Source: Candidatus Woesearchaeota archaeon
Lineage (GTDB): Archaea; Nanobdellota; Nanobdellia; Woesearchaeales; UBA10216
DNA length: 64,000 bases
Direction: 5' to 3'
Assembly (NCBI GenBank): GCA_016180085.1
Contig: JACPBX010000003.1
Coordinates: 2,652-66,651 of the forward strand
In this document: piece by piece, positions 1 through 64,000 of the stretch
How positions within the stretch are numbered: position 1 is the first letter of the stretch
Layout: each line of letters begins with the position of its first letter
Made by a program: the position numbers and the translations under genes
The notes under the pieces: model-generated
What the model saw: the letters and a program-made list of their open reading frames with translations, nothing else
Databases searched by the model: none
Told to the model about the DNA's origin: nothing

Positions 1-829
1 TGTTACAGACATGGCTGCGCTTAGGTTAATAATAGAAAAGTATAACATAAAGACTATCTACCATCTTGCGGCGTTGTTGTCGATTGCTGCAGAGAAGAAT
101 CCTGCGCGTGCCCAAGAAGTGAATACAACCGGCTTCATGAATGTTCTTGAGGCTGCTAGGGAGTATGGCTTGAAGGTGTTCTGGCCAAGCTCAATAGCTG
201 TTTTTGGTCCCGATGCTCCAAAGCAGGACACTCCCCAGGACGCTCCGCTTAATCCTGTGACTGTTTACGGCAAGGGCAAGGTCGCTGGCGAGCTGCAAGG
301 CAAGAAGTATTTTGAAGAGTATGGCGTTGATTTCAGGAGTGTGCGTTTTCCCGGCCTAAATGACAGGCTTGCTGAGGGCGAGAAGCCCGGCCCGGGAACG
401 ACTGAGTACGCTATGGACATGATTGCTGCGGCAAAGGAGAACAGGCCATATAAGTCGCCTCTCAGGGCTGACACTATGCTGCCTATGATGGATATGCGCG
501 ATGCTATAAGGGCAATTCTTGGCATCATGGGAGCTCCAGCTAAGAACATCACGATAAGGACAAGTTACAATCTTGCAGCTGTCAGCTTTACTCCGGCTAT
601 GCTTCAAGCTGAAATAAGAAGGCAGGTTGACAGGCCCGGCTTTAAGGTTTCATACGATGAAATTGACCAAATGAAACAAGGCATTGCAGACTCCTGGCCT
701 GACAGAATTGGCGGCTCAGTTGCGCGCCGGGATTGGAGATGGAACCTTGGCGGCTCAGTTGCGCGCCGGGATTGGGGATGGAAACACCTGTATGGTTTGC
801 CAGAAATGGTTAAGCACATGCTGAGCTAA
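1..829 (+). CDS. Extended-SDR NAD-dependent epimerase/dehydratase, L-threonine 3-dehydrogenase-like (5' end off window)
   Basis: The frame is open from the window edge. It has YGKGK (YxxxK catalytic motif) and a C-terminal IADSWP...ARRDWGW...L.EMVKHML tail typical of UDP-glucose-4-epimerase-like threonine dehydrogenases. Stop at 827-829. Confidence 0.7.
   Translation, partial: VTDMAALRLIIEKYNIKTIYHLAALLSIAAEKNPARAQEVNTTGFMNVLEAAREYGLKVFWPSSIAVFGPDAPKQDTPQDAPLNPVTVYGKGKVAGELQGKKYFEEYGVDFRSVRFPGLNDRLAEGEKPGPGTTEYAMDMIAAAKENRPYKSPLRADTMLPMMDMRDAIRAILGIMGAPAKNITIRTSYNLAAVSFTPAMLQAEIRRQVDRPGFKVSYDEIDQMKQGIADSWPDRIGGSVARRDWRWNLGGSVARRDWGWKHLYGLPEMVKHMLS
708..785 (+). repeat. In-frame 39-bp tandem duplication (2 copies, 37/39 identical)
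   Basis: Copy 708-746 is ttggcggctcagttgcgcgccgggattggagatggaacc and copy 747-785 is ttggcggctcagttgcgcgccgggattggggatggaaac. They encode IGGSVARRDWRWN / LGGSVARRDWGWK. Confidence 0.95.
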
Positions 830-874
830 CTATATTTAAATAAAAAGCGAAAGAGTAGAGCGGAGGTGATTAGG

Positions 875-913
875 ATGGGTTGTGGATGCGGAAGTGATGA
901 CGGGGGCAAGTAA
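875..913 (+). CDS. 12-aa Cys/Gly micro-ORF MGCGCGSDDGGK
   Basis: GGAGGTGA at 862-869 lies 5 nt before the ATG. A near-identical peptide is encoded at 5325-5363(-), differing at 7 synonymous positions and one terminal codon. Confidence 0.5.
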   Translation: MGCGCGSDDGGK

Positions 914-1001
914 GCCCCTACATTACCTCAACATGCTTGGCGCTGTACTGGAAGTTTATGTAAGCGGAACTTTTAAATAAAGCAATCAAGGAGGATTTCA
1001 T

Positions 1002-1295
1002 ATGAACGAATTATCGTATAAGCTTTTTTTCAAAGCGATATCGAACAAAACGCGGTTTGAAATAGTGACCCGGCTTGGTTTAGAGCAGAGCAGGGTATCT
1101 CACAATCTGAAATGCCTGGTTGATTGCGGCTTTGTGAATGGCAGGTATAAAGGAAAAAGCAGGATATATTCGCTGACTCCGGAAGTGGTGGACATCTTAA
1201 ACGCCATTAACAGGCATCTGGACAAGTATCACGCCCATCTGAAATCATGCGGGGCGTTGGAAAAGCATGATGCTCCAAGAAGTTTGGGGAGGTGA
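1002..1295 (+). CDS. ArsR/SmtB-family wHTH regulator (unusually short)
   Basis: FKAISNKTRFEI...LGLEQSRVSHNLKCLVDCGFV matches the ArsR recognition helix and wing. SD AAGGAGGA is upstream, and a TATA-like cttttaaataaa lies at about 971-982. Confidence 0.75.
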   Translation: MNELSYKLFFKAISNKTRFEIVTRLGLEQSRVSHNLKCLVDCGFVNGRYKGKSRIYSLTPEVVDILNAINRHLDKYHAHLKSCGALEKHDAPRSLGR

Positions 1296-1301
1296 ATGAA
1301 A

Positions 1302-1370
1302 ATGGCAGAAGACAAAACGTGCGGTTGCGGTTCCGGAAAGAAGGAAAAGGACTGCTGCGGAAGCGGTTAA
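1302..1370 (+). CDS. Stand-alone SEC-C-motif mini-protein (22 aa) MAEDKTCGCGSGKKEKDCCGSG
   Basis: CGCGSGKKxKxCCG fits the SEC-C zinc-binding motif (CxCxSGxKxKxCC). GGAGGTGA at 1288-1295 overlaps the ArsR stop codon. Confidence 0.55.
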   Translation: MAEDKTCGCGSGKKEKDCCGSG

Positions 1371-1406
1371 GCCTTATTCGCAATTAAAGTTGCGGAGGCG
1401 AATCCG

Positions 1407-1448
1407 ATGGCAGATACATGTGAGCATTGCGGCAGCGGAGGTGCTTAA
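1407..1448 (+). CDS. 13-aa micro-ORF MADTCEHCGSGGA
   Basis: GGAGG at 1394-1398 lies 8 nt before the ATG. It has a CxxCGSG core shared with neighbouring micro-ORFs. Confidence 0.35.
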   Translation: MADTCEHCGSGGA

Positions 1449-1499
1449 GCACATCTAGCTGAGCATACATACGATAAAAGCTGAGGAGGTAATAAAAAA

Positions 1500-1739
1500 A
1501 TGGTAAAAGTGAAAGTTTACAGCACGCCAACGTGTCCCTGGTGTAAGAAGACAAAGGAGTTCCTAAAGGAGAACAGCATCCCTTACCAGGACGTAAACGT
1601 TGCAGGCGACCAAAAAGCGGCGGAGGAGATGTTTAAGAAGTCAGGCCAGATGGGCGTGCCAGTAACGGACATCGACGGGCAGATAGTGGTTGGCTTTGAC
1701 AAGCCAAAGTTGAAGGAACTGTTGAAAATCGGCGGATGA
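1500..1739 (+). CDS. Glutaredoxin-like protein (YruB/NrdH-like, CPWC active site)
   Basis: 79 aa, with YSTPTCPWCKKTKEFL and GVPV...GFD glutaredoxin-fold motifs. SD GAGGAGGT is upstream. Confidence 0.9.
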   Translation: MVKVKVYSTPTCPWCKKTKEFLKENSIPYQDVNVAGDQKAAEEMFKKSGQMGVPVTDIDGQIVVGFDKPKLKELLKIGG

Positions 1740-1805
1740 GGTAAAGTTAAGATTTGTTGCTGCCGAGTGATTGAATTTGCCGGAAGTTAGTGGCAGTTTG
1801 GTTTC

Positions 1806-1937
1806 ATGATGAAAGAGATGGTTCAGTTGGCCTGTGAGGTTTGCATTGAAGGAGAAAAGGGAAGAATATGCATTGACATCTGTAAATTTCTCGAAACAGG
1901 GAGGATGGAGTGCAGGTTCAGGGAAAAGCTTATTTAG
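1806..1937 (+). CDS. 43-aa five-Cys mini-protein (CxxC-x8-CxxxC-x9-C)
   Basis: The translation is MMKEMVQLACEVCIEGEKGRICIDICKFLETGRMECRFREKLI. It lies between the glutaredoxin and thioredoxin reductase genes. No clear SD was seen. Confidence 0.35.
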   Translation: MMKEMVQLACEVCIEGEKGRICIDICKFLETGRMECRFREKLI

Positions 1938-2051
1938 CTGGTCTCAAAACAGCGTAGTCAACGGCCTTGGCAGGCAAAAGTCGAAGAAATTGCTGGGAAT
2001 TGGCAAATGAAGTGGTGAGAATGCATAAAACGCTTAAGAGGGAGATGCCGC

Positions 2052-3071
2052 ATGACAAACAAGGCTGAAGGGATGTACGATGTCATAATAATCGGCGCGG
2101 GCGTTACAGGCCTTGCTGCTGGCATGTACGCTGGCAGGTTGAACATGAGGACCCTTGTTCTTGGAGCCACTTCAGGCACTGAGCAGCCAATCGGAGGGGT
2201 TATTACGCTTACCGAGGTCGTGGAGAATTATCCCGCGTTTATCAGGCTGACTGGCTCTGAACTTGCTGAGAACATGAGGAAACATGCAGAGGATTACAAA
2301 GAGAAAGTCACAATTGAAGAAGGAAAAGTGTTGGAAGTCAAGCGCCATGACGAGCGCGGGTGCTTTGCAGTAAAAACAGACGAAAAAGATTACGAAGCAA
2401 AGAGCATTATATTTGCAACAGGCACAAGGTGGAGAAAGTTGCCCATGAAAGGGGCAAAGGAATTTGAGAATAGGGGAGTTCATTATTGCGCGTTATGCGA
2501 TGGGCCTGTGTACAATGGCAAGGTAGTTGCAGTCGTTGGCGGCAGTGACACGGCTGTCAAGGAAGCTCTGTTTTTGGCTGAGTATGCGAAGAAGGTGTAC
2601 ATAATATATCGCGGTGATAAAATAAGGCCTGAGCCTGTTAACGCTAGACGTGTTGACGAGAACAAGAAAATTGTGGTGATAAACAACACTAACATCACTG
2701 AGATTGTGGGTGATAAACTGGTGAGTGAGGTTAAGCTTGATAAAAAGTTTGAAGGAAGCGATGCACTTAAGGTTGATGGTGTTTTTGGTGCTATAGGCAG
2801 CACACCGCTGTCGGAGCTCGCTGTGGGCATAGGCGTAAAGACTAATGAGAAAGGTGAAATCATGATTAACCATAAGGACTCAAGTACAAATGTTAAGGGC
2901 GTTTTTGCCGCTGGCGACGTTACTGACAAGGACTTCAAGCAGGCAATTACTGGTGTAGCGGAAGGAGTTACTGCTGCGCATTCAGCTTACCAGTATGTGA
3001 GCGAAATCGAATTTGTCTGTGTGTTTGATGATAAGCTATATGCGGAATCAAAGGCTGGTAACACGGAGTGA
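2052..3071 (+). CDS. trxB: Thioredoxin-disulfide reductase
   Basis: FAD motif DVIIIGAGVTGLAAG, redox-active CALCDG, and a second dinucleotide motif VVGGSDTAVKEA. Confidence 0.85.
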   Translation: MTNKAEGMYDVIIIGAGVTGLAAGMYAGRLNMRTLVLGATSGTEQPIGGVITLTEVVENYPAFIRLTGSELAENMRKHAEDYKEKVTIEEGKVLEVKRHDERGCFAVKTDEKDYEAKSIIFATGTRWRKLPMKGAKEFENRGVHYCALCDGPVYNGKVVAVVGGSDTAVKEALFLAEYAKKVYIIYRGDKIRPEPVNARRVDENKKIVVINNTNITEIVGDKLVSEVKLDKKFEGSDALKVDGVFGAIGSTPLSELAVGIGVKTNEKGEIMINHKDSSTNVKGVFAAGDVTDKDFKQAITGVAEGVTAAHSAYQYVSEIEFVCVFDDKLYAESKAGNTE

Positions 3072-3078
3072 TGAAAAA

Positions 3079-3234
3079 GTGCGAGAAACAAGAAAGGCAG
3101 GCAAAGTGTACTACACTTGCGATGAGTGCGGCTTTGCCTACGAAACTAAGGAGTTTGCCCAGAAATGCGAGGATTGGTGCTCAGAGCACCACAGCTGCAG
3201 CCTTGAGATTACAAAACATGCTGTTGAGGTTTAG
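3079..3234 (+). CDS. Small Cys-rich zinc-ribbon-like protein (about 51 aa; start uncertain)
   Basis: KVYYTCDECGFAYETKEFAQKCEDWCSEHHSCSLEI. The frame is the same as track ORF 3013-3234. A GTG at 3079 follows GGAGTGA, which overlaps the trxB stop. Confidence 0.55.
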   Translation: MRETRKAGKVYYTCDECGFAYETKEFAQKCEDWCSEHHSCSLEITKHAVEV

Positions 3235-3336
3235 TGCTCTGGAAGTTTTTGCTTCAGTGATTGTTTCATTTGCGTTTAAGCGATAAACTTTTATATTTCC
3301 CATGCAGAGTTCTGCAAGGGTGCTTTTGGTCAGAAA

Positions 3337-5328
3337 ATGACGCGCCATATTGTTTTGGGTAATGGAACGCTGCTGGTGAATATCGACAAGTGGCTGCAGG
3401 TCAGGGATTTTTATTACCCCCACCCAGGCCAGGAGAACCATCTGCTCGGCCATGCGCACAGGGTCGGAGTTTTTGTTGGCGGGAAGCTTTCCTGGGTTAA
3501 TGAGGATTCGTGGCTGAGGAAGCTTTCCTACGTGGATGACACTCTGATCTCTGAAAGTTTGGCCAGTAACGCTGCGATGGAATGTTCATTGAAATTTAAC
3601 GACTGTGTTGACTGCAGCAAGGACGTTTTCCTGAGAAAGCTTACCCTTTCAAACGACAGCGGCAGTGAGAGGGATTTCACTGTTTTCTTCCATCATGATT
3701 TCCACCTTTACGGGGATGGCGTTGGTGATACTACAGGATATGACCCTGTTCGTAATTCTGTTTTTCATTACAAGCGCCGCAGGTACTTTCTCATCTCAGT
3801 TGTGCAGGCTGGCTCGCGCAGGAGCAATATCTTCGAATACTCCGTTGGCTTGTCTGATTCAGGAGGCACTTTAAATGATGCTTATGATGGCGCACTAGGT
3901 AAAATTCCAATAGCGCAGGGCTCTGTTGATTCCATATGCTCGGTAAAAGCGCTGCTTAAGCCTCACTCTTCAGCTGTTTTTTACTATTTTATCTGCTGCG
4001 GCAGGAGCTTTGATGATGTGAACGCTCTTCAGTCTTACGTGCTTGACAAGACACCTGAGGAATTCTTCAGGGAGACTGACGTGTGCTGGAGGGGTTATTG
4101 TGGGAAAGCCAAAAAGCTTCATTTTGCTGACTTGAGCCATGAGGAAGTGGACCTTTTCAAGCGCTCGCTTCTGATTACGAGGACCCAGATTGATAAGCAC
4201 GGTGCTATCCTGGCAGCTAACGACTCCGATAATGTGCAGTTTAACAAAGATACTTATTCATATGTTTGGCATAGGGACGGCGCTTTTGCGGCTTTGGCTT
4301 TGCAGAGGGCTGGCTATTTTGAGCTTGCAGAAAACTTTTACCTTTTCTGCAGCCGGGTGATTGAGCGTAACAAGCGGGAGGGTTATTTCCTGCACAAGTA
4401 CAATCCCGATGGCTCTTTGGGCAGCAGCTGGCACCCGTGGATAAAGGACGAAAAGCCGCAGCTCCCAATACAGGAGGATGGGTCTGCATTACCGGTTTAC
4501 GCGCTGTGGGATTATTATGTGCGCACAGGTGAGAAAAAGTTTGTTCGCGATATGTATGAGAAGTTTGCAAAGCCGGCTGCCGAGTTCATGTGCGGCTATG
4601 TTTACAAGGGGCTGCCAAGGGAGAGTTATGACTTGTGGGAGGAGCGCCAAGGCATCCTTACCTTTACCTGCAATGCCGTCTGTGCTGGGCTGAACGCTGC
4701 CGCAAATCTTGCAAAGGAGTTTCGTGACAAGGATTACAAGCGGTATGCTGCTGCAGCAGCAAAGGTGCATGCCTCGGTTGCAAGGCACTTGTACAGTAAG
4801 ATGCAGGGCAGGTTTGTGCGCATGACCAATCTTGTCAATGGAAAATTTGTTGCCGACTTAACCGTTGACAGCAGTTTGTACGCTAATTTTGCCCTTTGCG
4901 GGTTCAAGCCGGATGACAAGAGGGTCATAGGCACGATGAAGGCAATTGAGAAATACCTTTGGGTAAAAACAGGCATTGGAGGAGTTGCCAGGTATTACAG
5001 CGACCAGTATCACAAGAACTCGAATGATTTTGAAACTGTGCCTGGGAACCCGTGGTTTATCTGTACACTATGGCTAGCGAAATGGTACATTGCCATAGCC
5101 AAGAGCCTGGAAGATTTGAAGAAGCCCAGGGAGCTTATAAGGTGGGTTGTAGAACATGCATTGCCAACAGGCGTGCTTCCTGAGCAGATTCATCCCTATA
5201 GCGGAGAGCCGCTTTCAGTCGCCCCCTTGACGTGGAGTCACTCAGAGTATGTTGATACCGTGCTTGATTACAGTGCAAAGTACAAAGCGCTCAGTTCAGT
5301 AAATGTAAAAATTAAGAAAAAGAATTAA
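3337..5328 (+). CDS. Glycoside hydrolase family 15 (glucoamylase/trehalase-like)
   Basis: YSYVWHRDGAFAALAL, LPIQEDGSALPVYALW, ESYDLWEER and LPEQIHP...PLTWSHSEYV are GH15 catalytic-domain signatures. Confidence 0.9.
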   Translation: MTRHIVLGNGTLLVNIDKWLQVRDFYYPHPGQENHLLGHAHRVGVFVGGKLSWVNEDSWLRKLSYVDDTLISESLASNAAMECSLKFNDCVDCSKDVFLRKLTLSNDSGSERDFTVFFHHDFHLYGDGVGDTTGYDPVRNSVFHYKRRRYFLISVVQAGSRRSNIFEYSVGLSDSGGTLNDAYDGALGKIPIAQGSVDSICSVKALLKPHSSAVFYYFICCGRSFDDVNALQSYVLDKTPEEFFRETDVCWRGYCGKAKKLHFADLSHEEVDLFKRSLLITRTQIDKHGAILAANDSDNVQFNKDTYSYVWHRDGAFAALALQRAGYFELAENFYLFCSRVIERNKREGYFLHKYNPDGSLGSSWHPWIKDEKPQLPIQEDGSALPVYALWDYYVRTGEKKFVRDMYEKFAKPAAEFMCGYVYKGLPRESYDLWEERQGILTFTCNAVCAGLNAAANLAKEFRDKDYKRYAAAAAKVHASVARHLYSKMQGRFVRMTNLVNGKFVADLTVDSSLYANFALCGFKPDDKRVIGTMKAIEKYLWVKTGIGGVARYYSDQYHKNSNDFETVPGNPWFICTLWLAKWYIAIAKSLEDLKKPRELIRWVVEHALPTGVLPEQIHPYSGEPLSVAPLTWSHSEYVDTVLDYSAKYKALSSVNVKIKKKN

Positions 5329-5363
5329 TGCCCTCCATCGTCACTGCCGCATCCGCATCCCAT
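5325..5363 (-). CDS. 12-aa Cys/Gly micro-ORF MGCGCGSDDGGH
   Basis: Strong SD GGAGGAGGG (plus-strand 5372-5380) lies 8 nt before the ATG. It is a paralog of 875-913 with synonymous-only divergence over 11 codons. Confidence 0.5.
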   Translation of the reverse strand: MGCGCGSDDGGH

Positions 5364-5387
5364 TTTACTTTCCCTCCTCCTTCGTGT

Positions 5388-5627
5388 TTAAGCGCCCAGC
5401 TTTAAAGCCTTCTTAAGCGCGTTTTTGTCAAATCCCACAACTATCTGCCCGTCTACGTCTATAACCGGCACGCCCATCTGGCCTGACTTCTCAATCATCT
5501 GCTGGGCAGCCTTGTGGTCGGCTGCCACGTTTATTTCCTGATAGGGAACATTGCTCTCCCTTAGGAACTCCTTCGTTTTCTGGCACCACGGGCATGTAGG
5601 CGTGCTGTAAATGGTTACTTTTGCCAT
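5388..5627 (-). CDS. Glutaredoxin-like protein (YruB/NrdH-like, CPWC), second copy
   Basis: 79 aa, with 55/79 residues identical to 1500-1739 by hand alignment. Confidence 0.9.
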   Translation of the reverse strand: MAKVTIYSTPTCPWCQKTKEFLRESNVPYQEINVAADHKAAQQMIEKSGQMGVPVIDVDGQIVVGFDKNALKKALKLGA

Positions 5628-5642
5628 CGTCCATCTCCGCCC

Positions 5643-5738
5643 TCACATGCCGCTGCCGCAGCATGAGCTGTACTTTTTGCCAGAGCCGCAGCCGCACATT
5701 TTTTCTGATTTTTCGCTTTTTTCTTTCTTCATTGCCAT
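5643..5738 (-). CDS. Stand-alone SEC-C-motif mini-protein (29-31 aa) ...MCGCGSGKKYSSCCGSGM
   Basis: It carries a CGCGSGKKxxxCCG SEC-C motif and sits directly upstream of the glutaredoxin-like gene, as on the other arm. AAGGTGA precedes the second ATG (5732). Confidence 0.55.
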   Translation of the reverse strand: MAMKKEKSEKSEKMCGCGSGKKYSSCCGSGM

Positions 5739-5858
5739 CACCTTCGCTTGTTTTATTTTTTATCCGCATCGTTAATGATAGCGGTTAATAATAAATAATT
5801 GATGTTTAAATTTTAAAATTACTTTTAAAGTTAAACGTTTTGACTGCAGCCGCATTTT

Positions 5859-7421
5859 TTACGGTTCTGTCTTCCACAGTTCTGTTTCCGGATGCTGCGC
5901 TGCCCACGAAAACCAGAAAGCTCCTATGCTTGGCAGCTGCTGAATCTCGGCGTTTTTTAATTCTCCGGAGACCGCCTTTAAGGAAGAGCCGCTGACCTGC
6001 CATTCTCCTCCCGTTTGGTCAAGAAGTTTGCCGCTGCTAAGGTTAAACCTCATCACTTTCGTCCCAATGCTCCTGTCAAACAGCTTTACGGCAGCTGTTT
6101 CGGGGTCTGCAATAACTAACAGTTCCCTCCCTTCGAAATTGTCATTTAATAAGCCAACCGTCAGGATGCTTTCCTCGTTATACGCCTTGTATTTGCCGTT
6201 TAGCTCAATTCCCTGAATTCTTGCCTTTGCAAAAAGCCTTTCGTCCTTGACAGCGACAGGGAACAGCGTTCCCTCACTGTCCTTGTAGCCGCCATACGGG
6301 TCTGTGCCATAAGGCCGTGCGTGGCCAGTGTCCCTGGATAGCACCTTTGTTTCAGGATACAGCTTCTTCCACCTCGCCCATGTTGTTGTTTCAATCGGTA
6401 CAACTGCCAGTTTTTGCCCGGCGAGCTCACCAACTGCACCTTTTCCTGTGAGCTGGTTCCAAAGCGTTTTTGTCTTCCTGTCATACATAAGCAGGTTGTT
6501 GTTGTAAAGCTTTCCTGAAGTGCCGAAAGTGACTGTTTCGCCATTAATTCTTCGCTCAAATGCTATGCCCGTGTCGCACAGGGGGCAGAAGGTAATGGCA
6601 AGCGGCTTTCCACGCACTTCATCGTTGACAATCTCGTGCCAGGTCATTATTTGCTCCGGGTAGGCTCGTGCCTCGCCATCAAGGTAAAGCCCCAGGACGA
6701 TTTCATCGTTGTTAAGCCAATTTTCAGCCTCTGGTGCTGTGATGAACTTGGGGCTGTCGATAGCCGGTATCCTGTCTTGCGGCAGAACCTCAACGATTTC
6801 GTCCAGCGGTATGGTATGTTTCACGCCGTTTGTTACTTTTGCCTCGTCCTTTTCTGCCTCTTTTATGTCTCTGGTTGAGCCAGTCAGCTTGCTTAGCTCT
6901 GATGTCAGCAGCTCATAATTTACAGGTCCTGTTATCCTGTTCCTTATTATGCCTTCTGAATCAATGAAGAAATGCACCGGCTGCCCAATTGTAAAATATT
7001 TCTTGCTCACAGAACCATCCGTATCAACTGCTACCACATAGGATATGTTATGTCTTTTGGCGTATTTAGAGACAGTTTCCAGGTCCTCCCTAATGCTTAC
7101 GCCTATGAACTGCACATCTTTGACCTCTGTTGCCGCCTTATTCAGGTCAGGCTGCTCTTCTCCACATATGGGGCACCATGTTGTGAAGAAGTTGATGTAC
7201 GCGGGTTTGCCGCTGTAGCTGCCGATGCTCACCGTAGTTCCGTCTGTTGCAGTGAGCGAGAACTGCGGCGCTTTTGAGTTAATCTCTCCGCTGCCCTCCT
7301 GGAAAGCGGCGAGTGTTTTTGCTATTTTCCCCTGTGCCTCGCTTGGGCTTTTCTGGCAGCCGGATGCAAGGATTACTGCCATCAATGCCGCCACTATGCC
7401 GATTGCTGCAAATCCTTTCAT
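5859..7421 (-). CDS. Lipoprotein fusing a TlpA/ResA-like thioredoxin domain to a DUF3179 domain
   Basis: Signal/lipobox AVILASGC, thioredoxin-fold WCPIC, and a C-terminal IPAIDSPKF...ARAYP...HEIVND...FCPLCDTG pattern typical of DUF3179. Confidence 0.8.
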   Translation of the reverse strand: MKGFAAIGIVAALMAVILASGCQKSPSEAQGKIAKTLAAFQEGSGEINSKAPQFSLTATDGTTVSIGSYSGKPAYINFFTTWCPICGEEQPDLNKAATEVKDVQFIGVSIREDLETVSKYAKRHNISYVVAVDTDGSVSKKYFTIGQPVHFFIDSEGIIRNRITGPVNYELLTSELSKLTGSTRDIKEAEKDEAKVTNGVKHTIPLDEIVEVLPQDRIPAIDSPKFITAPEAENWLNNDEIVLGLYLDGEARAYPEQIMTWHEIVNDEVRGKPLAITFCPLCDTGIAFERRINGETVTFGTSGKLYNNNLLMYDRKTKTLWNQLTGKGAVGELAGQKLAVVPIETTTWARWKKLYPETKVLSRDTGHARPYGTDPYGGYKDSEGTLFPVAVKDERLFAKARIQGIELNGKYKAYNEESILTVGLLNDNFEGRELLVIADPETAAVKLFDRSIGTKVMRFNLSSGKLLDQTGGEWQVSGSSLKAVSGELKNAEIQQLPSIGAFWFSWAAQHPETELWKTEP

Positions 7422-7564
7422 CGTAGCTGCGCCAAGTGAAAGGCGTATTTAAACGTTTTTTGCCTTTTTAAGCAATGCCTTTTATAATTAAATAGAAAGT
7501 TTTAAATAGGTTAAGCTTTACAAACAGTGTAAATAATGCCTTTTCATCAAGGGAGTGGTTTAAA

Positions 7565-8200
7565 ATGGGTTATGTTGTAATAGCACCGGTCGGCGATAAC
7601 ATTGACGCACTGTTTGTTGGCCTGAAAGAGTTTCCTACAGAAAGGGTTGTCCTCATTACTCCGCCTTCAAGGGTTAAGGATGCGTTGAGGGTAAAAAAGG
7701 ACCTCGAGCGCTTCAAGATACCAGCAGCAGTAGAGGAGGTTGCTGGCAACTTTATGGAAGCCACGTTTGAAGTCATTGCCAGGGTAAAGCAAATTGAAAC
7801 AGGCAGGGACATCATAGTAAATGTGGCAACTGGGGACAGAGTCTCCACCTGTGCTGCCTTGAGCGCAGCGTTTGTCAATGGGCTAAAGGCGTTCGGTGTT
7901 GAGCATGACAAAGTCATGCTTCTGCCGATACTTAGGTTTTCATACTATAAGATGCTGACAGACAGAAAACTAGGCATCCTTAAGCTTCTTTTTAGCAAAG
8001 GCAATAAAACATTTGAGGAACTTGAGAAGGAAACAAGAATGAGTCTGCCCCTAATTTCTTACCACATTAACGGTAACCAAAAGGCTGAGGGACTGAAGCA
8101 GCTTGGGCTTGTTGAAGTTGTTGAGGGAAAGGGCAAGCCTGTAAAGTCTGTAGTGCAGCTCACAATGCTTGGCAGGTTGCTGGTAAAAGGCTACATTTAA
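7565..8200 (+). CDS. Putative regulator: Csa3/CARF-like Rossmann N-domain plus C-terminal wHTH
   Basis: The N-terminus reads VVIAPVGDNIDALFVGLKEFPTERVVLI. The C-terminus reads FEELEKETRMSLPLISYHINGN...GLVEVVEG (winged helix). This is a resemblance only; no HMM was run. Confidence 0.5.
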   Translation: MGYVVIAPVGDNIDALFVGLKEFPTERVVLITPPSRVKDALRVKKDLERFKIPAAVEEVAGNFMEATFEVIARVKQIETGRDIIVNVATGDRVSTCAALSAAFVNGLKAFGVEHDKVMLLPILRFSYYKMLTDRKLGILKLLFSKGNKTFEELEKETRMSLPLISYHINGNQKAEGLKQLGLVEVVEGKGKPVKSVVQLTMLGRLLVKGYI

Positions 8201-8257
8201 CCTGATATTTAATTATTAAAGAAAACTATTATAATAGAACCTCTTTGATGTGCCTAT

Positions 8258-8908
8258 ATGGTTACATTTATGAGGAAGAATCCATTTTCGCTGCACCTGT
8301 TGCTTTTAATCGTCGCAATCTCAGCAGCTTTTTTAATCTCGGGTTGCACTGGCGGCTCGTCAAGGTCGCAAAGCTCGCTTACAGGCGCAGCTACTCTTGA
8401 AGACCTTGAGGGCAGGGAAGTTCCTGCTGCTGGTGATCATACCCCATTAGTCCAAGCTGCTCCAACTGCTCCTGTTGGCAATACCAAAGGTTTCACTGCT
8501 CCTGATTTTACGATTAAAACGATTGATGGCAAAGCCGTTTCGCTGCAGCAGCTCACTTCAGAAAAGCCCACCCTGCTTTACTTCTGGGCAACCTGGTGCC
8601 CTTATTGCAAAAGGGATTTGGCAGCCGCCAGCAAGGTTTACCCTGAGTATAAGGATAAAGTGAATTTTTTGGCAATTGACCTGGATCCTAAGGAAAGCGT
8701 TGCAGCAATCGCAGCGTATAAGCGAAATGGCGGCCATGATTTCATAGACTTCGCCCCTGCTGATTTGAAAGTGCTGCAGGGGTACGGGATTACTTCAACA
8801 ACAACCAAATTCGCAATTGACAGGAGCAGACTAATCCTGTGGAGGGGCTCCGGCGAGGTTGACGAGAAAACGTGGAGAATAATCCTTGATGGGCTCGCTA
8901 ACTCTTGA
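8258..8908 (+). CDS. TlpA/ResA-like thiol:disulfide oxidoreductase lipoprotein
   Basis: Lipobox FLISGC and LLYFWATWCPYCKRDL thioredoxin motif. The 3' end overlaps convergent pyrB by 11 nt. Confidence 0.8.
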   Translation: MVTFMRKNPFSLHLLLLIVAISAAFLISGCTGGSSRSQSSLTGAATLEDLEGREVPAAGDHTPLVQAAPTAPVGNTKGFTAPDFTIKTIDGKAVSLQQLTSEKPTLLYFWATWCPYCKRDLAAASKVYPEYKDKVNFLAIDLDPKESVAAIAAYKRNGGHDFIDFAPADLKVLQGYGITSTTTKFAIDRSRLILWRGSGEVDEKTWRIILDGLANS

Positions 8909-9815
8909 GCAGCATAGACAACAGCGCCATCCTCACAGGTATTCCGTTGTGTGCCTGCTCGAAGTATATGCTCTGCTTTGCCTTGTCAAGTTGGGGATTG
9001 ATTTCATCAACCCTGGGCAGTGGGTGCAAAATCTTGAGCCCTGGCTTCGTGTGCTCCAGGAATGAGGGGTCAAGCTTGTAAACACCTTTTACTCCGTGAT
9101 ACTCTTCGGGGTTAAGGAATCTTTCCTTCTGTATTCTGGTTACGTAAAGGACGTCAAGCTTCTTGCTTACCTTGAAAAGGTCTTCCTCCTCGTAATATTT
9201 TGTTTTTCTCTTTTCAAGCTCTTTTAGGTCTTCTTCCGGCATTCGCAGCGACTTTGGTGAGATAAAATAAATCGTGGGGTTGAAGTATGACAGGGCAAAC
9301 GCGAGCGAGTGCACTGTCCTTCCGTATTTAAGGTCTCCGAGAAAGCCAATTGTCAAGCCGTCCAGGTGGCCGCAGCTTTTTTTTATCGTGAACAGGTCTC
9401 CAAATGTCTGGGTTGGGTGCTCATGCGCGCCATCGCCTGCATTTATGACAGGGTGCTTTGCTATGTCTGCCGCCCTTTTTGCACTCCCTATTTCAGGATG
9501 CCTTATGACTATAATGTCGCAGTAGCCGTCTATTATCCTTATCGTGTCTTCGAAAGTTTCCCCTTTTGATATTGAAGTCATCGATGGCTCTGCAAAGCCA
9601 ACAACGCTTCCTCCCAGTCTGTGCATCGCCGCTTCAAAGCTCAGTCTGGTGCGGGTGGATGGCTCAAAAAACAGCGATGCCATGACCTTTCCCTGCAGCA
9701 ACTGGGAATAGCTTTCCCTGTCCTTTTCAATTGCCGCTGCCTTGCCAACTACCTCTAACAAATCCTCTTTCGAGAAGTCCTTTATTGAGACAACGTCTCT
9801 TCCCAACCAACCCAT
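8898..9815 (-). CDS. pyrB: Aspartate carbamoyltransferase catalytic subunit
   Basis: STRTRLSFEAA, HPTQ and HPLPRVDEI motifs. No pyrI is adjacent. Confidence 0.9.
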   Translation of the reverse strand: MGWLGRDVVSIKDFSKEDLLEVVGKAAAIEKDRESYSQLLQGKVMASLFFEPSTRTRLSFEAAMHRLGGSVVGFAEPSMTSISKGETFEDTIRIIDGYCDIIVIRHPEIGSAKRAADIAKHPVINAGDGAHEHPTQTFGDLFTIKKSCGHLDGLTIGFLGDLKYGRTVHSLAFALSYFNPTIYFISPKSLRMPEEDLKELEKRKTKYYEEEDLFKVSKKLDVLYVTRIQKERFLNPEEYHGVKGVYKLDPSFLEHTKPGLKILHPLPRVDEINPQLDKAKQSIYFEQAHNGIPVRMALLSMLLKS

Positions 9816-9912
9816 ATCAAAAAAGATTAAGGGCAGTTCTTCGTTTATAAAGTTATTGATGCAAATTGGTAGGACACATAACTCTTCTATTCAGGAGTTT
9901 CCAGTGTGTTGC

Positions 9913-10596
9913 TTAACTGTATGCAAAATTTACTGCTGCGCGCGCCAGCAGCTCATCTGTATCGTAAAGCCTTCTTGGTATGTCACCCTGTTTGACAAGC
10001 AAGGGAACCTCTGTGCACCCTGCAATGATCGCCTGGGCGCCTTTCTGCTCCATCTCCCTAATTATACCAACCAATTCCCCCCTGTCTTCTTCCAGGCGGC
10101 GGCCGCTGATAACATTTCCCAGGATTCTCGTTACGTCTTCCTGTCTGGTTGTCAACAAAATACTGATGCCGTACTGCTGCAGTAAGCCTTCATATATTCT
10201 GTTTTTGAGCGTTGTGGTTGTAGCAACGAGTCCTACGGTTTTGTGCCCGTCTGCAACAATTCTTTCGGCAGTAACTTCGCCAATGTGAAGCAAAGGGATG
10301 TTAACTGCTTCTCTTATCTGGCCTGCGTAAGCATGAGCTGAGTTGCAGGGCATTACAAGGAAATCAGCGCCAGCTTCCTCTAGTCCTCTGGCTGCAGTTG
10401 TAAGGATAGGAACGGCAGTTTCAGCATATTTTAATGTTTCAACAATCCCGTTCTCAAAACTCAGAATATCCGCTATGATTCTTGGTGTGACTTCTGGTTT
10501 TGCAGAGGGATGTTTTTGACTGAAGGCAACGACTTGGTTAAGAAAAGCCAGTGTTGCATCAGGCCCCATCCCGCCTATAACTCCTATGGTCTTCAT
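9913..10596 (-). CDS. Aspartate/glutamate racemase family protein
   Basis: IGVIGGMGPDAT at the N-terminus, two catalytic Cys contexts (PCNSAH, AGCTE), 227 aa. Confidence 0.8.
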   Translation of the reverse strand: MKTIGVIGGMGPDATLAFLNQVVAFSQKHPSAKPEVTPRIIADILSFENGIVETLKYAETAVPILTTAARGLEEAGADFLVMPCNSAHAYAGQIREAVNIPLLHIGEVTAERIVADGHKTVGLVATTTTLKNRIYEGLLQQYGISILLTTRQEDVTRILGNVISGRRLEEDRGELVGIIREMEQKGAQAIIAGCTEVPLLVKQGDIPRRLYDTDELLARAAVNFAYS

Positions 10597-10641
10597 GCAA
10601 CCATGGAACGGCTTTTGATATTTAATCTTTTCTTCAGGAGC

Positions 10642-11835
10642 TCAGAATTTCTTGCTGCTTGATTTCTCACCAATAATCTTGTAAGCCTCCCTGAAAGGCA
10701 CGCCTTTCTTAACAAGCTCGTAAGCCTTCTGGGTAGCATAAAGCCCTGGCGTCATTGCTGCCCTGCAGCGCTTTTCGTTGAACCTGAGATTCTTCATCGC
10801 AGCAGCCAGCATTCTGACAGTTTCCAATGTAGTGTCAATTCCCTTCATTAGCGGCTCCTTGGTAAGCTGTAAATCGCGGTTGTACCCGCCTGGCAGGTTG
10901 GCTGTTATGGCAGTCACTGCAGCGACGCATCCAACCAGCACCCCATAACGCCCTCTCGCTAATTCAAAAACATCGTAGTTGTTCTTCTGCGGCATGATGC
11001 TGCTGCCGGTAAGGAAATCTTGCGGCAACGAAACAAAGCCGAATTCAGAGGTCGAAAACAGCATCAGGTCGGTTGCAAGCTTGTTGATGTCCAGCATCAG
11101 CTGCTGCAGCGCCTGCAGCACGAGCAGCTCGAACTTGCCCCTGCTTATCTGCACATAGGTTGTTTCCTGAACCCTTTCAAATCCCAGCAGCTTCGCAGTC
11201 AGCTCCCTGTCAGCCTTGATTGGCAGCCCGTAGCCTGCACCGCTGCCAAGCGGGTTCTGGTTGAGTATTTCTTTCACGGCCGCGATTAGTTTCAAATCGT
11301 CCTCTATTGCTGCAGCAAAGCCGTTAGCCCAGAGCTCAACGGATGATGGCATTGCCTTCTGCATGTGGGTATAGCCCGGCAGCGGGATGTTTTTGTTCCG
11401 TTTGGCTGCAGCAGAGATTTCGTTTTTCAGTCCCGTGGCAGCAGCTGCAGTCTCTCCCAATCTGTCAAGCATGTACAGCCTCAGCGCAGCAGCAACCTGG
11501 TCATTCCTGCTTCTTGCCGTGTGAATTTTCTTTCCAGCCTCTCCAGTCTTTGCCACAAGATAGTTTTCTATTGCGGTGTGGCAGTCCTCGTCCTCCTGTC
11601 TAATCTCAAACTTCCCTTTTTCAGCGGCAATAATGATTTCTTTCAGGGCAGCTTTTAGTTTTGCCAGTTCGCCGCTGCTTAGGACTCCAATCTTGTGCAG
11701 CATCTCAGCATGTGCAATGCTCGCTGCAGCGTCATATTTCAACAGATTTCTGTCCACTATGTAGTCGTTGCCTACAGTGAACTTCTCTACCTCGCTGCTG
11801 AGGCTGTTGCTGCCTTTCTGCCACAACTTTGTCAT
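10642..11835 (-). CDS. argH: Argininosuccinate lyase (short form, 397 aa)
   Basis: SRNDQV and GSSIMPQKNN fumarate-lyase signature. Overlaps argG by 4 nt. Confidence 0.85.
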   Translation of the reverse strand: MTKLWQKGSNSLSSEVEKFTVGNDYIVDRNLLKYDAAASIAHAEMLHKIGVLSSGELAKLKAALKEIIIAAEKGKFEIRQEDEDCHTAIENYLVAKTGEAGKKIHTARSRNDQVAAALRLYMLDRLGETAAAATGLKNEISAAAKRNKNIPLPGYTHMQKAMPSSVELWANGFAAAIEDDLKLIAAVKEILNQNPLGSGAGYGLPIKADRELTAKLLGFERVQETTYVQISRGKFELLVLQALQQLMLDINKLATDLMLFSTSEFGFVSLPQDFLTGSSIMPQKNNYDVFELARGRYGVLVGCVAAVTAITANLPGGYNRDLQLTKEPLMKGIDTTLETVRMLAAAMKNLRFNEKRCRAAMTPGLYATQKAYELVKKGVPFREAYKIIGEKSSSKKF

Positions 11836-13091
11836 TTTTTGCCTTTCGCCTTCTTCTCAGCCTGCTTTGCAAGCTTCATCTGCAGGCTGTAAAGCTCTAT
11901 GAAGCCTGCGCTTGCATTCTGGTTGAAGCTGTAGTCCTTCATGAACGTTGCCAGCCTGCTGTCATAAAGCGCGTAGGGCGTGTCAACCGCAACCGCTTCC
12001 GCTTTTCCCTTGAGCAGCTTCACCGTCACTGTCCCGGTGACTTTCTCGTTCACATTGTCATTGAAGGCGTGTATCGCGTCCATCAGCGGCTCAAACCACA
12101 ATGCCCCGTAGCACAGGTATGCCCACTTTGTGTCCATCATGCTTTTTACCTCATTAAGCATCCTTGTGCTTACATACTTTTCCAGGTTGCGGTGCGCCTC
12201 TATTATTGTGTGCGCCCCAGGCATTTCATAAACCCCCCTTACTTTCAGCCCCATTATCCTGTCCTCTATGTGCGTCACTATGCCCACGCCGTGCTTTCCG
12301 GCTATTTTGTTAAGCTGCATTATCAGCTGCGAAAGCTTCATTCTCTTCCCGTTCAGCGCAACAGGGATTCCCTTTTCGAATTCCAGTTTCACATACTCTG
12401 GAATGTCAGGGGCCTTCTCTGGCTGCGTGTACGTTGTAAGGAACTTCTCAAACTTCGGGACCTGTGACGGGTCCTCTATCTCTCCGCTCTCCCAGGTCAT
12501 GCCCCACATGTTGTCATCTACGCTGTAGGGAAAGTCCTTCTTGGCAGGAACTGGTATGCCGCGCTTCTCAGCATATTCAATTTCCTCATCGCGGCCCATG
12601 CTCCACTCCCTGACAGGAGCTATCACCTTTATGTCCGGCTTCAGGGTGAGGGCAGCTGCTTCAATCCTCACCTGGTCGTTGCCCTTGCCAGTGCAGCCAT
12701 GGGCTATGGCGTCAGCCCCCTCTTTCTCAGCTATTTCTATGGCAACCTTGGCCATCAAATATCTGCTGATTGTGCTGATGTGGTAGTCTCCCTGGTATGA
12801 GCCGTTGGCCTTTATCAGCTTTGACAGGTAATTGTCTGCGAACTCGTCCTTGACGTCAATGACATAGGCCTTCACGGCGCCGAATTTCAGCGCCTTCTGC
12901 TTTATGGCTTCCAGGTCATCACCCTGCTGCCCGAGGTCCAAAGTTACGGTTACCACCTTTGCCCCGTATTCCTCCTGTAGCCAGGTGAGCATGCAGCTCG
13001 TGTCCAGCCCTCCCGAATAGAGCAGCACTACCTTCTTCACTTTCCCTTTTTCTGCTTCATAGCTTGCGACTTTTGTGTATTGATTGTTCAT
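11832..13091 (-). CDS. argG: Argininosuccinate synthase
   Basis: LYSGGLDTS PP-loop and AHGCTGKGNDQVR. Confidence 0.95.
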   Translation of the reverse strand: MNNQYTKVASYEAEKGKVKKVVLLYSGGLDTSCMLTWLQEEYGAKVVTVTLDLGQQGDDLEAIKQKALKFGAVKAYVIDVKDEFADNYLSKLIKANGSYQGDYHISTISRYLMAKVAIEIAEKEGADAIAHGCTGKGNDQVRIEAAALTLKPDIKVIAPVREWSMGRDEEIEYAEKRGIPVPAKKDFPYSVDDNMWGMTWESGEIEDPSQVPKFEKFLTTYTQPEKAPDIPEYVKLEFEKGIPVALNGKRMKLSQLIMQLNKIAGKHGVGIVTHIEDRIMGLKVRGVYEMPGAHTIIEAHRNLEKYVSTRMLNEVKSMMDTKWAYLCYGALWFEPLMDAIHAFNDNVNEKVTGTVTVKLLKGKAEAVAVDTPYALYDSRLATFMKDYSFNQNASAGFIELYSLQMKLAKQAEKKAKGKK

Positions 13092-13153
13092 TTTGGTTCA
13101 CTCCCCCATTCTTGCCCACTTAGTGGCTTTGTTTTATAAGTCTATCGTCACTA

Positions 13154-14239
13154 TCACACTACCACGGAGGTTATCGTTACTGTTCCTCCGGAAAGCAGCA
13201 GGTTAACTTTCCCTTTAACATTTTTTTGCAGTTCGTCTACTTGGCTCATAGTTTCGGCCATTTCTGAATTGAACCAATCTCCATAAAATGCCAGTCTGCC
13301 AAATTGTGAAGACAAGCTGCTAAAGCGGGCATATTCGCCTCCAATAAGTTTCTGGCTTAATTTGCGATGGGCTTCGTAAAGGATAGCGCCACCTGGCGTG
13401 ACGTATAAACCTTCCCTCGTAACTCCGTCAATGTCCGGTATCTGCAGCTCGGCTATTCCTATGCCATAAGCCGCTCCGGCATCAAAGAGTCTTTCCATTA
13501 GCTCGACAGGTTCGCGTGCAATGCCATCATGTTCTCTGCCTGAGGTAGCGAACAAAACCGGGTTTCCGTTTTCGAACCGTATGCACGCCTCGAGAGGAAT
13601 TCCTGGTGCATCAGCCGGATGGGTTACTGTTATCATTCGCCGCAAAAGTTTTTGGGTTAATGGTTCCGGATAATCCTCGTAACACTCGTGGAAAAGGTGT
13701 TTTTCGCTTGTCCATGGGCGCATTTCTGTGGTTGTTGAGCGAATCTCGTGTGCTTGTGTATAAGCCAAGAGAGTTTTTCTGTCAGGGAATTCATTAATGA
13801 AATCTTTATCTTCCCAAGGCACATACACCTCTACGCCCCTGCCCGAATGACGGTATGCTTTTTGGAACCTGTAGAACTCATTTTGGTTTCTTGTTGCTCC
13901 GTGTGCTACAATTGTTATGCCGCGTTCGTTGGCAACCCTAACCTGCGCTAATGCAACAAGCGCCTTTGGTAATGCTCCTCCAAGCAAGTATTCGTAGTAG
14001 CGCGCATTTGCGCGTTGAGCAGGGAAAATGTATTGCCTCACAAACTGTTCCTTACAGTCTGTTGCCACGTATTCGGCGGCCCCTGCTTCAAGTGCAAATT
14101 GTCTTAGCTGTCCGAAGTCAAGCCTTTGCCCTATGTCGGCAGTAAAAGCAATTACTTCGTGCCCTTTATGGGCAAGCCAGTGCAGAGCTACAGTAGCATC
14201 AAGCCCCCCCGTGTAAGCCAATACTATGCCTTTCCCCAT
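13154..14239 (-). CDS. Divergent argininosuccinate-synthase-like PP-loop ATPase paralog
   Basis: AYTGGLDAT PP-loop, but AHGATRNQNEFYRF replaces AHGCTGKGNDQVRF. It has ArgG-like length and order of blocks. Confidence 0.7.
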   Translation of the reverse strand: MGKGIVLAYTGGLDATVALHWLAHKGHEVIAFTADIGQRLDFGQLRQFALEAGAAEYVATDCKEQFVRQYIFPAQRANARYYEYLLGGALPKALVALAQVRVANERGITIVAHGATRNQNEFYRFQKAYRHSGRGVEVYVPWEDKDFINEFPDRKTLLAYTQAHEIRSTTTEMRPWTSEKHLFHECYEDYPEPLTQKLLRRMITVTHPADAPGIPLEACIRFENGNPVLFATSGREHDGIAREPVELMERLFDAGAAYGIGIAELQIPDIDGVTREGLYVTPGGAILYEAHRKLSQKLIGGEYARFSSLSSQFGRLAFYGDWFNSEMAETMSQVDELQKNVKGKVNLLLSGGTVTITSVVV

Positions 14240-14341
14240 TCAGTTTGGGGTTTTTATTCATGTTTTAAGCCTATTGCCCAGCTTAAGACAAAATTAAACA
14301 AAAATGTCTGAAACAAAACATTTATATCCTGAACGGGTTAA

Positions 14342-14983
14342 ATGGCTGCCATGAATATAACGAAATTGGCGGAGCAATACATTGAGGAGCATCCAAGCGT
14401 AAAGGACTGCTTGAGGAAAAGGCTTGTCAACTACTCGCAGCTATCAAGGCGTATAATGAAGGACAACAACCTGAAAAGCAGCGATTTTGATGCAGTGCTT
14501 ATCGCAGCAAGGAGGTATCTTTGGAAACTTTCAAAATTCTCTGCGGCGGAGGACAAAATCAGGTCTTTGCTGGCTAAGAGCTCCATTGACATTAAGACAA
14601 AGATTGCTGTGGCTGTTATTGAAAAGCACATTTTAACGGATGACCTTTTGGAACTTGAGAGAAAAATAAAGAAGAGCCGCAACGTTTTCTATGCAGTAGA
14701 AGGCACAGCCGCCATAACAATCATAACTGCGGCGGTTTTTTTGGATGATATCCGCAGCAGCTTTAAATCCAGCATAATTAAAATTTGGACCAATTTGGCA
14801 CTTGTTGTAATCGCCAGCCCGGAAGAGATTGAGGAAACACCAGGTGTATTCAGTTACCTTGCCGGCCTGCTTGCAGACCGCGGCATAAACGTGCTTGAGG
14901 CGATGAGCTGCTGGTCAGAAACCCTTTTTGTTGTTTCAGAGAAAGACATTGCAAAGGTGCTTGAGGCGCTGAGGTTCCAATAA
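14342..14983 (+). CDS. ACT-domain regulator-like protein (COG2150-like)
   Basis: The C-terminal PGVFSYLAGLLADRGINVLEAMS is ACT-like. The likely real start is ATG 14351, about 24 nt after TATA tttatat. Confidence 0.6.
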   Translation: MAAMNITKLAEQYIEEHPSVKDCLRKRLVNYSQLSRRIMKDNNLKSSDFDAVLIAARRYLWKLSKFSAAEDKIRSLLAKSSIDIKTKIAVAVIEKHILTDDLLELERKIKKSRNVFYAVEGTAAITIITAAVFLDDIRSSFKSSIIKIWTNLALVVIASPEEIEETPGVFSYLAGLLADRGINVLEAMSCWSETLFVVSEKDIAKVLEALRFQ

Positions 14984-15017
14984 TTATATAAAATATCCGC
15001 TGTAGCAACTATTGAAA

Positions 15018-15680
15018 ATGAAAGCTGTTGTGTGCCTGCCGACAAGGAACGAGAAGGACAGCATCCAGCCCATGATTGACAGCATAAAAAAGCTGAGGCT
15101 GCCCCTTTTCATTTCAGATGAGAATTCCACAGACGGCACTCAGGAGATTGCCAGGAAAAACCATGTTCGGGTGTTTCAGAGGGATGGCAAAGGGAAAGGC
15201 TACGGCATGCGGAAGGCTGTGGAGGTCGCAAGGCAGCTTGGCTATGATGTCCTGGTGACCATTGACTGTGACTGCACATACCCTGCCGGAAAGATAACAG
15301 ACCTCCTCAAGGCAATTGAGGGCGGGGCGGATATGGTTATTGCGGTAAGGAACATGAAAAACATACGGCCGCTCCACCGTTTGCCGAATAAAATCCATAC
15401 CTTGGCGATAAACATCCTTTTCTTCAGGTTCTTTGGCAGGAGAAATTGGCTTCACGACATAAACTCCGGCATGAGGGCTTTCAGGCTTGGCAGAATCAGG
15501 CCGTTCAGGTCAAAGGGCTTTGACATTGAGGCGGAAATCACCGTCAGGGCGATTAAGGACGGCCTTAAAATAGCAGAAATCCCTGTTGAATACGAAAAGA
15601 GGGTTGGCGAGTCAAAGATACGGATTAAGGACGGCTTCACAATCCTCATGAGGATAATCAAGGAGAGGTTTTTGCCATAA
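15018..15680 (+). CDS. Family 2 glycosyltransferase (dolichyl-phosphate sugar synthase-like)
   Basis: LPTRNEKDSI...DENSTDGT...TIDCD pattern. TATA ttatataaaa lies about 26 nt upstream. Confidence 0.8.
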   Translation: MKAVVCLPTRNEKDSIQPMIDSIKKLRLPLFISDENSTDGTQEIARKNHVRVFQRDGKGKGYGMRKAVEVARQLGYDVLVTIDCDCTYPAGKITDLLKAIEGGADMVIAVRNMKNIRPLHRLPNKIHTLAINILFFRFFGRRNWLHDINSGMRAFRLGRIRPFRSKGFDIEAEITVRAIKDGLKIAEIPVEYEKRVGESKIRIKDGFTILMRIIKERFLP

Positions 15681-15743
15681 ATTCGTGTGGGTGCTTGCTT
15701 TTCTAGCAATCTTTTTAAACCGCCCTTTGTTGTCTTTTTTTCT

Positions 15744-16346
15744 ATGGTTGATGAGGCAGTTGTGAAGGAAAAGCTCGGGCAGGGCTGCCTGAGGATTAAT
15801 ATGGTCATCGAGATAGTTGGCGCTCCGAAGGAGCACGTTGAGGACACCCTGCGCCTGGTTCTGAAAAAGCTGAGGGAGGAGAAGGGCGTTGACGTGCTTG
15901 GCGGAAAGGTCCACGAGCCAAAGCCGCAGGGCCCGTTTTTCAGCACCTTCGCTGAATTGGAAGTCCTCGTCAAGGACTTCGCAACTCTTATCAACGTCTG
16001 CTTCAATTACATGCCTTCGTCCATTGAAATTGTTGAGCCTGCACAGTTCAGGCTTTCGCCTCTCAACATATCAGACCTGTTTAACGACCTTCTTGGCAGG
16101 CTTCACGAGATTGACATGCGGCTCAAGAACACTAACGCTGCGAATATCCTGCTTGACAAAAACCTCAACAACCTGCTGAAAAATGCAGTCCTCATAATTC
16201 TCGGCTCCGGCTCAAAGACGCTTGGCGAGCTGTCGGTCAAGGTTGGCATTGCGGAACAGCAGCTTGAGCCTTTCCTTGCAAAGTTTGCTGATGAAAAGGT
16301 GGTAAGGAAGGACGGCCACCACTACACAGCCCTTGTCAGGATGTAA
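15744..16346 (+). CDS. Hypothetical protein with C-terminal wHTH-like segment
   Basis: The ATG lies 24 nt after TATA ttttaaac and the composition looks coding. No family was recognised. Confidence 0.5.
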   Translation: MVDEAVVKEKLGQGCLRINMVIEIVGAPKEHVEDTLRLVLKKLREEKGVDVLGGKVHEPKPQGPFFSTFAELEVLVKDFATLINVCFNYMPSSIEIVEPAQFRLSPLNISDLFNDLLGRLHEIDMRLKNTNAANILLDKNLNNLLKNAVLIILGSGSKTLGELSVKVGIAEQQLEPFLAKFADEKVVRKDGHHYTALVRM

Positions 16347-16380
16347 AACTTTAATAATGGTCTCAGCAAATTACCTTCTC

Positions 16381-16986
16381 ATGGCCGAAACTGAAGCAAA
16401 GCAGCAGGATTTGAGGAAGCAGCTAGAAGCTGTTCTTTTCGCAGCTGGCAGGAAAATGCCAGCAGAAGAGCTCGCAAGGCTGTGCCGGACAACCGCCGTT
16501 GTAGTTCTGCAGCAGCTGCAGCAGCTGAAAAGCGAGTATGAAAGCAAGGATTCATCGCTGCTGCTGATAGACGAGGCTGACGGCTGGAAGCTCACAGTGC
16601 GGGAGCAGTATGCCCCTGTTGTGCAGAAGATTGTTGCCGAGACCGAGCTTACAAGGACTATGATTGAGACCCTTGCCGTAATCGCATGGAAGGCTCCGGT
16701 TCTGCAGTCTAACGTGATAAGAATAAGGACGAACAAGGCCTACGACCACCTCGCAGCCCTCGAAAAATCCGGTTTCATAACCAGGGAGAAGCACGGCAGG
16801 TCGAAGATGATAAAGCTTACCGAGCGCTTCTTCAAGTATTTCGACGTGAAAACAGGGCAGGAAGTCAAGGAAAAGTTCAAGGGTCTTGGTCCTGTGGCGG
16901 CAGAAACAGCCACAGAAGCCACAGCAGTCGCAGCTGCTGCGGAAAAGCAGGCTGGCAGCGTAAGTGATGAAAATGTTCCTTCTTGA
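16381..16986 (+). CDS. scpB: Segregation and condensation protein B
   Basis: LEAVLFAAGRKMPAEELA and a tandem wHTH pattern. TATA tttaataa lies about 24 nt upstream of ATG 16381. Confidence 0.8.
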   Translation: MAETEAKQQDLRKQLEAVLFAAGRKMPAEELARLCRTTAVVVLQQLQQLKSEYESKDSSLLLIDEADGWKLTVREQYAPVVQKIVAETELTRTMIETLAVIAWKAPVLQSNVIRIRTNKAYDHLAALEKSGFITREKHGRSKMIKLTERFFKYFDVKTGQEVKEKFKGLGPVAAETATEATAVAAAAEKQAGSVSDENVPS

Positions 16987-17122
16987 GTGCCCAAGGTGCA
17001 AGAACAGGATGAAATATCAGCCTGCCACAAAATCAGCTGATGTTTCTGGAAAGGTCAAGAAATGCGTTTACTGCAACTTCTCGATGAGTGTCCAGAAGTC
17101 TGCGGTGCAGAAGCTTGATTAG
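16967..17122 (+). CDS. 51-aa zinc-ribbon protein (CPRC...CVYC)
   Basis: MKMFLLECPRCKNRMKYQPATKSADVSGKVKKCVYCNFSMSVQKSAVQKLD. It overlaps the scpB 3' end by 20 nt and is below the ORF-track cut-off. Confidence 0.5.
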   Translation: MKMFLLECPRCKNRMKYQPATKSADVSGKVKKCVYCNFSMSVQKSAVQKLD

Positions 17123-17523
17123 GCCACAAGCCGCTCAAGCCTGCCCCCGGTTGCTTGTGCCTTGCGCGCCTTAAGCTCTTCCAGCTTCTGCTCGGCATAA
17201 TCCCGCATCTGCCTTACCTGATCGATTATTAAGGCGTAATGCCTGTCGTCCTTTTCACCAGCGGTTCTCTCCAAGCTGTTAAGCAGCCGTACAGCAAGGG
17301 AGTAGTTGCGCTGTGCAAAACCAACGCTTCCAACCAGGGCAGCCAGGTAAGCAGAATCGACAAGCGATTGGGCAATGCTGAGCGGTGACTCCGGATTTTT
17401 GTTCATATAGGCGTTGCAGGAATTGATTTCAGTCACCAGACAGCTTAACTCGGCGTGCTCCCGCCTTCTTTCTGCCTTGTGCCTGCTGCTTGCCAGCCTC
17501 TCCAGAACTTTGTAGTGTGGCAT
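17119..17523 (-). CDS. Hypothetical helical protein
   Basis: The ORF has plausible composition. The start is uncertain (GTG 17535 or ATG 17523). Confidence 0.4.
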   Translation of the reverse strand: MPHYKVLERLASSRHKAERRREHAELSCLVTEINSCNAYMNKNPESPLSIAQSLVDSAYLAALVGSVGFAQRNYSLAVRLLNSLERTAGEKDDRHYALIIDQVRQMRDYAEQKLEELKARKAQATGGRLERLVA

Positions 17524-17629
17524 TAAACATGGCACGGATGCCCCTTTTCTTTATATTTTTTGTCACTTTTTCAGGCTTTCATCCAAACCTTTTTAAAGCC
17601 CCTTTTCTTCATGTTTCTCGTCGATAAAC

Positions 17630-20600
17630 ATGCCTGAATCTGCAGCTGAAAAAAGCCCTGAAAAGCCTTCTGAAGATATTGTAAAATCCTCCATAGTCAA
17701 CAGGGAGATTGAGGAGGAGATGAAGTCTTCTTACCTGGACTATGCCATGTCTGTCCTTGTTTCAAGGGCATTGCCTGACGTCCGCGACGGGTTAAAGCCT
17801 GTTCAGAGGAGGATTCTTTTTGCCATGCTTGATTTGGGCCTGCAGCACAACAAGCCTCATAGGAAATCTGCAAGGATAGTTGGGGAGTGCTTTGTAAAAG
17901 ACACGGTTGTTTTAACTGAAAGGGGGCTTATGCCTATTCAGAGCATTAAAGTAGGGGATCGTGTTTTTACGCAGAAAGGCATAAAAAAGGTCACTGAACT
18001 CTATGAAATGCCTGAACGAGATCTTTTGCGTGTTGAACTGAGTGGAGGCTACAATAACATTGTTACTCCAGCCCAGAAGTTTAGAGTGATAAATTCCGAT
18101 ATGACATTTAGCTGGAAAGAGGCTAAAGACTTAACTGAAGCGGATTATTTAGTGGTTAAGGCGGACTATCCAGAAATAAGGCAATGTGCGTCTCTCAAAC
18201 CTATAAAAGAGGGTTTTCCAAATAAGCTTAATGAGGACATTGCTTACCTGCTCGGTTTTTTTATTTCAGATGGCTGGGTAGAGAAGGCTACAGGAAGGTT
18301 CGGCTTTTACTCTGCCAGCAGGGCCGTAATTGAAAGGATTTCCTCTATTATAGCAAAACAGTTTGGCTATTCCTACCCTGTGCAAACCAAAGAGTATGAG
18401 CTAACTACAACCAGCCGGTTAGTCCTAATGAAGCAGGCATATCAGGTAAGGGTGAGTCATTACGATTTTACTGAGTTCTTTTCTGTAAATTTTGCGATAA
18501 GGACTGTAGGTGCATTCACGAAAACAATCCCTGAACAGATATTTTGCTCTCCAAAAAATGTTATCTATTCTTTTATTTCTGGACTAATAGATGGTGACGG
18601 AAGTATTCACGCCTCTAGGAATGTTATTAACTACGGTTCTGTATCAGAGCGGCTTATTAGTCAGATTCAAATGCTTTTGCTCTCACTTGGAGTCTTTTCG
18701 TCCCGTTATTCTCAAGTGTCACAGCGACATTTTGTGAATGGGCGATTTGTCCAGTCAAACTCCAAATTGCATTTTTTAGAAATTAAAGGTGATAGCTTGT
18801 TTACTCTGGGAAAGAATATTCGGCCGATAGATGAAGGAAAGTACGCCAGATTAAGTAGAATCCTTTCGTTTGGAAAATGTAAAAAACAAAATTTTGAAAT
18901 TATCCCCTATGCAGCTAAACATGTTTTCTCAGAGCTTTCTAATGCTCATTTAGGTGGCGGTTGGTATCTTGGAGAAGATGGCAAAAAGTTTAGACTTGGC
19001 ATTAAGCATAATTCGGGAATAAAGATACGTTACAAGAAGGATTTGCACTCACTTCCTCTAAGAAAATCCCAAATTGTTGAGTGGCATATTGCCGAAAAAT
19101 TAAAACGAATACAATCAAAATACGCTGCTCTTTTAGGAGAATTTTCATCCCACAAGCTCTTTTTTTTAAAGGTGAAATCAGTATTTCCGTCTCCGCCCGA
19201 AACCACTTATGATGTGCAAGTTGAAGATGATCACGAATTTGTAGCGAACGGTATGCTTTCCCACAATTGCCTAGGTAAATACCACCCGCACGGAGATACG
19301 GCTATTTACGACGCTTTGGTTAGGCTTGCCCAGCCTTTTTCTTTGCGTTACCCCTTGGTGGATGGTCAAGGAAATTTCGGTTCCCTCGATGGGGATGCGG
19401 CAGCGCATCAAAGGTACACTGAGGCGCGCATGACGCCAATTGCAGAGCTCCTTCTTGAGGACATTGACAAGGAAACAGTTGATTTTGCGAAGAACTTTGA
19501 CGGCAGCCTCGAGGAGCCTGTTGTGCTTCCCGGGAAGTTTCCCAACCTTCTTGTCAATGGCAGCTCAGGCATTGCTGTTGGCATGGCAACAAACATCCCT
19601 CCCCACAACCTGAAGGAAGTCATTTCGGCTATTACTGCTGCAATAAAAAATCCGCAGCTGCCTTTTGAGGACCTCATCAGGTTAATTCCGGGCCCTGACT
19701 TTCCCACCGGAGGGATTATTCACGGCACAGAGGGCATTGCTGAAGCTTACAGGACTGGAAGGGGGGTAATCAGGCTGAGGTCCAAGACGTCTTTTGAGCA
19801 TAAAAAGGACAGGACAAGCATAATTGTTTCGGAAATCCCTTACCAGGTTAACAAAAGCCTTCTTGTTGAGGAACTCGCTAATCTAGTCAGGGGCAAGGTT
19901 GTTACGGGCATTGAGGATATTCGCGATGAGAGCGACCGTGATGGAATTCGCGTTGTCATTGACCTGAAGAAGGAGGCCAATCCTGACACTGTCCTGAACC
20001 AGATGCTTGTCCACAGCAGGCTTGACAGCTCTTTCCCGATTGCGCTGGTTGCGCTTGTTGACAGAGTTCCTAAGCAGGTTGCGCTTCGCGGAATGATTGA
20101 CTCCTTCATTGGCCACAGGAAGGATGTTGTCAGGAAAAGGACTGCCTTCCTGCTGAGGAACGCCCGGGACAAGGCACACCTGCTTGAAGGCCTGCTCATA
20201 GCGCTTAGCAATCTTGATGGCGTTGTAAAGCTGATTAAGGGCAGCAGGGACACGGCTGCAGCAAAGAAATCGCTTGTTGAGCAGCTCTCTGTTTCGGTCA
20301 AGCAGGCCGAAGCCATCCTGGATATGAGGCTCCAGCGCCTGGTCTCCCTGGAGCAGCAGAGCATCAGGGACGAGCACCAGCAGCTGTTGAAGGACATCGC
20401 TGACTTCTCTTCCATACTTGCATCAGAGTCAAGAGTCTCTGACATAATAGTTTCTGAGCTTTCAGAAATTGCTCAGAAGCATGGCGATGCGAGAAGGACC
20501 CAGATAGTCGAGGCAGGTGAGGAGCTGCTTGCAGAGGACACCATCAAGCCAGAAGAGGTTGTTGTCACAGTCACTCATGCAGGCTACATCAAGCGCATCA

Positions 20601-21514
20601 GCGTTGATGCCTACAGGCAGCAGAGGAGGGGAGGAAAAGGCATCATAGCTGCAACGACCAAGGAGGGTGACTTCGTTGAAAACATCTTTGTTGCCAACAC
20701 GCACTCCTACATCCTTTTCTTCACAAGCCTGGGCATCGTTCATTGGCTCAAGGTTTACGAGGTTCCTGAGGCTTCAAGGTACGCCTCAGGCAAGGCAATA
20801 GTCAACCTGCTGCGGCTGCGGGAAAGCGAGAAGATTAGCGCTTTCATCCCTGTAAAGGAATTTGCCGGGAACCTCGTAATGATTACAAAGAACGGCACGA
20901 TAAAGAAGACAGAGCTTGCAGCTTATTCGAATCCGAGGAGGGGCGGCATAATAGCAATCACCCTGGAAGACAATGATGAGCTCATTAACGTCGCTTTGAC
21001 AACTGGCAGCCAGCAGCTTATCGTTGCAACGGCCAATGGTCTGGCAGTCAGGTTTAACGAGCAGGATGTCAGGCCTGTTGGGCGCTCAGCCAAGGGAGTC
21101 AGGGCAATCAGGCTTAGGGGCACTGATGCGGTAGTTGGCATGGTCGTAGCCAACGAGGCAGAGTCGCTGCTTACAATCACGGCCAATGGCTACGGCAAGC
21201 GAAGCCCGGTTGCGGATTATCGCCTGATTTCCAGGGGAGGTTCAGGCGTCATAAACATCCAGACCAGTGACAGAAATGGCCCGGTCGCTGCAATAGCTTC
21301 GGTAACCGACAATGATGACATTATTATTGTGAGCAAAAGCGGCAACATAGTGCGCATAGCTGCAAAGGGCATATCAGAGATTGGGAGGAACACCCAGGGA
21401 GTAACGCTCATGCGCCTTGAGCCTGGTGATTCTGTTGTTTCGATAGCCAAGGTTCCCAAGGACACTGCTAACGGCAGCGGCAATGGCGGCAACAACCATG
21501 AAAGCGCAATTTAA
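17630..21514 (+). CDS. gyrA: DNA gyrase subunit A, interrupted by an intein
   Basis: LPDVRDGLKPVQRR, KYHPHGD, QRYTEARM (catalytic Tyr) and C-terminal beta-pinwheel repeats. The exteins are continuous after removing 17888-19267. Confidence 0.95.
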   Translation: MPESAAEKSPEKPSEDIVKSSIVNREIEEEMKSSYLDYAMSVLVSRALPDVRDGLKPVQRRILFAMLDLGLQHNKPHRKSARIVGECFVKDTVVLTERGLMPIQSIKVGDRVFTQKGIKKVTELYEMPERDLLRVELSGGYNNIVTPAQKFRVINSDMTFSWKEAKDLTEADYLVVKADYPEIRQCASLKPIKEGFPNKLNEDIAYLLGFFISDGWVEKATGRFGFYSASRAVIERISSIIAKQFGYSYPVQTKEYELTTTSRLVLMKQAYQVRVSHYDFTEFFSVNFAIRTVGAFTKTIPEQIFCSPKNVIYSFISGLIDGDGSIHASRNVINYGSVSERLISQIQMLLLSLGVFSSRYSQVSQRHFVNGRFVQSNSKLHFLEIKGDSLFTLGKNIRPIDEGKYARLSRILSFGKCKKQNFEIIPYAAKHVFSELSNAHLGGGWYLGEDGKKFRLGIKHNSGIKIRYKKDLHSLPLRKSQIVEWHIAEKLKRIQSKYAALLGEFSSHKLFFLKVKSVFPSPPETTYDVQVEDDHEFVANGMLSHNCLGKYHPHGDTAIYDALVRLAQPFSLRYPLVDGQGNFGSLDGDAAAHQRYTEARMTPIAELLLEDIDKETVDFAKNFDGSLEEPVVLPGKFPNLLVNGSSGIAVGMATNIPPHNLKEVISAITAAIKNPQLPFEDLIRLIPGPDFPTGGIIHGTEGIAEAYRTGRGVIRLRSKTSFEHKKDRTSIIVSEIPYQVNKSLLVEELANLVRGKVVTGIEDIRDESDRDGIRVVIDLKKEANPDTVLNQMLVHSRLDSSFPIALVALVDRVPKQVALRGMIDSFIGHRKDVVRKRTAFLLRNARDKAHLLEGLLIALSNLDGVVKLIKGSRDTAAAKKSLVEQLSVSVKQAEAILDMRLQRLVSLEQQSIRDEHQQLLKDIADFSSILASESRVSDIIVSELSEIAQKHGDARRTQIVEAGEELLAEDTIKPEEVVVTVTHAGYIKRISVDAYRQQRRGGKGIIAATTKEGDFVENIFVANTHSYILFFTSLGIVHWLKVYEVPEASRYASGKAIVNLLRLRESEKISAFIPVKEFAGNLVMITKNGTIKKTELAAYSNPRRGGIIAITLEDNDELINVALTTGSQQLIVATANGLAVRFNEQDVRPVGRSAKGVRAIRLRGTDAVVGMVVANEAESLLTITANGYGKRSPVADYRLISRGGSGVINIQTSDRNGPVAAIASVTDNDDIIIVSKSGNIVRIAAKGISEIGRNTQGVTLMRLEPGDSVVSIAKVPKDTANGSGNGGNNHESAI
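17888..19267 (+). mobile_element. GyrA intein (460 aa) with LAGLIDADG homing endonuclease
   Basis: It starts with Cys (VGE|CFVKDTVVL) and ends SHN|C. LAGLIDADG blocks are LLGFFISDGWV and FISGLIDGDGSI. It is visibly more AT-rich than the exteins. Confidence 0.9.
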
Positions 21515-22445
21515 GGCTGCTGTCGCGACCCATCCCGGCTTTGAGGACATAGCCGCATTGGAAGTTAAGGAGCTTGTAGGTGCCAAAGCAACTATAGCCG
21601 CAGGAGAGAGGGTTGCTTTTCAAACCAAAAACTTAAATGATTTGTGCAAGCTCTGCTACTTGTCGCAGTCTGCGAATTCGGTTTTTCTTTTGCCGCAAAA
21701 AGCTCCCATTAACCCGTTTGAAATGGGTAAGAGGGAATACGAGGTCTTTGGCAGCAATGGTGGAATAAGCGGAAGCCTTTCCTATCTCATGTTGAGGGTC
21801 TCTGGCTACACCGGCAGGGAATCCCTATTTGACCCTTTCACAAGGTCAGGGACAATAGCAATTGAAGCAGCCCTTTTCAGCTCAGGATTCCCGGTCAACC
21901 GCTACCGCAAGGACTCTTTGGCTTCGGCTTTTTCCAAGTTGCCGCAGTTTTCAAAAGCTGACTTCAGTGAATTCTTCGCCGCAGCAGAAAAAGAAGCTTC
22001 CTCTGCTGCCAAAAAGCGTGTCAGAAGTTCAAAGCCGAAGATACTTTCCTCATCGCCTTCAATGCAGCATGTGCGGTTTGCAGAGAAAAACGCCAAAATA
22101 GCTGGTGTTAACAAGATTATCAGGTTCAGCCGCCTTGACATTGAGTGGCTTGATGCCAAGCTTGACGAGCGCTCAATCGATTTGGTTGTCAGTTATCCGC
22201 CGCAGTTTAAAAACAGCAACGATAAATTTGCAGCCGTAGAAAATGAGAAACTGCATAAAATGTACGTGGAATTCTTTTTCCATGCAGATTATTTCCTGAA
22301 AAAAGGTGGCTCAATCGTTTTTTTGCTGAAAAACAAGGCGGCAGTAGCAGCCATAGCTGCTAACCACAAGTTCAAGCCGAAGGTAATGAGGAAATTCAAG
22401 GTTGGCAGCGAGGATTTTGAGCTGGTTTCGTTTACAAAACTTTAA
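21498..22445 (+). CDS. THUMP-domain RNA methyltransferase-like protein
   Basis: The N-terminal THUMP-like region reads HPGFEDIAALEVKEL, and the C-terminus has DLVVSYPPQF (methylase motif IV-like). Overlaps the gyrA end. Confidence 0.65.
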   Translation: MKAQFKAAVATHPGFEDIAALEVKELVGAKATIAAGERVAFQTKNLNDLCKLCYLSQSANSVFLLPQKAPINPFEMGKREYEVFGSNGGISGSLSYLMLRVSGYTGRESLFDPFTRSGTIAIEAALFSSGFPVNRYRKDSLASAFSKLPQFSKADFSEFFAAAEKEASSAAKKRVRSSKPKILSSSPSMQHVRFAEKNAKIAGVNKIIRFSRLDIEWLDAKLDERSIDLVVSYPPQFKNSNDKFAAVENEKLHKMYVEFFFHADYFLKKGGSIVFLLKNKAAVAAIAANHKFKPKVMRKFKVGSEDFELVSFTKL

Positions 22446-22456
22446 AAAAGCCTTGT

Positions 22457-23773
22457 GTGTGCTTTCTGCTTATGATTGGCGGTGTTGAGGTTTTGGTCTG
22501 GGCCATGTATCTTCTTGGCCTGTACTTCACCATTTTCTGGCTCTACGCCTTTCTTGAGAGGTATGAGTTGTTCAGTGAGGAAGCCAGGGGCTCTGCCTCA
22601 GGCAAGAAAAAGCTTGGCCGTTATCCAAAGGTTTCTGTGATAATTCCCGCTTATAATGCTGAAGCAACTATAAGGGACTGCATCCTTTCCGTTGCTAACC
22701 TGGACTATCCAAAGGACAGGCTTGAAATAATGGTTGTCAACGACGGCTCTACAGACAGCACAGCATCAATTGTTTCTGAGCTAATTCGCAGCTGCAAAGG
22801 CGCTGATATAAAATTAATGAGCCAGGAAAACCTTGGCAAGGGCGCTGCCATGAACAATGCTATACGTGCCTGCTCCGGGGAATTTTTCGCCTGCCTTGAT
22901 TCAGACTCTTTTGTTGAGCCTGAAACCCTGCAGAAGATGCTTCATGTTTTCGAGCAGCACGACAGCGAGCTTGCTATTGTGACTCCGGCAATGAAAGTTT
23001 TCAAGCCAAAAAGCTTCCTGCAGAAGTTCCAGCGCCTTGAGTACATCGTCACGCTCTTCTCCAACCGGTTATTGTCGCACTTCGATGCCCTTTACGTTGC
23101 GCCGGGGCCGTTCAGCCTCTACAGGAAAAGCATTGTGACGGACCTTGGCGGCTTTGATGAGCACAACCTTACCGAGGACCAGGAAATAGGCTACAGGATG
23201 CAGAAGCACAATTACAGGCTTAAGCACTGTTTTGACGCTTATGTTTACACGACAGCGCCGAGCAACGTAGGGCAGCTTTACAGGCAGCGCAGCAGGTGGT
23301 GGAGGGGAAGCTTGCTGAACTTTGTCAGTTACAAGTCACTGTTCCTGAATCCGAAGTACGGCCATTTCGGCGTTTTTCAGCTCCCAATGATTATGCTCGG
23401 CTATGTAACTGTCTGCTTTGTGGTTTTTTTCTTCACTTATTTCACAATCCTGCCTTGGTGGCAGAGGTTTTATGAGCTTTACCTTGTCGGGTTTGACCTG
23501 CCAACCCTGTTAAGGGGCATTAAGCTATCTTTTGATGTTTTAAGGTATGACTTCGGCAAGGTCTTCATAATATTCACCCTCACGGCACTCGCCATTACGA
23601 CCTTCCTTCTCGCTCACAGGAGCAGCAGGGAGGCTGTTTTCAAGCACGGCCTGGTTTATCTGCCGTTCTACTTCTTGTTCTACTACATACTTCTGTCATT
23701 CATTTACGTGGCTGCCGCTGTTCAGTTGGTTGTTTCGGGGAGGAAGGATAAATGGCTGGGAAAATCTATCTGA
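22457..23773 (+). CDS. Membrane-embedded processive GT2 glycosyltransferase
   Basis: IIPAYNAE, DSD, TEDQE and QRSRWWRG (QxxRW), flanked by TM helices. Confidence 0.8.
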   Translation: MCFLLMIGGVEVLVWAMYLLGLYFTIFWLYAFLERYELFSEEARGSASGKKKLGRYPKVSVIIPAYNAEATIRDCILSVANLDYPKDRLEIMVVNDGSTDSTASIVSELIRSCKGADIKLMSQENLGKGAAMNNAIRACSGEFFACLDSDSFVEPETLQKMLHVFEQHDSELAIVTPAMKVFKPKSFLQKFQRLEYIVTLFSNRLLSHFDALYVAPGPFSLYRKSIVTDLGGFDEHNLTEDQEIGYRMQKHNYRLKHCFDAYVYTTAPSNVGQLYRQRSRWWRGSLLNFVSYKSLFLNPKYGHFGVFQLPMIMLGYVTVCFVVFFFTYFTILPWWQRFYELYLVGFDLPTLLRGIKLSFDVLRYDFGKVFIIFTLTALAITTFLLAHRSSREAVFKHGLVYLPFYFLFYYILLSFIYVAAAVQLVVSGRKDKWLGKSI

Positions 23774-24474
23774 GAACATACATTGTTGTCGGCTTTATCT
23801 CGCTGCTGGTATTCAGCCTTGGCTTCCTGCTCAGTGTTCTGATTGATGACCAGCGCCTGGTGAGGGTTGAGAAGGCAACCAAGGTGCAGGAGCTCAACTA
23901 CAAGAGCCTCCAGTTCCAGCAGCTTTACCTAAACACCTTAACCAACAATACTGATTCCTGCCCTGTGTTTGAGCTTAGCCTCCAGAGCAGCATAAACAGC
24001 CTGACAGACTCGCTTGAAAGGATGGAGGGCTACAAGGTTTCAGCTAGCTTTAACCAAGCTGAGTTCAACGAGCTCGCCCGGACTTACGTGCTTGACAACC
24101 TGAGGTACTGGCTCTTTTCAAAGAGAACAAAGGAGCTCTGCGACCTAGACTTCGTGTCAGTCCTATACTTTTACTCTGACGAGAAATGCGGCATATGCCC
24201 TGACCAGGGTGTAATACTGTCCTACTACAAGAAGCTGCTTGGCGACAGGCTGCTCGTTTTCCCGATAAACACAGACCTTGAGGCCAGTGAGGCAGCGATT
24301 GAGATGCTGAAGAGGCGCTACAATGTAACCACTTACCCAACCATAATAGTTGAGGATAGCAGGTATGAAGGCGTTGTCTCCAAAAGCGGCCTTATGCCCA
24401 TAGTCTGTGGCTCTTTCAAAACCCCTGTTGAAGAGTGCTCAGCCATTCAAAGCGAGATTGAAGAAGCTCAATGA
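23752..24474 (+). CDS. Membrane-anchored thioredoxin-fold protein (CGIC)
   Basis: N-terminal TM, FYSDEKCGICPDQG and a TYPT cis-Pro loop. Overlaps both neighbours. Confidence 0.55.
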   Translation: MAGKIYLRTYIVVGFISLLVFSLGFLLSVLIDDQRLVRVEKATKVQELNYKSLQFQQLYLNTLTNNTDSCPVFELSLQSSINSLTDSLERMEGYKVSASFNQAEFNELARTYVLDNLRYWLFSKRTKELCDLDFVSVLYFYSDEKCGICPDQGVILSYYKKLLGDRLLVFPINTDLEASEAAIEMLKRRYNVTTYPTIIVEDSRYEGVVSKSGLMPIVCGSFKTPVEECSAIQSEIEEAQ

Positions 24475-26006
24475 TTAACGCCCCTTTTAGCCTTAAAAGC
24501 AGGATACAATTTAAGCCGCTGCTGCCGCTTATAATAATCTTAGCTTTGTTTGTTGCCGCCAAGATTCTCTTCCTCTTAAGGTATCATCTTCCAATCTGGG
24601 ACGAGGCGGTCTACCTGGGCATGGGCAAGTACATTTACTCCCTTGGCAGTTCAGGCTTATGGGAGATACTGAGGCCGCCAGCACTTCCACTGTTAACAGG
24701 CATGGTCTGGAAGCTTCATCTGCCTCAGCTGTTTTTTTCTGAAATAATCACCCTGCTATCAGGGGCTGGCAGCATAGCTTTGTGTTACCTCATTGGGAAA
24801 AAGCTCTTCAACAGGAACGTTGCGGTTCTTGCCTCTGCCCTCCTCGCAGCCTCACCGCTTTTCTTCCTGTACTCCTCTTACATCCTTACAGAAGTGCCTT
24901 CCACACTTTTCGTTCTGGCAACAATCTATTTCTTCGTCAATAAGCGCTACTATCTCTGCGGCTCTTCTGCTGCCTTGGCAATGCTTTTCAAGTTCCCAAA
25001 CGGGCTCATGCTGGCTGCAATAGCGGCAGCGGTTATTGTTCCCAAGCTGATTTCCCAGAAGTCACAGTTGCAACAGCTTATTAAAGTTGCAGTATCATCC
25101 TTTCTGGTTGCCCTGCCTTTCCTTGTTTTCAATTACGTATTCTACAGGCCTTTCACCAGCAATCCTTTCCATGCAATATTCAGGCCTTTCATACTGGCTT
25201 CGTGGCACCAGTCAAACCCTGCAAAGGCCATAACCAGCCCATTGCTTAACTATTCTTTCTATGCGGTTGAGGCGTTCAAGCAGCACTTTGTTTTCATGCT
25301 GGCCCTTGCGGCTGCGTTCCTGTTCTGGAAGAGGAAATGGTTTCATGACTCTGGCAAGCTGCTGCTGGCCTCTTACCTTGCCATCTATGCAGCATACTTC
25401 ACTTACATCCAGAACAAGGACGAGCGCTTCCTGATTTTGTTCCTTCCCGCAGTCTGCATTTTTGCAGCTGCAGCGTTCTTTGAAGTGTTGAAGTTCAGCC
25501 GCGGCATAAGTCTGAAGCATCTGAAGCCTGTGCGTTCATTGGCGCTTGTTGCCATAATGGCGCTTTTGCTTCTTTCCTTTGCCGTTGCAGTCTACAAGGA
25601 CTACCACTTCTACAGCTGGCGCCCGTCATCCGAGCCTGCTGTGGCTTCTGAGCTTTACAGGTCTGTAACAAATCTTGGCATTAAAGGCGCTGTGCTCACA
25701 TCAGAGCCTGTTTTCTCAGCTTATAACGACAACCGCTTTTTCCCTTACTATTTTACCTCCTTCGAAGGCATTCCGCAGGAGCTTAAGGCTTTGAACGAGT
25801 GGGAGCAGAACAAGACGTTTGAGGCAGTTATTTTTAGTTCAGAAACACTCTTCTGTCCCTCAGGCGACTTTGAATGTGAGGCTGCCAAGGCCAACATGTA
25901 CGGCTACCTGCAGTCAGGCTTCAGGCAGGTCTTTAACGGCACCTATTATGACGGCCTCGTGAGCTATTACGTTTTCGTGAACGAATCGCTATACGGAAAA
26001 GAATGA
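24471..26006 (+). CDS. GT-C fold glycosyltransferase (ArnT/PMT family 39-like)
   Basis: Polytopic membrane protein. PIWDEAVYLGMG in the first loop is typical of the DE/DD motif of GT-C enzymes. Confidence 0.75.
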   Translation: MINAPFSLKSRIQFKPLLPLIIILALFVAAKILFLLRYHLPIWDEAVYLGMGKYIYSLGSSGLWEILRPPALPLLTGMVWKLHLPQLFFSEIITLLSGAGSIALCYLIGKKLFNRNVAVLASALLAASPLFFLYSSYILTEVPSTLFVLATIYFFVNKRYYLCGSSAALAMLFKFPNGLMLAAIAAAVIVPKLISQKSQLQQLIKVAVSSFLVALPFLVFNYVFYRPFTSNPFHAIFRPFILASWHQSNPAKAITSPLLNYSFYAVEAFKQHFVFMLALAAAFLFWKRKWFHDSGKLLLASYLAIYAAYFTYIQNKDERFLILFLPAVCIFAAAAFFEVLKFSRGISLKHLKPVRSLALVAIMALLLLSFAVAVYKDYHFYSWRPSSEPAVASELYRSVTNLGIKGAVLTSEPVFSAYNDNRFFPYYFTSFEGIPQELKALNEWEQNKTFEAVIFSSETLFCPSGDFECEAAKANMYGYLQSGFRQVFNGTYYDGLVSYYVFVNESLYGKE

Positions 26007-26017
26007 GCTGCAGCATC

Positions 26018-26497
26018 TTACTTTTTCTTCACCTTAATCATATCCCCCAAGGTAAGCTGGTCTTTCTTGGCAGGAGGCACTATGTCTTCTACTGCTTCAG
26101 CCTTTTCCACAAGCTTCATTCCAAGGGTCTTCCCTATCCTTTTCGCTTCCTCCACGCTTGGCTTTAAAGTTCCGGTTTCCATCTTGTGGAGCACCGACTC
26201 CTTCACCCCAATCAGTTTGGCAAAGTCCTCCAGCTTCATGAACCCGTCTTCCCTCTTCCTGCCGAGCTCTTCCCTCTTCTGCTTGACCAGCTGGCCGAAG
26301 TTTGCGACAACGGCTTCCAGCTCTTCCTCTTCAGCAGGCATTTGCATCTTTTCCGCTTTTTTCATCGCAGCAGCCGCAACCTGAATCTTCCCAACAACCT
26401 TCCCGTACCTGCTGCAGCCGTTGCACACCGCCAGCACAGTCCCTTCCACGGACGCCTTTAGCACTGCCTGTTCCCTTCCGCACATGTCACAGTCCAT
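26018..26497 (-). CDS. Archaeal multiprotein bridging factor 1 (Zn ribbon + XRE HTH)
   Basis: CDMCG...CNGC at the N-terminus, and C-terminal FAKLIGVKESVLHKMETG HTH. Confidence 0.85.
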   Translation of the reverse strand: MDCDMCGREQAVLKASVEGTVLAVCNGCSRYGKVVGKIQVAAAAMKKAEKMQMPAEEEELEAVVANFGQLVKQKREELGRKREDGFMKLEDFAKLIGVKESVLHKMETGTLKPSVEEAKRIGKTLGMKLVEKAEAVEDIVPPAKKDQLTLGDMIKVKKK

Positions 26498-26634
26498 TTC
26501 CAGAATTCCTCTTTGCTCCTTTCTGCAGAAGCCGGTATAGCCGCGTTTTTAATTTTATCGCTCAATCCTGCTGCCCAGCCTTCTGTTCATGGTTTGTAGT
26601 TAAGTTTAAATACGCATTTTAAGGTTAATGGAAT

Positions 26635-27477
26635 ATGCTTGAGCACCTTTTCCCTCACTCCTGGATTAGGGAGCGCGTCTGGCTTATGTTCTTCCTTGGC
26701 TTTGCATTCTCGGTAGTGGGCATGGGCTCTGCCCTTATACTGTTTCCGGGTGATGCTGCTTTTCCGGCCATAGCCTTTACAGCGCTTCTTTCCCTGCCAT
26801 CGCTTAACAGGCTGCTTGCCGCTGAGTCAGGCGAGGCTGCCTCTGAGGAAAGATTCGACCTGCTGGACCCTTTCAGGAACCATGCTGATATCTTTGGGGT
26901 TTACCTGTTCCTGTTTCTGGGCGTTCTTCTGGCGTTTTCTGTTTTTGCCCTGCTCCTTCCCGGCATAGCAGCTAATGAACTCTTCTCTGGGCAGCTGGCT
27001 GCCGTTGGCCTTGCCGGAAAGGCAACAGGTGCCGCGTTTGGCATCTCTTTCGCGTCTGTCTTTTTCAACAACTTCCTTGTTTTCTGCTTTGCGTTTTTGG
27101 CTTCCTTTATTTACGGCAGCGGCTCTGTCTTTGTCATAATCTGGAACGCTTCTGTCTGGGGGGTTGTGTTTGGCTCCATAGCGAGGGAAGCCTCATTGAA
27201 TGTGGCCCTTGGCCCTCTGGCTTACTTTGGCAAGATGATGCTTGCTGTATCTCCCCACATGATAACAGAAGCCTCGGCATATGTGTTGGCAGCGATTGCA
27301 GGCGGGATTGTCTCCCAGGCAATTATCAGAGAGAAGTTTTTTTCGGCAAGATTTTCAAACGTTGTTCAGGCTGCCCTGGTCGTATTTTTGTTCGCGACTG
27401 TGCTGCTTGTTGCCTCAGCTTACATTGAAACAGGCATCACCTACAGGATGCTCAGGCTGCTTGGGCTTGGTGCTTAA
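26635..27477 (+). CDS. SpoIIM/DUF95-like integral membrane protein
   Basis: FFNNFLV...IIWNASVWG pattern with multiple TM helices. TATA gtttaaata lies about 20 nt upstream. Confidence 0.6.
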   Translation: MLEHLFPHSWIRERVWLMFFLGFAFSVVGMGSALILFPGDAAFPAIAFTALLSLPSLNRLLAAESGEAASEERFDLLDPFRNHADIFGVYLFLFLGVLLAFSVFALLLPGIAANELFSGQLAAVGLAGKATGAAFGISFASVFFNNFLVFCFAFLASFIYGSGSVFVIIWNASVWGVVFGSIAREASLNVALGPLAYFGKMMLAVSPHMITEASAYVLAAIAGGIVSQAIIREKFFSARFSNVVQAALVVFLFATVLLVASAYIETGITYRMLRLLGLGA

Positions 27478-27498
27478 CCGTCTTAACCGTAAAGCAAA

Positions 27499-30400
27499 AT
27501 GTTCAGTAAAAAAGGTGTGCGGGAAGGAGCACATGGAGGCGCGCATGGGAGCGCTGTTGGGAAGGGCAGGCACGGCCAGCGTGCTGCAGCTGCAGCAACT
27601 CCCGCTGTAACTTTTCACAGCCGTCTGCCTTTCCTGTTGCTCGCCGTAGTTGTTTTTCTGGGCGTTGTAGGCTTTGCTGTCTTTAACGTTTACAACTTCA
27701 GGTTTGGCGCTGTTGGCAAGGCTTACTCTGCTGTTGTCCTGAACGAAAGCAGCTTCAGGACAGGCGCTGTGCTGAGCTCTGAAGCCTCTGTCCCGAGGCA
27801 GCTCAGCCTTGTTGTGCAGGGCCCTGTTTCAGCCGCAACTGCCCTGATAAGCGGCACTGCTTCTGGCGTTACGGTAAGCATCGGTCCTGACTCTGTTTAC
27901 GAGCAGTATGGAGAACTGCCTGTGCAGCCTGAGCAGGTTGGAGATTTCTCATACGAGATAAACAGGCAGTGCAGCTCCTTCCCCTGCGAGGTTGAGCTTA
28001 CGGTTGTTTCAGCGTCATCCGGAACTGTTGCTTTGTCTGACTTCAGCCTCGTGCCGGCAGTAGCAGAATCAGACATGCCAAGCATTAGCGTTGAAACCGA
28101 TAAGAACTACTACAACATTGGCGATTCCGTCATGCTGGTGGGCGCTCCGCAAGCTGGCTCAAAGCCTGTTTCGGTTGTAAATAACCCGAAGCCGGAAGCT
28201 GTTCCCGGAAATATCACTGTTAAGGTTCAGAGGATGTCAGTCCGGGCAGATTCGGCTGAGCCGGGCTGGGAGGATGTTTCTGGGGTAATGGCTGTTGCAA
28301 AGGATGTTTCTGTTCCTGCTTCCGGCTTTCTTGACATCGCAGCTGAGCTTGGCATTTCAGAATTTTTCAGGGCGTCTGAGCCAGGAAGGTTCAGGATTCT
28401 GGCTGAGTTCGCAATGCCTGATGGCTCGGTGCTGAGCGATGCCTCTGAGTTTGCCGCCAGGGCAGAACAAAAAGAGCTGGCCTGCAGCATCAATTTCGAC
28501 TGTCCTGTTTATCATTCGTGCCAGAATGGGGTGTGCGTCAACTTCTGCGGTGGGGAAGGGCAGCCAGGCCAGCCCGGCCAGCCTGGCGAGCCGGCAGAGC
28601 CTCCTGAGGAACCGCCTGAGGAACCAGGAAACAAGTCGGTGCAGGCTTCCAGGTCAGACCTGTCTAGAATGAACATTGCCAGGCTGAATGCGCTGGGCTT
28701 TGAGATTGAAAAAGGCCAGGGTAATGCCGATGTTGGCAATATTGACCTTTCAGATTACAGCATCACAGCTGAGGGCGATGCAGTTGTTGTCAGCAAAGGC
28801 AGCTCGGTCAGGAAGTTTTCCGGTGATGCTGGCAGCTTTGTCATTGCTGACAGCAAGGGCAATAAAATATTACTCAAAAGGGTTGCTCCGCAGCAGCAAA
28901 AGGTTGCCTCGCACATAATCGAGCTGAAGTCAGAGCCCCTGCTGAAGTATAAGGCATCAGTCGAGGAGCAGCTTGCCACTTCTGCAAGTGCAGGCGGTGC
29001 AGCCGGAGTTGACGGCTATGCAGGTCCGGCTAAAGACTCTGTGAAAGACTTGGTGAAGAATAGCGTTGATGCTTACAAAAAAAGGCTTGCCGATGCAAAG
29101 GTGCAGGCGCTGCTGGAAATGGCGCAGGCAAATCCAAACCTGCCAGGCAGCATAGTGAAGGAATACAGCAAAGCCTTCAGCGGGTTCGCAGCAAATCTCA
29201 GCGACGAGGAAGCTGCCACAGTCAGGAAGCTGCCCAGCGTCAGGGCAGTTTACCCAAACGGCAGGGTCTTTGCGCTGCTTGACAACAGCGTTAACCAGAT
29301 TTCTGCTGACGAGGTATGGAAGCTCAAGGACAAAAACGGGGCAGCCCTGACCGGAAAAGGCGTTACCATAGCCATTATTGATACTGGCGTTGACTACACC
29401 CATCCCGACCTTGGAGGCTGTTTTGGCAGTGGCTGCAAGGTCGCAGGTGGTTATGACTTTTTTAATGATGATCCCGATCCAATTGACGACCATGGCCACG
29501 GCACCCACGTTGCCGCAACTGCTGCCGGCAGCGGAATTCTGAAAGGAGTTGCCCCTGATGCCACAGTTTACGCTTACAAGGTTCTCGGCGCTGGAGGAGG
29601 GGGAAACTGGGACGATGTAATAGCTGCCATTGAGCGCTCTGTTGACCCGAATGAAGATGGCGACTTTTCCGACCACCTTGACGTTATAAGCATGAGCCTT
29701 GGTGGCTCTGGCAACCCTGACGACCCTCAGTCGCAGGCAGTTGACAATGCAGTGAGCAACGGCGTTGTTGCAGTTATTGCTGCAGGAAACTCTGGCCCTG
29801 GGAGCGGCACTATTGGAAGCCCCGGAACCGCCAGAAAGGCAATAACCGTTGGCGCTGTTGACAAGTGCGACAACATTGCAGGCTTCAGCTCCCGCGGGCC
29901 GGTTGTTTGGGAAGGCGGAACATTGCTTAAGCCAGACATAGTTGCTCCTGGAGTTGACATCTGCGCAGCGCAGTGGGACAGCTGGCTGGCTGATTTGAAA
30001 TGCGTTGATGACAGGCACATAGCCATCTCCGGCACTTCAATGGCAACCCCACATGTCTCAGGCGCTGCAGCGCTTCTGCTCCAGGCCAACCCAGAATGGA
30101 GTCCTGAAGATGTCAAGTCAGCCATGATGCTTGGCGCTCACGACCTTGGCCTCAGCCCGACAGACCAGGGAGCTGGCAGGCTTGACGTGCTCAGGTCGCT
30201 CAATCCGGCAATTTCCGTCTTGCCGAACAGCGTATCATTTGAGCTTTCTGAAGGCACCTCATACTCTACAGACCTTGAAATCACAAACCTTCTTGATAAG
30301 GAAATGGCTGTGGAATTCAGTGCTGTTACCTTCGACTTGGATGGGAAGGTGTACGACTTCGCGAGTGTTGAGCCCGAAAGCCTTACCCTGGCTCCAAATG

Positions 30401-31047
30401 GCAAAGGCACAGTGCAGCTTTTAGTTGACGTCCAGCCCGACTCTGAAGGCTACTTCATCGGGAGGATATCAGTGCAGGTTCCCAGCCCTTCACGCCCTGA
30501 TGAAGTGGATGTTCTTGTCGTGCCTTTTTCATTCTCGCGGACTTCCCAGATGGTTGTTTCGGCTGTTGATTCCGGAGGCAGGCCCCTGCTTGCTGACTTC
30601 TATCTCCACAGCAACGACCTTGAGCAATTATCCCGTGCATCATTCGGGATTGACTACGTAGGTGACAGCTATACATTCAAGCTGAAAAGTGGCAGTTATA
30701 CGGTCCACGCTGTAAGCGTTTTCGAAAGCCCTGTCCAGTTTTTCCTTTCCAAGGCTGTTGCGCTGCCTGTTGGCTCAAAGCTAAGCATCCCGCTGAGCAC
30801 TGCCGACGCAAGGCAGTTCAAGGTCCCGGCAGAATCCTTCAGCAAGGTTCCTCTCAGGCTTAACACGTGGGAAAAGGCTTTGCTGATATACAATGACAAA
30901 TCACTGTGGTCAACCACTTACACGGCATTCTCCCCAAATATTCCTGACGGTAATAAGGTTGTTTACGTTTCAGACAGGCCTGAAAACGGCCTTAACACTG
31001 ACGTGATAATAGACTACGAGGGCTATCCCACAAACATACCAAAATGA
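27499..31047 (+). CDS. Membrane-anchored subtilisin-like (S8) serine protease with I9 propeptide
   Basis: IIDTGVDYTHPDL (Asp), HGHGTHVAAT (His), SGTSMATPHVSGAAALL (Ser). I9-like FSGFAANLSDEEA...VRAVYPN. Confidence 0.9.
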   Translation: MFSKKGVREGAHGGAHGSAVGKGRHGQRAAAAATPAVTFHSRLPFLLLAVVVFLGVVGFAVFNVYNFRFGAVGKAYSAVVLNESSFRTGAVLSSEASVPRQLSLVVQGPVSAATALISGTASGVTVSIGPDSVYEQYGELPVQPEQVGDFSYEINRQCSSFPCEVELTVVSASSGTVALSDFSLVPAVAESDMPSISVETDKNYYNIGDSVMLVGAPQAGSKPVSVVNNPKPEAVPGNITVKVQRMSVRADSAEPGWEDVSGVMAVAKDVSVPASGFLDIAAELGISEFFRASEPGRFRILAEFAMPDGSVLSDASEFAARAEQKELACSINFDCPVYHSCQNGVCVNFCGGEGQPGQPGQPGEPAEPPEEPPEEPGNKSVQASRSDLSRMNIARLNALGFEIEKGQGNADVGNIDLSDYSITAEGDAVVVSKGSSVRKFSGDAGSFVIADSKGNKILLKRVAPQQQKVASHIIELKSEPLLKYKASVEEQLATSASAGGAAGVDGYAGPAKDSVKDLVKNSVDAYKKRLADAKVQALLEMAQANPNLPGSIVKEYSKAFSGFAANLSDEEAATVRKLPSVRAVYPNGRVFALLDNSVNQISADEVWKLKDKNGAALTGKGVTIAIIDTGVDYTHPDLGGCFGSGCKVAGGYDFFNDDPDPIDDHGHGTHVAATAAGSGILKGVAPDATVYAYKVLGAGGGGNWDDVIAAIERSVDPNEDGDFSDHLDVISMSLGGSGNPDDPQSQAVDNAVSNGVVAVIAAGNSGPGSGTIGSPGTARKAITVGAVDKCDNIAGFSSRGPVVWEGGTLLKPDIVAPGVDICAAQWDSWLADLKCVDDRHIAISGTSMATPHVSGAAALLLQANPEWSPEDVKSAMMLGAHDLGLSPTDQGAGRLDVLRSLNPAISVLPNSVSFELSEGTSYSTDLEITNLLDKEMAVEFSAVTFDLDGKVYDFASVEPESLTLAPNGKGTVQLLVDVQPDSEGYFIGRISVQVPSPSRPDEVDVLVVPFSFSRTSQMVVSAVDSGGRPLLADFYLHSNDLEQLSRASFGIDYVGDSYTFKLKSGSYTVHAVSVFESPVQFFLSKAVALPVGSKLSIPLSTADARQFKVPAESFSKVPLRLNTWEKALLIYNDKSLWSTTYTAFSPNIPDGNKVVYVSDRPENGLNTDVIIDYEGYPTNIPK

Positions 31048-34000
31048 AAATGAGAGCTGTTCATTGCTTGCCGAACAAAAAATTCTGCACCAGCAGAATT
31101 CTGGCTGCAGTGCTGCTGGCCGCTGTTGCTGTGCTGGTTTCAGGATGTTACACTGATGACTACCTGTTGTCATCTGAGCATTACTTTTCCGGGTGGGTTT
31201 TGCATAACGTTGATGCCTCAACAAAGACAGACCTGAGCTACTCAAAAGCCGATGTTGCCGAGCTGAACTACTCATTTGGCTTCCCTTCATCTGTGCCTGC
31301 AGAGTCTTCCTCAGTGGACTGGTGGATAATGCCCCTTCACAAAAACCAGCTCTTTGCTTTCGTGATTGGCTTGAATAAGGTCTTTCCTGTCCCGCTTAAT
31401 ACCACCTATTACATTTTCGGCCAGAACGGCCCTGAGGATTTTTACGAAACAAAGTGGTCTTTCAGCACGCAGCTTAGCCATAGTTATGCCCTGTCTGGCG
31501 CTGGAGAAATTGTTCCAATTGCTCCCGAAGCAACGCAGTTCTTTCCTTCAGATGACGCGTTTTTTGACGCATACAACCCTGTGGCTGGCGAGTCAAAGCC
31601 CGTGCTGCTCGGCTCACCCCCGTTCCTGCCCACAAGCGTTTCAGTTACCGATACAGGCAGCTCTGCCCACATAAACCTCTCAAGCCCCCTCATCAGTCTC
31701 GCCAGTGGCAATGGCTTTGTGAGCTATTACGCGGATGAATTTGCAGCTCCGACTTACAAGGTGCTTAAATCAGATGGCAAAATTTTCTGGGAGGGCGAGC
31801 TTACAGATGCCAGTACAGGCAAAATCAGCCACAAAGCGCTTGACGTTTCTGTTTCAAAGCCTGACACTTACAGTATTGTGCTTAAGATTCCTCTGCCTTA
31901 CGAGGCATGGAACCTTACAGAGGTTACAGCATCATTCACTTACCCTTCCTCAGACATAAGCCCGCCTGTGCTTGAAAAGGTTGATGTTTTGCCAAGATTT
32001 ACTCCAGGCAAGGACCTTCCGGTTTCTGTGCGGTTTTCTGATAATGTGCAAATCGCATCTGTTGAGGTTTACGCGAGAATATCTCCCGAGTCAGAATGGC
32101 AAAAGCTTTCGGTCACTGAAGAGTCAGGGCTTGCCAACGCCTTCTTCTCAGTTGCGGAAGGCGCTTCAAGGGTTGACCTTAAGCTTGCTGCAAAAGACCT
32201 GTCAGGCAACGGGGCTTCTTACATAATAAATTATGCATCGCTCCCTGCTGTTGAAACAAAGCTTGCGCTTGATGTCCCTTCAGAGCTGACAAGGCTCCAG
32301 AAGGTTCGCCTGTCCGGCACATGCTCCCACACGAATGGGCAGAATTGCAATGAAGAGCTTATATTAATAAGGGTTGATGGCTCTGAAGCTGCAAGGACAA
32401 TCGCCAGAGAAGGCAAATTCGAGCTTGACTTTACAATGCCTGAAAGCTCCTCGCCCGAATCGAAGCTATCTGCAGCCTTCCTGGGCACAGGAACGCTCTC
32501 CCAGGCATCTACAGATGTTTCAGTGGCTGTTCCCTCGCATGGCCGTGATGTTGGAGTTGCTGATTTGTCAGTCAGGGACGCGCTGTTGGGTGAGCCTTTC
32601 AAGGTATCAGCCAGGGTTGTCAATGTTGGCGGGCAGGAAGAAAAGGATGTGGCTGTTGAGCTTACAGCCAACGGCGACCTGATTTCTTCCAAGACATTGG
32701 AGGCCCTTGCTGTTGCCGAAAGCAGGGATGTGTCGTTTGACTTCTTCCCTGAAGAAGGGTTCTACGATATTGCAATCTCAGCAACAGCAAAGGCAGATGA
32801 GAACAGCCTTAACAATGAGGTCAGTGAAGGTGTTGATGTAGAATATGCTGCTCCTGACGTTTCTGTTTATGCTGAGCCTGCCAAGACAGCTGTTTTCTCC
32901 AAAACAGCCGTAACCTTGCAAGTGACAAACTACGGCGAGGTAAAGGCTACTGGCATTAAAGCGCAGCTTTATGACCTCTACAAGCCTGTCAGTACATTTA
33001 TTGACTTGTCAGAGGAAAAGCCAGGTAAAGGCAGTGGAGGCGGAGGAGGCGGTAAAGAAGGCAAGAAAAAAGTTTCGGCTTCTTATAACGATACTGATTA
33101 CGATATAGAGGCAGAGCGTGTCGGCCAAAGCATTGTGCTGACGGTTTCGGTGAAGGGCAAGCCGGAAACAGCTGAGGAGCTCACATTTACAAACAGCCTA
33201 AAGGTGCAAAAGCTTGCCAGTGGGGTTTACTTTTACATGGACTTTGCCTCACATTTTGGCGCTTTCTTTCGGATAGGCACGGCAACTGTTTCTGAGGTTT
33301 CTGTTGGTAACCTTAACAGCTTTGAGGAGAGGGCAGTGCCTGTTGACTGGGCGCCTGGCTCTATTGGCGAATACATCCTGGTTGCTTTTGTTTCCGCAGA
33401 CTCTGACAGCTACACTGGCAACAATTACTATTCTGTGGATGGCAGGTCGCTGAAGGAAGGCGTCAACGTTGAAAGCTCCCTGAGCATAGACTTCAGCAAA
33501 AAATTCGTTACAGGCGTAAAGACAGCCATCCCTGCTGAGGTAGAGAACATAGGAAGCGAGTCTGCAAAGAAGATTGTTGTTTCGCTTTACGAGGAAAAAG
33601 ATGAGGATGGAAGCGAAGAGGAGAAGACGAAGGAGTCTAAGCCGGTTCCTGGAGCAATAAAAGCTACGCTTATAGGGACGCAAGCAATAGATGAGCTGGA
33701 TGTTAAGAAATCAAGGAAGCTCATTTTTGACTGGGTGCCGAAGAAATCCGGCGTAAGGCGCCTGACCCTGATTGCAGAGGTCAAAGGCGATGTTGACGCC
33801 AGTGATAACGATGCCGTTGGCTTTGCCAGGGTTGTTCCGAAGGACAAGGCAGACCTTGATGCTTCGCTATTCCACCCGGATGATGAATTGCTGGCAGGGC
33901 AGGCAGTAAATGTTACAGGCAGCGCCTATAACGCAGGCATCAAGGCTGCCGAAAACACTGTTGCCTCGCTCTACGAAATCAAAGGTAGTTTAGATGATTT

Positions 34001-36722
34001 AGATGAAGATGATATCGCAAGCAGGGAACGGAAGCTTGTTGGCAGGAAGGAGCTTGGCTCTGTCAGACCAGAATCCTTTTTTGAGTTTGACTTTGACTGG
34101 ACGCCATCTTCAGCAGGAGAATTTTCACTAGAGCTGGTGCTCGAGGCATCTAACGAAGGCAATAATGAAGACAATACCGACATCGTGGAAGCTTTTGTGC
34201 AGAGGAAAGAGGTTGACGCCGAGGTTAGCAGCCTTGAGTTTCCCGACTTCATCATTTCCGAAGCCCAGAACCCGATATACGCCATTGTTACCAAAATCGG
34301 AAAGGAGGAGCCTGGGCCGTTTAACATCACGCTGAAGGCAAACGGCCTCGTCGTTTCAACAGTGTATGACTTCACCTTCAGCCAGTTTACAACGACACAG
34401 TATGTCCAACTTTGGTGGACTCCGGCTGCAGCCGGTAAATACGTTGTTGAGGCAGAGCTCAACCTCAGTGATTCTGACACTTCAAACAATGCAAAATCAA
34501 AGAAGGCGGATGTGACCGGCAAGAGGCAGGTGAACATTACCTTCCTTGCCCCAGATGGCACGCCTGCCGAGAGGCTGCTGGCAGTTGGAGATTTTGATGG
34601 CACTGTGACTGGGACAGTAGGCGTCACTTTGCCTGATGCTCCGGTTGACGTCTGGATTGGCATGAAGGAAGAAGAAGGGAATTCTGTCGCTTCTGTCTAT
34701 GAGAAGTCGTCCATTAGGGGGAATGTTACTGTAGTTACAGCCCGCTCAGCTACGCCTTCTGTCCAGAACGGCGTGCTTGTCTACGAGTTTTTCGCCAACA
34801 ATATCTCGTGGAGCTACCAGTCTGTTTCAGAGTTCCTAAGCAGGAGGCTTTCAGACCTGACCATCCGCTACACCGAGCTCAAGGCGTTTGTGTGCGATGG
34901 CTTTGACTTTGCAGGCTCAAAATGCGGGAACTGGCAGGAAGTGCCTTCTGACATAATTGTTGACTCCGGCGTTTTGCTTGTGACAGCCTCAGCGAGCAGG
35001 GCAAACTCATTTGCGATTGGCGACAAGGACTACGACGATGACAACCAGCCAGACTGGGATGACAGCGATGCCGATAATGACGGCGTTGACGATGAAACAG
35101 ACAGCTTTGTCTGCTTCAACGGCAGGCTCAAGTCGACAAAGCTGAATGTGAGCGTTGACGGAAGTTCGGATGCAAAGGATGTTGAAGGCAAGAAAACGGT
35201 GGATTTCAAGCAGGGTGAAAGGCAGATAGCAGAGTTCACGGCTGATTTCGACAAGGGCGTCCTTGACTGCAGGGATGTTACGGTTGAAAAGCAGCCTGAG
35301 TCAGCCAAATCAGGCTACGTTCTTATTTCAGGAATAGCTAATTCAGCTGAGCCCAAGAAGGTTTTTGTTGACAAGATCGCGAAGATAAGCAGGGTCTGCG
35401 TAAAAGATGCTGAGATAATCTCCATAGCTGAAGTAAGCCAGGGCTGCACGGGAAGCAGCGAGTTCATTGTGCTATGCAACGGAGTGAAGCAGGGCAGCTA
35501 TACCTGCACAGAAACAGAAAGCCAGTATGTAATCACAGGCGTTGTGCACTCTGGAATAATAGAGCTTACAGATTGCCAGGAGTCGTGGTTATGCACTGAC
35601 TGGAGCGCATGCGTTTCAGGGAAGCAAACACGCAGCTGCACTGACTCGCACAACTGCGGCACACAGTCAAGCAAGCCTCTGGGCGAGCAGCCCTGTCAAA
35701 CTAGTGGCGGAGGCGGTGGAGGTGGTGGAGGAGGAGGCGGTGCTTCGCGAAGGACGTTTGGGCTTGATGATCTGGAAAACTGGGTTGCAGGCAAGACAGA
35801 GCAGCTGCTGGTAAGGGAAAAGGACGTCATTACCTTTGACTTCGGCAGGCGCAATTACAGGCTGGTTGTGAGGGATATAGCGAGTGCCTTTGTAAGGATT
35901 GACATTTCATCAGAAACAAAGGACAGCACAATAGGCAAAAGCGAAACCATGCTGTTTGACCTTAACAAGGATGGCACTGATGACCTTGCCCTGACATTCA
36001 TAAGCCTTGATTTCAACAAGGCTGTTATCACGCTGCAAAGGCTTGAGCCAAAGCCAGTGGAAGCAGCCAAGCCAAAACCTGCGCAGCCTTCCACGCAGCC
36101 TACGCAGCAGTCAGAATCAGAACAGCCACCTCAACAGCAGGTAGTGCAGCCAGAAAAAGAGCCTGCACAACCACGCATTGGCCTCAGAAATGTGGGCAGG
36201 ACTGCGTTCTTTGCCTTGATAGCTGGAGTGCTGGCCGTAATTCTACTGGCAGCAATCGCTTTCGTCTCAAACATGCTGGGCAGGCCGAGGCAGCCTAAAC
36301 AACCTCGGCAGCCTTACCAGCTTCAGCAGCCGCACCACCCACCGTACCAACCTCATCACCCCGCTTACTATCAGGCTCATCACGCAGCCGCAACCCACCC
36401 AACGGCTCACATTCCAACACACATCCCAGCCCATCCTGCGCAGCAGCCTGCACACCCACCAGTTCATCCTGCCCATGCTGCCGTCCATGCCGTCCAGCCC
36501 AGGGCACAGGCTGCACCAAGCCCGACAATTGCAGATGTTGAGGCGTTCATTAACCGCTGTCTGGCGAGAAGGCTGTCTTCTGAGCAGATTGTAAGGCTCT
36601 TCGCCAATGCCGGCTGGAGCCCCAGGCTTATTGAGCACGTTATCAAGGTTAAGATTGCAGAACTCACCAGGGAAAGGCATAGGATTGAGCATTCGCTGCA
36701 CATGCACGAAACCAGGAAGTAA
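31044..36722 (+). CDS. Giant (1892 aa) surface lipoprotein/adhesin with C-terminal TM anchor
   Basis: Lipobox LVSGC and repeated CARDB-like beta-sandwich segments. It has two poly-Gly linkers (DNA 35706-41 encodes 12 Gly), the TM segment FFALIAGVLAVILLAAIAFV and a His/Pro/Gln-rich tail. ATGA overlap with the protease gene. Confidence 0.8.
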   Translation: MKMRAVHCLPNKKFCTSRILAAVLLAAVAVLVSGCYTDDYLLSSEHYFSGWVLHNVDASTKTDLSYSKADVAELNYSFGFPSSVPAESSSVDWWIMPLHKNQLFAFVIGLNKVFPVPLNTTYYIFGQNGPEDFYETKWSFSTQLSHSYALSGAGEIVPIAPEATQFFPSDDAFFDAYNPVAGESKPVLLGSPPFLPTSVSVTDTGSSAHINLSSPLISLASGNGFVSYYADEFAAPTYKVLKSDGKIFWEGELTDASTGKISHKALDVSVSKPDTYSIVLKIPLPYEAWNLTEVTASFTYPSSDISPPVLEKVDVLPRFTPGKDLPVSVRFSDNVQIASVEVYARISPESEWQKLSVTEESGLANAFFSVAEGASRVDLKLAAKDLSGNGASYIINYASLPAVETKLALDVPSELTRLQKVRLSGTCSHTNGQNCNEELILIRVDGSEAARTIAREGKFELDFTMPESSSPESKLSAAFLGTGTLSQASTDVSVAVPSHGRDVGVADLSVRDALLGEPFKVSARVVNVGGQEEKDVAVELTANGDLISSKTLEALAVAESRDVSFDFFPEEGFYDIAISATAKADENSLNNEVSEGVDVEYAAPDVSVYAEPAKTAVFSKTAVTLQVTNYGEVKATGIKAQLYDLYKPVSTFIDLSEEKPGKGSGGGGGGKEGKKKVSASYNDTDYDIEAERVGQSIVLTVSVKGKPETAEELTFTNSLKVQKLASGVYFYMDFASHFGAFFRIGTATVSEVSVGNLNSFEERAVPVDWAPGSIGEYILVAFVSADSDSYTGNNYYSVDGRSLKEGVNVESSLSIDFSKKFVTGVKTAIPAEVENIGSESAKKIVVSLYEEKDEDGSEEEKTKESKPVPGAIKATLIGTQAIDELDVKKSRKLIFDWVPKKSGVRRLTLIAEVKGDVDASDNDAVGFARVVPKDKADLDASLFHPDDELLAGQAVNVTGSAYNAGIKAAENTVASLYEIKGSLDDLDEDDIASRERKLVGRKELGSVRPESFFEFDFDWTPSSAGEFSLELVLEASNEGNNEDNTDIVEAFVQRKEVDAEVSSLEFPDFIISEAQNPIYAIVTKIGKEEPGPFNITLKANGLVVSTVYDFTFSQFTTTQYVQLWWTPAAAGKYVVEAELNLSDSDTSNNAKSKKADVTGKRQVNITFLAPDGTPAERLLAVGDFDGTVTGTVGVTLPDAPVDVWIGMKEEEGNSVASVYEKSSIRGNVTVVTARSATPSVQNGVLVYEFFANNISWSYQSVSEFLSRRLSDLTIRYTELKAFVCDGFDFAGSKCGNWQEVPSDIIVDSGVLLVTASASRANSFAIGDKDYDDDNQPDWDDSDADNDGVDDETDSFVCFNGRLKSTKLNVSVDGSSDAKDVEGKKTVDFKQGERQIAEFTADFDKGVLDCRDVTVEKQPESAKSGYVLISGIANSAEPKKVFVDKIAKISRVCVKDAEIISIAEVSQGCTGSSEFIVLCNGVKQGSYTCTETESQYVITGVVHSGIIELTDCQESWLCTDWSACVSGKQTRSCTDSHNCGTQSSKPLGEQPCQTSGGGGGGGGGGGGASRRTFGLDDLENWVAGKTEQLLVREKDVITFDFGRRNYRLVVRDIASAFVRIDISSETKDSTIGKSETMLFDLNKDGTDDLALTFISLDFNKAVITLQRLEPKPVEAAKPKPAQPSTQPTQQSESEQPPQQQVVQPEKEPAQPRIGLRNVGRTAFFALIAGVLAVILLAAIAFVSNMLGRPRQPKQPRQPYQLQQPHHPPYQPHHPAYYQAHHAAATHPTAHIPTHIPAHPAQQPAHPPVHPAHAAVHAVQPRAQAAPSPTIADVEAFINRCLARRLSSEQIVRLFANAGWSPRLIEHVIKVKIAELTRERHRIEHSLHMHETRK

Positions 36723-36733
36723 AAGCTAAAATG

Positions 36734-36901
36734 TCAGAATTTTCCACTAGTCTTTGACTAGTGGCAGAACCTGTTATTCTGCCAAATTCCATTGAGGAAA
36801 ATTCTGAGCACTAAGCAGCATCGGCAGCAGCCGATGCGCAGAGACAGCAAAGCTGTCTCTGAACCACCCATATAATCCCACCCGTCTCTGATGGGTGGTT
36901 C
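36734..36901. other. Cluster of perfect stem-loops (possible structured RNA or multi-hairpin terminator)
   Basis: A 12-bp outer stem (36734-45/36796-807) encloses hairpins 36744-64 and 36763-83. These are followed by hairpins 36818-37, 36840-60 and 36861-901. Confidence 0.5.
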
Positions 36902-36937
36902 TTTAGAGCAAAAGCCTAAAGCCAGGAAAATCAGAAA

Positions 36938-37285
36938 TCAGTAAACTGCCTTTTTGCCCCTGCTCTCCTGTAAGCACTTCTCAAAAACAGGGTTTTCAAT
37001 CCACCCGCATCTGCCTTCAACACAGCCGCAGCTTGTCAGCTTCAGGCAGTCGTATTCTGCCCGGTACTCGCAAGTCGTTATCAACCCTTCAGCCTCAGCA
37101 GCTGTTGTGCACACCTGCCCCGAGCACCCTCCAACGCCGCAGTCAGAGTCAGTGCTGCATTCAGGCTGCAGTTGCGTGTCATTTCTGGTTTTATTTTCCT
37201 GTGGTTGCAAAGGTGTGCATGCTGCAATTATCAGGATTGCGGCCGTTATAATGGTCATAATAAGAAAAGTAGGAGCATGCTTCAT
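36938..37285 (-). CDS. Small secreted Cys-rich lipoprotein (multi-cysteine-cluster domain)
   Basis: MKHAPTFLIMTIITAAILIIAAC lipobox, then about 10 Cys in 80 aa (CSTDSDCGVGGCSGQVC...CGCVEGRCGW). TATA ttttataat lies 22 nt upstream of ATG 37285. Confidence 0.65.
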   Translation of the reverse strand: MKHAPTFLIMTIITAAILIIAACTPLQPQENKTRNDTQLQPECSTDSDCGVGGCSGQVCTTAAEAEGLITTCEYRAEYDCLKLTSCGCVEGRCGWIENPVFEKCLQESRGKKAVY

Positions 37286-37399
37286 ACTACCCGCGCTGTC
37301 TGCGCATTTTATAATCATTTCGGTTATGTCAGTAATTTCTGCTTTCAGCGAGATCGGAATACAATATTTTACTACTTCATAATGGTTAAAATAGAAAGG

Positions 37400-37407
37400 T
37401 TTATATA
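37400..37407 (+). promoter_or_regulatory. TATA box for leaderless 37430 gene
   Basis: tttatata lies 23 nt upstream of ATG 37430. Confidence 0.5.
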
Positions 37408-37429
37408 CTGCCCTGCATCATGGTCGTGC

Positions 37430-38821
37430 ATGTTGCAGGACTTGAGTGGCATAGAACTCTTTGAACGCGCAGATAGTGAGAAGATCCTCGCAGCAGAAGA
37501 GGGAACTCCCGGCCAGTCGGACCATTTTCTTGCAGAGTATTATGTGAGAACTGGTGAGATGAGATTTATCCTCACTGTAGAGAAAGGCGGTGAGCTCGAA
37601 AAGAAGGTGTGGACATATTATCTGCCTACAGGCAGCGGATATGCACCAGGCGGATCGCTTCAAGATGAAGACCTCACAATCATTCAGAGGGGCATAAGAG
37701 CCGTTGAGCAAGCACATCATACCCGTCTTTCAGCACCACCGCGAAAAGATTTAGAAGGTGTTCTTCGGGATGTAACGCATCGCGAAACTGAAGACATTAC
37801 AGACAGCACGCGCTTTTCGGCAGGGGACTGCATACTGGTGCAAAATAGTCCAGGAGAAATTATTGTCGCAAAAGTATCAAAAGCAGAGGTGGAAAACATT
37901 CCAGGCATTCCCGGAAAAATCTTGCGTCTCTACACAGAGGGCGATTCATTGCTTGGCAGCGGGGTAGCCATCTCCAATGGGAAAGTAAGATATGATGAGT
38001 TTGGTCCAGACTGGTGGCCTTCCAAATTGAAGGTTGTTTTCGCTACTGGCTTCGAAGAGGGAAGGCAAGCAGAGGGAAAAAAAGTGTGGAAAATCTCAGA
38101 AGCCGAAGCGCGCATATTGGCAAAATACGTGAGCGCGATTAAAGACCCGACACCTGCATCAAGCATGAACAGGAGCGAACTTGTCACATATGCTGCATTA
38201 CAATCGTTGCAATACGAGCGTTGGGGTCTCGACGAAATAGAGTTTTTGAGTCGTGGGAATGAACAAAAAAAGAGACGGCTTTTGGAGCATAGGTACAAAG
38301 ATGTCACAGCGGAAAATTATGGAAGAGCCATTGACACGCTCGTTGAAAGAGTTGGGGAAGGCACGTTTGTTAATGTTGCAAAAAAAATTTTTGAGGAACA
38401 TCTCAGGGGTTTGCACACGAAGCTCCATCTTGAGTCCACTCCTTTCCAGCCTCACTCAGATATCGGGCCTCTGTCGGAAATGTACACAAAAGCGGCTCAC
38501 GATGCAATCAGGGGGGTGCATCCTGTTCCGAGAACGATGGAAGAAAGTGGGTTTGTGGTAAATGTTAAGACGCTCTTTGGCGATCCTGACTTCTGGGCTG
38601 CACTGCGCACGCGTCATGCCGGTGCATTCAACGAGCTTGTGGACTACGTGGAGGGCCTCCCGCATGATTTTGAGCAGCGAAACTACGGTGCCAGAACACG
38701 CATCGATCCTGTCGCGCTTGTGCAGCAATATTTCCCAAATGCGCATGCAGAAATCACAGGGAGCAGGCCGGATTTCACATCCGCCACTCCAAAAGCGATC
38801 AGGGTCGTAGGGAAGAACTAG
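37430..38821 (+). CDS. Hypothetical protein (463 aa), no recognisable domain
   Basis: Long ORF with balanced composition. The track start at 37172 overlaps the opposite gene, so ATG 37430 after the TATA is preferred. Confidence 0.6.
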   Translation: MLQDLSGIELFERADSEKILAAEEGTPGQSDHFLAEYYVRTGEMRFILTVEKGGELEKKVWTYYLPTGSGYAPGGSLQDEDLTIIQRGIRAVEQAHHTRLSAPPRKDLEGVLRDVTHRETEDITDSTRFSAGDCILVQNSPGEIIVAKVSKAEVENIPGIPGKILRLYTEGDSLLGSGVAISNGKVRYDEFGPDWWPSKLKVVFATGFEEGRQAEGKKVWKISEAEARILAKYVSAIKDPTPASSMNRSELVTYAALQSLQYERWGLDEIEFLSRGNEQKKRRLLEHRYKDVTAENYGRAIDTLVERVGEGTFVNVAKKIFEEHLRGLHTKLHLESTPFQPHSDIGPLSEMYTKAAHDAIRGVHPVPRTMEESGFVVNVKTLFGDPDFWAALRTRHAGAFNELVDYVEGLPHDFEQRNYGARTRIDPVALVQQYFPNAHAEITGSRPDFTSATPKAIRVVGKN

Positions 38822-38867
38822 GGCCAGGCTTTGGCCTCATGTCGGGGTTGGCATTTTTGTGCTTTAA

Positions 38868-41069
38868 TTATTTCGCAAAATTCAGATTTACCTTGTTAAT
38901 CTCATCCAAACCGTCAAGGCCGTTCATCTTTATCATCCTGTCTGAAAGGGTGTAAAGCACATCATCCATGTAGAGGCTTCTTTTCACGTCATATTCCGAG
39001 CGGAAGTAGTAGCCGCTCTTTAGCAAAGCTTCCCTTCCTTCCTCGCCGTCAAGGTGCGTTATCCTGCCCTTCAGCCCAAAGCCATTTTCGGTGTCAAGGC
39101 TGAACACGTAAGCCCCTTGCCACACATACTCGCCATAAGCGTAAGGCGGCACCTTGCCTTCAGCATATCTGCTTTCATCAATCTCAGCCAGCAGCACAGG
39201 AATTACCAGCAGGTTCTTTTGCCTGCTGAACAGGAATGCCTTGTGGTCCTGCAGCGCATAGGAGTCTGTTCCGCGGTCTCCAATGTTGTACTTCGCAACC
39301 TCCCTCGGATTTTCAGGGTCTGAAACATCAAACAGCGCCAGCTTTATGCCCTGGTACCATGCAAAGTCTCCGGTTTCAGCCTCTGCTGCTTCCTTTCCCA
39401 GGCCGATGACGTGGTTTTCGTCGTAAGGATGGAGGTAGTCTGAGTAGCCCGGTATCTTCAGCTTGCCCAGCACCCTGGGCGCAGTCGGCTCGCTCAAATC
39501 AATCACGAAGAGCGGGTCAACCTTCTTAAAAGTGACCATGTATGCCCTGTCTCCCATGAACCTCGCAGAGTAAATCTTCTCTCCCGGAGCCAGGTCCTCA
39601 ACAGCCCCGACAACTTTAAGGCTTTTGTCAAGAACATATATGTGGTTTTGCGATCTTGCCCCTCCTTCAAACCGTGAAACCTGCCCTGTTGTTGTGGCTA
39701 TCCTAAAATAGCTGTCGTGCTCATCCATTGAGAACTGGTTCAGCACATGGCCTGGAACACTGCCTTGGCCTTCATAGTCTATCCTGCCGCTGCTTATCGC
39801 TATCTTGTGCACTACTGTCTTTTCAGTTTCCTTCGCAAGCTTCTCCTCAAAAGCTACCATTCTTTGCTGAGCCTTTTCCTCAAGTTGCTTTGTTTCCTCC
39901 TTATTCAGGCTGCTGACGTACTTGTTTAGCGCTTCTCCAATCTGCCGAGTTTTCTCTCCGGCTTCAATGGCTGATTTCCTTATCTCGCCTATTCTGGCAG
40001 CGACAATTCCGGGAACTACCGGGACAACAACCTCGTCTATTATGTTGTCCATCGTGTAAAAGTCATTCCATTTCGTGTACGTGATGTAAATGTTGCCCAA
40101 AGATACGTACATGTTCTGCGCGCTTCCTGAAAGGAACGTCTTGCTTGTGTAGTCCTCAGCGTTGTTTTGGGTGTTTACCGAGATTATGTTCACGTAATTG
40201 TAGTTATAGTCAGGGCTGTCAAAGTAGTAGATGTCTGCTGCAGCCACTTCCCTGGCAGCTGCGTTGCCCTCGCTTATGATTGGAAGAGGAACCGGCTGAG
40301 GCTCGTAATAGTACACTTGTTGACTGGCAACTGCATAAACATAGTCGCCAATCATCCTGGCATCGTGATAGTTGCCGCTGACTGTCAGGTTTCTTGCAAG
40401 CACAGGGCTTTCCCTGTTGCTTATGTCGTAAACTTCCATGAGCATGAATGTTCCAGAGTACCTTATTGGCCGCTTAACCACTGCAGGGCTTGCAATGCTC
40501 ACGCCAACAGTGCCAATAGATGTCTCTTCTAGACCGTTGCCGTAGCTGTAGTCCTGCCCAAGCACAACCAGCCTGTCCTTGTTCACAAAAATCTCGGCAG
40601 GGTTTCCTTTCAGTGCAGTTTCAGAAACAACCCTTGCGTTTTCAGCAGGATAAGCATCAACAATGACCAGCTTATTGCCGGCTATAGTGTAGATGTATTT
40701 GCCATCGTTCTTAACAATATCAGCTTCATCAACGCCTTCAACCTGTATGTTCGTTGCTGAGAAGTCATCAGACCTTACTGCCGCAGCAGCTGACGACTCA
40801 GCAACAGTGCTGGTTGCCATGGTAGTGGCAAATGCCTGCGTTTTTGCAAATGAGCTTCCAAATCCCCCATTAAAGCCGCTGCTGTAACTAAGCTTTTCAC
40901 GGCTCGCTTTTAGAAAATCAGTCAGCTCATCATAAGAATTAAACTTCTTCAGCCGATTCTGCCCTTCAGTGCCTGGCTGGCTGCCTGCGAACAGCAGCGC
41001 CCCGCCTATGAAGCCAACAAAGACCAATGCCAATGCCGCCAGTGCAAAATTCTTGTTCATAACCATCAC
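38868..41069 (-). CDS. Secreted beta-propeller domain protein (COG4880-like)
   Basis: N-terminal TM/signal, NIQVEGVDEADIVKNDGKYIY and repeated blade-like segments. Confidence 0.75.
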   Translation of the reverse strand: MMVMNKNFALAALALVFVGFIGGALLFAGSQPGTEGQNRLKKFNSYDELTDFLKASREKLSYSSGFNGGFGSSFAKTQAFATTMATSTVAESSAAAAVRSDDFSATNIQVEGVDEADIVKNDGKYIYTIAGNKLVIVDAYPAENARVVSETALKGNPAEIFVNKDRLVVLGQDYSYGNGLEETSIGTVGVSIASPAVVKRPIRYSGTFMLMEVYDISNRESPVLARNLTVSGNYHDARMIGDYVYAVASQQVYYYEPQPVPLPIISEGNAAAREVAAADIYYFDSPDYNYNYVNIISVNTQNNAEDYTSKTFLSGSAQNMYVSLGNIYITYTKWNDFYTMDNIIDEVVVPVVPGIVAARIGEIRKSAIEAGEKTRQIGEALNKYVSSLNKEETKQLEEKAQQRMVAFEEKLAKETEKTVVHKIAISSGRIDYEGQGSVPGHVLNQFSMDEHDSYFRIATTTGQVSRFEGGARSQNHIYVLDKSLKVVGAVEDLAPGEKIYSARFMGDRAYMVTFKKVDPLFVIDLSEPTAPRVLGKLKIPGYSDYLHPYDENHVIGLGKEAAEAETGDFAWYQGIKLALFDVSDPENPREVAKYNIGDRGTDSYALQDHKAFLFSRQKNLLVIPVLLAEIDESRYAEGKVPPYAYGEYVWQGAYVFSLDTENGFGLKGRITHLDGEEGREALLKSGYYFRSEYDVKRSLYMDDVLYTLSDRMIKMNGLDGLDEINKVNLNFAK

Positions 41070-41165
41070 CTTCTCGTCTGAAAATCGTTTGATAAACTGC
41101 CGGTAAGACGCTCTTTTATTTATAACCCCAAGTAGGCTTCAATTTGGCTTGAAGTTATGGCATGG

Positions 41166-41855
41166 TCAGCTTTGCCTTGACCTTTCCCTGATTACATCGT
41201 AAATCAGGTACACAACTAGGGCAAACAAAGCCCCAACAGCAAACCACAAGGCTATGTTTGCGGGCTGCTGGACCGTTTGCACAACCACTTCCCTGATTAC
41301 AGGAGATGCTGTTGCATTCGCAACCCCTTCCGCAGCCTCAGATGCAGCTTTTGCCGCTTGAGGAACAACTGCTTCAGCAGCCTTTTGCGCAATTTGCTGT
41401 GCAGAATATGATGCTGTAAAGCTTCTGCCTATCGCTCCTTGCTGCAGAACGCTAAAAAGCTGTATGGCAATCCCTGTAGCAGCCACTACCCCAACAACCG
41501 GCAGAATCCTCTTGAGCTTATTAGCTAAGCTCTCAGTAGCAGTGGCTTTAGGCGCAATAATGATGTACTTGTTGGCGAGGCTGTAATGCAGCACCTCACG
41601 TCCTTTCGGTGAGTAGTGGAACTCCTCCGCCTTTACAATTCCGCTCTGCAGAAGCTGCTTAAGGTTGTAATGCACAGTCGAAAGGGGCATCCTCAGGTCC
41701 TTTGCTACCTCTGTTTCTGTCGCGTGCTTCTCCTTTACGGCCAGGTAATCAAGGATTCTCCTGCATACGTCGTTGCTGACTATCTGCGCAAGCTGCTTCG
41801 CCCTGCTCTCTTCCAGCGAAACCAGCAAAAAATTCTTTGAGGCCATGGCAGCCAA
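41166..41855 (-). CDS. Membrane-tethered ArsR-like wHTH regulator
   Basis: ILDYLAVKEKHATETEVAKDLRMPLSTVHYNLKQLLQSGIV, plus TM segments in the C-terminal half. Confidence 0.7.
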   Translation of the reverse strand: MAAMASKNFLLVSLEESRAKQLAQIVSNDVCRRILDYLAVKEKHATETEVAKDLRMPLSTVHYNLKQLLQSGIVKAEEFHYSPKGREVLHYSLANKYIIIAPKATATESLANKLKRILPVVGVVAATGIAIQLFSVLQQGAIGRSFTASYSAQQIAQKAAEAVVPQAAKAASEAAEGVANATASPVIREVVVQTVQQPANIALWFAVGALFALVVYLIYDVIRERSRQS

Positions 41856-42023
41856 AGCATTAACAACGCCTATAAATATCCTTTCAAAGCTTCAAGCGCG
41901 ATTGCAGTTATTAATTTATACTAGCCCGACTAACCAGTGTATGGAGGAAATAAGGCTTTCCTCCCGGCAAGGCATGTCGCACTCACTTTTCAGCATAGTG
42001 CCTAAATTATTCGTGGAGCCAAA

Positions 42024-42581
42024 ATGAAAACCTCAAAAACAAGCCAAAACCGCTTCATAACCCTTCTTCTGACAGGCACTCCAGGCACCGGAAAGACGTG
42101 GCTGGCTAAAAAACTCTCACTTTTACTGGATTATGCGTACTTTGATGTTGGCTTGTTCATGAAGAAGGCTCGCCTTTACAGCAGCTACGACAGGAAAAGG
42201 CGCACCTACGTTGTAGACGAGGCAAAACTGGCCAGTTCACTCATAAAAGTGAGGGAAAAGTCTCTGGAAGCCTTTAAAGCCTCTAAAACAGGCAAAAAGG
42301 GCATAATTTTCGACTCTCACATGTCTCACTGCCTGCCTTCCAAGTACTCTGATTTGTGCATTGTGACAAGCTGCGGCTTAAAAACCCTTCAGCAGCGGCT
42401 AAGAAGGAAGGGCTACAGCCAGGCAAAGGTAAGGGAAAACCTGGATGCTGAGATCTTCGATACGTGCCTTTCCGAGGCGCAGGAAAACGGCCATAAAGTC
42501 CTGAACTTTGACAGCACCGCAGCCAAAAATTCTGATGTAAAAGCTCTTGCAGGCCGCATAAAGAAACTAGTCCGGACTTAG
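42024..42581 (+). CDS. Adenylate kinase isoenzyme 6 / Fap7-like NTPase
   Basis: Walker A LLTGTPGTGKTWLA, about 185 aa. Confidence 0.65.
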   Translation: MKTSKTSQNRFITLLLTGTPGTGKTWLAKKLSLLLDYAYFDVGLFMKKARLYSSYDRKRRTYVVDEAKLASSLIKVREKSLEAFKASKTGKKGIIFDSHMSHCLPSKYSDLCIVTSCGLKTLQQRLRRKGYSQAKVRENLDAEIFDTCLSEAQENGHKVLNFDSTAAKNSDVKALAGRIKKLVRT

Positions 42582-42618
42582 TCCGGATTCAGTCCGGACT
42601 TAGTTCGTTAACGAACTT
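42569..42618. repeat. Array A: four tandem 11-nt units (AGTCCGGAyTt) ending in gaactt
   Basis: The units are agtccggactt agtccggattc agtccggactt agttcgttaac, followed by gaactt. The array spans the ends of two convergent genes. Confidence 0.9.
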
Positions 42619-43297
42619 CCTCCAAACTGTTTTTTTCAGCCAAAATTACCTTCTTCGAGCCCTTTTCGCTGTGCCTTATCATCCTTTTGTGCTTTAGCTC
42701 CCTAAAATAATCGTAGAATGCAGTCCTTCCGCACAGCGCCTTCTCTCCGACGATGATTTCCTCAATTTCCCTTGTTGAGTGGGTTTCTTTTGCTGCAATT
42801 TCAAGGATTTGTTTCAGTATGTAATCTTTTCGCCTGCTCCTTATAGCCGTTACGACCTTGTTTTCAAAATAAGTCCGTTTTCGGTCCGGATTTAGTTCGG
42901 ATTTAGTTCGGATTAAGTCCGGAAACGAACTTGTTTTTGCCTCTTTCAGCCCCGCTTTTAGCTCTTCCCTAAGGCCTTGTATTGCTGCTTTAAGCTCCGA
43001 AGCGTCTGCCTTTAGCCCTGCAATCAGGGTTTTGTGCTCTCCCAGCTCCCTTTGGGTCTTGGTGTGCCTTTGTTCGTTGAGCAGGTCCTTGTGCTTAAGG
43101 AATTTGACCCACGAGCTTAGCAGGGTAATGTCTTGCTTTACCTTTGAGAACGCAGCTACGACCTTTCCTTCAATCACCGCAAAAGGGGATATAGAAAGCT
43201 CACCGGAAGGCCTTTCCTGCCAACCCACCTGCCGCTCCTCTCGTCTTTTCTCACTTCTTCTGCTTCTTGCGCCGAAAAGTAGGTCCAGAATTCCCAT
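42608..43297 (-). CDS. Hypothetical coiled-coil protein with C-terminal wHTH-like domain (229 aa)
   Basis: The ATG at 43297 follows TATA atttaaat (43324-31). A heptad-like LKA.. region is present, and the C-terminus reads REIEEIIVGEKALCGRTAFYDYFRELKHKRMI. Confidence 0.55.
   Translation of the reverse strand: MGILDLLFGARSRRSEKRREERQVGWQERPSGELSISPFAVIEGKVVAAFSKVKQDITLLSSWVKFLKHKDLLNEQRHTKTQRELGEHKTLIAGLKADASELKAAIQGLREELKAGLKEAKTSSFPDLIRTKSELNPDRKRTYFENKVVTAIRSRRKDYILKQILEIAAKETHSTREIEEIIVGEKALCGRTAFYDYFRELKHKRMIRHSEKGSKKVILAEKNSLEEVR
42872..42932. repeat. Array B: five tandem 11-nt units of the same family, ending in gaactt
   Basis: The units are agtccgttttc ggtccggattt agttcggattt agttcggatta agtccggaaac, followed by gaactt. 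The array lies inside the 42608-43297 CDS and is out of register with codons. Confidence 0.9.
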
Positions 43298-43478
43298 GGT
43301 TGAGGTTATACTGTAGGAAACGTATTTAAATACTTTGCCCACAGGAGAAAAAGTGAGCATTTTTGCTTCATTATGCTTCACTACAGCAACTGCCTGCCCT
43401 GTGTTGAGGCGATTGCAGTTGCCAAATACGTCAAAACAGGTCAAAATAGTTCGCATAAAAATCTAAAAGTGAGGGTTT

Positions 43479-44543
43479 ATGAGGAATCAGATTGCAGCAA
43501 TAGAGCTTAGGGCGCTTGTGGGTGAGCTTAAGCAGCTTGAAGGCTCTTGGCTGGACCAGGTTTATGATTTGGAGGCAGCCGAAGCTAAGCCCGGCAAGGC
43601 GCTGGTGTTCCAGCTTAACAAAAGTGAGGGTAAAAGGTTTCTTGTCTGCCTGGCTCCTTCTTCGGTGTTCTTCTCGGTGAACAAGCCTGCGACCGCAGAG
43701 AAGCAGAGCGGCTTTTGCAGCACGCTGAGGCATCATCTGGGTAATGCCAGGTTGGTTTCAATCAGCCAGCCCGGCTCTGAGCGCATCCTTGAGCTTGTTT
43801 TCTCGTCGAGAAATCAGCAAAGGCAGCTTAGGCTTGTTATTGAACTTTTCAGCAAGGGCAACGTAATCCTGGCAGATGAGAAAGGCGTTATTCTGGGCTG
43901 TGCTGAGCACCAGGCGTGGAAGGACAGGACGGTAAAGCCGGGCTACACATACTCTCTCCCTCCAGCCACTGCTGACTTTGCAGCTATGGCACAGGAGCAA
44001 TTTGCCAAGGCAGTTTTGTCGTCGGGAAAAGACTCTGTGGTGAAGGCGCTGGCTGTCGACCTTGGCCTTTCCGGATTTTATGCTGAAGAGCTCTGTTTGG
44101 CAGCAGCTATTGCGAAAGACAAAAAGCCGCAGCAGCTGTCCCAGCAGGACTTAAGCAGCCTTTATTCGGCATTGCAGCAATTGCTGTCCAGGAAGCAGCC
44201 AATAAACGCTGCCTTGGAGGCAAAAGCCGCAGCCCATATTGCTGAAACTTCCTTGTCGTCTAAAACTGCACCTTACTCAAGGCAGATGAAAGAGCTTGAG
44301 ATTGCTGTTGAGCGGCAGAAAACAGCTGTTTCTGAGCTGGGTAAGGCTGCGCAGGAAGCCACCAAAGCAGCCGAGTTCATCTACGAGCACTACATGGAAA
44401 TCAGGCAAATTCTTGACGACTACAACAGGCTACGCAAGACATTTACTCCTGAACAGCTTAGGGAGTATTTCAGCAGCAACAAGCTTATCAAATCCATCGA
44501 CGAGAAAACAGGCCAGATTGCGCTTGAGATTGGCAACGATTAA
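43479..44543 (+). CDS. NFACT-N (FbpA/Rqc2-like) protein lacking the NFACT-R/DUF814 part
   Basis: N-terminal IAAIELRALVGELKQLEGSWLDQVYD...LVFQL...FLVCL pattern, then coiled coil. It ends at 354 aa. Confidence 0.6.
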   Translation: MRNQIAAIELRALVGELKQLEGSWLDQVYDLEAAEAKPGKALVFQLNKSEGKRFLVCLAPSSVFFSVNKPATAEKQSGFCSTLRHHLGNARLVSISQPGSERILELVFSSRNQQRQLRLVIELFSKGNVILADEKGVILGCAEHQAWKDRTVKPGYTYSLPPATADFAAMAQEQFAKAVLSSGKDSVVKALAVDLGLSGFYAEELCLAAAIAKDKKPQQLSQQDLSSLYSALQQLLSRKQPINAALEAKAAAHIAETSLSSKTAPYSRQMKELEIAVERQKTAVSELGKAAQEATKAAEFIYEHYMEIRQILDDYNRLRKTFTPEQLREYFSSNKLIKSIDEKTGQIALEIGND

Positions 44544-44899
44544 GTTGTGGTCCCAGTGGGTGCGTTCTGCGCTTGGTATTGTGGAGAATTTTTTTCAATT
44601 TCGGCGATTCTGTCGGTCAGTTCTTCCACTTTGTGACTCGCCATAACCGCTTTTACTGTGTGGTATATGGCATATCCCAAAATTAAAGCCCCAGTGCTCA
44701 TTTCAAAAGCCCGTGCCCAATAAGGATAGGATTCTCCGTTTGCTACTGTGTTAACAGCATTATTAACTGCATCATATACTAAATTCCCACCTAAAGCAAA
44801 ACCAATAAAGCCTTTTATACGTCCATCAATGCTCCTCTCGTTCCAAGTTTCTTTTTGGGTTTCTAGCACCTGCAATTCAATGTTTTCGTCTTCCGTCAT
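44540..44899 (-). CDS. Hypothetical small membrane protein
   Basis: Two hydrophobic segments. Convergent 4-nt overlap with 43479-44543. Confidence 0.45.
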   Translation of the reverse strand: MTEDENIELQVLETQKETWNERSIDGRIKGFIGFALGGNLVYDAVNNAVNTVANGESYPYWARAFEMSTGALILGYAIYHTVKAVMASHKVEELTDRIAEIEKNSPQYQAQNAPTGTTT

Positions 44900-44969
44900 A
44901 TTACGTTAGTTTTCCAGTACTTTTATTTAAACTTTTCTATAATTTATTACTTATTAGTAATTACGTATT

Positions 44970-45554
44970 TCAGTAGTAGAAGTCCTTAAAGGCTGCTTCT
45001 TTTGCCGTTTCTTTTCCTCCCTTCGCAGCTGTCGCCTTTGCCTGCATCTTCCCGAACAGCGAGATAAAGACGTCCTTCTCAACAGCTATTCCCGCTGCCG
45101 TCAGCGCATCCGCGAGATTGTAGCCGGAATAATCCGTAGCTGCATCGTATTCCAGCAGCTTTTTTGCTGTGTAGCTGCAAAGAAAGCCATCGTTGAGGGC
45201 GATTACGATATTTTTGCCTTTGTCGTCGAGAAACTCAGTATTTTCTACTGCTGTTTTATGGCTGTTACTGTCGTTTATTCCGTGATTTCTCAGCTCCAGC
45301 CGAATCAGCTCTGCCGCTATCTCCCTGAAGCTGCTTTTGCCTATCCATTGCCGTAATGCCTGTTCGCCTGTAAGCCCCAGGAACGCCCCTAAAGCCTCAC
45401 TTTTTGCCTTTTCAGGCCTTATTAGCCTGCCAAGGTATTTTGACACCTTCTGGCGAGGGCCTGAGCCTGTCCAGCTGTTTGCAACGAGGTAGGCATACTC
45501 CTTTCCGGAAATCCGCTTTATTCTTACGAAAACCATTCCAATCAGCCAATCCAA
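44970..45554 (-). CDS. Hypothetical protein
   Basis: ORF with the N-terminal VRIKRISGKEYAYLV...KVSKYLGRL motif. TATA ttaatatat is upstream. Confidence 0.5.
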   Translation of the reverse strand: MDWLIGMVFVRIKRISGKEYAYLVANSWTGSGPRQKVSKYLGRLIRPEKAKSEALGAFLGLTGEQALRQWIGKSSFREIAAELIRLELRNHGINDSNSHKTAVENTEFLDDKGKNIVIALNDGFLCSYTAKKLLEYDAATDYSGYNLADALTAAGIAVEKDVFISLFGKMQAKATAAKGGKETAKEAAFKDFYY

Positions 45555-45654
45555 TTTTAGGCACTAGGTGATATATTAAGCTTGTGGCGTGCCAACTGCA
45601 ATTGCTGCAGATTTGGCCTTAAAATATCTAAAAGCCGTGTTTCCAGTCTAAGAA

Positions 45655-46107
45655 TTACCTGTGCGGCTCAGCCCTTTTCCTGTAATGGTTTCTGGGGGTT
45701 CTCTGGGCAGTCTTTGGCGCTGGCCGGGCGCGTGGAGTAGCGCCTTCTCGCGTTATGCCCCTGTGGAATGGTATCCTCATTTGCGTGGCAACGTAAATCA
45801 TCTGCGGTTTTTGTTTTTGCCCCCATTCTTTGAGCGTTCTTGCTACACTATCTTCGAGCGGCGACGGCTTTCCCCATCCCATTCCCGGTAAATGCCTCAT
45901 TAATGCTGCGTTGTAATAAGCAGCGTAATCACTAAGAGCAACTGCCGCACCCATTGCCGCCTTGTAGGTGCGGCCGCCTGATGGGTTGTAAACCATAAGG
46001 TCTGGGCGACTCGTGCTTAGTTTAAAAGTTTTACTGGAGCTTGGTGTTTTCCTGGCTGTAAAAGGGAAATAGAACTCTTCAGATTCTTGCCCACATAATC
46101 TTTTCAT
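45655..46107 (-). CDS. Hypothetical basic-tailed protein (uncertain)
   Basis: The only support is the open reading frame. There is a 29-nt overlap with the upstream gene, and an alternative start at 45996. Confidence 0.35.
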   Translation of the reverse strand: MKRLCGQESEEFYFPFTARKTPSSSKTFKLSTSRPDLMVYNPSGGRTYKAAMGAAVALSDYAAYYNAALMRHLPGMGWGKPSPLEDSVARTLKEWGQKQKPQMIYVATQMRIPFHRGITREGATPRARPAPKTAQRTPRNHYRKRAEPHR

Positions 46108-47041
46108 AGAACAATTTTCCTTTCTGCGTGGTGATGCTTAAAAAAGTTGGAAAGTACTTTTCACTTTCAGGCAGCAAGGCGAACTTGAACTTTGCAAGCC
46201 TCTGAGGCATGACCGGCTTCAGTCTGTGCATGGCATCCTCCACCTGCTGCTGACCTAAGTCTTTGGTTGTAACTGCGGGAATGCCGTATGAATCGGTTTT
46301 GTATGGAGCTTTGCGTTGGCTGCCAAGCTTGAATACTCCTATTGCGCGTTCTGTTTCTATCTTGAATCCTCCAAAGGCAAACTGCTGGCGTCTTTGCACC
46401 CTTACACAGGTGACTCCACTTCCGCTTTCTCCATTCTTTCCTGCCACATACAGGTCTGCCAGCACAGAGTCAGGAACAAGTAACTGCAAGCCAAGCTCCG
46501 GAAGCAGCCATGCGAAATGCTGCCTTATGTAGCTCGGCGCTATTATAGTTACGTCGAGTCCTTGCTCTTCCACAAGGCGCCCGAACCGCTGTCCGGATTT
46601 TCCTATGAGTTCTGTATCGTTGGTAATGAGGTAGCTTTTCCCAAACCTCTGTGCAACTATTCTTGCCTCCAATGCCAGCCGTTTGTCTGTTGGGCTGAGG
46701 TTAAGGTTGGATACCACTGGCGCATCAGGCTCTGAGAATTGCCTTGTAGGGAATGAGGTGCTGGTTTCCTCGATTATCTGTCCAAGTGACCGGGGAACCC
46801 ACGGCACTTTCTCGCTTTCAGGAATTGTCGGTTCAGCTCGCCAGAAATTCTCGTATTCCGTAATAACAGGGCTTATCATGCGTATTCTTATTCCTTTGAG
46901 GTTAAGCCACCTTGCTGCCAGCATGCCATAAAGCCCCCTGGTCGCGAGCTGCAAGAGGAACCACGTATCGGCTATTGCCAGTGCAGAGGGGTCATCAATC
47001 CTGTCGTAGGCTTCCCTTATTTTGGCCCCAACGTTCACCAT
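46079..47041 (-). CDS. PIN-like N-domain protein, paralog A
   Basis: LAIADTWFLL, VITEYENF and YLITNDTEL resemble the PIN acidic residues. LLPELGLQLLVPDSVLADL and the C-terminal ...WARI are shared with paralog B. TATA lies at about 47066-78. Confidence 0.6.
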   Translation of the reverse strand: MVNVGAKIREAYDRIDDPSALAIADTWFLLQLATRGLYGMLAARWLNLKGIRIRMISPVITEYENFWRAEPTIPESEKVPWVPRSLGQIIEETSTSFPTRQFSEPDAPVVSNLNLSPTDKRLALEARIVAQRFGKSYLITNDTELIGKSGQRFGRLVEEQGLDVTIIAPSYIRQHFAWLLPELGLQLLVPDSVLADLYVAGKNGESGSGVTCVRVQRRQQFAFGGFKIETERAIGVFKLGSQRKAPYKTDSYGIPAVTTKDLGQQQVEDAMHRLKPVMPQRLAKFKFALLPESEKYFPTFLSITTQKGKLFYEKIMWARI

Positions 47042-47105
47042 AATCCTGTGGGACTGTTTGGTACTATTTATATTTAAAGCATATCGTGTGTAGACAGTAT
47101 CTGTT

Positions 47106-48191
47106 TTACCTTATTCTTGCCCATTCGACGAACAGGTAAGCTTTCCTTATTAAATCGCCCATTGTAAAAATAAGCCGTTCCTGTTGATAGGGCTTAGAGA
47201 AGTCAATGCCACTGCCTTTGACCATGCGTGCTAAGGCAGCAGGGTCAGAAGCGGCATCTTTTACTTTCCTCAGTTTTTTCATGTGCTCTCTAGTACCGAT
47301 TGTTATTCTTTCTCTTTGAAGAATCTCAGTAAGCCCCCTGTGCCTGGCAGAGACAACAGCTATTTTTTCAGGGAAGCTGTCTAGCGTTGCAGCAAAGTTT
47401 CCAAATTCCAGGTTTACTGCTTTATAGTCCTGCTCTTTTCCTTCTGCTAAATCAAACAGCGCATTTGCCATTATTATTGGCACGTCATATCGCCTTTCTT
47501 CGCTTCGCATTTTGCCCCATTTGAATCTCAGCTCCATTGCAGTGTCGAACCTGTAATACTTTCCGCCGTAGCTGAACGGTTCTTTTCTGCTAACTGCGAG
47601 GAATGGCATGCCATCCCCTTTTAGCTCTCCTGAGGCAAGCCTGGCAATGTCTGCTAGGACAGGTGCTCTTATGAGTAGCTCAAGGTCAAGCTCAGGCAGA
47701 AGGCCAGCTATGTTTCTTTCAACGCTGTCCGGAGTAATGCAGGTTATGCTATTTGCGAAAGGGCTAGTCCTTAGAACAGGCGGTATGTCATAGTCTGCCG
47801 TGGCAACATAAACTTTTGCTCGTGTTTCTGCTGCTCTTCCTACGGCAGCCTCAGCAACTTTCACATCAGTTCCGCTTAGCTGTTTTGGAGGGTTGCTCAT
47901 AAATGCACGCGCAGCAAACCCGACTTGTGCCTTACCCATAGTTTCAAGGGGCGCTTGTGCTTTCGGGATGCCCTCCCTGTCAGGGCTGCCATATCTGTGA
48001 AGAGTTCTGTATTCCGCTTCAACTTGACTTGTGAAAACCAAACCGAGATTTTTCTTGCTTGCCCACTCTGCCGCCAGCAATGCCCATAGCCGTCTTCCTA
48101 AAAGGTCAACTACGAACGAAGTGTCTACTATGATCCTTTCATTTCCTTCCAGTTTAAGCGCTTCTTTCAGGGCGTGCTCAAGAGTGTTCAT
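47106..48191 (-). CDS. PIN-like N-domain protein, paralog B
   Basis: RIIVDTSFVVDLL, QVEAEY and YVATADYD are PIN-like. It has LLPELDLELLIRAPVLADI and ends ...WARIR. Confidence 0.65.
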   Translation of the reverse strand: MNTLEHALKEALKLEGNERIIVDTSFVVDLLGRRLWALLAAEWASKKNLGLVFTSQVEAEYRTLHRYGSPDREGIPKAQAPLETMGKAQVGFAARAFMSNPPKQLSGTDVKVAEAAVGRAAETRAKVYVATADYDIPPVLRTSPFANSITCITPDSVERNIAGLLPELDLELLIRAPVLADIARLASGELKGDGMPFLAVSRKEPFSYGGKYYRFDTAMELRFKWGKMRSEERRYDVPIIMANALFDLAEGKEQDYKAVNLEFGNFAATLDSFPEKIAVVSARHRGLTEILQRERITIGTREHMKKLRKVKDAASDPAALARMVKGSGIDFSKPYQQERLIFTMGDLIRKAYLFVEWARIR

Positions 48192-48212
48192 GCTTGAAGG
48201 AAAACGGTTTGG

Positions 48213-48222
48213 TTATTTAAAA
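48213..48222 (-). promoter_or_regulatory. TATA box for PIN-like paralog B (leaderless)
   Basis: The minus strand reads ttttaaataa, 22 nt upstream of ATG 48191. Confidence 0.5.
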
Positions 48223-48240
48223 TGTCTCAGAAAAAGAAGT

Positions 48241-48356
48241 GTGAACAGCGATCCTGTTTTCCCGCACGACGTGCAGTACTGGTAGGAACGTGCGCCTGCT
48301 TAACTGTCCGAGTTCGAAATGGGATCGGGTGTACCCAGGCGGCCATGGCCGTTCAC
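48241..48356 (-). rRNA. rrf: 5S ribosomal RNA
   Basis: The reverse complement reads GTGAACGGCCATGGCCGCCTGGGTACACCCGATCCCATTTCGAACTCGGACAGTTAAGCAGGCGCACGTTCCTACCAGTACTGC...GCTGTTCAC. Helix I closes with gtgaacggc/gctgttcac. A T-tract follows. Confidence 0.9.
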
Positions 48357-48378
48357 ATGCCTGAGGATAAGGAGGAGG

Positions 48379-48386
48379 TTTATAAA
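48379..48386 (-). promoter_or_regulatory. TATA box for 5S rRNA
   Basis: tttataaa lies 23 nt upstream of the 5S 5' end. Confidence 0.55.
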
Positions 48387-48397
48387 GTTTGCTGTGA

Positions 48398-48622
48398 CTA
48401 TTTGTAATGCGGCATATTCTTGTTCGGTGCCCCTTGCGCTGGTCGCTCAGCCCGTGTTTGGGGGTAGTAGCCTCTGCCGCTTCTGTATCCGCCAGTCTGT
48501 CCTGTTTGAACTTCTTGAACTGAAGTTATCACCGGAACAATCGGTGCAGGCATAAATCCGCTAGGCACCTGTGCGTCTTTGGTGAGTCTGATAAGAATTC
48601 CAACCAGGTCAGGCATAGGCAT
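48398..48622 (-). CDS. Possible 74-aa protein with RGG/YY-like tail (uncertain)
   Basis: The ATG lies about 20 nt after TATA tttaaata (about 48643-52). No family was recognised. Confidence 0.3.
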   Translation of the reverse strand: MPMPDLVGILIRLTKDAQVPSGFMPAPIVPVITSVQEVQTGQTGGYRSGRGYYPQTRAERPAQGAPNKNMPHYK

Positions 48623-48663
48623 ATGTTGCGGCAACTGCGCATTATTTAAAAATTTTTAGTTCT

Positions 48664-49782
48664 TCACGTTTGCGTTGTTCCGAAGCGCTCGTATGCCTGC
48701 CGTATTACCTGTTGCAGCGCTTGCTCCTGCCCTTCTTTTGTCCTTTGGCTTCTGAACATGCCGATTAAGTTATCCAGCCATAGTATGTCGCTTACTGCTT
48801 TTTCCATCATGTCTAAGCCTTTCCTTTCCAGTTGTCCTGGTTTTGTGAACCTGAATATGCCCAGGCCACCAGGCTGTAACTGGGGATTGACCTCGTATGG
48901 CTGTTCAAACCTCCTCAGGAAAAGGTTTATGTCTTCTGGAGAACTCCTCAATTTCGCAGGTATGCCGTACCAGTCTTGCATGTGGGCAGCCTCTGTGCCG
49001 GCATGTCCGGTGCTGGCCTGCATTTCCGGTTGAGGCTGTTGTGGAGCTGTTGTGATTTGCTGTGCTTCCCGCTGCGCTTCTGTTGGCACGGCTTTCAGCC
49101 TGTCAATCAGCACCCTTACCTCTTCCCTGCTTGCCTTTCCTTCTTTCTGCAGCGAGATTGCGCCATCTATTTGCTGCAGCAGCTTGACAACATTGCGCCT
49201 CGCATTTTCATTTTGGTATAATGAGGCGTTTTTGAACAAAACCGCTGAGACAACCCTTTTCCTTTCTTTCATGTATGTTGGCATGGCTATATCTTTAGTT
49301 GTTAGAGAGTAATCCCGTGTGGCAGCGGCAACCGCTTCTTCAAGGTCAGCAGGATTTCGGGCAGGAGTTGGCAAAAGTTCATACTGCACTATTTTCTTTT
49401 GCCCTATGTGGGCTCCCGTCACTCCTATGCTGAATTCTATAAGATGCTGGAGGCAGGGCTCCAGTGTTTCCCTGAATAGCTGGGCAATGCTTGGCGGAAT
49501 CGCTGCCGGGTTCGGCAGTGTTGCTCCTTTCAGATTTTCTGCTTCCGGGCCATAGTACGTGTGCTGGCTGAAGCTTCCGCTTGAGTGCTCCAAATGGCAG
49601 ACCTGGATTAGCTCTTCAGGCGTTCTTCCCCCAAGCATGGGCTTTAATAGAGCCCGGATTCTCTCTTCCTTGGCTTTGGCATTTTTCTCCCCTCTTGTTT
49701 CTTCCTCTATCTGCCTTATTTTTGCAGCAAGGTCTTCGTTAGGTGAGGGCTGCCTGCTGTTTTGCTCCTGTTGTTGCGCCAT
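48664..49782 (-). CDS. Hypothetical protein (372 aa)
   Basis: Long ORF. TATA atttaaaaa (49805-13) lies 23 nt upstream. No family was recognised. Confidence 0.6.
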   Translation of the reverse strand: MAQQQEQNSRQPSPNEDLAAKIRQIEEETRGEKNAKAKEERIRALLKPMLGGRTPEELIQVCHLEHSSGSFSQHTYYGPEAENLKGATLPNPAAIPPSIAQLFRETLEPCLQHLIEFSIGVTGAHIGQKKIVQYELLPTPARNPADLEEAVAAATRDYSLTTKDIAMPTYMKERKRVVSAVLFKNASLYQNENARRNVVKLLQQIDGAISLQKEGKASREEVRVLIDRLKAVPTEAQREAQQITTAPQQPQPEMQASTGHAGTEAAHMQDWYGIPAKLRSSPEDINLFLRRFEQPYEVNPQLQPGGLGIFRFTKPGQLERKGLDMMEKAVSDILWLDNLIGMFRSQRTKEGQEQALQQVIRQAYERFGTTQT

Positions 49783-49845
49783 CGCTGCCTTTTGGGCTGT
49801 CAGAATTTAAAAACCTTTCTATTTTAATAACTAGAAAGTAGTTAA

Positions 49846-50646
49846 TTATTTGATGGCTTTGGCATCGGCAGCCGTGTGTATGTGCTGCTCCTTCTCAGCA
49901 GAGGTATGGCCGAAGAGAAGCCCCTGCTCTGCCAGCTTCGGGAACACATCATACTCAAGGCTGCTGCCGCTTATGTTGAAAATCTCGGGGGTTGCAATAA
50001 AGATTGGCGAAAAAACAAGGTAAACGTCAGTCTTGCGAGGCTTTTGTATGAACTCAAGTATGCGGTTGCCTTCCACTTTTACTGTTCCTTTCTCGCTCGG
50101 GTTTGGTGCTGTTGTCAGCATCAGCGTTGCGACCGCTGTTCCCTGCCTGAGGTGCTGGTTCCAGAGCTCCTGCACATTTACCCTGTCGAATATCACATGG
50201 CCATAGACAACTAGGAAGTTCGCATTGATCTTCCCCTTCAGCAGCCGCAGGGTGTCTGCGCTTCCGTTGCTTTCTTTTTCTTCTATGTAGCTGACCTTGA
50301 CGTTTTGGCTGCTTCCGTCTTTAAGCACGTCAAAGACCATGGTCAGGACATTGTGCCTTGCTACGATAAATATGTCCCTGAAGCCGTTTTCCCTAAGCTT
50401 TTTTACCGCCTTCTCGATGACGGTTGCGTTTTTAATCCTGGCTGTAATCCTGTATTCTGTGCCGGAAATCTTCAGCCTCTCTTCAGGGCCTCCGGCAAGT
50501 ATTGCCGCCTGCTTGTGTTCCCCCATTGCAGTCTTTGCCAGGAACTCGATTGCCTGCGACCTGTTCCTTATGAATATGTTGTCCACGACCGAGTCTACGC
50601 CTTTGAGGATGCTGTCCTCTATCGTGATGCTTATCTTCCGTTTCAT
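49846..50646 (-). CDS. Ribbon-helix-helix (CopG-like) N-domain fused to a sugar nucleotidyltransferase-like domain
   Basis: The N-terminal KISITIEDSILKGVDSVVDN...RNRSQAIEFL is RHH-like, followed by AAILAGGPEERL, a degenerate GxGTRL nucleotidyltransferase loop. Confidence 0.6.
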   Translation of the reverse strand: MKRKISITIEDSILKGVDSVVDNIFIRNRSQAIEFLAKTAMGEHKQAAILAGGPEERLKISGTEYRITARIKNATVIEKAVKKLRENGFRDIFIVARHNVLTMVFDVLKDGSSQNVKVSYIEEKESNGSADTLRLLKGKINANFLVVYGHVIFDRVNVQELWNQHLRQGTAVATLMLTTAPNPSEKGTVKVEGNRILEFIQKPRKTDVYLVFSPIFIATPEIFNISGSSLEYDVFPKLAEQGLLFGHTSAEKEQHIHTAADAKAIK

Positions 50647-50740
50647 CCCTGGCCGCTTGTGGGACCATAGTATATAAATGTATCGGATAAGGTAGGATAA
50701 TGGTAAGATATTTATATGGCTGGGTTGAATTGGCTTTCTT

Positions 50741-52042
50741 ATGAAAATTGCGGTTGTGGGATGCGGTTACGTCGGTTTAGTTACGGGCGCCTGCCTGGCT
50801 AATCTTGGCAACGACGTCATATGCGTTGACATTAACGATGAGAAGATCTCCAATTTGAGGAAAGGCATTATTCCGTTTTTTGAGCCTGGCATTCGCGACC
50901 TTGTTGAGATGAACCTTGCCCAGAAGAGGCTTATGTTTACTACTGATTCTGAGCTCGCCATAAAGAACTCTGACGTTATCTTCATTGCCGTCGGCACTCC
51001 TTCGGACAAGGACGGCAAGGCTGACCTTTCCGCAGTTTTTGGGGCTGCAGAGCACATTGCGCGCTACATGGACTCGTATAAGGTCGTTATCGTGAAGAGC
51101 ACTGTTCCTGTTGGCACTGGCCATAACCTTAGGGAGTTTATCAGGCAGAAGCAGAAGAAGCCGGTAGAGTTTGATGTTGCGTCCAATCCTGAGTTCCTGA
51201 GAGAGGGTGAGGCTGTCAATGACTTTATGATTCCCGACAGGGTTGTGGTTGGCATTGACAATGGCAAGGCGAAGGAGGTTGTGCTTTCAATCTACAAGCC
51301 GATTGAAAGGACCGGCAAGCCCATACTTGTTACTGACGTGAAGAGCTCTGAGCTCATCAAATACGCCAGCAATGCAATGCTGGCAGCGAGGATTTCTTTC
51401 ATGAACGAGCTCTCGCACCTTTGCGAGGCGGTTGGTGCTGATGTTAAGGTAATAGCAAAGGGCATCGGCCTTGACAGCAGGATTGGCCCAAGGTTTCTGC
51501 AGGCAGGCATCGGTTATGGCGGAAGCTGTTTTCCAAAGGATGTTCGCGCCTTGATTCACATGCTGAAGGAGTCAGGCTGCAGTTCAAGGCTTCTGGAGTC
51601 TGTTGACGCTGTTAATGAAACCCAAAAGCTTTCCATCATTCCGAAAATCAGGAAGCTCGTTCCTGACATGAAAGGCAAGAAAGTGACAGTCTGGGGCCTT
51701 TCGTTCAAGCCCAAGACCGATGACATGAGGGATGCCCCGTCTGTTGTCATAATAAATGAGCTTCAGAAACTTGGAGCTGTTGTCTCGGCCTTTGACCCGG
51801 TTTCCGAGAGGAACGCCAGGTGCATTCTTGGGAATGTGCATTATGCAGACACGCCCTTTGGCGCGCTTGAAGGCTCTCATTGCCTGGTAATAGTCACAGA
51901 GTGGGACCTGTTCAGGGAGCTTGACAAGAACAGGATGAAGCTGCTCATGGCCGAGCCTAACATCGTTGACGGCCGCAACATCTACGAGCCGGGGGAGATG
52001 CTAAGTTTGGGTTTCAACTACGTTGGTGTCGGGAGAGGCTGA
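50741..52042 (+). CDS. ugd: UDP-glucose 6-dehydrogenase
   Basis: KIAVVGCGYVGLV and GYGGSCFPKD. TATA tttatat lies 24 nt upstream. Confidence 0.9.
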   Translation: MKIAVVGCGYVGLVTGACLANLGNDVICVDINDEKISNLRKGIIPFFEPGIRDLVEMNLAQKRLMFTTDSELAIKNSDVIFIAVGTPSDKDGKADLSAVFGAAEHIARYMDSYKVVIVKSTVPVGTGHNLREFIRQKQKKPVEFDVASNPEFLREGEAVNDFMIPDRVVVGIDNGKAKEVVLSIYKPIERTGKPILVTDVKSSELIKYASNAMLAARISFMNELSHLCEAVGADVKVIAKGIGLDSRIGPRFLQAGIGYGGSCFPKDVRALIHMLKESGCSSRLLESVDAVNETQKLSIIPKIRKLVPDMKGKKVTVWGLSFKPKTDDMRDAPSVVIINELQKLGAVVSAFDPVSERNARCILGNVHYADTPFGALEGSHCLVIVTEWDLFRELDKNRMKLLMAEPNIVDGRNIYEPGEMLSLGFNYVGVGRG

Positions 52043-52045
52043 CGC

Positions 52046-52789
52046 ATGAAAGCCATTATCACAGCTGCCGGCTACGCCTCAAGGCTTTGGCCGCTGACCA
52101 AGGATATTCCAAAGCCCCTTATAGAGGTCAAGGGCAAGCCTATAGTTGAGCACATCCTTAACAGGATTTCTGAGATTCCAGATGTCAACGAGGTTTTTAT
52201 TGTCACGAATGCGAAGTTTTACCCGTTGTTTGAGGACTGGCTGCTGGAGGCGAGGGCGGCTGCCGGTGTGCCTGTGAAGCTGGTAAATGACGGCACAACT
52301 TCAAATGACGACCGCCTGGGCCAGGTTGGTGACATTCACCTGGTCATGGAACGTGAAAAAATCACCGATGGCCTTCTTGTTGTTGCCGGTGACAACCTGT
52401 TCAACTTCTCCCTTCTGCCTGCTTACAATGCTTTTTTGCGGCAGCAGGGCATCCTGAATCCGCTGTATGAGTCAAAGTCCTACAGGGCAGCTCGCGAGTC
52501 AGGAAGCGTTGTCATTGATGATGAAACTGGCGAGTTTCTTGAGTTTATGGAGAAGTCTCCAACCCCAAAGTCAACACTGATCTCTTTGGGGATTTATTTT
52601 TTCCCAAAGTCAAAGCTGCAGCTGATAAAAAAATATGTTGAGGAAAAGAACAACCCTGATAAGATGGGCTTTTTCCTCATGTGGCTTATGCAGCATGAGA
52701 AGATCCTTGGACATGTTTACACCGAGAAATGGTTTGACATTGGCTGGATTGAGGCTCTGGAGACTGCCAGAAAGGAATTTGAGCCCTGA
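52046..52789 (+). CDS. Sugar-phosphate nucleotidyltransferase
   Basis: KAIITAAGYASRLWPLTKDIPKPLIEV. Confidence 0.8.
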   Translation: MKAIITAAGYASRLWPLTKDIPKPLIEVKGKPIVEHILNRISEIPDVNEVFIVTNAKFYPLFEDWLLEARAAAGVPVKLVNDGTTSNDDRLGQVGDIHLVMEREKITDGLLVVAGDNLFNFSLLPAYNAFLRQQGILNPLYESKSYRAARESGSVVIDDETGEFLEFMEKSPTPKSTLISLGIYFFPKSKLQLIKKYVEEKNNPDKMGFFLMWLMQHEKILGHVYTEKWFDIGWIEALETARKEFEP

Positions 52790-52812
52790 TTTAAAATAGC
52801 AAATAAACTAAA

Positions 52813-53745
52813 ATGAAAAAAACAGTTGTTGTTACCGGGGGAGCTGGCTTTATAGGCAGCCATTTGTGCAGGTTCCTTCTAAGCAAGGGCTTCAGGGTTG
52901 TCTGCGTTGACAATTTTCTCACAGGCAGCAGCGTCAACATAAGGGATTTGATGGGCAACAGCGATTTTGTTTTTATGAATCATGACGTGACAAAGCCGCT
53001 TGAAATCCCGGGGCATGTTCATTTTGTCCTTCATTTTGCAAGCGCAGCCTCTCCTGTTGATTACATGCGCTTTCCGATTCAGACGCTCAAGGTAGGGAGC
53101 CTTGGAACACATAACCTGCTTGGGCTTGCCAAGGCAAAAAAGGCTGTTTTTATGCTGGCTTCCACTTCAGAGGTTTACGGCGACCCCCTGGTTCATCCGC
53201 AGCCTGAAACTTATTGGGGCAATGTCAACCCTATTGGGCCTCGTGGCGTGTATGATGAGGCAAAGAGGTTTTCCGAGGCGTTGACAATGGCTTACCACCG
53301 CTTTCACAGGATGGACACGAAAATAGCCAGGATTTTCAACACTTACGGCCCTTGCATGAGAAAGGATGATGGCCGGGTTGTGCCAAACTTTGTCACGCAA
53401 GCGCTTTCTGGCAAGCCTCTTACTGTTCACGGCGATGGCTCCCAAACCCGCAGTTTTTGTTACATAACAGATATGGTTGAAGGAATTTACAGGCTGATGC
53501 TGTCAGGTGTTAATGACCCTGTCAACCTTGGGAACCCTGAGGAGTTCACTGTTATGGATTTTGCAAAGAAAATACTGGAGCTTACAGGCAGCCGCGGCAA
53601 AATTGCATTCAAGCCTCTGCCGGTTGACGACCCCAAAACGAGGTGCCCTGGCATTTCAAAGGCAAGGAAGCTTCTTAAGTGGGAGCCAAAAGTAAGTGTT
53701 GGCGAAGGCCTGAAAAAGACGATTGAGTGGTTTAGGAAGAACTAA
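52813..53745 (+). CDS. UDP-glucuronate decarboxylase (UDP-xylose synthase)-like SDR
   Basis: [25 protein letters not shown], and a length and C-terminus typical of UXS. Confidence 0.8.
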
Positions 53746-54016
53746 TGGAAAAAGAAGAATGCGGGTTCACAGAACCCGGTTAACTCAGCTCCACTCTCAC
53801 TATGTGATGCAATAAGCTAACTTCTATTTAATCCTTTCGGTATGTTCTGCTTCACTGCGAATATTTCTTTCGGCAAAACCGAAAAACTTGCAAAATTTAC
53901 CTAAATTTTTGAAAGACTTCCGAGAATTTTGAAAACAATTCGTAATAGTCCAGAAATTTTATGGAATTTAAGGGAATAAGCTTATGAATTTCTTAATCCT
54001 AGTCTGTTGCGGGACT

Positions 54017-56158
<2,142 letters not shown>

Positions 56159-56184
56159 ATAGCCCTTCTTTCTTTTCGCTGCTG

Positions 56185-57105
56185 ATGAAAGCGCTTATTA
56201 CCGGTGTCAGCGGCTTTGTCGGCTCTCACCTTGTGAAACACCTCGTTGTGAATGGTTTTGTGGTTTTCGGGATTGACAGGGCAGGTTCTGTGATTGATGG
56301 CTGCGTTGTTGAGCCTTGTGATGTGACGGATTACGATGCTGTTTTTGCCGTTGTCAGTCGCGTAAAGCCGGATTTTATCTTTCACCTTGCTGGCCAGAGC
56401 TCTGTGTCGAGGAGCTGGAAAGAGCCTGAGCTTACAAGGAAGGTCAATGTTGGCGGGACCAAAAACTTTTTGGATGCGGTTGCGGCTGCGAACATCAGTC
56501 CTACGGTTCTTGTTGTTTCATCTGCTGAGGTCTACGGCATTGCAAAGAAATTCCCTATCAATGAGTCTGAACCGCTGAAGCCGGTCAGCCCCTACGGCGA
56601 GTCCAGGGTTGAGCAGGAGAAGGTTGCGCTTGAGTATTTTCAGAAGGGAATGCGGGTGATAATTGCGAGGAGCTTTAACCATACAGGTCCTGGCCAGCCT
56701 TCCGGGCTTGTGTGCTCAAGCTTTGCAAGGCAGCTTGCAGACATTGGGAAGGGGAGGCAGCCTGCTGTTGTAAGGGTTGGTGACCTTAAGGTGGTTAGGG
56801 ATTTTACTGATGTGAGGGATGTTGTCAATGCTTATCTATTGCTGCTTCAGAAAGGCAGGCCTGGCGAGGTTTACAACGTCTGCAGCGGCAGGGCTTGCAC
56901 GATTGGCGAGGTCCTTGACAGGCTTGTCAGGCTAAGCGGCCTGAAGGTCGCTTTTGAGCAGGAGGCTTCAAGGCTCAGGGAGCAGGCTGTGCCTGTTCTT
57001 CATGGCGATAACTCAAAGCTTGTCGCAGCAACAGGCTGGGAGCCAGTGATAGGCCTTGATGAAACGCTTTCAGACCTTCTGAACTATTGGAGGAATGCAA
57101 GGTGA
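56185..57105 (+). CDS. rmd: GDP-4-dehydro-6-deoxy-D-mannose reductase-like SDR
   Basis: ALITGVSGFVGSHL and PYGESR (YxxxK variant). It is about 306 aa and lies immediately downstream of gmd. Confidence 0.65.
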   Translation: MKALITGVSGFVGSHLVKHLVVNGFVVFGIDRAGSVIDGCVVEPCDVTDYDAVFAVVSRVKPDFIFHLAGQSSVSRSWKEPELTRKVNVGGTKNFLDAVAAANISPTVLVVSSAEVYGIAKKFPINESEPLKPVSPYGESRVEQEKVALEYFQKGMRVIIARSFNHTGPGQPSGLVCSSFARQLADIGKGRQPAVVRVGDLKVVRDFTDVRDVVNAYLLLLQKGRPGEVYNVCSGRACTIGEVLDRLVRLSGLKVAFEQEASRLREQAVPVLHGDNSKLVAATGWEPVIGLDETLSDLLNYWRNAR

Positions 57106-57110
57106 AGGCG

Positions 57111-58355
57111 ATGAGGGTGCTTGTTTTTGGCAGCAGCGCTTTTCCCCGCTGGAAGAACGATGCTATTCCTGGTTTTGTTTACAGCCTTTCAAAGCGGCTG
57201 TGCGGCAAGGGCATTGGTGTTTCTGTCCTTGTGCCCCACCATCCGGGCTCAAAAACACGTGAAACAGTTGATGGGATGAGAGTTTACCGTTTCCGTTATT
57301 TCTTTCCAAGCGGCCTTGAGCGCCTCTGCTACGGTGGCGGTATCCTGCCTAATATGAAAAAAAGCATCCTTGCAAGGCTGCAGCTTCCGTTTCTTGTGGC
57401 TTCGGAATTCCTCTCGTTGTGGAAGATTGCAAGGAAGGAAAAGCCTGGCCTGATTCATGCCCACTGGATTCTCCCGCAGGGCTTTGTTGCTGCCATAATC
57501 GGAAAACTCCTCAGAATCCCTGTTGTCGTAACAGCCCATGCCGGTGACGTTTTTCCCCTTCGCAGCCTTTTATTTAGCGTCCTGTCTAAATTTGCCATCG
57601 GCTCTGCAGCTGCTGTGACTGTTAACAGCAACTTTACCATGGCTGCTGTAGCAAAAATATCCAAGTCAAAGGAAATAAGCGTGATTCCAATGGGCGTTGA
57701 CCTTAAGCTGTTCTCTTCAGCATCGGCTTCCGCAGCAGCTTCGGTAAGGAAAAGGTTTGGTATCAGCAGCAAGAATGGCAAAATGCTGCTGTTCGTTGGC
57801 AGGTTGGCTGAGAAGAAAGGTGTCACTTACCTGATAGCAGCAATGAGGAAAATTATCGGGAGCCATCCAGACTGCAAGCTTGTTATTGTTGGTGAAGGGC
57901 CTGAGAAGGGTGCATTAGTCCGGCAGTCACAGCAGTCTGGATTGTTTGGCAGCATCGTCTTTGCAGGCAGTGTCCCAAACGCAGCGCTTCCGTCATTTTA
58001 CAGGGCAGCAGACGTTTTTGTGCTTCCATCAATCATCGACAGTAAGGGTGACACAGAAGGCCTGGGCGTTGTCCTTCTTGAGGCAATTGCTGCAGGAACT
58101 CCGGCAATAGCCAGCAACGTTGGCGGCATACCTGACATAGTCATCCACAACAAAACCGGGTTGCTGGTTGAGCAGAAGAGCCCTGAGCAGCTGGCAGCAG
58201 CAGTAAAATTGCTGCTGGCAAGCCCGCAGCTCAGAAAAAAACTGGCTGCAACAGCAAAATCCCATGTTGCGAAGGACTTTTCGTGGGAAATGGTTTCTGG
58301 CAAGTTCTACTCCCTGTGCGAAGCGGTTATTTCAGGAAAGACCAAAACCTTTTAA
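57111..58355 (+). CDS. Family 4 (GT-B) glycosyltransferase
   Basis: EGLGVVLLEAIAAGTPAIASNVGGIPDIV (EX7E region). Confidence 0.85.
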   Translation: MRVLVFGSSAFPRWKNDAIPGFVYSLSKRLCGKGIGVSVLVPHHPGSKTRETVDGMRVYRFRYFFPSGLERLCYGGGILPNMKKSILARLQLPFLVASEFLSLWKIARKEKPGLIHAHWILPQGFVAAIIGKLLRIPVVVTAHAGDVFPLRSLLFSVLSKFAIGSAAAVTVNSNFTMAAVAKISKSKEISVIPMGVDLKLFSSASASAAASVRKRFGISSKNGKMLLFVGRLAEKKGVTYLIAAMRKIIGSHPDCKLVIVGEGPEKGALVRQSQQSGLFGSIVFAGSVPNAALPSFYRAADVFVLPSIIDSKGDTEGLGVVLLEAIAAGTPAIASNVGGIPDIVIHNKTGLLVEQKSPEQLAAAVKLLLASPQLRKKLAATAKSHVAKDFSWEMVSGKFYSLCEAVISGKTKTF

Positions 58356-58389
58356 TAAGTTGGCTTAATCTTCTGTGACTGAAACAAGA

Positions 58390-59358
58390 ATGAAAGTTTT
58401 GGTTACCGGGGGAGCCGGGTTCATCGGCAGCAATTTCATCAGGCACCTGCTTAATAGCCGCAGCGATGTTGAGGTTGTGAATTTTGACAAGCTGACTTAT
58501 GCTGGCAACCTCAACAGCTTAAAAGATATTTCAAACAGCCGCAGCCTTGGCAGCCGCTACAGATTCGTCAGGGGAGATATTTGCGATGCTTCTGCTGTTG
58601 AGAAAGCAATGAGGGGCTGCGATGCTGTTGTTAACTTTGCTGCCGAGAGCCATGTTGATAGGTCGATAAGCGATGCCCAGCCGTTCATCCGCACAAACTA
58701 CGTTGGCACTTATGTCCTTTTGGAAGTTGCCAGGAAGCTGGCAATCAGGCGCTTTATCCAGATTGGCACTGATGAGTCCTACGGCAGCCGCCTGAAGGGC
58801 TTTTTCACTGAGAAGGACAGGCTTTCCCCCTCCAGCCCTTACTCTGCCAGCAAGGCTGCTGCAGACGTGCTTGCGCTTTCTTATTTTACCACCCACAATC
58901 TGCCGGTTATAGTTGTGAGGAGCTCCAATAACTTCGGGCCTTTCCAGTATCCTGAAAAGCTAATCCCGCTTTTCATCACCAATGCGCTCGAGAACAAGCC
59001 CCTGCCGGTTTACGGGGACGGCCTTTACAGGCGCGACTGGCTTTTTGTTGAGGACAACTGCGAGGCAATTGCCCTGGTTATGGGGAAGGGAAAGCCTGGT
59101 GAGATTTACAATATTGGCGGAGGCAATGAAAAGGCCAACCTTGATGTGACTAATGCTGTTCTTGCGCTGCTGGGCAAGCCTAAGTCGCTCATAAGCCATG
59201 TTGCCGACAGGCCCGGCCATGACCGTAGGTATGCTGTTAACGCAGCAAAGATTAAAAAGCTTGGCTGGAAGCCCAAACACAGGTTTGGGGATGCGCTTAG
59301 GGCAACTGTTGAATGGTATAAGGATAATGAATGGTGGTGGGGGCCGTTAAGAAAATGA
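58390..59358 (+). CDS. rfbB: dTDP-glucose 4,6-dehydratase
   Basis: [34 protein letters not shown]. Confidence 0.9.
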   Translation: MKVLVTGGAGFIGSNFIRHLLNSRSDVEVVNFDKLTYAGNLNSLKDISNSRSLGSRYRFVRGDICDASAVEKAMRGCDAVVNFAAESHVDRSISDAQPFIRTNYVGTYVLLEVARKLAIRRFIQIGTDESYGSRLKGFFTEKDRLSPSSPYSASKAAADVLALSYFTTHNLPVIVVRSSNNFGPFQYPEKLIPLFITNALENKPLPVYGDGLYRRDWLFVEDNCEAIALVMGKGKPGEIYNIGGGNEKANLDVTNAVLALLGKPKSLISHVADRPGHDRRYAVNAAKIKKLGWKPKHRFGDALRATVEWYKDNEWWWGPLRK

Positions 59359-60083
59359 AAGGCGTGATTCTTGCAGGGGGTAAGGGAACGAGGATGATGC
59401 CTCTGACCAAGGTTACCAATAAGCACCTTTTGCCTATTTATAATGAACCCATGATTTATTACCCAATTAAGACATTGGCTGCTGCCGGGATTAAGGATAT
59501 CCTGATAGTTGTTGGTGGTGAGAGCATGGGTGAATTTCTCAGGCTGCTTGGCAGCGGCAGGGAGTTTGGCGTTAACCTTACGTACAGGTGCCAGGAGGGT
59601 GCAGGCGGCATTCCTGCTGCACTTGCCCTTGCCAAGGAGTTTGCTGACAACGACAGGGTAATGGTTGTTTTGGGCGATAATGTCATGGATGAGAGCTTGA
59701 AGGAGGAAGCCCATAAGTTTGAAAGCGGCAACAGTGGCTGCCATATCTTTCTGAAGGAAGTCCATGACCCTCAGCGCTATGGCGTTGTTGAGCTTGATGG
59801 CGGAAAGGTTGTTGCGATACATGAGAAGCCGGAAAAGCCTCCGACAAACCTTTGCGTTACAGGCGTTTACATGTTTGACAGCGCTGTTTTTGGCATAATC
59901 CCGGACATGAAGCCTTCAAGGCGAGGCGAGCTGGAAATAGTTGATGTGCTTAACCACTATCTCAAGGAGGGCAGGCTTTCCTGGAGCAGGCTCAAGGGCT
60001 ACTGGACTGACGCTGGAACGTTTGAGGCGTGGTTTGAGGCTAACGCCATAGTTCGGGAAAATAGCATCAAGGGCGGGAAATAA
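59355..60083 (+). CDS. rfbA: Glucose-1-phosphate thymidylyltransferase-like (short form)
   Basis: KGVILAGGKGTRMMPLTKVTNKHLLPIYNEPMIYYPI. ATGA overlap with rfbB. Confidence 0.8.
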   Translation: MKGVILAGGKGTRMMPLTKVTNKHLLPIYNEPMIYYPIKTLAAAGIKDILIVVGGESMGEFLRLLGSGREFGVNLTYRCQEGAGGIPAALALAKEFADNDRVMVVLGDNVMDESLKEEAHKFESGNSGCHIFLKEVHDPQRYGVVELDGGKVVAIHEKPEKPPTNLCVTGVYMFDSAVFGIIPDMKPSRRGELEIVDVLNHYLKEGRLSWSRLKGYWTDAGTFEAWFEANAIVRENSIKGGK

Positions 60084-60091
60084 TAGGAATG

Positions 60092-61561
60092 TTAAGTCTT
60101 AATTTGCAGCTGCTGCGGCAGCAGGGACTTTAACTTTTTGATGTCTTCCTTTCTGATTTCCCTGAGCACTACGAGAATGCCAAGGTAAACGATCCCCAGC
60201 ATTGCGTATTCAAGCGGCAGCAGGAATTTATTGCTGAGCTGGACCGGCTGCGCGATTGCGAAAACAGCGAGCGATGCAACTGTTATCTTTGCAAGGCTGT
60301 CGTAGTTGATGAATCTTCCAAGCTTTCTGTAAACGATTATTCCGAAGACGAGAGCTTCGGCTGCTGCTATTGCTGCTATGCCTGCTGCTGCGCCGTTAAG
60401 CCCGTACTTGGGTATTAGGACGGTGTTGGCTGCAATGGCTGCTACAAGGGCAGAGGCTGACACGAAGACAGTTACTGACGGCTTTCCAAGCGCATTGATT
60501 ATTGTTGTGAGCAGGTAGGCGAATGTAAGCGCCGCCATTCCCAGAGTTAGTATGGCTGCAGGCCCTGCTGCGGCAGCGTAGTCTGACTTGTAGAGCAGCA
60601 TCACAAGCGGCTTTGCCGTAGCCATCATCACCAGGCTGGCTGGCAGCATCAGGATGAAGACATACCTCATGGCTTCCTGCACAAAGGATTGCGCGCTTTT
60701 GACTGATGATTTCAGCTTTTCGGCAACAGCAGGCAGCATAATCATTCCAAGCGCAGTTAAGACAAAATAGTTTATCCTTGCAACTGTGCCTGCAGCAGCA
60801 TAATAGCCTGTGAGCTGGCTGTTGCCGAGCATTGCCTGCACCTGGAGAAGGTCGGAGTTCATGAAGGCGATTATGAGCACTGAGAACATGGCTATCGGGA
60901 CAGAGAAGCCGTATAGCTCTTTGGTGCTGTGAAAGCCGCTGCTGTTCTGGGCAATCCTTGCAGTGTAAGCCAGGTAGGCAAGCGCTATTGCAGATGACAG
61001 GGGCAGCGCAATTACGGCTCCTGTTACGGAGAAGAGGTAGGCAAGCAGGAAAGTCAGCACCAGCCTGCTTGCAGAGTAGAGTATGAGCTGCTTGGCTTGT
61101 TCAGGGAACCTGCCGAGGCCTGTCAGGTATCCGCCGTAGACTGCTGTAATGCTGTACAAAACCACCAGCGGGGTTAGAATCCACAGAAGCTGCTGCAGCG
61201 AGTTGTCCTTTAATGCAATGGCAATCGGGGCTGCGAGGAAAAAGTATATTGCGGCAATGGCCGTTCCCATTATGAGCTGGTTTTTAAGCATGGCCTTTGC
61301 GATTGCCTGTGCGTGGTCCTTCCTTTCTGCAGTGAATTTGGCAATTGCCTGTATTATTCCCGGCGTCAGTAGCACATTCAGCACCGAAGCAACAGCGTAA
61401 ACGATTCCGAATCTTCCGTAAAGCTCGGGCCCCAGGAACCTTCCCATGCCAAGGTTTATCAGCGTTCCTGAGAGAAGCAGGATAACCTGCGATGAGAGAA
61501 CGTATGCGGCATTCTTTGTTGTGGACATTTTTCCGTCTCGGCTTTTAGCTTTAGCTTTCAA
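60092..61561 (-). CDS. MOP/Wzx-type oligosaccharide flippase
   Basis: 489 aa with about 12-14 TM helices. The N-terminus is typical of the polysaccharide-biosynthesis flippase family. Confidence 0.8.
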   Translation of the reverse strand: MKAKAKSRDGKMSTTKNAAYVLSSQVILLLSGTLINLGMGRFLGPELYGRFGIVYAVASVLNVLLTPGIIQAIAKFTAERKDHAQAIAKAMLKNQLIMGTAIAAIYFFLAAPIAIALKDNSLQQLLWILTPLVVLYSITAVYGGYLTGLGRFPEQAKQLILYSASRLVLTFLLAYLFSVTGAVIALPLSSAIALAYLAYTARIAQNSSGFHSTKELYGFSVPIAMFSVLIIAFMNSDLLQVQAMLGNSQLTGYYAAAGTVARINYFVLTALGMIMLPAVAEKLKSSVKSAQSFVQEAMRYVFILMLPASLVMMATAKPLVMLLYKSDYAAAAGPAAILTLGMAALTFAYLLTTIINALGKPSVTVFVSASALVAAIAANTVLIPKYGLNGAAAGIAAIAAAEALVFGIIVYRKLGRFINYDSLAKITVASLAVFAIAQPVQLSNKFLLPLEYAMLGIVYLGILVVLREIRKEDIKKLKSLLPQQLQIKT

Positions 61562-61564
61562 CCT

Positions 61565-63619
61565 TCAGCTTTTCGTAGCATTGATGTGTCTGCTTACTTC
61601 GTCAGTTATCTGTGCAAATGTCTTATTCGTAATTTCCAGCACGTAAACCGCAGTTGTCAGGTTTGGTGCGTTTACGTAGTTTTCGCCAGCCGTTACGTAG
61701 TTAAGTAGCCATCTTTGGCTTCCTAAGCTGGCTACCCAGTCGAACCTGCCTGTGGTTTGGTTGTTGCTGAGGTTTCGTACATAAACTTGTTGTTCTTTGT
61801 ATTTTGTTGCTGTTGGTATTGAGCTGTTGATGCCAAGCTCTATTGCTGTGTCGCCTTCTGCTTCGTTAGCGTTTCCTCCGCCACCGGCAGCAAGCGTCCA
61901 GCTCAGTGTTGTAGAGTTCAGCACGAAATAAGTGTCTGGTCTGTTGACTCCTGTGAAGCTGCAATTGTATCCTATTCCCGTTATTGAAGTTGCCAGCGTG
62001 TTTTTGACGGGGTTTGTTCTGTTGCCTATCGTGACGTTCTGAGTGTTTTGGTGGTTGGCGTCGAACACTTGGCACGTCGGCACAGAAACGGAACTGTATC
62101 TTTGGTGGAAGTCCAAGCTGAGATTAACAAAGCCGACGCTTGCTGTACTGTTCAAAACCTTACTCTCAAGAGTAACGTTATTGTATTTCATCGGGCTTGT
62201 TGTGTTGCTTACTGAAAAGTTTGTGACGTTCCATCTCGTAGCAGCACCGCCTCGCTGGAACATGAAAATTGGCTTTCCGCTATCAAGATTAGACAGGTCA
62301 TGAGCCACCCAGCCAGTATCTTCATTTCCGGCAGCAGTTCCATCTCCCATTGTGCACTTCGCGTGTGTCTTGTTAAAGGTGAAAGTGAGGTTATACCACG
62401 TGCCAGTTGACCCGCTCCAAGTTGGATTTGCCTTTGCTGTGCCTGCGCCGTTGTCGTATTGGAGAAAGTAGAGGACGCCGTCGCCAGCGGCTCCTAAACA
62501 CAACAAGCTGTCTCCGCTTGAACTGCTGTAAGGGTTGTTGTCTGTTGCTCCTATCGCGTCCCAGTTTATTCTTATTCCTACCCCCATCGTTACAGCCCCT
62601 TCCAGCTGCATCATGTGCGTGCTAATCATGGTTCCAACTTCGTTCTGCTGCACAGAAATGTTGTCAGCCCTGAAAGTTGAGCAGGAGAAAGTGTTTGTAC
62701 CGTCGCAGGTTGCAGAGTAAGAGAAAGCGTACCCTTTATCGCCTGCTGGGGCGAATTTTATGGTAACTCCTGTTGTTCCGCTTGTTGTGGTATTCACCCA
62801 CTGCGGGTTGGTAGCGTATTCCTGGTCGTCCCAGGTGTCCCAAATGGAAGCGTTCAGAGGAACAAACACTCCATTGACTACTCCGCCGGTAGTTCTTGAC
62901 TGGTTTATGTCGTTTGCGTTGTTGAAGTCGTCCACTGCTGTTGTCGCGTCGATTATGGGGTCAATTTCTATCCTTGTGGTTTGTGTTGGGCTTAGCGTTG
63001 ATGGATGCAGTATCGTATCGTATTTAATCATGCCGCCGTAGGTTTTGGCTTTCGGTTTAAACCTTACCTGCTCTCCTACGAAGAATTGTGCTGTGTAGTA
63101 GTAATCGCTGCCATTAACGCTTTTTGCTGCCGGGACGTTTACCCATTCCCTTACAGTTATGGCTGTTGTGCTGGTATTTACTGTTGTCTGATTGTAAAAT
63201 GATGAGTTCTCAGGGTTGAAGAGCTGTTCTACAGAGATGTTGTATATTGTAACGGTTTTTTGCACAGCCCTCAGTACTTCCACTGCATTGATGTAGCCTT
63301 GGTCGTTCTTGAATCTTAGCGTGATGTTCAGTCCTTGGTCAAAAGCGGTGTAGTTTGCGTACTGATAAAGTACTGTTTCTCCTACTTTGGCTATTTCTGG
63401 TGTTATGTTAAGGCGTCCTACTCCGCCTACTTCGTGCCATATGCTGGTTCCGCTTTTGGTTCCTCCTATCTGGAGTTCTGCAGAGCTCACGCTACCGGCT
63501 TGGAGCAACAGTAGTGAAAGGGTCATTACAGCAATAATTAACAGAACTTTTAGTCCTAACAATTGCCTTACCGTATTTTCTGCCATTTCCCAAATCTTCT
63601 TCATTCCAAACCACCTCAT
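61565..63619 (-). CDS. Secreted, sequon-dense surface (S-layer candidate) glycoprotein
   Basis: Signal peptide LLIIAVMTLSLLLLQAGSVSSA. By hand count it has 30 N-x-S/T sequons in 684 aa. It lies 4 nt upstream of the flippase. Confidence 0.6.
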   Translation of the reverse strand: MRWFGMKKIWEMAENTVRQLLGLKVLLIIAVMTLSLLLLQAGSVSSAELQIGGTKSGTSIWHEVGGVGRLNITPEIAKVGETVLYQYANYTAFDQGLNITLRFKNDQGYINAVEVLRAVQKTVTIYNISVEQLFNPENSSFYNQTTVNTSTTAITVREWVNVPAAKSVNGSDYYYTAQFFVGEQVRFKPKAKTYGGMIKYDTILHPSTLSPTQTTRIEIDPIIDATTAVDDFNNANDINQSRTTGGVVNGVFVPLNASIWDTWDDQEYATNPQWVNTTTSGTTGVTIKFAPAGDKGYAFSYSATCDGTNTFSCSTFRADNISVQQNEVGTMISTHMMQLEGAVTMGVGIRINWDAIGATDNNPYSSSSGDSLLCLGAAGDGVLYFLQYDNGAGTAKANPTWSGSTGTWYNLTFTFNKTHAKCTMGDGTAAGNEDTGWVAHDLSNLDSGKPIFMFQRGGAATRWNVTNFSVSNTTSPMKYNNVTLESKVLNSTASVGFVNLSLDFHQRYSSVSVPTCQVFDANHQNTQNVTIGNRTNPVKNTLATSITGIGYNCSFTGVNRPDTYFVLNSTTLSWTLAAGGGGNANEAEGDTAIELGINSSIPTATKYKEQQVYVRNLSNNQTTGRFDWVASLGSQRWLLNYVTAGENYVNAPNLTTAVYVLEITNKTFAQITDEVSRHINATKS

Positions 63620-63643
63620 AAACGTTGAGTTTTTATATAATTT

Positions 63644-64000
63644 TTACGTGATTGTAACGTTCAAAGCCTCCAAGTCATTCCATAAGCTGTTGACAGCAGT
63701 GAAATTGGCAGCGAAAGTGCCAGTTGCTGTGTAGTTATAAGTCACAAAAACTATGGCATTCTCCTGCGGTTGCAACGTGATTGGGCTGCTGCTGCTGACT
63801 ATTCCGTTGCCGGTGTTCAGGCTCCAGCTCACATTTGTCATATCAACAGTCATGTAGTTCTTAACGTAAGCCTCAAAAGTCCTCAAAGAGCCGCTGCTGT
63901 TAAGAACGGAAAAGTTGCCCACGCCAAGATATTCGACCTCAACAGGAATGCTGGAGGAGGCTGTAAGACCGCCGCCCTGTGCCGTAGCCGTAACCGAGTA
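63644..64000 (-). CDS. Surface protein, C-terminal part only (5' end off window)
   Basis: The frame is open to the window edge. It is a beta-sandwich-like, Asn/Thr/Ser-rich sequence with several sequons. Confidence 0.5.
   Translation of the reverse strand, partial: YSVTATAQGGGLTASSSIPVEVEYLGVGNFSVLNSSGSLRTFEAYVKNYMTVDMTNVSWSLNTGNGIVSSSSPITLQPQENAIVFVTYNYTATGTFAANFTAVNSLWNDLEALNVTIT

What the first reader, a model, noticed from the sequence alone, without database searches (positions are those of the whole stretch)
17888..19267. GyrA intein at a non-classical insertion site, lacking the block-B histidine, and compositionally foreign
Seen: a 460-aa Cys1...His-Asn|Cys+1 intein with two LAGLIDADG blocks splits ...KSARIVGE | (C)LGKYHPHGD.... 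That is five residues before the YHPHGD motif.

Established: the well-known mycobacterial GyrA inteins (for example Mxe GyrA) sit immediately after the catalytic tyrosine (RY|C...N|TEAR). That site is uninterrupted here (QRYTEARM, about 19408-19434), so this is a different insertion point.

At the expected block-B TxxH position the sequence reads IVTPAQKF (Gln instead of His), which is unusual for a splicing-competent intein. By eye the intein is markedly more AT-rich than the flanking gyrA exteins, suggesting recent horizontal invasion. Gyrase is essential where present, so the intein must still splice.
Basis: partly seen in the sequence, partly recalled or inferred. Interest (0 to 1): 0.6.

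Follow-up and report, generated by a model that had tools for sequence, protein, structure and literature searches.

The report
Histidine-less gyrase intein, recently acquired
The DNA gyrase A gene of this small uncultured archaeon carries a real, intact self-splicing intein that moved in recently from another lineage, and it belongs to a very large family that always has glutamine where inteins normally have their most conserved catalytic histidine.

Summary
gyrA (17630-21514, +) carries a 460-aa intein at 17888-19267, spliced as KSARIVGE|C...SHN|CLGKYHPHGD. It has two LAGLIDADG motifs, and the catalytic-tyrosine site is uninterrupted.

The insertion site is non-classical but not rare. Thousands of GyrA proteins from uncultured bacteria and archaea carry a homologous intein at exactly this site, and so do cultured Actinobacteria.

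The missing block-B histidine is real. Gln63 aligns with the block-B His of solved inteins. It is not a defect of this copy: all 109 protein hits and all 105 genome loci at this site read T-x-x-Q. I found only three related inteins at this site with His. Reviews from 2014 and 2020 list only two inteins without this His, and I found no paper describing this family.

The foreign composition is highly significant. GC3 is 0.354, against 0.557±0.022 expected for the same protein under host codon usage (z = -9).

The intein is 94% identical in DNA to the copy in a related genome (gyrA exteins as diverged as in same-genus genomes) (dS 0.18), while the flanking gyrA is about 75% identical (dS 1.46). 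Five same-genus genomes have the site empty. This points to recent homing.

Purifying selection acts on the intein (omega 0.19), so it is very probably active. Splicing itself is untested.

The parts
17630..21514 (+). gyrA precursor ORF (1294 aa including the intein). It is the only gyrA in the genome.
   Evidence: NCBIfam GyrA equivalogs pass their cut-offs: NF004043 scores 1132 (cut-off 902) and TIGR01063 scores 1102 (cut-off 877). The genome has a single gyrA. An intact gyrB lies on another contig.
17630..17887 (+). N-extein (86 aa), ending KSARIVGE. The -1 residue is Glu.
17888..19267 (+). Intein of 460 aa, class-1 type: Cys1 ... His459-Asn460, followed by Cys+1.
   Evidence: AlphaFold2 model with pLDDT 91.6 and pTM 0.90. 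Foldseek top hits are the TliVMA intein 7qss (E 2.6e-24), PI-PfuI and PI-SceI.
17888..17926 (+). Block A (CFVKDTVVLTERG). Cys1, Phe2 and Gly13 are invariant in the 28-sequence alignment A1; Phe2 is Leu in the three His-bearing same-site relatives.
18065..18076 (+). Block B core T-P-A-Q. Thr60 (B:7) is kept; Gln63 (codon CAG) stands at B:10 in place of the canonical His.
18242..18280 (+). LAGLIDADG motif 1 (AYLLGFFISDGWV); the acidic residue is Asp128.
18572..18607 (+). LAGLIDADG motif 2 (FISGLIDGDGSI). Gly236, Asp237 and Gly238 are invariant in the family.
19202..19267 (+). Blocks F and G (TTYDVQVEDDHEFVANGMLSHN). Asp442, His449, His459 and Asn460 are invariant.
19268..21511 (+). C-extein starting with Cys+1 (CLGKYHPHGD...). 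It contains the uninterrupted catalytic Tyr596 (19415-19417) and the GyrA C-terminal beta-propeller.

Best explanation
This is an intact, very probably splicing-competent class-1 intein with a nested LAGLIDADG homing endonuclease. It sits in gyrA of a roughly 1-Mb DPANN/Nanoarchaeota genome, between the residues equivalent to E. coli GyrA D72 and V73 (my own count, from remembered E. coli numbering). That position is in the quinolone-resistance region, four residues before YHPHGD.

**How it works (inferred).** The precursor is translated whole. Cys1 makes the N-S acyl shift and Cys+1 takes over the N-extein. Asn460 then cyclises with help from His459, which releases the intein and ligates KSARIVGE to CLGKYHPHGD to give active GyrA. 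The free intein's endonuclease cuts intein-less gyrA alleles, and repair copies the intein in (homing).

**What is shown here.**
- The anatomy of the element.
- The conservation of its residues.
- Purifying selection on both the splicing and the endonuclease parts.
- Empty sites in same-genus genomes.
- A much younger age of the intein than of its host gene, together with a strongly deviant codon composition. This means horizontal acquisition after the host lineages split.

**The special feature.** Block-B position 10, the 'most conserved intein residue' (His), is Gln. It is Gln in essentially the whole intein family at this site, in both Bacteria and Archaea.

**Most likely mechanism of step 1 (inferred).** Step 1 is activated without an imidazole. 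The Gln63 side-chain amide, with the retained Thr60 (B:7) and Asp442 (block F), would hydrogen-bond to and strain the scissile Glu-1/Cys1 peptide bond and stabilise the tetrahedral intermediate. Phe2 and Trp76 (invariant in the Gln-bearing members), and the always-acidic -1 extein residue, may help. Splicing and homing activity themselves are inferred, not shown.
For: **Anatomy**
- Sequence and domain anatomy.
- HINT plus LAGLIDADG fold predicted with pLDDT 91.6. The best structural matches are TliVMA, PI-PfuI and PI-SceI inteins.

**Family and site**
- 7997 of 8000 scored candidates match residues 60-580 at E <= 0.001. The top 120 are about 50% identical and almost all show GE|C...HN|CLGKYHPHGD.
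Hosts include cultured Actinobacteria, Methylococcaceae, Acidobacteria, Desulfurobacteriaceae, CPR bacteria, Omnitrophota, Thermoplasmatota, Methanomassiliicoccales and Asgard archaea.

**Gln at B:10**
- Thr60 and Gln63 are invariant in an alignment of 28 sequences that are 41-55% identical to each other.
- 109 of 109 protein hits and 105 of 105 complete loci have T-x-x-Q.
- Gln aligns with His of TliVMA (TPIH), PI-PfuI and gp41-1.
- It also aligns with His in three same-site relatives, P0145, P0156 and P0221.
- The other three complete inteins of this genome (in a FlaI-like ATPase, LonB and RtcB) have the normal His.

**Function**
- Intein omega is 0.19 and its endonuclease part 0.20. Extein omega is 0.10.
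- There is a single gyrA and an intact gyrB.

**Recent transfer**
- Against L027 (another Nanoarchaeota MAG), intein DNA is 94% identical and third positions 89%. The exteins are 75-79% identical and third positions 51%. The break is sharp at both junctions.
- dS is 0.18 for the intein and 1.46 for the C-extein.
- Same-genus genomes G003, G006, G007, G008 and G010 have the site empty.

**Composition**
- GC3 is 0.354, against 0.557±0.022 expected for the same protein under host codon usage (z = -9.2).
- 0 of 542 host 460-codon segments are as low.
- The intein lies in the lowest 1.1% of 1380-nt genome windows.
- The other inteins of the genome have GC3 0.46-0.50.
Against: - No experiment shows splicing or endonuclease activity.
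- Part of the AT shift is a general property of this intein family. In 92 other hosts the intein's GC3 is on average 9 points below the C-extein. Composition alone would therefore overstate how recent the invasion is. Here the gap is 22 points, which only 7.6% of hosts reach.
- The catalytic role proposed for Gln63, Phe2, Trp76 and Glu-1 rests on conservation and analogy only. I could not read the model coordinates to measure distances.
- The direction and date of the transfer, and the donor, are unknown. The only close relative in 5.8 billion proteins is P0002.
- The genome is a MAG. However, the gene lies inside a long contig (147 kb).
Confidence: 0.85

Rival explanations
1. The intein is vertically inherited and old. 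The empty sites in relatives are losses, and the low GC reflects only relaxed selection or an intrinsic AT bias of inteins. There was no recent horizontal invasion.
For: In 86% of 92 other hosts this intein family has lower GC3 than its extein, by 9 points on average. The other inteins of this genome are also somewhat AT-shifted. Some intein-free relatives have Cys-Leu at +1/+2, like occupied alleles. That could be a scar left by precise intein loss.
Against: Synonymous divergence between the two intein copies is 0.18, against 1.46 for the flanking gene, and the break is sharp at both junctions. Vertical descent predicts equal or higher dS in the intein. GC3 lies 9 standard deviations below the host expectation and is more extreme than in 92% of other hosts.
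Confidence: 0.05
2. The intein is degenerate. Loss of the block-B His has inactivated or crippled splicing, so this gyrA is a pseudogene or needs a helper.
For: His B:10 is essential in many studied inteins (PMC6333167; PMC7765530). One of the two known His-less inteins is a pseudogene (PMC4031507).
Against: - Gln is invariant across thousands of copies in two domains of life.
- All other splicing residues are invariant.
- The reading frame is open.
- Omega is 0.19 for the intein and 0.10 for the exteins.
- There is only one gyrA, and gyrB is intact.
Confidence: 0.04
3. Gln63 is a tolerated placeholder and not a catalytic substitute. Step 1 is driven by other features: strain imposed by Phe2 and Trp76 packing, the acidic -1 residue, or the block F Asp/His. 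This would resemble the steric compensation seen in the Ssp DnaB M86 intein.
For: Bulky -1 residues can compensate for loss of His B:10 in an engineered intein (PMC6333167). The -1 residue here is always Glu or Asp. Phe2 and Trp76 are invariant in the Gln-bearing members of the alignments I examined. Position 2 is Leu in all three His-bearing relatives (P0221, and P0145 with P0156), and position 76 is Phe in P0145 and P0156.
Against: A mere placeholder would be expected to vary. Yet Gln is strictly invariant over sequences down to about 30% identity, while its neighbour B:11 varies (K, R, M, Q, L, P).
Confidence: 0.25

Closest known systems
Mycobacterial GyrA inteins (Mxe, Mle GyrA; PDB 1AM2; NCBIfam NF038098 GyrA_w_intein)
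   Same: Same host protein. Both are class-1 inteins with Cys1 and a C-terminal His-Asn. Relatives of this genome (G001, G002, G014, G023, G028) carry inteins at that classical site after the catalytic Tyr.
   Different: - The insertion site differs: 50 residues upstream, before YHPHGD.
- Identity to the classical-site inteins of relatives is only about 28%.
- NF038098 scores 908 bits against a cut-off of 1850.
- Classical-site inteins have the canonical block-B His (G-S-x-N-H-P).
- The +1 residue is Cys here and Thr there.
Archaeal LAGLIDADG inteins with solved structures: TliVMA/PhoVMA (7qss, 7qsu, 7qst), PI-PfuI (1dq3), PI-PkoII (2cw7), PI-SceI
   Same: Best sequence and fold matches: 7qss has Foldseek E 2.6e-24 and TM 0.67-0.70, and profile E 4e-13. 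The architecture is the same: a HINT splicing domain with an inserted two-motif LAGLIDADG endonuclease.
   Different: Those inteins have His at B:10 (for example TPIH in TliVMA), aligned with TPAQ here. They sit in different host genes. Sequence identity is 12-19%.
Tko CDC21-1 intein and orthologues (the one known active intein group without the block-B His)
   Same: A class-1 intein that naturally lacks His B:10 yet is (there) shown to be active (PMC4031507; PMC7765530).
   Different: Tko uses Lys58, which lies 23 residues past B:10, to activate the N-terminal junction (PMC4031507). By simple counting, the equivalent position here is Asp86, which is nearly invariant. The solution must therefore differ. 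The residue at B:10 here is an invariant Gln. The family is far larger and spans both domains of life.

Membership tests
Class-1 intein (HINT splicing domain) | N-terminal nucleophile (Cys or Ser at position 1) | tested here: met
   Cys1 at 17888-17890. It is invariant in the family.
Class-1 intein (HINT splicing domain) | Block B T-x-x-H (Thr B:7 and His B:10) | tested here: not met
   Thr60 is present. B:10 is Gln63, aligned with His of TliVMA, PI-PfuI and gp41-1 and of same-site relatives. This feature is nearly universal rather than strictly defining; an active exception is known (PMC4031507).
Class-1 intein (HINT splicing domain) | Block F Asp, and block G penultimate His plus terminal Asn | tested here: met
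   Asp442, His449, His459 and Asn460 are invariant. TIGR01443 intein_Cterm scores 24.9 against a cut-off of 15.6.
Class-1 intein (HINT splicing domain) | +1 nucleophile on the C-extein (Cys, Ser or Thr) | tested here: met
   Cys547 at 19268-19270.
Class-1 intein (HINT splicing domain) | HINT fold and family profile above threshold | tested here: met
   PF14890 scores 52.6 against 35.8. The AF2 model has pLDDT 91.6, and Foldseek hits to solved inteins reach E 1e-24.
Class-1 intein (HINT splicing domain) | Actual protein splicing | not testable with these tools
   Only indirect evidence: omega 0.19, an open frame, and a single gyrA.
Class-3 intein | WCT triplet with a block F Cys nucleophile | tested here: not met
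   The block F position reads Asp442 (TYDVQV), and Cys1 is present.
LAGLIDADG homing endonuclease (two-motif, intein-borne) | Two LAGLIDADG motifs, each with a conserved acidic residue | tested here: met
   FFISDGW (Asp128) and LIDGDGS (Asp237). PF14528 scores 68.8 against 22.5 with two stretches. The endonuclease part has omega 0.20.
LAGLIDADG homing endonuclease (two-motif, intein-borne) | Cleavage of the intein-less allele | not testable with these tools
   Empty target sites exist in same-genus genomes. The signature of recent transfer is consistent with activity.
Classical GyrA intein allele (NF038098 GyrA_w_intein, Mxe/Mle type) | Insertion directly after the catalytic Tyr (RY|C...N|TEAR) | tested here: not met
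   QRYTEARM is uninterrupted at 19409-19432. NF038098 scores 908 against a cut-off of 1850.
Tko CDC21-1-type His-less inteins | A compensating Lys 23 residues past B:10 | tested here: inconclusive
   By position count, residue 86 is a nearly invariant Asp, not Lys. No structural superposition was possible.
DNA gyrase subunit A | Equivalog profile above cut-off, catalytic Tyr, C-terminal beta-propeller repeats | tested here: met
   NF004043 scores 1132 against 902 and TIGR01063 scores 1102 against 877. There are six DNA_gyraseA_C repeats.

The most novel reading that the evidence does not exclude
The inteins at this GyrA site form a large clade, found in both Bacteria and Archaea, of naturally histidine-less class-1 inteins. 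They start splicing with an invariant Gln at block-B position 10. This would be a mechanistic solution distinct from the single known active case (Tko CDC21-1, which uses Lys58).

Nature has also supplied comparison cases. One His-bearing sister lineage exists (P0221). One His-bearing pair (P0145 and P0156) appears nested inside the Gln clade, with SH-like supports of 0.87-0.99. In that pair, His at B:10 co-occurs with Phe2->Leu, Trp76->Phe and penultimate His->Ser. This would define an epistatic network of residues that can replace the 'essential' histidine.
Probability: 0.35. Interest if true: 0.7.

Novelty: new variant of a known kind. Interest (0 to 1): 0.5.

Why it matters
The block-B histidine is described as the most conserved intein residue, essential for the first step of splicing in many inteins. 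Reviews list only one active exception. A family of thousands of natural inteins with Gln at that position, plus rare His-bearing relatives at the same site, gives an easy experimental system for asking how the N-S acyl shift can be catalysed without an imidazole. It might also yield inteins with different pH or metal sensitivity for protein engineering.

For this particular genome, the intein is a clean worked example of recent homing between co-existing DPANN archaea. Intein dS is 0.18 against 1.46 for the host gene, and empty sites persist in the same genus. The element is a selfish passenger in an otherwise ordinary gyrA. It does not change the annotation of the gene.

Tried and rejected
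- **Sequence search of the PDB with the intein alone.** It aligned only the endonuclease part, so the block-B question stayed open until the profile search.
- **Literature searches.** I searched for a catalogue of GyrA intein sites and for any mention of a Gln block B.
  - No paper describes this site or the Gln.
  - Novikova et al. 2016 (PMC4760082) list 50 GyrA inteins in Actinobacteria, Aquificae, Chloroflexi and Proteobacteria. Their site tables are not held, so I cannot say whether the site has a formal name.
  - The Tori 2012 paper is not held.
- **The search for related loci with the single protein.** It found only two real relatives; the alignment query was needed.
- **A regex screen that flagged five 'His' block-B cases among genome loci.** All five were false positives, caused by an upstream T-N-G-H or by T-H-G-Q. 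One flag in the tree labels (P0119) is the same artefact.
- **Class-3 intein and a degenerate intein.** Both rejected; see the membership and rival sections.
- **A MAG chimera as the source of the odd composition.** Rejected, because the same intein sits in frame in a different host gene in an independent assembly.
- **Model coordinates.** They are not exposed by the tools, so distances around Gln63 could not be measured.
Full report
**1. Observation**

The window has one long ORF at 17630..21514 (+), 1294 aa. Pfam splits it as follows:
- DNA_topoisoIV: residues 544-944 and a short N-terminal piece.
- Six DNA_gyraseA_C repeats.
- Between the two topoisomerase pieces: Intein_splicing (52.6 bits, cut-off 35.8), two LAGLIDADG_3 stretches (68.8 bits) and weak Hint hits.

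The intein is residues 87-546, nt 17888-19267, 460 aa. It is bounded by KSARIVGE|CFVKDT... and ...ANGMLSHN|CLGKYHPHGD. The junction lies four residues (not five) before YHPHGD.

The classical GyrA intein site is uninterrupted: QRYTEARM at 19409-19432, with the catalytic Tyr596 at 19415-19417.

NCBIfam GyrA equivalogs pass their cut-offs. The model for the mycobacterial intein-containing GyrA (NF038098) does not: 908 bits against 1850.

The genome is a roughly 1-Mb assembly of 45 contigs, about 83% complete. It has a single gyrA and an intact gyrB without an intein on another contig. The closest named relatives are Nanoarchaeota and Woesearchaeota MAGs.

**2. The insertion site is non-classical but very common**

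A search with residues 60-580 of the precursor returned 7997 proteins at E <= 0.001 among the 8000 candidates scored. The best 120 are GyrA proteins about 50% identical over the intein. Nearly all show the same junctions, G[ED]|C...HN|C[LM]GKYHPHGD.

Hosts found include:
- Uncultured lineages: Woesearchaeota, Nanoarchaeota, Micrarchaeota, Thermoplasmatota, Methanomassiliicoccales, Methanosarcinales, Methanophagales, Promethearchaeota, Omnitrophota, several CPR/Patescibacteria groups, Planctomycetales, Armatimonadota, Acidobacteria, Methylococcaceae, Rhodothermaceae, Desulfurobacteriaceae and Bipolaricaulota.
- Cultured Actinobacteria in RefSeq: Lentzea, Micromonospora, Amycolatopsis, Umezawaea, Actinokineospora, Saccharothrix, Kibdelosporangium, Kutzneria and Plantactinospora.

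At 50% clustering the family makes up most of the 46 representatives with E <= 1e-30.

So the site is a well-populated GyrA intein allele, not a rarity. Novikova et al. 2016 counted 50 GyrA inteins in Actinobacteria, Aquificae, Chloroflexi and Proteobacteria (PMC4760082). These very likely include this site, but their tables are not held. I therefore cannot say whether the site has a formal name.

In E. coli numbering (my own count from the known positions S83 and D87) the intein lies between D72 and V73, inside the quinolone-resistance-determining region.

**3. Block B really lacks the histidine, and so does the whole family**

In a 28-sequence alignment of inteins that are 41-55% identical to each other, the invariant residues include Cys1, Phe2, Gly13, Thr60, Gln63, Trp76, Asp442, His449, His459 and Asn460.

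A profile of that alignment against PDB sequences places v-T-P-S-Q-K-F on three solved inteins:
- V-T-P-I-H-K-L of the TliVMA intein.
- T-S-P-W-H-P-F of PI-PfuI.
- C-S-E-E-H of gp41-1.

Gln63 therefore stands at block-B position 10.

All 109 inteins cut from the protein hits read T-x-x-Q. So do all 105 loci with a complete N-terminus from the genome scan. Five apparent 'His' cases there were regex artefacts. The set includes actinobacterial copies (VTPGQRFR) and mini-inteins of 130-174 aa.

The representative search turned up three exceptions at the same site with His in the same alignment column:
- P0221 (S-T-P-D-H).
- P0145 and P0156 (S-T-Y-N-H and S-T-L-N-H).

In a quick FastTree, P0221 is sister to the whole Gln clade. 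P0145 and P0156 are nested within it, with supports of 0.87-0.99 on the relevant nodes. In that pair, His comes together with Leu2, Phe76 and a penultimate Ser, in place of Phe2, Trp76 and His. This is a lead, not a finding: it rests on two independent lineages and a fast tree.

The other three complete inteins of this genome sit in a FlaI-like ATPase, LonB and RtcB. All have the canonical His. So do the classical-site GyrA inteins of relatives.

[quoted passage not shown] One is a pseudogene. The other is Tko CDC21-1, which compensates with Lys58 (PMC4031507; PMC7765530; PMC6333167). I found no paper that mentions a Gln block B or this family.

**4. Fold**

AlphaFold2 with the 28-sequence alignment gives a confident model: mean pLDDT 91.6, pTM 0.90. 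Foldseek ranks TliVMA (7qss, E 2.6e-24, TM 0.67/0.70), PI-PfuI, PhoVMA, PI-PkoII and PI-SceI first. Free-standing LAGLIDADG enzymes and mini-inteins follow. Coordinates are not exposed, so I could not measure the environment of Gln63.

**5. Composition**

Basic values:

| Region | GC | GC3 |
|---|---|---|
| Intein | 39.1% | 0.354 |
| C-extein | 52.0% | 0.585 |
| N-extein | 47.3% | 0.51 |
| Genome | 48.7% | not computed (host genes: mean 0.55) |

- Only 1.1% of 1380-nt windows of the genome are as AT-rich as the intein.
- I re-encoded the intein's own protein sequence with the host's codon usage. The expected GC3 is 0.557±0.022, so the observed value lies 9.2 standard deviations below it. The exteins lie within 2.5 standard deviations of their expectations.
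- None of 542 460-codon segments of host genes is as low; the minimum is 0.376.
- The three other inteins of the genome are only mildly shifted: GC3 0.46-0.50 against 0.56-0.61 for their exteins.

One caveat applies. Across 92 other hosts, this intein family averages 9 GC3 points below its C-extein, and it is lower in 86% of hosts. A modest AT shift is therefore a family trait. The 22-point gap here is matched or exceeded in only 7.6% of hosts.

**6. Recent horizontal transfer**

The only close relative is P0002, from another Nanoarchaeota MAG (GCA_038044465.1; locus L027). The codon-aligned comparison gives:

| Region | DNA identity | Third-position identity | dS | omega |
|---|---|---|---|---|
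| Intein | 94% | 89% | 0.18 | 0.19 |
| N-extein | 79% | 52% | not computed | not computed |
| C-extein | 75% | 51% | 1.46 | 0.10 |

- The change is abrupt within about 40 codons of each junction.
- The endonuclease part of the intein has omega 0.20.
- The L027 copy has the same low GC (38.7%) in a host gene of 49.5%.

The distribution among relatives is patchy:
- **Site empty:** five same-genus genomes (G003, G006, G007, G008, G010). They read GD|TMGKYHPHGD or GD|CLGKYHPHGD.
- **Intein at the classical Tyr site instead:** G001, G002, G014, G023 and G028.
- **Same-site intein, only about 55% identical:** G011 and G026.

Together these results show that the intein entered this lineage, or moved between it and the L027 lineage, long after the hosts diverged. 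They also show that it is under purifying selection in both its splicing and its endonuclease parts. The Cys-Leu at +1/+2 in some empty alleles may be a scar of earlier occupancy; this is inference.

**7. Mechanism**

*Shown:*
- Class-1 anatomy: Cys1, Thr B:7, block-F Asp442, His449, His459-Asn460 and Cys+1.
- HINT plus LAGLIDADG fold.
- Both LAGLIDADG acidic residues.
- Selection on the element.
- Mobility of the element.

*Inferred:*
- The standard four-step splicing pathway operates.
- Homing occurs by cleavage of the empty allele.
- Step 1 is activated without an imidazole, most likely as follows:
  - The Gln63 carboxamide hydrogen-bonds to the scissile Glu-1/Cys1 peptide or to its tetrahedral intermediate.
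  - Thr60 and Asp442 contribute.
  - Phe2 and Trp76 may contribute by packing.
  - The always-acidic -1 residue may contribute. It is Asp in 55 loci and Glu in 50.

Steric compensation by the -1 residue has a precedent in an engineered intein (PMC6333167). The Tko solution does not seem to apply: a Lys 23 residues past B:10 would correspond to position 86, which here is a nearly invariant Asp. This is by residue count only.

**8. Verdict**

The site, however, is common, and the Gln is a family rule rather than a defect. The element itself is an ordinary selfish intein.

Two points deserve attention:
- The family-wide Gln appears to be undescribed in the papers I could search. Earlier reports of this scan reached the same view for other genomes. 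Those are not independent evidence, and I re-tested the claim here.
- This genome gives an unusually clean signature of recent homing.

Noticed in passing
Own genome outside the window: G000 C29:42027-43958 (+), C20:14162-17644 (+), C15:9987-12989 (reverse-strand coordinates), and a fragment at the end of C15: This 1-Mb genome carries at least four more inteins. They sit in a FlaI/VirB11-like ATPase (460 aa, Ser1...HN|S), LonB (511 aa, after GDPGTGK), RtcB (501 aa, ends SN|C), and a gene cut by a contig end that looks like topoisomerase VI B. All have the canonical block-B His and only mildly lowered GC3.
   Followed up: partly
Relatives G001 (L023), G002, G014, G023, G028; proteins P0003-P0007, P0016, P0018: The same genus and order also use the classical gyrA site: RY|C...HN|TEAR, with block B G-S-x-N-H-P. 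Many GyrA proteins of 1700-1800 aa carry two inteins, one at the site studied here plus one at the Tyr site.
   Followed up: partly
Proteins P0017, P0025, P0027, P0042, P0061, P0104, P0106, P0113, P0118: A third gyrA intein site exists. A second intein starts right after GQGNFG (GQGNFG|CFTKDT...), between the site studied here and the catalytic Tyr.
   Followed up: no
Loci L020, L021, L025 (intein-free gyrA of relatives): Some empty alleles read GD-CL-GKYHPHGD, with the same Cys-Leu as occupied alleles. Others read GD-TM-GKYHPHGD. The Cys-Leu may be a scar of precise intein loss, or a co-conversion tract.
   Followed up: no
Proteins P0145, P0156, P0221: These are rare same-site inteins with the canonical His at B:10. 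In P0145 and P0156, His co-occurs with Leu2, Phe76 and a penultimate Ser (SN|C), and the pair appears nested in the Gln clade.
   Followed up: partly
Window 16333-16986 (+), 21483-22445 (+), 22457-23773 (+): The neighbours of gyrA are ordinary genes: ScpB, an RMKL-like (UPF0020) methyltransferase whose start overlaps the end of gyrA by 32 nt, and a family-2 glycosyltransferase.
   Followed up: no
Own genome, e.g. C45:420-1200, C41:669-1293, C22:71093-71672 (just outside the window), C15:42243-43314: About a dozen other ORFs have GC3 at or below 0.35, so they may be further foreign DNA. I did not examine them.
   Followed up: no

What the first reader, a model, noticed from the sequence alone, without database searches (positions are those of the whole stretch)
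44540..49782. Co-directional island of orphan genes with individual leaderless promoters, interrupted by the 5S rRNA gene
From 49782 down to 44540, everything is on the minus strand. The order is: a 372-aa orphan, a possible 74-aa RGG/Tyr-rich ORF, 5S rRNA, two PIN-like paralogs (361 and 320 aa), a 150-aa basic-tailed ORF, a 194-aa orphan and a 119-aa two-TM protein. I can recognise none of the proteins beyond the PIN-like N-domains. Several have their own TATA box 20-26 nt from the ATG (49805-13, about 48643-52, 48213-22, about 47066-78, about 45571-80). The combination of nuclease-like paralogs, a small membrane protein, small basic proteins and no metabolic context is the profile of an uncharacterised defence, toxin or RNA-processing module. 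It is the best candidate in this window for a protein-based undescribed system.
Basis: inference. Interest (0 to 1): 0.65.

Follow-up and report, generated by a model that had tools for sequence, protein, structure and literature searches.

The report
Mosaic gene patch around 5S rRNA
The stretch is not one hidden defence system but a conserved piece of a Woesearchaeota chromosome around the 5S rRNA gene whose gaps hold strain-specific genes, including two copies of a rare, dispensable nuclease-like gene that sits right after the 5S gene.

Summary
The described genes, their shared minus strand, the 5S rRNA gene and the individual TATA-type promoters are all present. The window comes from a Candidatus Woesearchaeota MAG (locus tags HYU16_00420-00450). 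The seven ORFs are not a co-inherited module. B (188 aa) belongs to a family found across Woesearchaeota, with at least 141 clusters, and it sits next to a short RqcH-like gene in relatives. G has homologues in two relatives, one of which lacks the PIN-like gene. A, C and F have no relatives in any sequence searched. E and D are divergent members of a rare family, with 17 representatives among 1.84 billion. They combine an N-terminal PIN-like nuclease domain, with all four acidic residues conserved, and a C-terminal domain that resembles MPN but lacks the JAMM motif. In five loci this gene lies directly 3' of the 5S gene. It is absent from that slot in three relatives. One of these (L028) matches a PIN-positive contig (L008) closely, apart from a clean 1030-nt indel. 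Composition and codon usage match the host, and PADLOC, PHROGs, phage and viral-contig searches found nothing. Best reading: a conserved backbone with variable slots, plus a dispensable, fast-evolving stand-alone PIN nuclease of unknown role. Interest is modest.

The parts
48664..49782 (-). G, 372 aa, function unknown. Conserved N-terminal two-thirds, Q/P-rich linker, C-terminal domain. Its TATA box TTTTTAAAT is at 49805-49813.
   Evidence: ORF. Coding score 0.18. Homologues in L007 (59% identity, directly upstream of 5S) and L030 (42% identity, upstream of 5S, no PIN gene). No Pfam or PDB sequence match. NCBI locus tag HYU16_00450.
48398..48622 (-). F, a possible 74-aa ORF (Gly/Tyr/Arg-rich tail) with its own TATA box at 48643-48653. 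It fills a 308-nt gap between G and 5S that is only 25-42 nt in L007 and L030.
   Evidence: promoter spacing. Coding score 0.13. Not annotated and not in the protein collection. No homologue in any locus. Its status as a gene is uncertain.
48240..48356 (-). 5S rRNA gene. [quoted passage not shown] A T-run terminator follows directly after the 3' end.
   Evidence: Rfam RF00001, 68.5 bits. Sequence. Alignment with seven other loci.
47106..48191 (-). E, 361 aa, the divergent paralogue with the PIN-like plus MPN-like architecture. TATA box at 48213-48223.
   Evidence: Exact match to HYU16_00440. Hits the family profile at 7e-84.
46079..47041 (-). D, 320 aa, PIN-like plus MPN-like protein. It is the copy orthologous to the single gene that follows 5S in other genomes. 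TATA box at 47065-47079. Acidic tetrad D25, E62, D119, D142.
   Evidence: AF2 model with pLDDT 81.5 and pTM 0.81. Foldseek hits to PIN (1o4w, 6a7v) and MPN proteins (2o96, 4o8y and others). MPN and PIN proteins also appear among BFVD hits.
45655..45996 (-). C, a basic-tailed ORF. It is 113 aa from the ATG at 45996 (the NCBI call), or 150 aa if extended to 46107. A TATA-like TTTTAAAC sits at 46020-46028.
   Evidence: Lowest coding score of the seven (0.06-0.11). No homologue next to any other PIN-like gene.
44970..45536 (-). B, 188 aa. Member of a conserved family specific to Woesearchaeota and Nanoarchaeota. N-terminal three-stranded beta sheet followed by an alpha/beta part.
   Evidence: 141 clusters with E<=1e-3. 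73% identity in L009. Lies beside RqcH-N in L009, L011, L017, L028, L029 and L030. AF2 pLDDT 89.2. No PDB fold match; best E=0.16.
44540..44899 (-). A, 119 aa, singleton ORF with two weakly hydrophobic stretches. TATA box at 44924-44931. It fills the B-RqcH gap, which is zero (overlapping gene ends) in L029 and L030.
   Evidence: B and the NFACT_N gene overlap at their ends in L029 and L030.
43479..44543 (+). Backbone flank: short RqcH-like gene (NFACT_N only, 354 aa), convergent with A and B.
   Evidence: Pfam NFACT_N 5e-42 and NCBIfam RqcH_arch 1e-59. 59-77% identical orthologues in L009, L017, L028-L030.
49846..50646 (-). Backbone flank: 266-aa sugar-nucleotide NTP-transferase, the first gene of the sugar-nucleotide cluster.
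   Evidence: Pfam NTP_transferase 4e-17. 83-92% identical orthologues in L028-L030 in the same position.

Best explanation
The 5.2-kb stretch is a mosaic, not a system. A clade of Woesearchaeota shares a chromosomal backbone. Its order is: sugar-nucleotide genes, NTP-transferase, (G), 5S rRNA, B, convergent short RqcH, coiled-coil/wHTH protein, Fap7-like kinase. The intergenic slots of this backbone are variable. In this genome they hold strain-specific, individually promoted ORFs: F between G and 5S, E-D-C between 5S and B, and A between B and RqcH.

Only E and D have recognisable biochemistry. They belong to a rare, DPANN-restricted family of about 290-360 aa. Residues about 20-200 form a PIN-like domain with the complete four-residue acidic metal-binding site. 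The C-terminal, beta-rich domain resembles a non-catalytic MPN fold.

My committed mechanism is as follows. The protein is a stand-alone, Mg2+/Mn2+-dependent endonuclease, most probably acting on RNA. The C-terminal domain binds the substrate or a partner. The gene is transcribed from its own TATA box just behind the 5S terminator. It is dispensable and fast-evolving, so it is an accessory gene, most likely conflict- or stress-related, rather than a housekeeping factor.

Shown: gene order and its variation, the fold, conservation of the catalytic residues, presence/absence between relatives, and host-like composition. Inferred: nuclease activity, RNA as substrate, and the biological role.
For: Backbone. 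L028, L029 and L030 are NCBI Woesearchaeota MAGs. They carry UGDH, NTP-transferase, 5S, B, RqcH-N, an up282-like gene and a Fap7-like gene in the window's order, at 58-92% protein identity. They have no PIN-like gene.

Contents of the slot between 5S and B:
- window: E, D and C
- L009: PIN plus a 98-aa gene on the opposite strand
- L011: PIN
- L030: empty
- L029: a 133-aa opposite-strand gene
- L028: a methyltransferase plus a 123-aa gene

Clean presence/absence. L008 and L028 share an 88%-identical methyltransferase and a 91%-identical 5S region. They differ by a 1030-nt segment that is exactly the PIN gene plus its promoter.

Fast divergence. D against its orthologues is 31-45% identical, while the neighbours B, RqcH and G are 47-73%, 60% and 59% identical in the same contigs.

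Family rarity. There are 17 representatives at E<=1e-3 among 1.84 billion.

PIN domain. D23, E60, D109 and D133 (E numbering) are invariant or at least 90% conserved across 14 members. Foldseek matches 1o4w (E=3e-3, TM 0.57) and VapC11. There are weak PIN_12, PIN_9, PIN and Utp24 profile hits.

MPN-like C-terminal domain. MPN proteins are the top hits in both PDB and BFVD.

Not foreign. GC, tetranucleotide and codon statistics match the host. No flanking repeats. No hits in PADLOC, PHROGs, phage records or viral contigs.

Independent promoters.
Against: - The PIN-like gene keeps one and the same position, immediately 3' of 5S and on the same strand, in five loci (window, L007, L008, L009, L011) at only 31-45% protein identity. 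That could reflect a functional tie to 5S that this explanation treats as inherited synteny.
- No enzymatic or expression data exist.
- The MPN similarity is weak (TM 0.44, rmsd 8.5 A).
- I could not examine whole genomes of the PIN-negative relatives, so a copy elsewhere in those genomes is not excluded.
- Most contigs are short and come from a narrow clade.
- G, A, C and F remain without any functional clue, so a functional link among some of them cannot be formally excluded.
Confidence: 0.65

Rival explanations
1. The seven genes form one undescribed defence, toxin or RNA-processing system. The PIN paralogues are effectors, and the small basic and membrane proteins are partners.
For: All genes are co-directional and have no recognisable metabolic role. 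PIN-like nucleases are present. The region is variable between relatives.
Against: The genes do not co-occur.
- B is lineage-wide and is present without PIN.
- G occurs without PIN in L030, and PIN occurs without G upstream in L008.
- A, C and F are found nowhere else.
- Each unit has its own promoter.
- PADLOC gives no hits.
- There is no compositional deviation.
Confidence: 0.05
2. The PIN/MPN-like protein is functionally coupled to 5S rRNA or the ribosome. It could be a 5S precursor-processing nuclease, or a ribosome or RNA quality-control nuclease working in the RqcH neighbourhood. Co-location with the 5S gene would then secure co-regulation.
For: The same-strand order 5S then PIN, with a 48-68 nt spacer, occurs in the window, L007, L008 and L009. 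The 3' end of a 5S gene lies at the start of contig L011. The cluster 5S-PIN-B-RqcH is seen in L009 and L011. The endonucleases for archaeal 5S maturation are still unidentified in several archaea (PMC10515664).
Against: - The gene is absent from the slot in L028, L029 and L030, which have the same 5S gene.
[quoted passage not shown] The primary transcript therefore needs little or no processing.
- The PIN gene has its own promoter behind the 5S terminator.
- More distant family members are not near 5S: L010, L013, and L014, which sits inside a polysaccharide cluster.
Confidence: 0.12
3. The PIN-like gene is a selfish, homing-like free-standing nuclease gene. It maintains itself at one site next to the highly conserved 5S rDNA.
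For: - The insertion site is fixed beside a highly conserved RNA gene.
- There is a clean gene-sized indel between near-identical backgrounds.
- The gene evolves fast.
- Two divergent copies lie in tandem in the window.
Against: - PIN-like domains are not a known homing-endonuclease class (my own knowledge).
- There are no target-site duplications or repeats.
- The 5S sequences of PIN-positive and PIN-negative loci are identical, so no cleavage-immunity changes are visible.
- Vertical inheritance with repeated loss explains the pattern equally well.
Confidence: 0.05
4. E and D are classical VapC-type toxins of toxin-antitoxin pairs, with C or another small ORF as the antitoxin.
For: The PIN domain falls in the VapC structural group: the 1o4w and 6a7v hits and the PIN_12 and PIN_9 profile hits. 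A small basic ORF, C, lies directly downstream of D.
Against: - The proteins are 290-360 aa with an extra domain, against roughly 130 aa for VapC.
- No small gene lies upstream; upstream is the 5S gene or E.
- C has no counterpart beside any other family member.
- C probably has its own promoter and does not overlap D.
Confidence: 0.05

Closest known systems
Pfam PF16289 (DUF4935, now PIN_12) proteins, VapC-like group of the PIN-like superfamily (Matelska et al. 2017, PMC5499597)
   Same: - About 350-aa stand-alone proteins.
- N-terminal PIN-like domain of about 200 aa, with a helical insert after strand 2 and two helices after strand 3. The AF2 model shows the same layout.
- Acidic active site retained.
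- C-terminal alpha/beta region of unknown function.
- Genes usually monocistronic and function unknown.
- Two family members give the best Pfam hit to this model.
   Different: - Hits are below Pfam's cut-off (24 bits against 32) and cover only the first 50 or so residues.
- D and E themselves give no hit.
- DUF4935 is almost entirely bacterial, whereas this family is seen only in DPANN archaeal or metagenomic contigs.
- Homology of the two C-terminal regions was not tested.
Archaeal Fcf1-like PIN_9 proteins (e.g. AF0591, PDB 1o4w) and the Nob1, Fcf1 and Utp24 rRNA-processing PIN nucleases
   Same: Best structural match for the N-terminal domain: 1o4w, E=3e-3, TM 0.57. Weak PIN_9 and Utp24 sequence hits. 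The genomic setting is ribosome-related (5S, RqcH, Fap7-like).
   Different: - These are single-domain proteins of about 125 aa (PIN_9), or PIN plus zinc ribbon (Nob1).
- They are universally conserved, housekeeping genes.
- The present family has an extra MPN-like domain and no Cys motif, and is dispensable among close relatives.
VapC toxins of VapBC toxin-antitoxin modules
   Same: PIN fold with four acidic residues. Accessory, fast-evolving and patchy genes. Structural hit to M. tuberculosis VapC11.
   Different: No adjacent antitoxin gene. Two to three times larger. Carries a C-terminal domain. Has its own promoter and is not in a bicistronic operon.
Non-catalytic MPN (MPN-minus) domains such as Rpn8/Mov34, eIF3f/h and Abraxas
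   Same: Top Foldseek hits for the C-terminal half in PDB (2o96, E=5e-4) and in BFVD ('MPN family protein'). No metal-binding motif, as in MPN-minus scaffolds.
   Different: The superposition is poor (TM 0.44, rmsd 8.5 A). No sequence similarity. No JAMM residues conserved. No ubiquitin-like, E1 or E2 genes nearby.

Membership tests
PIN-like domain superfamily | Rossmann-like alpha/beta/alpha fold with a parallel sheet of about five strands | tested here: met
   The AF2 model of D (pLDDT 81.5) has strands 20-24, 52-55, 135-139, 164-167 and 187-189 interleaved with helices. Foldseek matches the PIN proteins 1o4w (prob 1.00, TM 0.57) and 6a7v_C (prob 0.93, TM 0.57).
PIN-like domain superfamily | Three to four conserved acidic residues forming the metal-binding active site | tested here: met
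   In E numbering, D109 and D133 are invariant and D23 and E60 are at least 90% conserved in 14 members. They sit in the motifs DT(S/W)F, E(Y), (S/T)xTD and TNDT.
PIN-like domain superfamily | Profile-HMM match above a curated threshold | tested here: not met
   D and E have no Pfam or NCBIfam hit at E<=0.1. Family members give only sub-threshold PIN_12 (24 bits against 32), PIN_9 and PIN hits.
PF16289 DUF4935/PIN_12 | Pfam gathering score, and homology extending over the whole PIN model | tested here: not met
   Best hit 5.8e-05, 24 bits, model positions 2-51 of 172, in 2 of 16 members.
PF16289 DUF4935/PIN_12 | About 350 aa, with an N-terminal PIN domain and a C-terminal alpha/beta region; monocistronic | tested here: met
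   Lengths are 289-361 aa. Domain layout. Each gene has its own TATA box. Family description in PMC5499597.
VapBC toxin-antitoxin | Small cognate antitoxin gene adjacent and co-transcribed, conserved across homologues | tested here: not met
   Upstream lies the 5S gene (or E). The downstream gene differs in every locus: C, B, a 98-aa opposite-strand ORF, or a methyltransferase.
JAB/MPN (JAMM) metalloproteases | JAMM motif E...HxH...S..D coordinating zinc | tested here: not met
   No conserved His, Ser or Asp motif in the C-terminal half. The only conserved residues there are G209, A218 and W357.
JAB/MPN fold (including MPN-minus) | MPN alpha/beta fold | tested here: inconclusive
   MPN proteins are the top hits in PDB (E=5e-4, prob 1.0) and in BFVD (E=4e-3), but TM is only 0.18-0.46 and rmsd 8-11 A.
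Known anti-phage defence systems (PADLOC-DB v2) | A significant match of any component to a defence-system protein model | tested here: not met
   No hit for A, C, D, E, F or G. B has only a chance-level Cas7e hit (E=0.005, 14.9 bits).
Genomic island or integrated mobile element | Deviant composition, an integrase or transposase, and flanking direct repeats or a tRNA target | tested here: not met
   GC and tetranucleotide usage are as in the rest of the window, and so is codon usage. No integrase or transposase domain. No flanking repeats.
Genomic island or integrated mobile element | Presence/absence polymorphism between close relatives | tested here: met
   Met for the PIN gene only: a 1030-nt indel between L008 and L028. 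The slot is empty in L029 and L030.
Housekeeping rRNA-processing nuclease (Nob1/Fcf1-like) | Conserved presence in all related genomes | tested here: not met
   The gene is absent from the syntenic slot in L028, L029 and L030. Only 17 representatives exist in 1.84 billion proteins. Whole genomes were not inspected.

The most novel reading that the evidence does not exclude
The PIN/MPN-like protein is a previously unrecognised nuclease that is functionally tied to the 5S rRNA gene or its product. It could target 5S rRNA or ribosomes, as a conflict or quality-control effector alongside RqcH. Alternatively it could be a homing-like selfish nuclease that holds its place at the 5S rDNA flank. Either way, its constant position directly 3' of 5S at only 31-45% protein identity would be functional rather than inherited.
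Probability: 0.12. Interest if true: 0.7.

Novelty: new variant of a known kind. Interest (0 to 1): 0.3.

Why it matters
The seven-gene 'system' that motivated the finding dissolves on comparison with relatives, which removes a false lead. Three things remain.

(1) An undescribed domain architecture: a PIN nuclease fused to an MPN-like domain. It is confined to DPANN archaea and has an unusually constant address behind the 5S rRNA gene, yet it is dispensable. It is a small but tractable target for asking what accessory nucleases do in reduced, host-dependent archaea.

(2) A well-conserved Woesearchaeota-specific protein (B) with a confident predicted structure, no solved-structure match, and a stable neighbourhood of RqcH and a Fap7-like kinase. 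As a candidate lineage-specific core factor it may be more important biologically than the PIN genes.

(3) An illustration of how strain-specific, individually promoted orphan ORFs accumulate in the intergenic slots of a conserved backbone.

None of this overturns current understanding.

Tried and rejected
- Word-indexed homology search with E alone and with the 14-member profile returned only self and one fragment. The exhaustive representative search was what found the family.
With three sequences it found one genome locus, L008, nothing in JGI metagenomes and nothing in viral contigs.
- Profile searches of PDB sequences for the PIN family, B and G gave only chance-level hits.
- tblastn of D against phage records gave no match.
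- Foldseek of B against PDB gave no significant match. The only local similarity was 39 residues to the PC4 beta-sheet, prob about 0.5.
- An E-value-mode Rfam scan of L010-L013 for hidden or truncated 5S genes found none. The 5S 3' end in L011 was recognised by eye against alignment A5.
- I looked for target-site duplications or repeats at the L008/L028 indel and around the window region and found none.
- I looked for 5S sequence differences between PIN-positive and PIN-negative loci, as a possible homing-immunity signature, and found none.
- I considered B as a relic of an IS1634-type transposase N-terminus. That idea came from memory of the motif only. I rejected it as a classification because B is a compact, lineage-wide conserved 160-200-aa protein with no transposase domain.
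- Literature searches for PIN-JAB fusions and for Woesearchaeota 5S rRNA found nothing directly relevant.

Full report
**1. Observation**

Between 44540 and 49782 every substantial ORF is on the minus strand. They are:
- A: 119 aa, 44540-44899
- B: 194 aa by the ORF rule, 44970-45554
- C: 150 aa, 45655-46107
- D: 320 aa, 46079-47041
- E: 361 aa, 47106-48191
- F: 78 or 74 aa, 48398-48634 or 48398-48622
- G: 372 aa, 48664-49782

Rfam places a 5S rRNA gene at 48240-48356(-) with 68.5 bits. D and E are paralogues, 29% identical, E=4e-12.

Reading the strand and a motif count confirm TATA-like 8-mers of the TTTAAATA type 27-43 nt upstream of A, B, D, E, F, G and the 5S gene. That is 7 of 8 units, against 8 of 40 other long ORFs in the window. 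The genes here are therefore unusually monocistronic, and the spacing fits leaderless or near-leaderless mRNAs.

A codon-usage model trained on 38 other genes of the window scores all seven ORFs positive in their own frame, and none of 72 spurious ORFs. C (0.06-0.11) and F (0.13) score lowest.

None of the seven reaches significance in Pfam, NCBIfam, PADLOC or PHROGs.

**2. Source and annotation**

E is identical to HYU16_00440 of a Candidatus Woesearchaeota MAG. A, B, C, D and G are HYU16_00420, 00425, 00430, 00435 and 00450. All are annotated 'hypothetical', and all are singleton or two-member clusters at 90% identity. NCBI calls C as 113 aa. F is not annotated and is absent from the collection. 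The 113-aa start of C (45996) has its own TATA-like TTTTAAAC at 46020-46028, downstream of D's stop codon. The apparent overlap of D and C is therefore probably an artefact of the longest-ORF rule.

**3. The PIN-like family**

An exhaustive HMMER search with a D+E profile against 1.84 billion representatives found only 17 proteins at E<=1e-3 and 11 at E<=1e-10. They are 289-361 aa long.

The alignment shows the four acidic residues expected of a PIN active site. In E numbering these are D23, E60, D109 and D133, and each is invariant or at least 90% conserved. There is also a conserved C-terminal W-A-R-I.

An AF2 model of D built on 16 sequences is confident (pLDDT 81.5, pTM 0.81). It shows a PIN-type alpha/beta domain over residues about 20-203 and a beta-rich C-terminal domain.

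Foldseek against PDB returns two groups of hits:
- PIN proteins: AF0591/1o4w, E=3e-3, TM 0.57; and VapC11.
- MPN proteins, for the other half: Mov34/Rpn8 (2o96, E=5e-4), Rpn11, BRCC36, CSN5 and eIF3f/h.

MPN and PIN/NYN proteins also head the BFVD list. The MPN superpositions are poor (TM about 0.2-0.46) and no JAMM residues are conserved, so I call the domain 'MPN-like, non-catalytic, unconfirmed'.

Pfam gives only sub-threshold hits in some members:
- PIN_12/PF16289: 24 bits against a cut-off of 32
- PIN_9
- PIN

Matelska et al. describe PF16289 (DUF4935) as uncharacterised, monocistronic proteins of about 350 aa. They have an N-terminal PIN-like domain with a helical insert after S2 and two helices after S3, and a C-terminal alpha/beta region of unknown structure (PMC5499597). 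This is the closest described architecture. Membership by score is not met.

**4. Context of the PIN-like genes elsewhere**

Contigs carrying family members were fetched.

A 5S rRNA gene lies directly upstream, on the same strand, with a 48-68-nt spacer that contains a T-run and a TATA box, in four loci:
- the window
- L007 (order: G homologue, 5S, PIN)
- L008
- L009 (order: 5S, PIN, B, convergent RqcH)

These are supported. Contig L011 starts with the last 25 or so nucleotides of a 5S gene and then reads PIN, B, RqcH.

More distant members are not next to 5S:
- L010, which has a long hairpin upstream
- L013
- L014, where the gene sits in a polysaccharide cluster

**5. B is not an orphan**

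A profile of B found 141 clusters at E<=1e-3, at 35-82% identity. All are from Woesearchaeota, Nanoarchaeota or unnamed metagenomes. Homologues start at MVFVRIKR, which fixes the start of B at 45536.

B lies beside the short RqcH gene in L009, L011, L017, L028, L029 and L030. It lies beside a Fap7-like kinase in the distant L026.

Its AF2 model is confident (pLDDT 89.2) but has no significant PDB match; the best E-value is 0.16. B is thus a conserved lineage-specific gene of the backbone.

**6. The backbone and its slots**

Three NCBI MAG contigs (L028-L030) share the window's large-scale order. The order is UGDH, NTP-transferase, 5S, B, RqcH-N, up282-like, Fap7-like, HTH, at 58-92% identity. 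Each has a 5S gene in the interval between the NTP-transferase and B. None has a PIN-like gene there.
- L030 has a G homologue (42% identity), then 5S, then B.
- L029 has 5S, a 133-aa opposite-strand gene, then B.
- L028 has other genes on both sides of 5S.

L008 and L028 share an 88%-identical methyltransferase and a 91%-identical 5S region. They differ by 1030 nt, and that segment is exactly the PIN gene plus its promoter. There are no target duplications. The 5S sequences of PIN-positive and PIN-negative loci are the same.

A, C and F have no homologue in any fetched locus. F fills a 308-nt gap that is 25-42 nt in L030 and L007. A fills a gap that is zero in L029 and L030, where B and RqcH overlap at their ends.

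Within shared contigs the PIN-like protein diverges faster than its neighbours. It is 31-45% identical, against 47-73% for B, 60% for RqcH and 59% for G.

**7. No sign of foreign origin or of a known defence system**

- GC is flat.
- Tetranucleotide distance of the region to the whole window has a z-score of -0.7 to +0.24.
- Codon usage is host-like.
- There are no flanking repeats and no integrase.
- PADLOC, PHROGs, phage tblastn and viral-contig scans are all negative.
- Only two family members occur in the window.

**8. Interpretation**

The stretch is a conserved backbone with variable intergenic slots, not a seven-gene module. E and D are two divergent members of a rare PIN plus MPN-like family. 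D is closer to the orthologues in other genomes (44%) than it is to E (26-30%), so the pair is not a recent tandem duplication.

The intact acidic tetrad predicts a metal-dependent nuclease. By analogy with the VapC-like group the substrate is most likely RNA, but that is inference. Dispensability among close relatives, fast divergence and rarity make an essential role unlikely, including 5S maturation.

The 5S promoter and terminator geometry points the same way. [quoted passage not shown]

The constant address behind 5S is best explained by inheritance of an ancestral 5S-PIN-B arrangement with repeated loss. A functional tie to 5S or the ribosome, or homing-like behaviour, is not excluded. 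I give that about 0.12 in total. As background, the endonucleases that mature archaeal 5S rRNA are still unidentified in several archaea (PMC10515664).

**9. Verdict**

The interpretation as one undescribed system is not supported. What remains is a new variant of a known kind (a PIN nuclease with a novel C-terminal domain and a peculiar genomic address) plus an unrelated conserved hypothetical family (B). Interest is modest, at 0.3.

Noticed in passing
window 44970-45536 (-); family alignment A8: B belongs to a family of at least 141 clusters that is restricted to Woesearchaeota and Nanoarchaeota. Its AF2 model is confident (pLDDT 89) but has no PDB fold match. The only local resemblance is between its N-terminal three-stranded sheet and PC4. 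Its neighbourhood is stable: RqcH-N, a coiled-coil/wHTH protein and a Fap7-like kinase. It may be a lineage-specific translation or ribosome quality-control factor.
   Followed up: partly
window 43479-44543 (+); L009 2394-3599; L029 10552-11622: The RqcH homologue in this clade is only 354-424 aa. It has NFACT_N and a coiled coil but no NFACT-R or NFACT-C part, whereas the NCBIfam RqcH_arch model is 645 positions long. Either the gene is split or the protein is reduced.
   Followed up: no
L009 84-229: This 5S rRNA gene carries an insertion of about 29 nt (GGAATAAACCAAGCGACAGTTTGGCTTACGA-like) relative to the otherwise near-identical 5S genes of the window, L007, L008 and L028. Its Rfam score drops from about 69 to 45.9 bits.
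   Followed up: no
window 42569-42607 and 42883-42921: There are two sets of three tandem 11-nt repeats (AGTCCGGACTT-like) 292 nt apart. One sits at the junction between the Fap7-like gene and the 282-aa coiled-coil/wHTH gene. The other sits inside the 282-aa gene.
   Followed up: no
L010 190-260: A nearly perfect hairpin of about 70 nt lies 75 nt upstream of the PIN-like gene, in the one close family member that has no 5S gene upstream. The only Rfam matches are chance-level miRNA hits.
   Followed up: no
L009 1277-1573 (-), L028 9317-9688 (-), L029 9467-9868 (-): A small family of homologous ORFs (98-133 aa; 29-46% identical in the better-matching pairs) lies on the opposite strand between 5S or PIN and B in three relatives. 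It has no counterpart in the window.
   Followed up: partly
window 49846-50646 (-): The 266-aa NTP-transferase has an N-terminal extension of about 45 aa with weak similarity to the NikR ribbon-helix-helix domain (TIGR02793, E=0.0013, residues 4-45). This could be a regulator-enzyme fusion. The extension is conserved in L028-L030.
   Followed up: no
window 54167-56158 (+): A GDP-mannose 4,6-dehydratase homologue is 663 aa long, about twice the usual length. The Pfam model matches it in two stretches, which suggests a large insertion (possibly an intein) or a fusion.
   Followed up: no
window about 25000-33000: This is the only part of the window with elevated tetranucleotide distance (z about 2) and higher GC (0.52-0.55). 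It coincides with two giant ORFs of 1182 and 1892 aa at 27499-36722.
   Followed up: no
L007, L008, L009, L010, L011: between the TATA box and the ATG of the PIN-like gene: A short conserved motif, A(A/G)GA(T/C)TC(G/C)C, lies about 10 nt downstream of the TATA box in most orthologous promoters. It may mark the transcription start or a regulatory site. It is not obvious upstream of E or D in the window.
   Followed up: no
L018 16276-16460 (-): An Rfam RT-16 RNA match (76 bits) lies about 6 kb from a distant B homologue.
   Followed up: no
L008 (CAZBFZ010000104.1): This 3.2-kb contig is binned as 'uncultured Methanosarcinales archaeon'. However, its 5S gene and its methyltransferase (88% aa identity) match the MAG contig L028 (GCA_964639865.1), which shares the window's gene order at 77-92% protein identity. 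It is probably mis-binned.
   Followed up: partly
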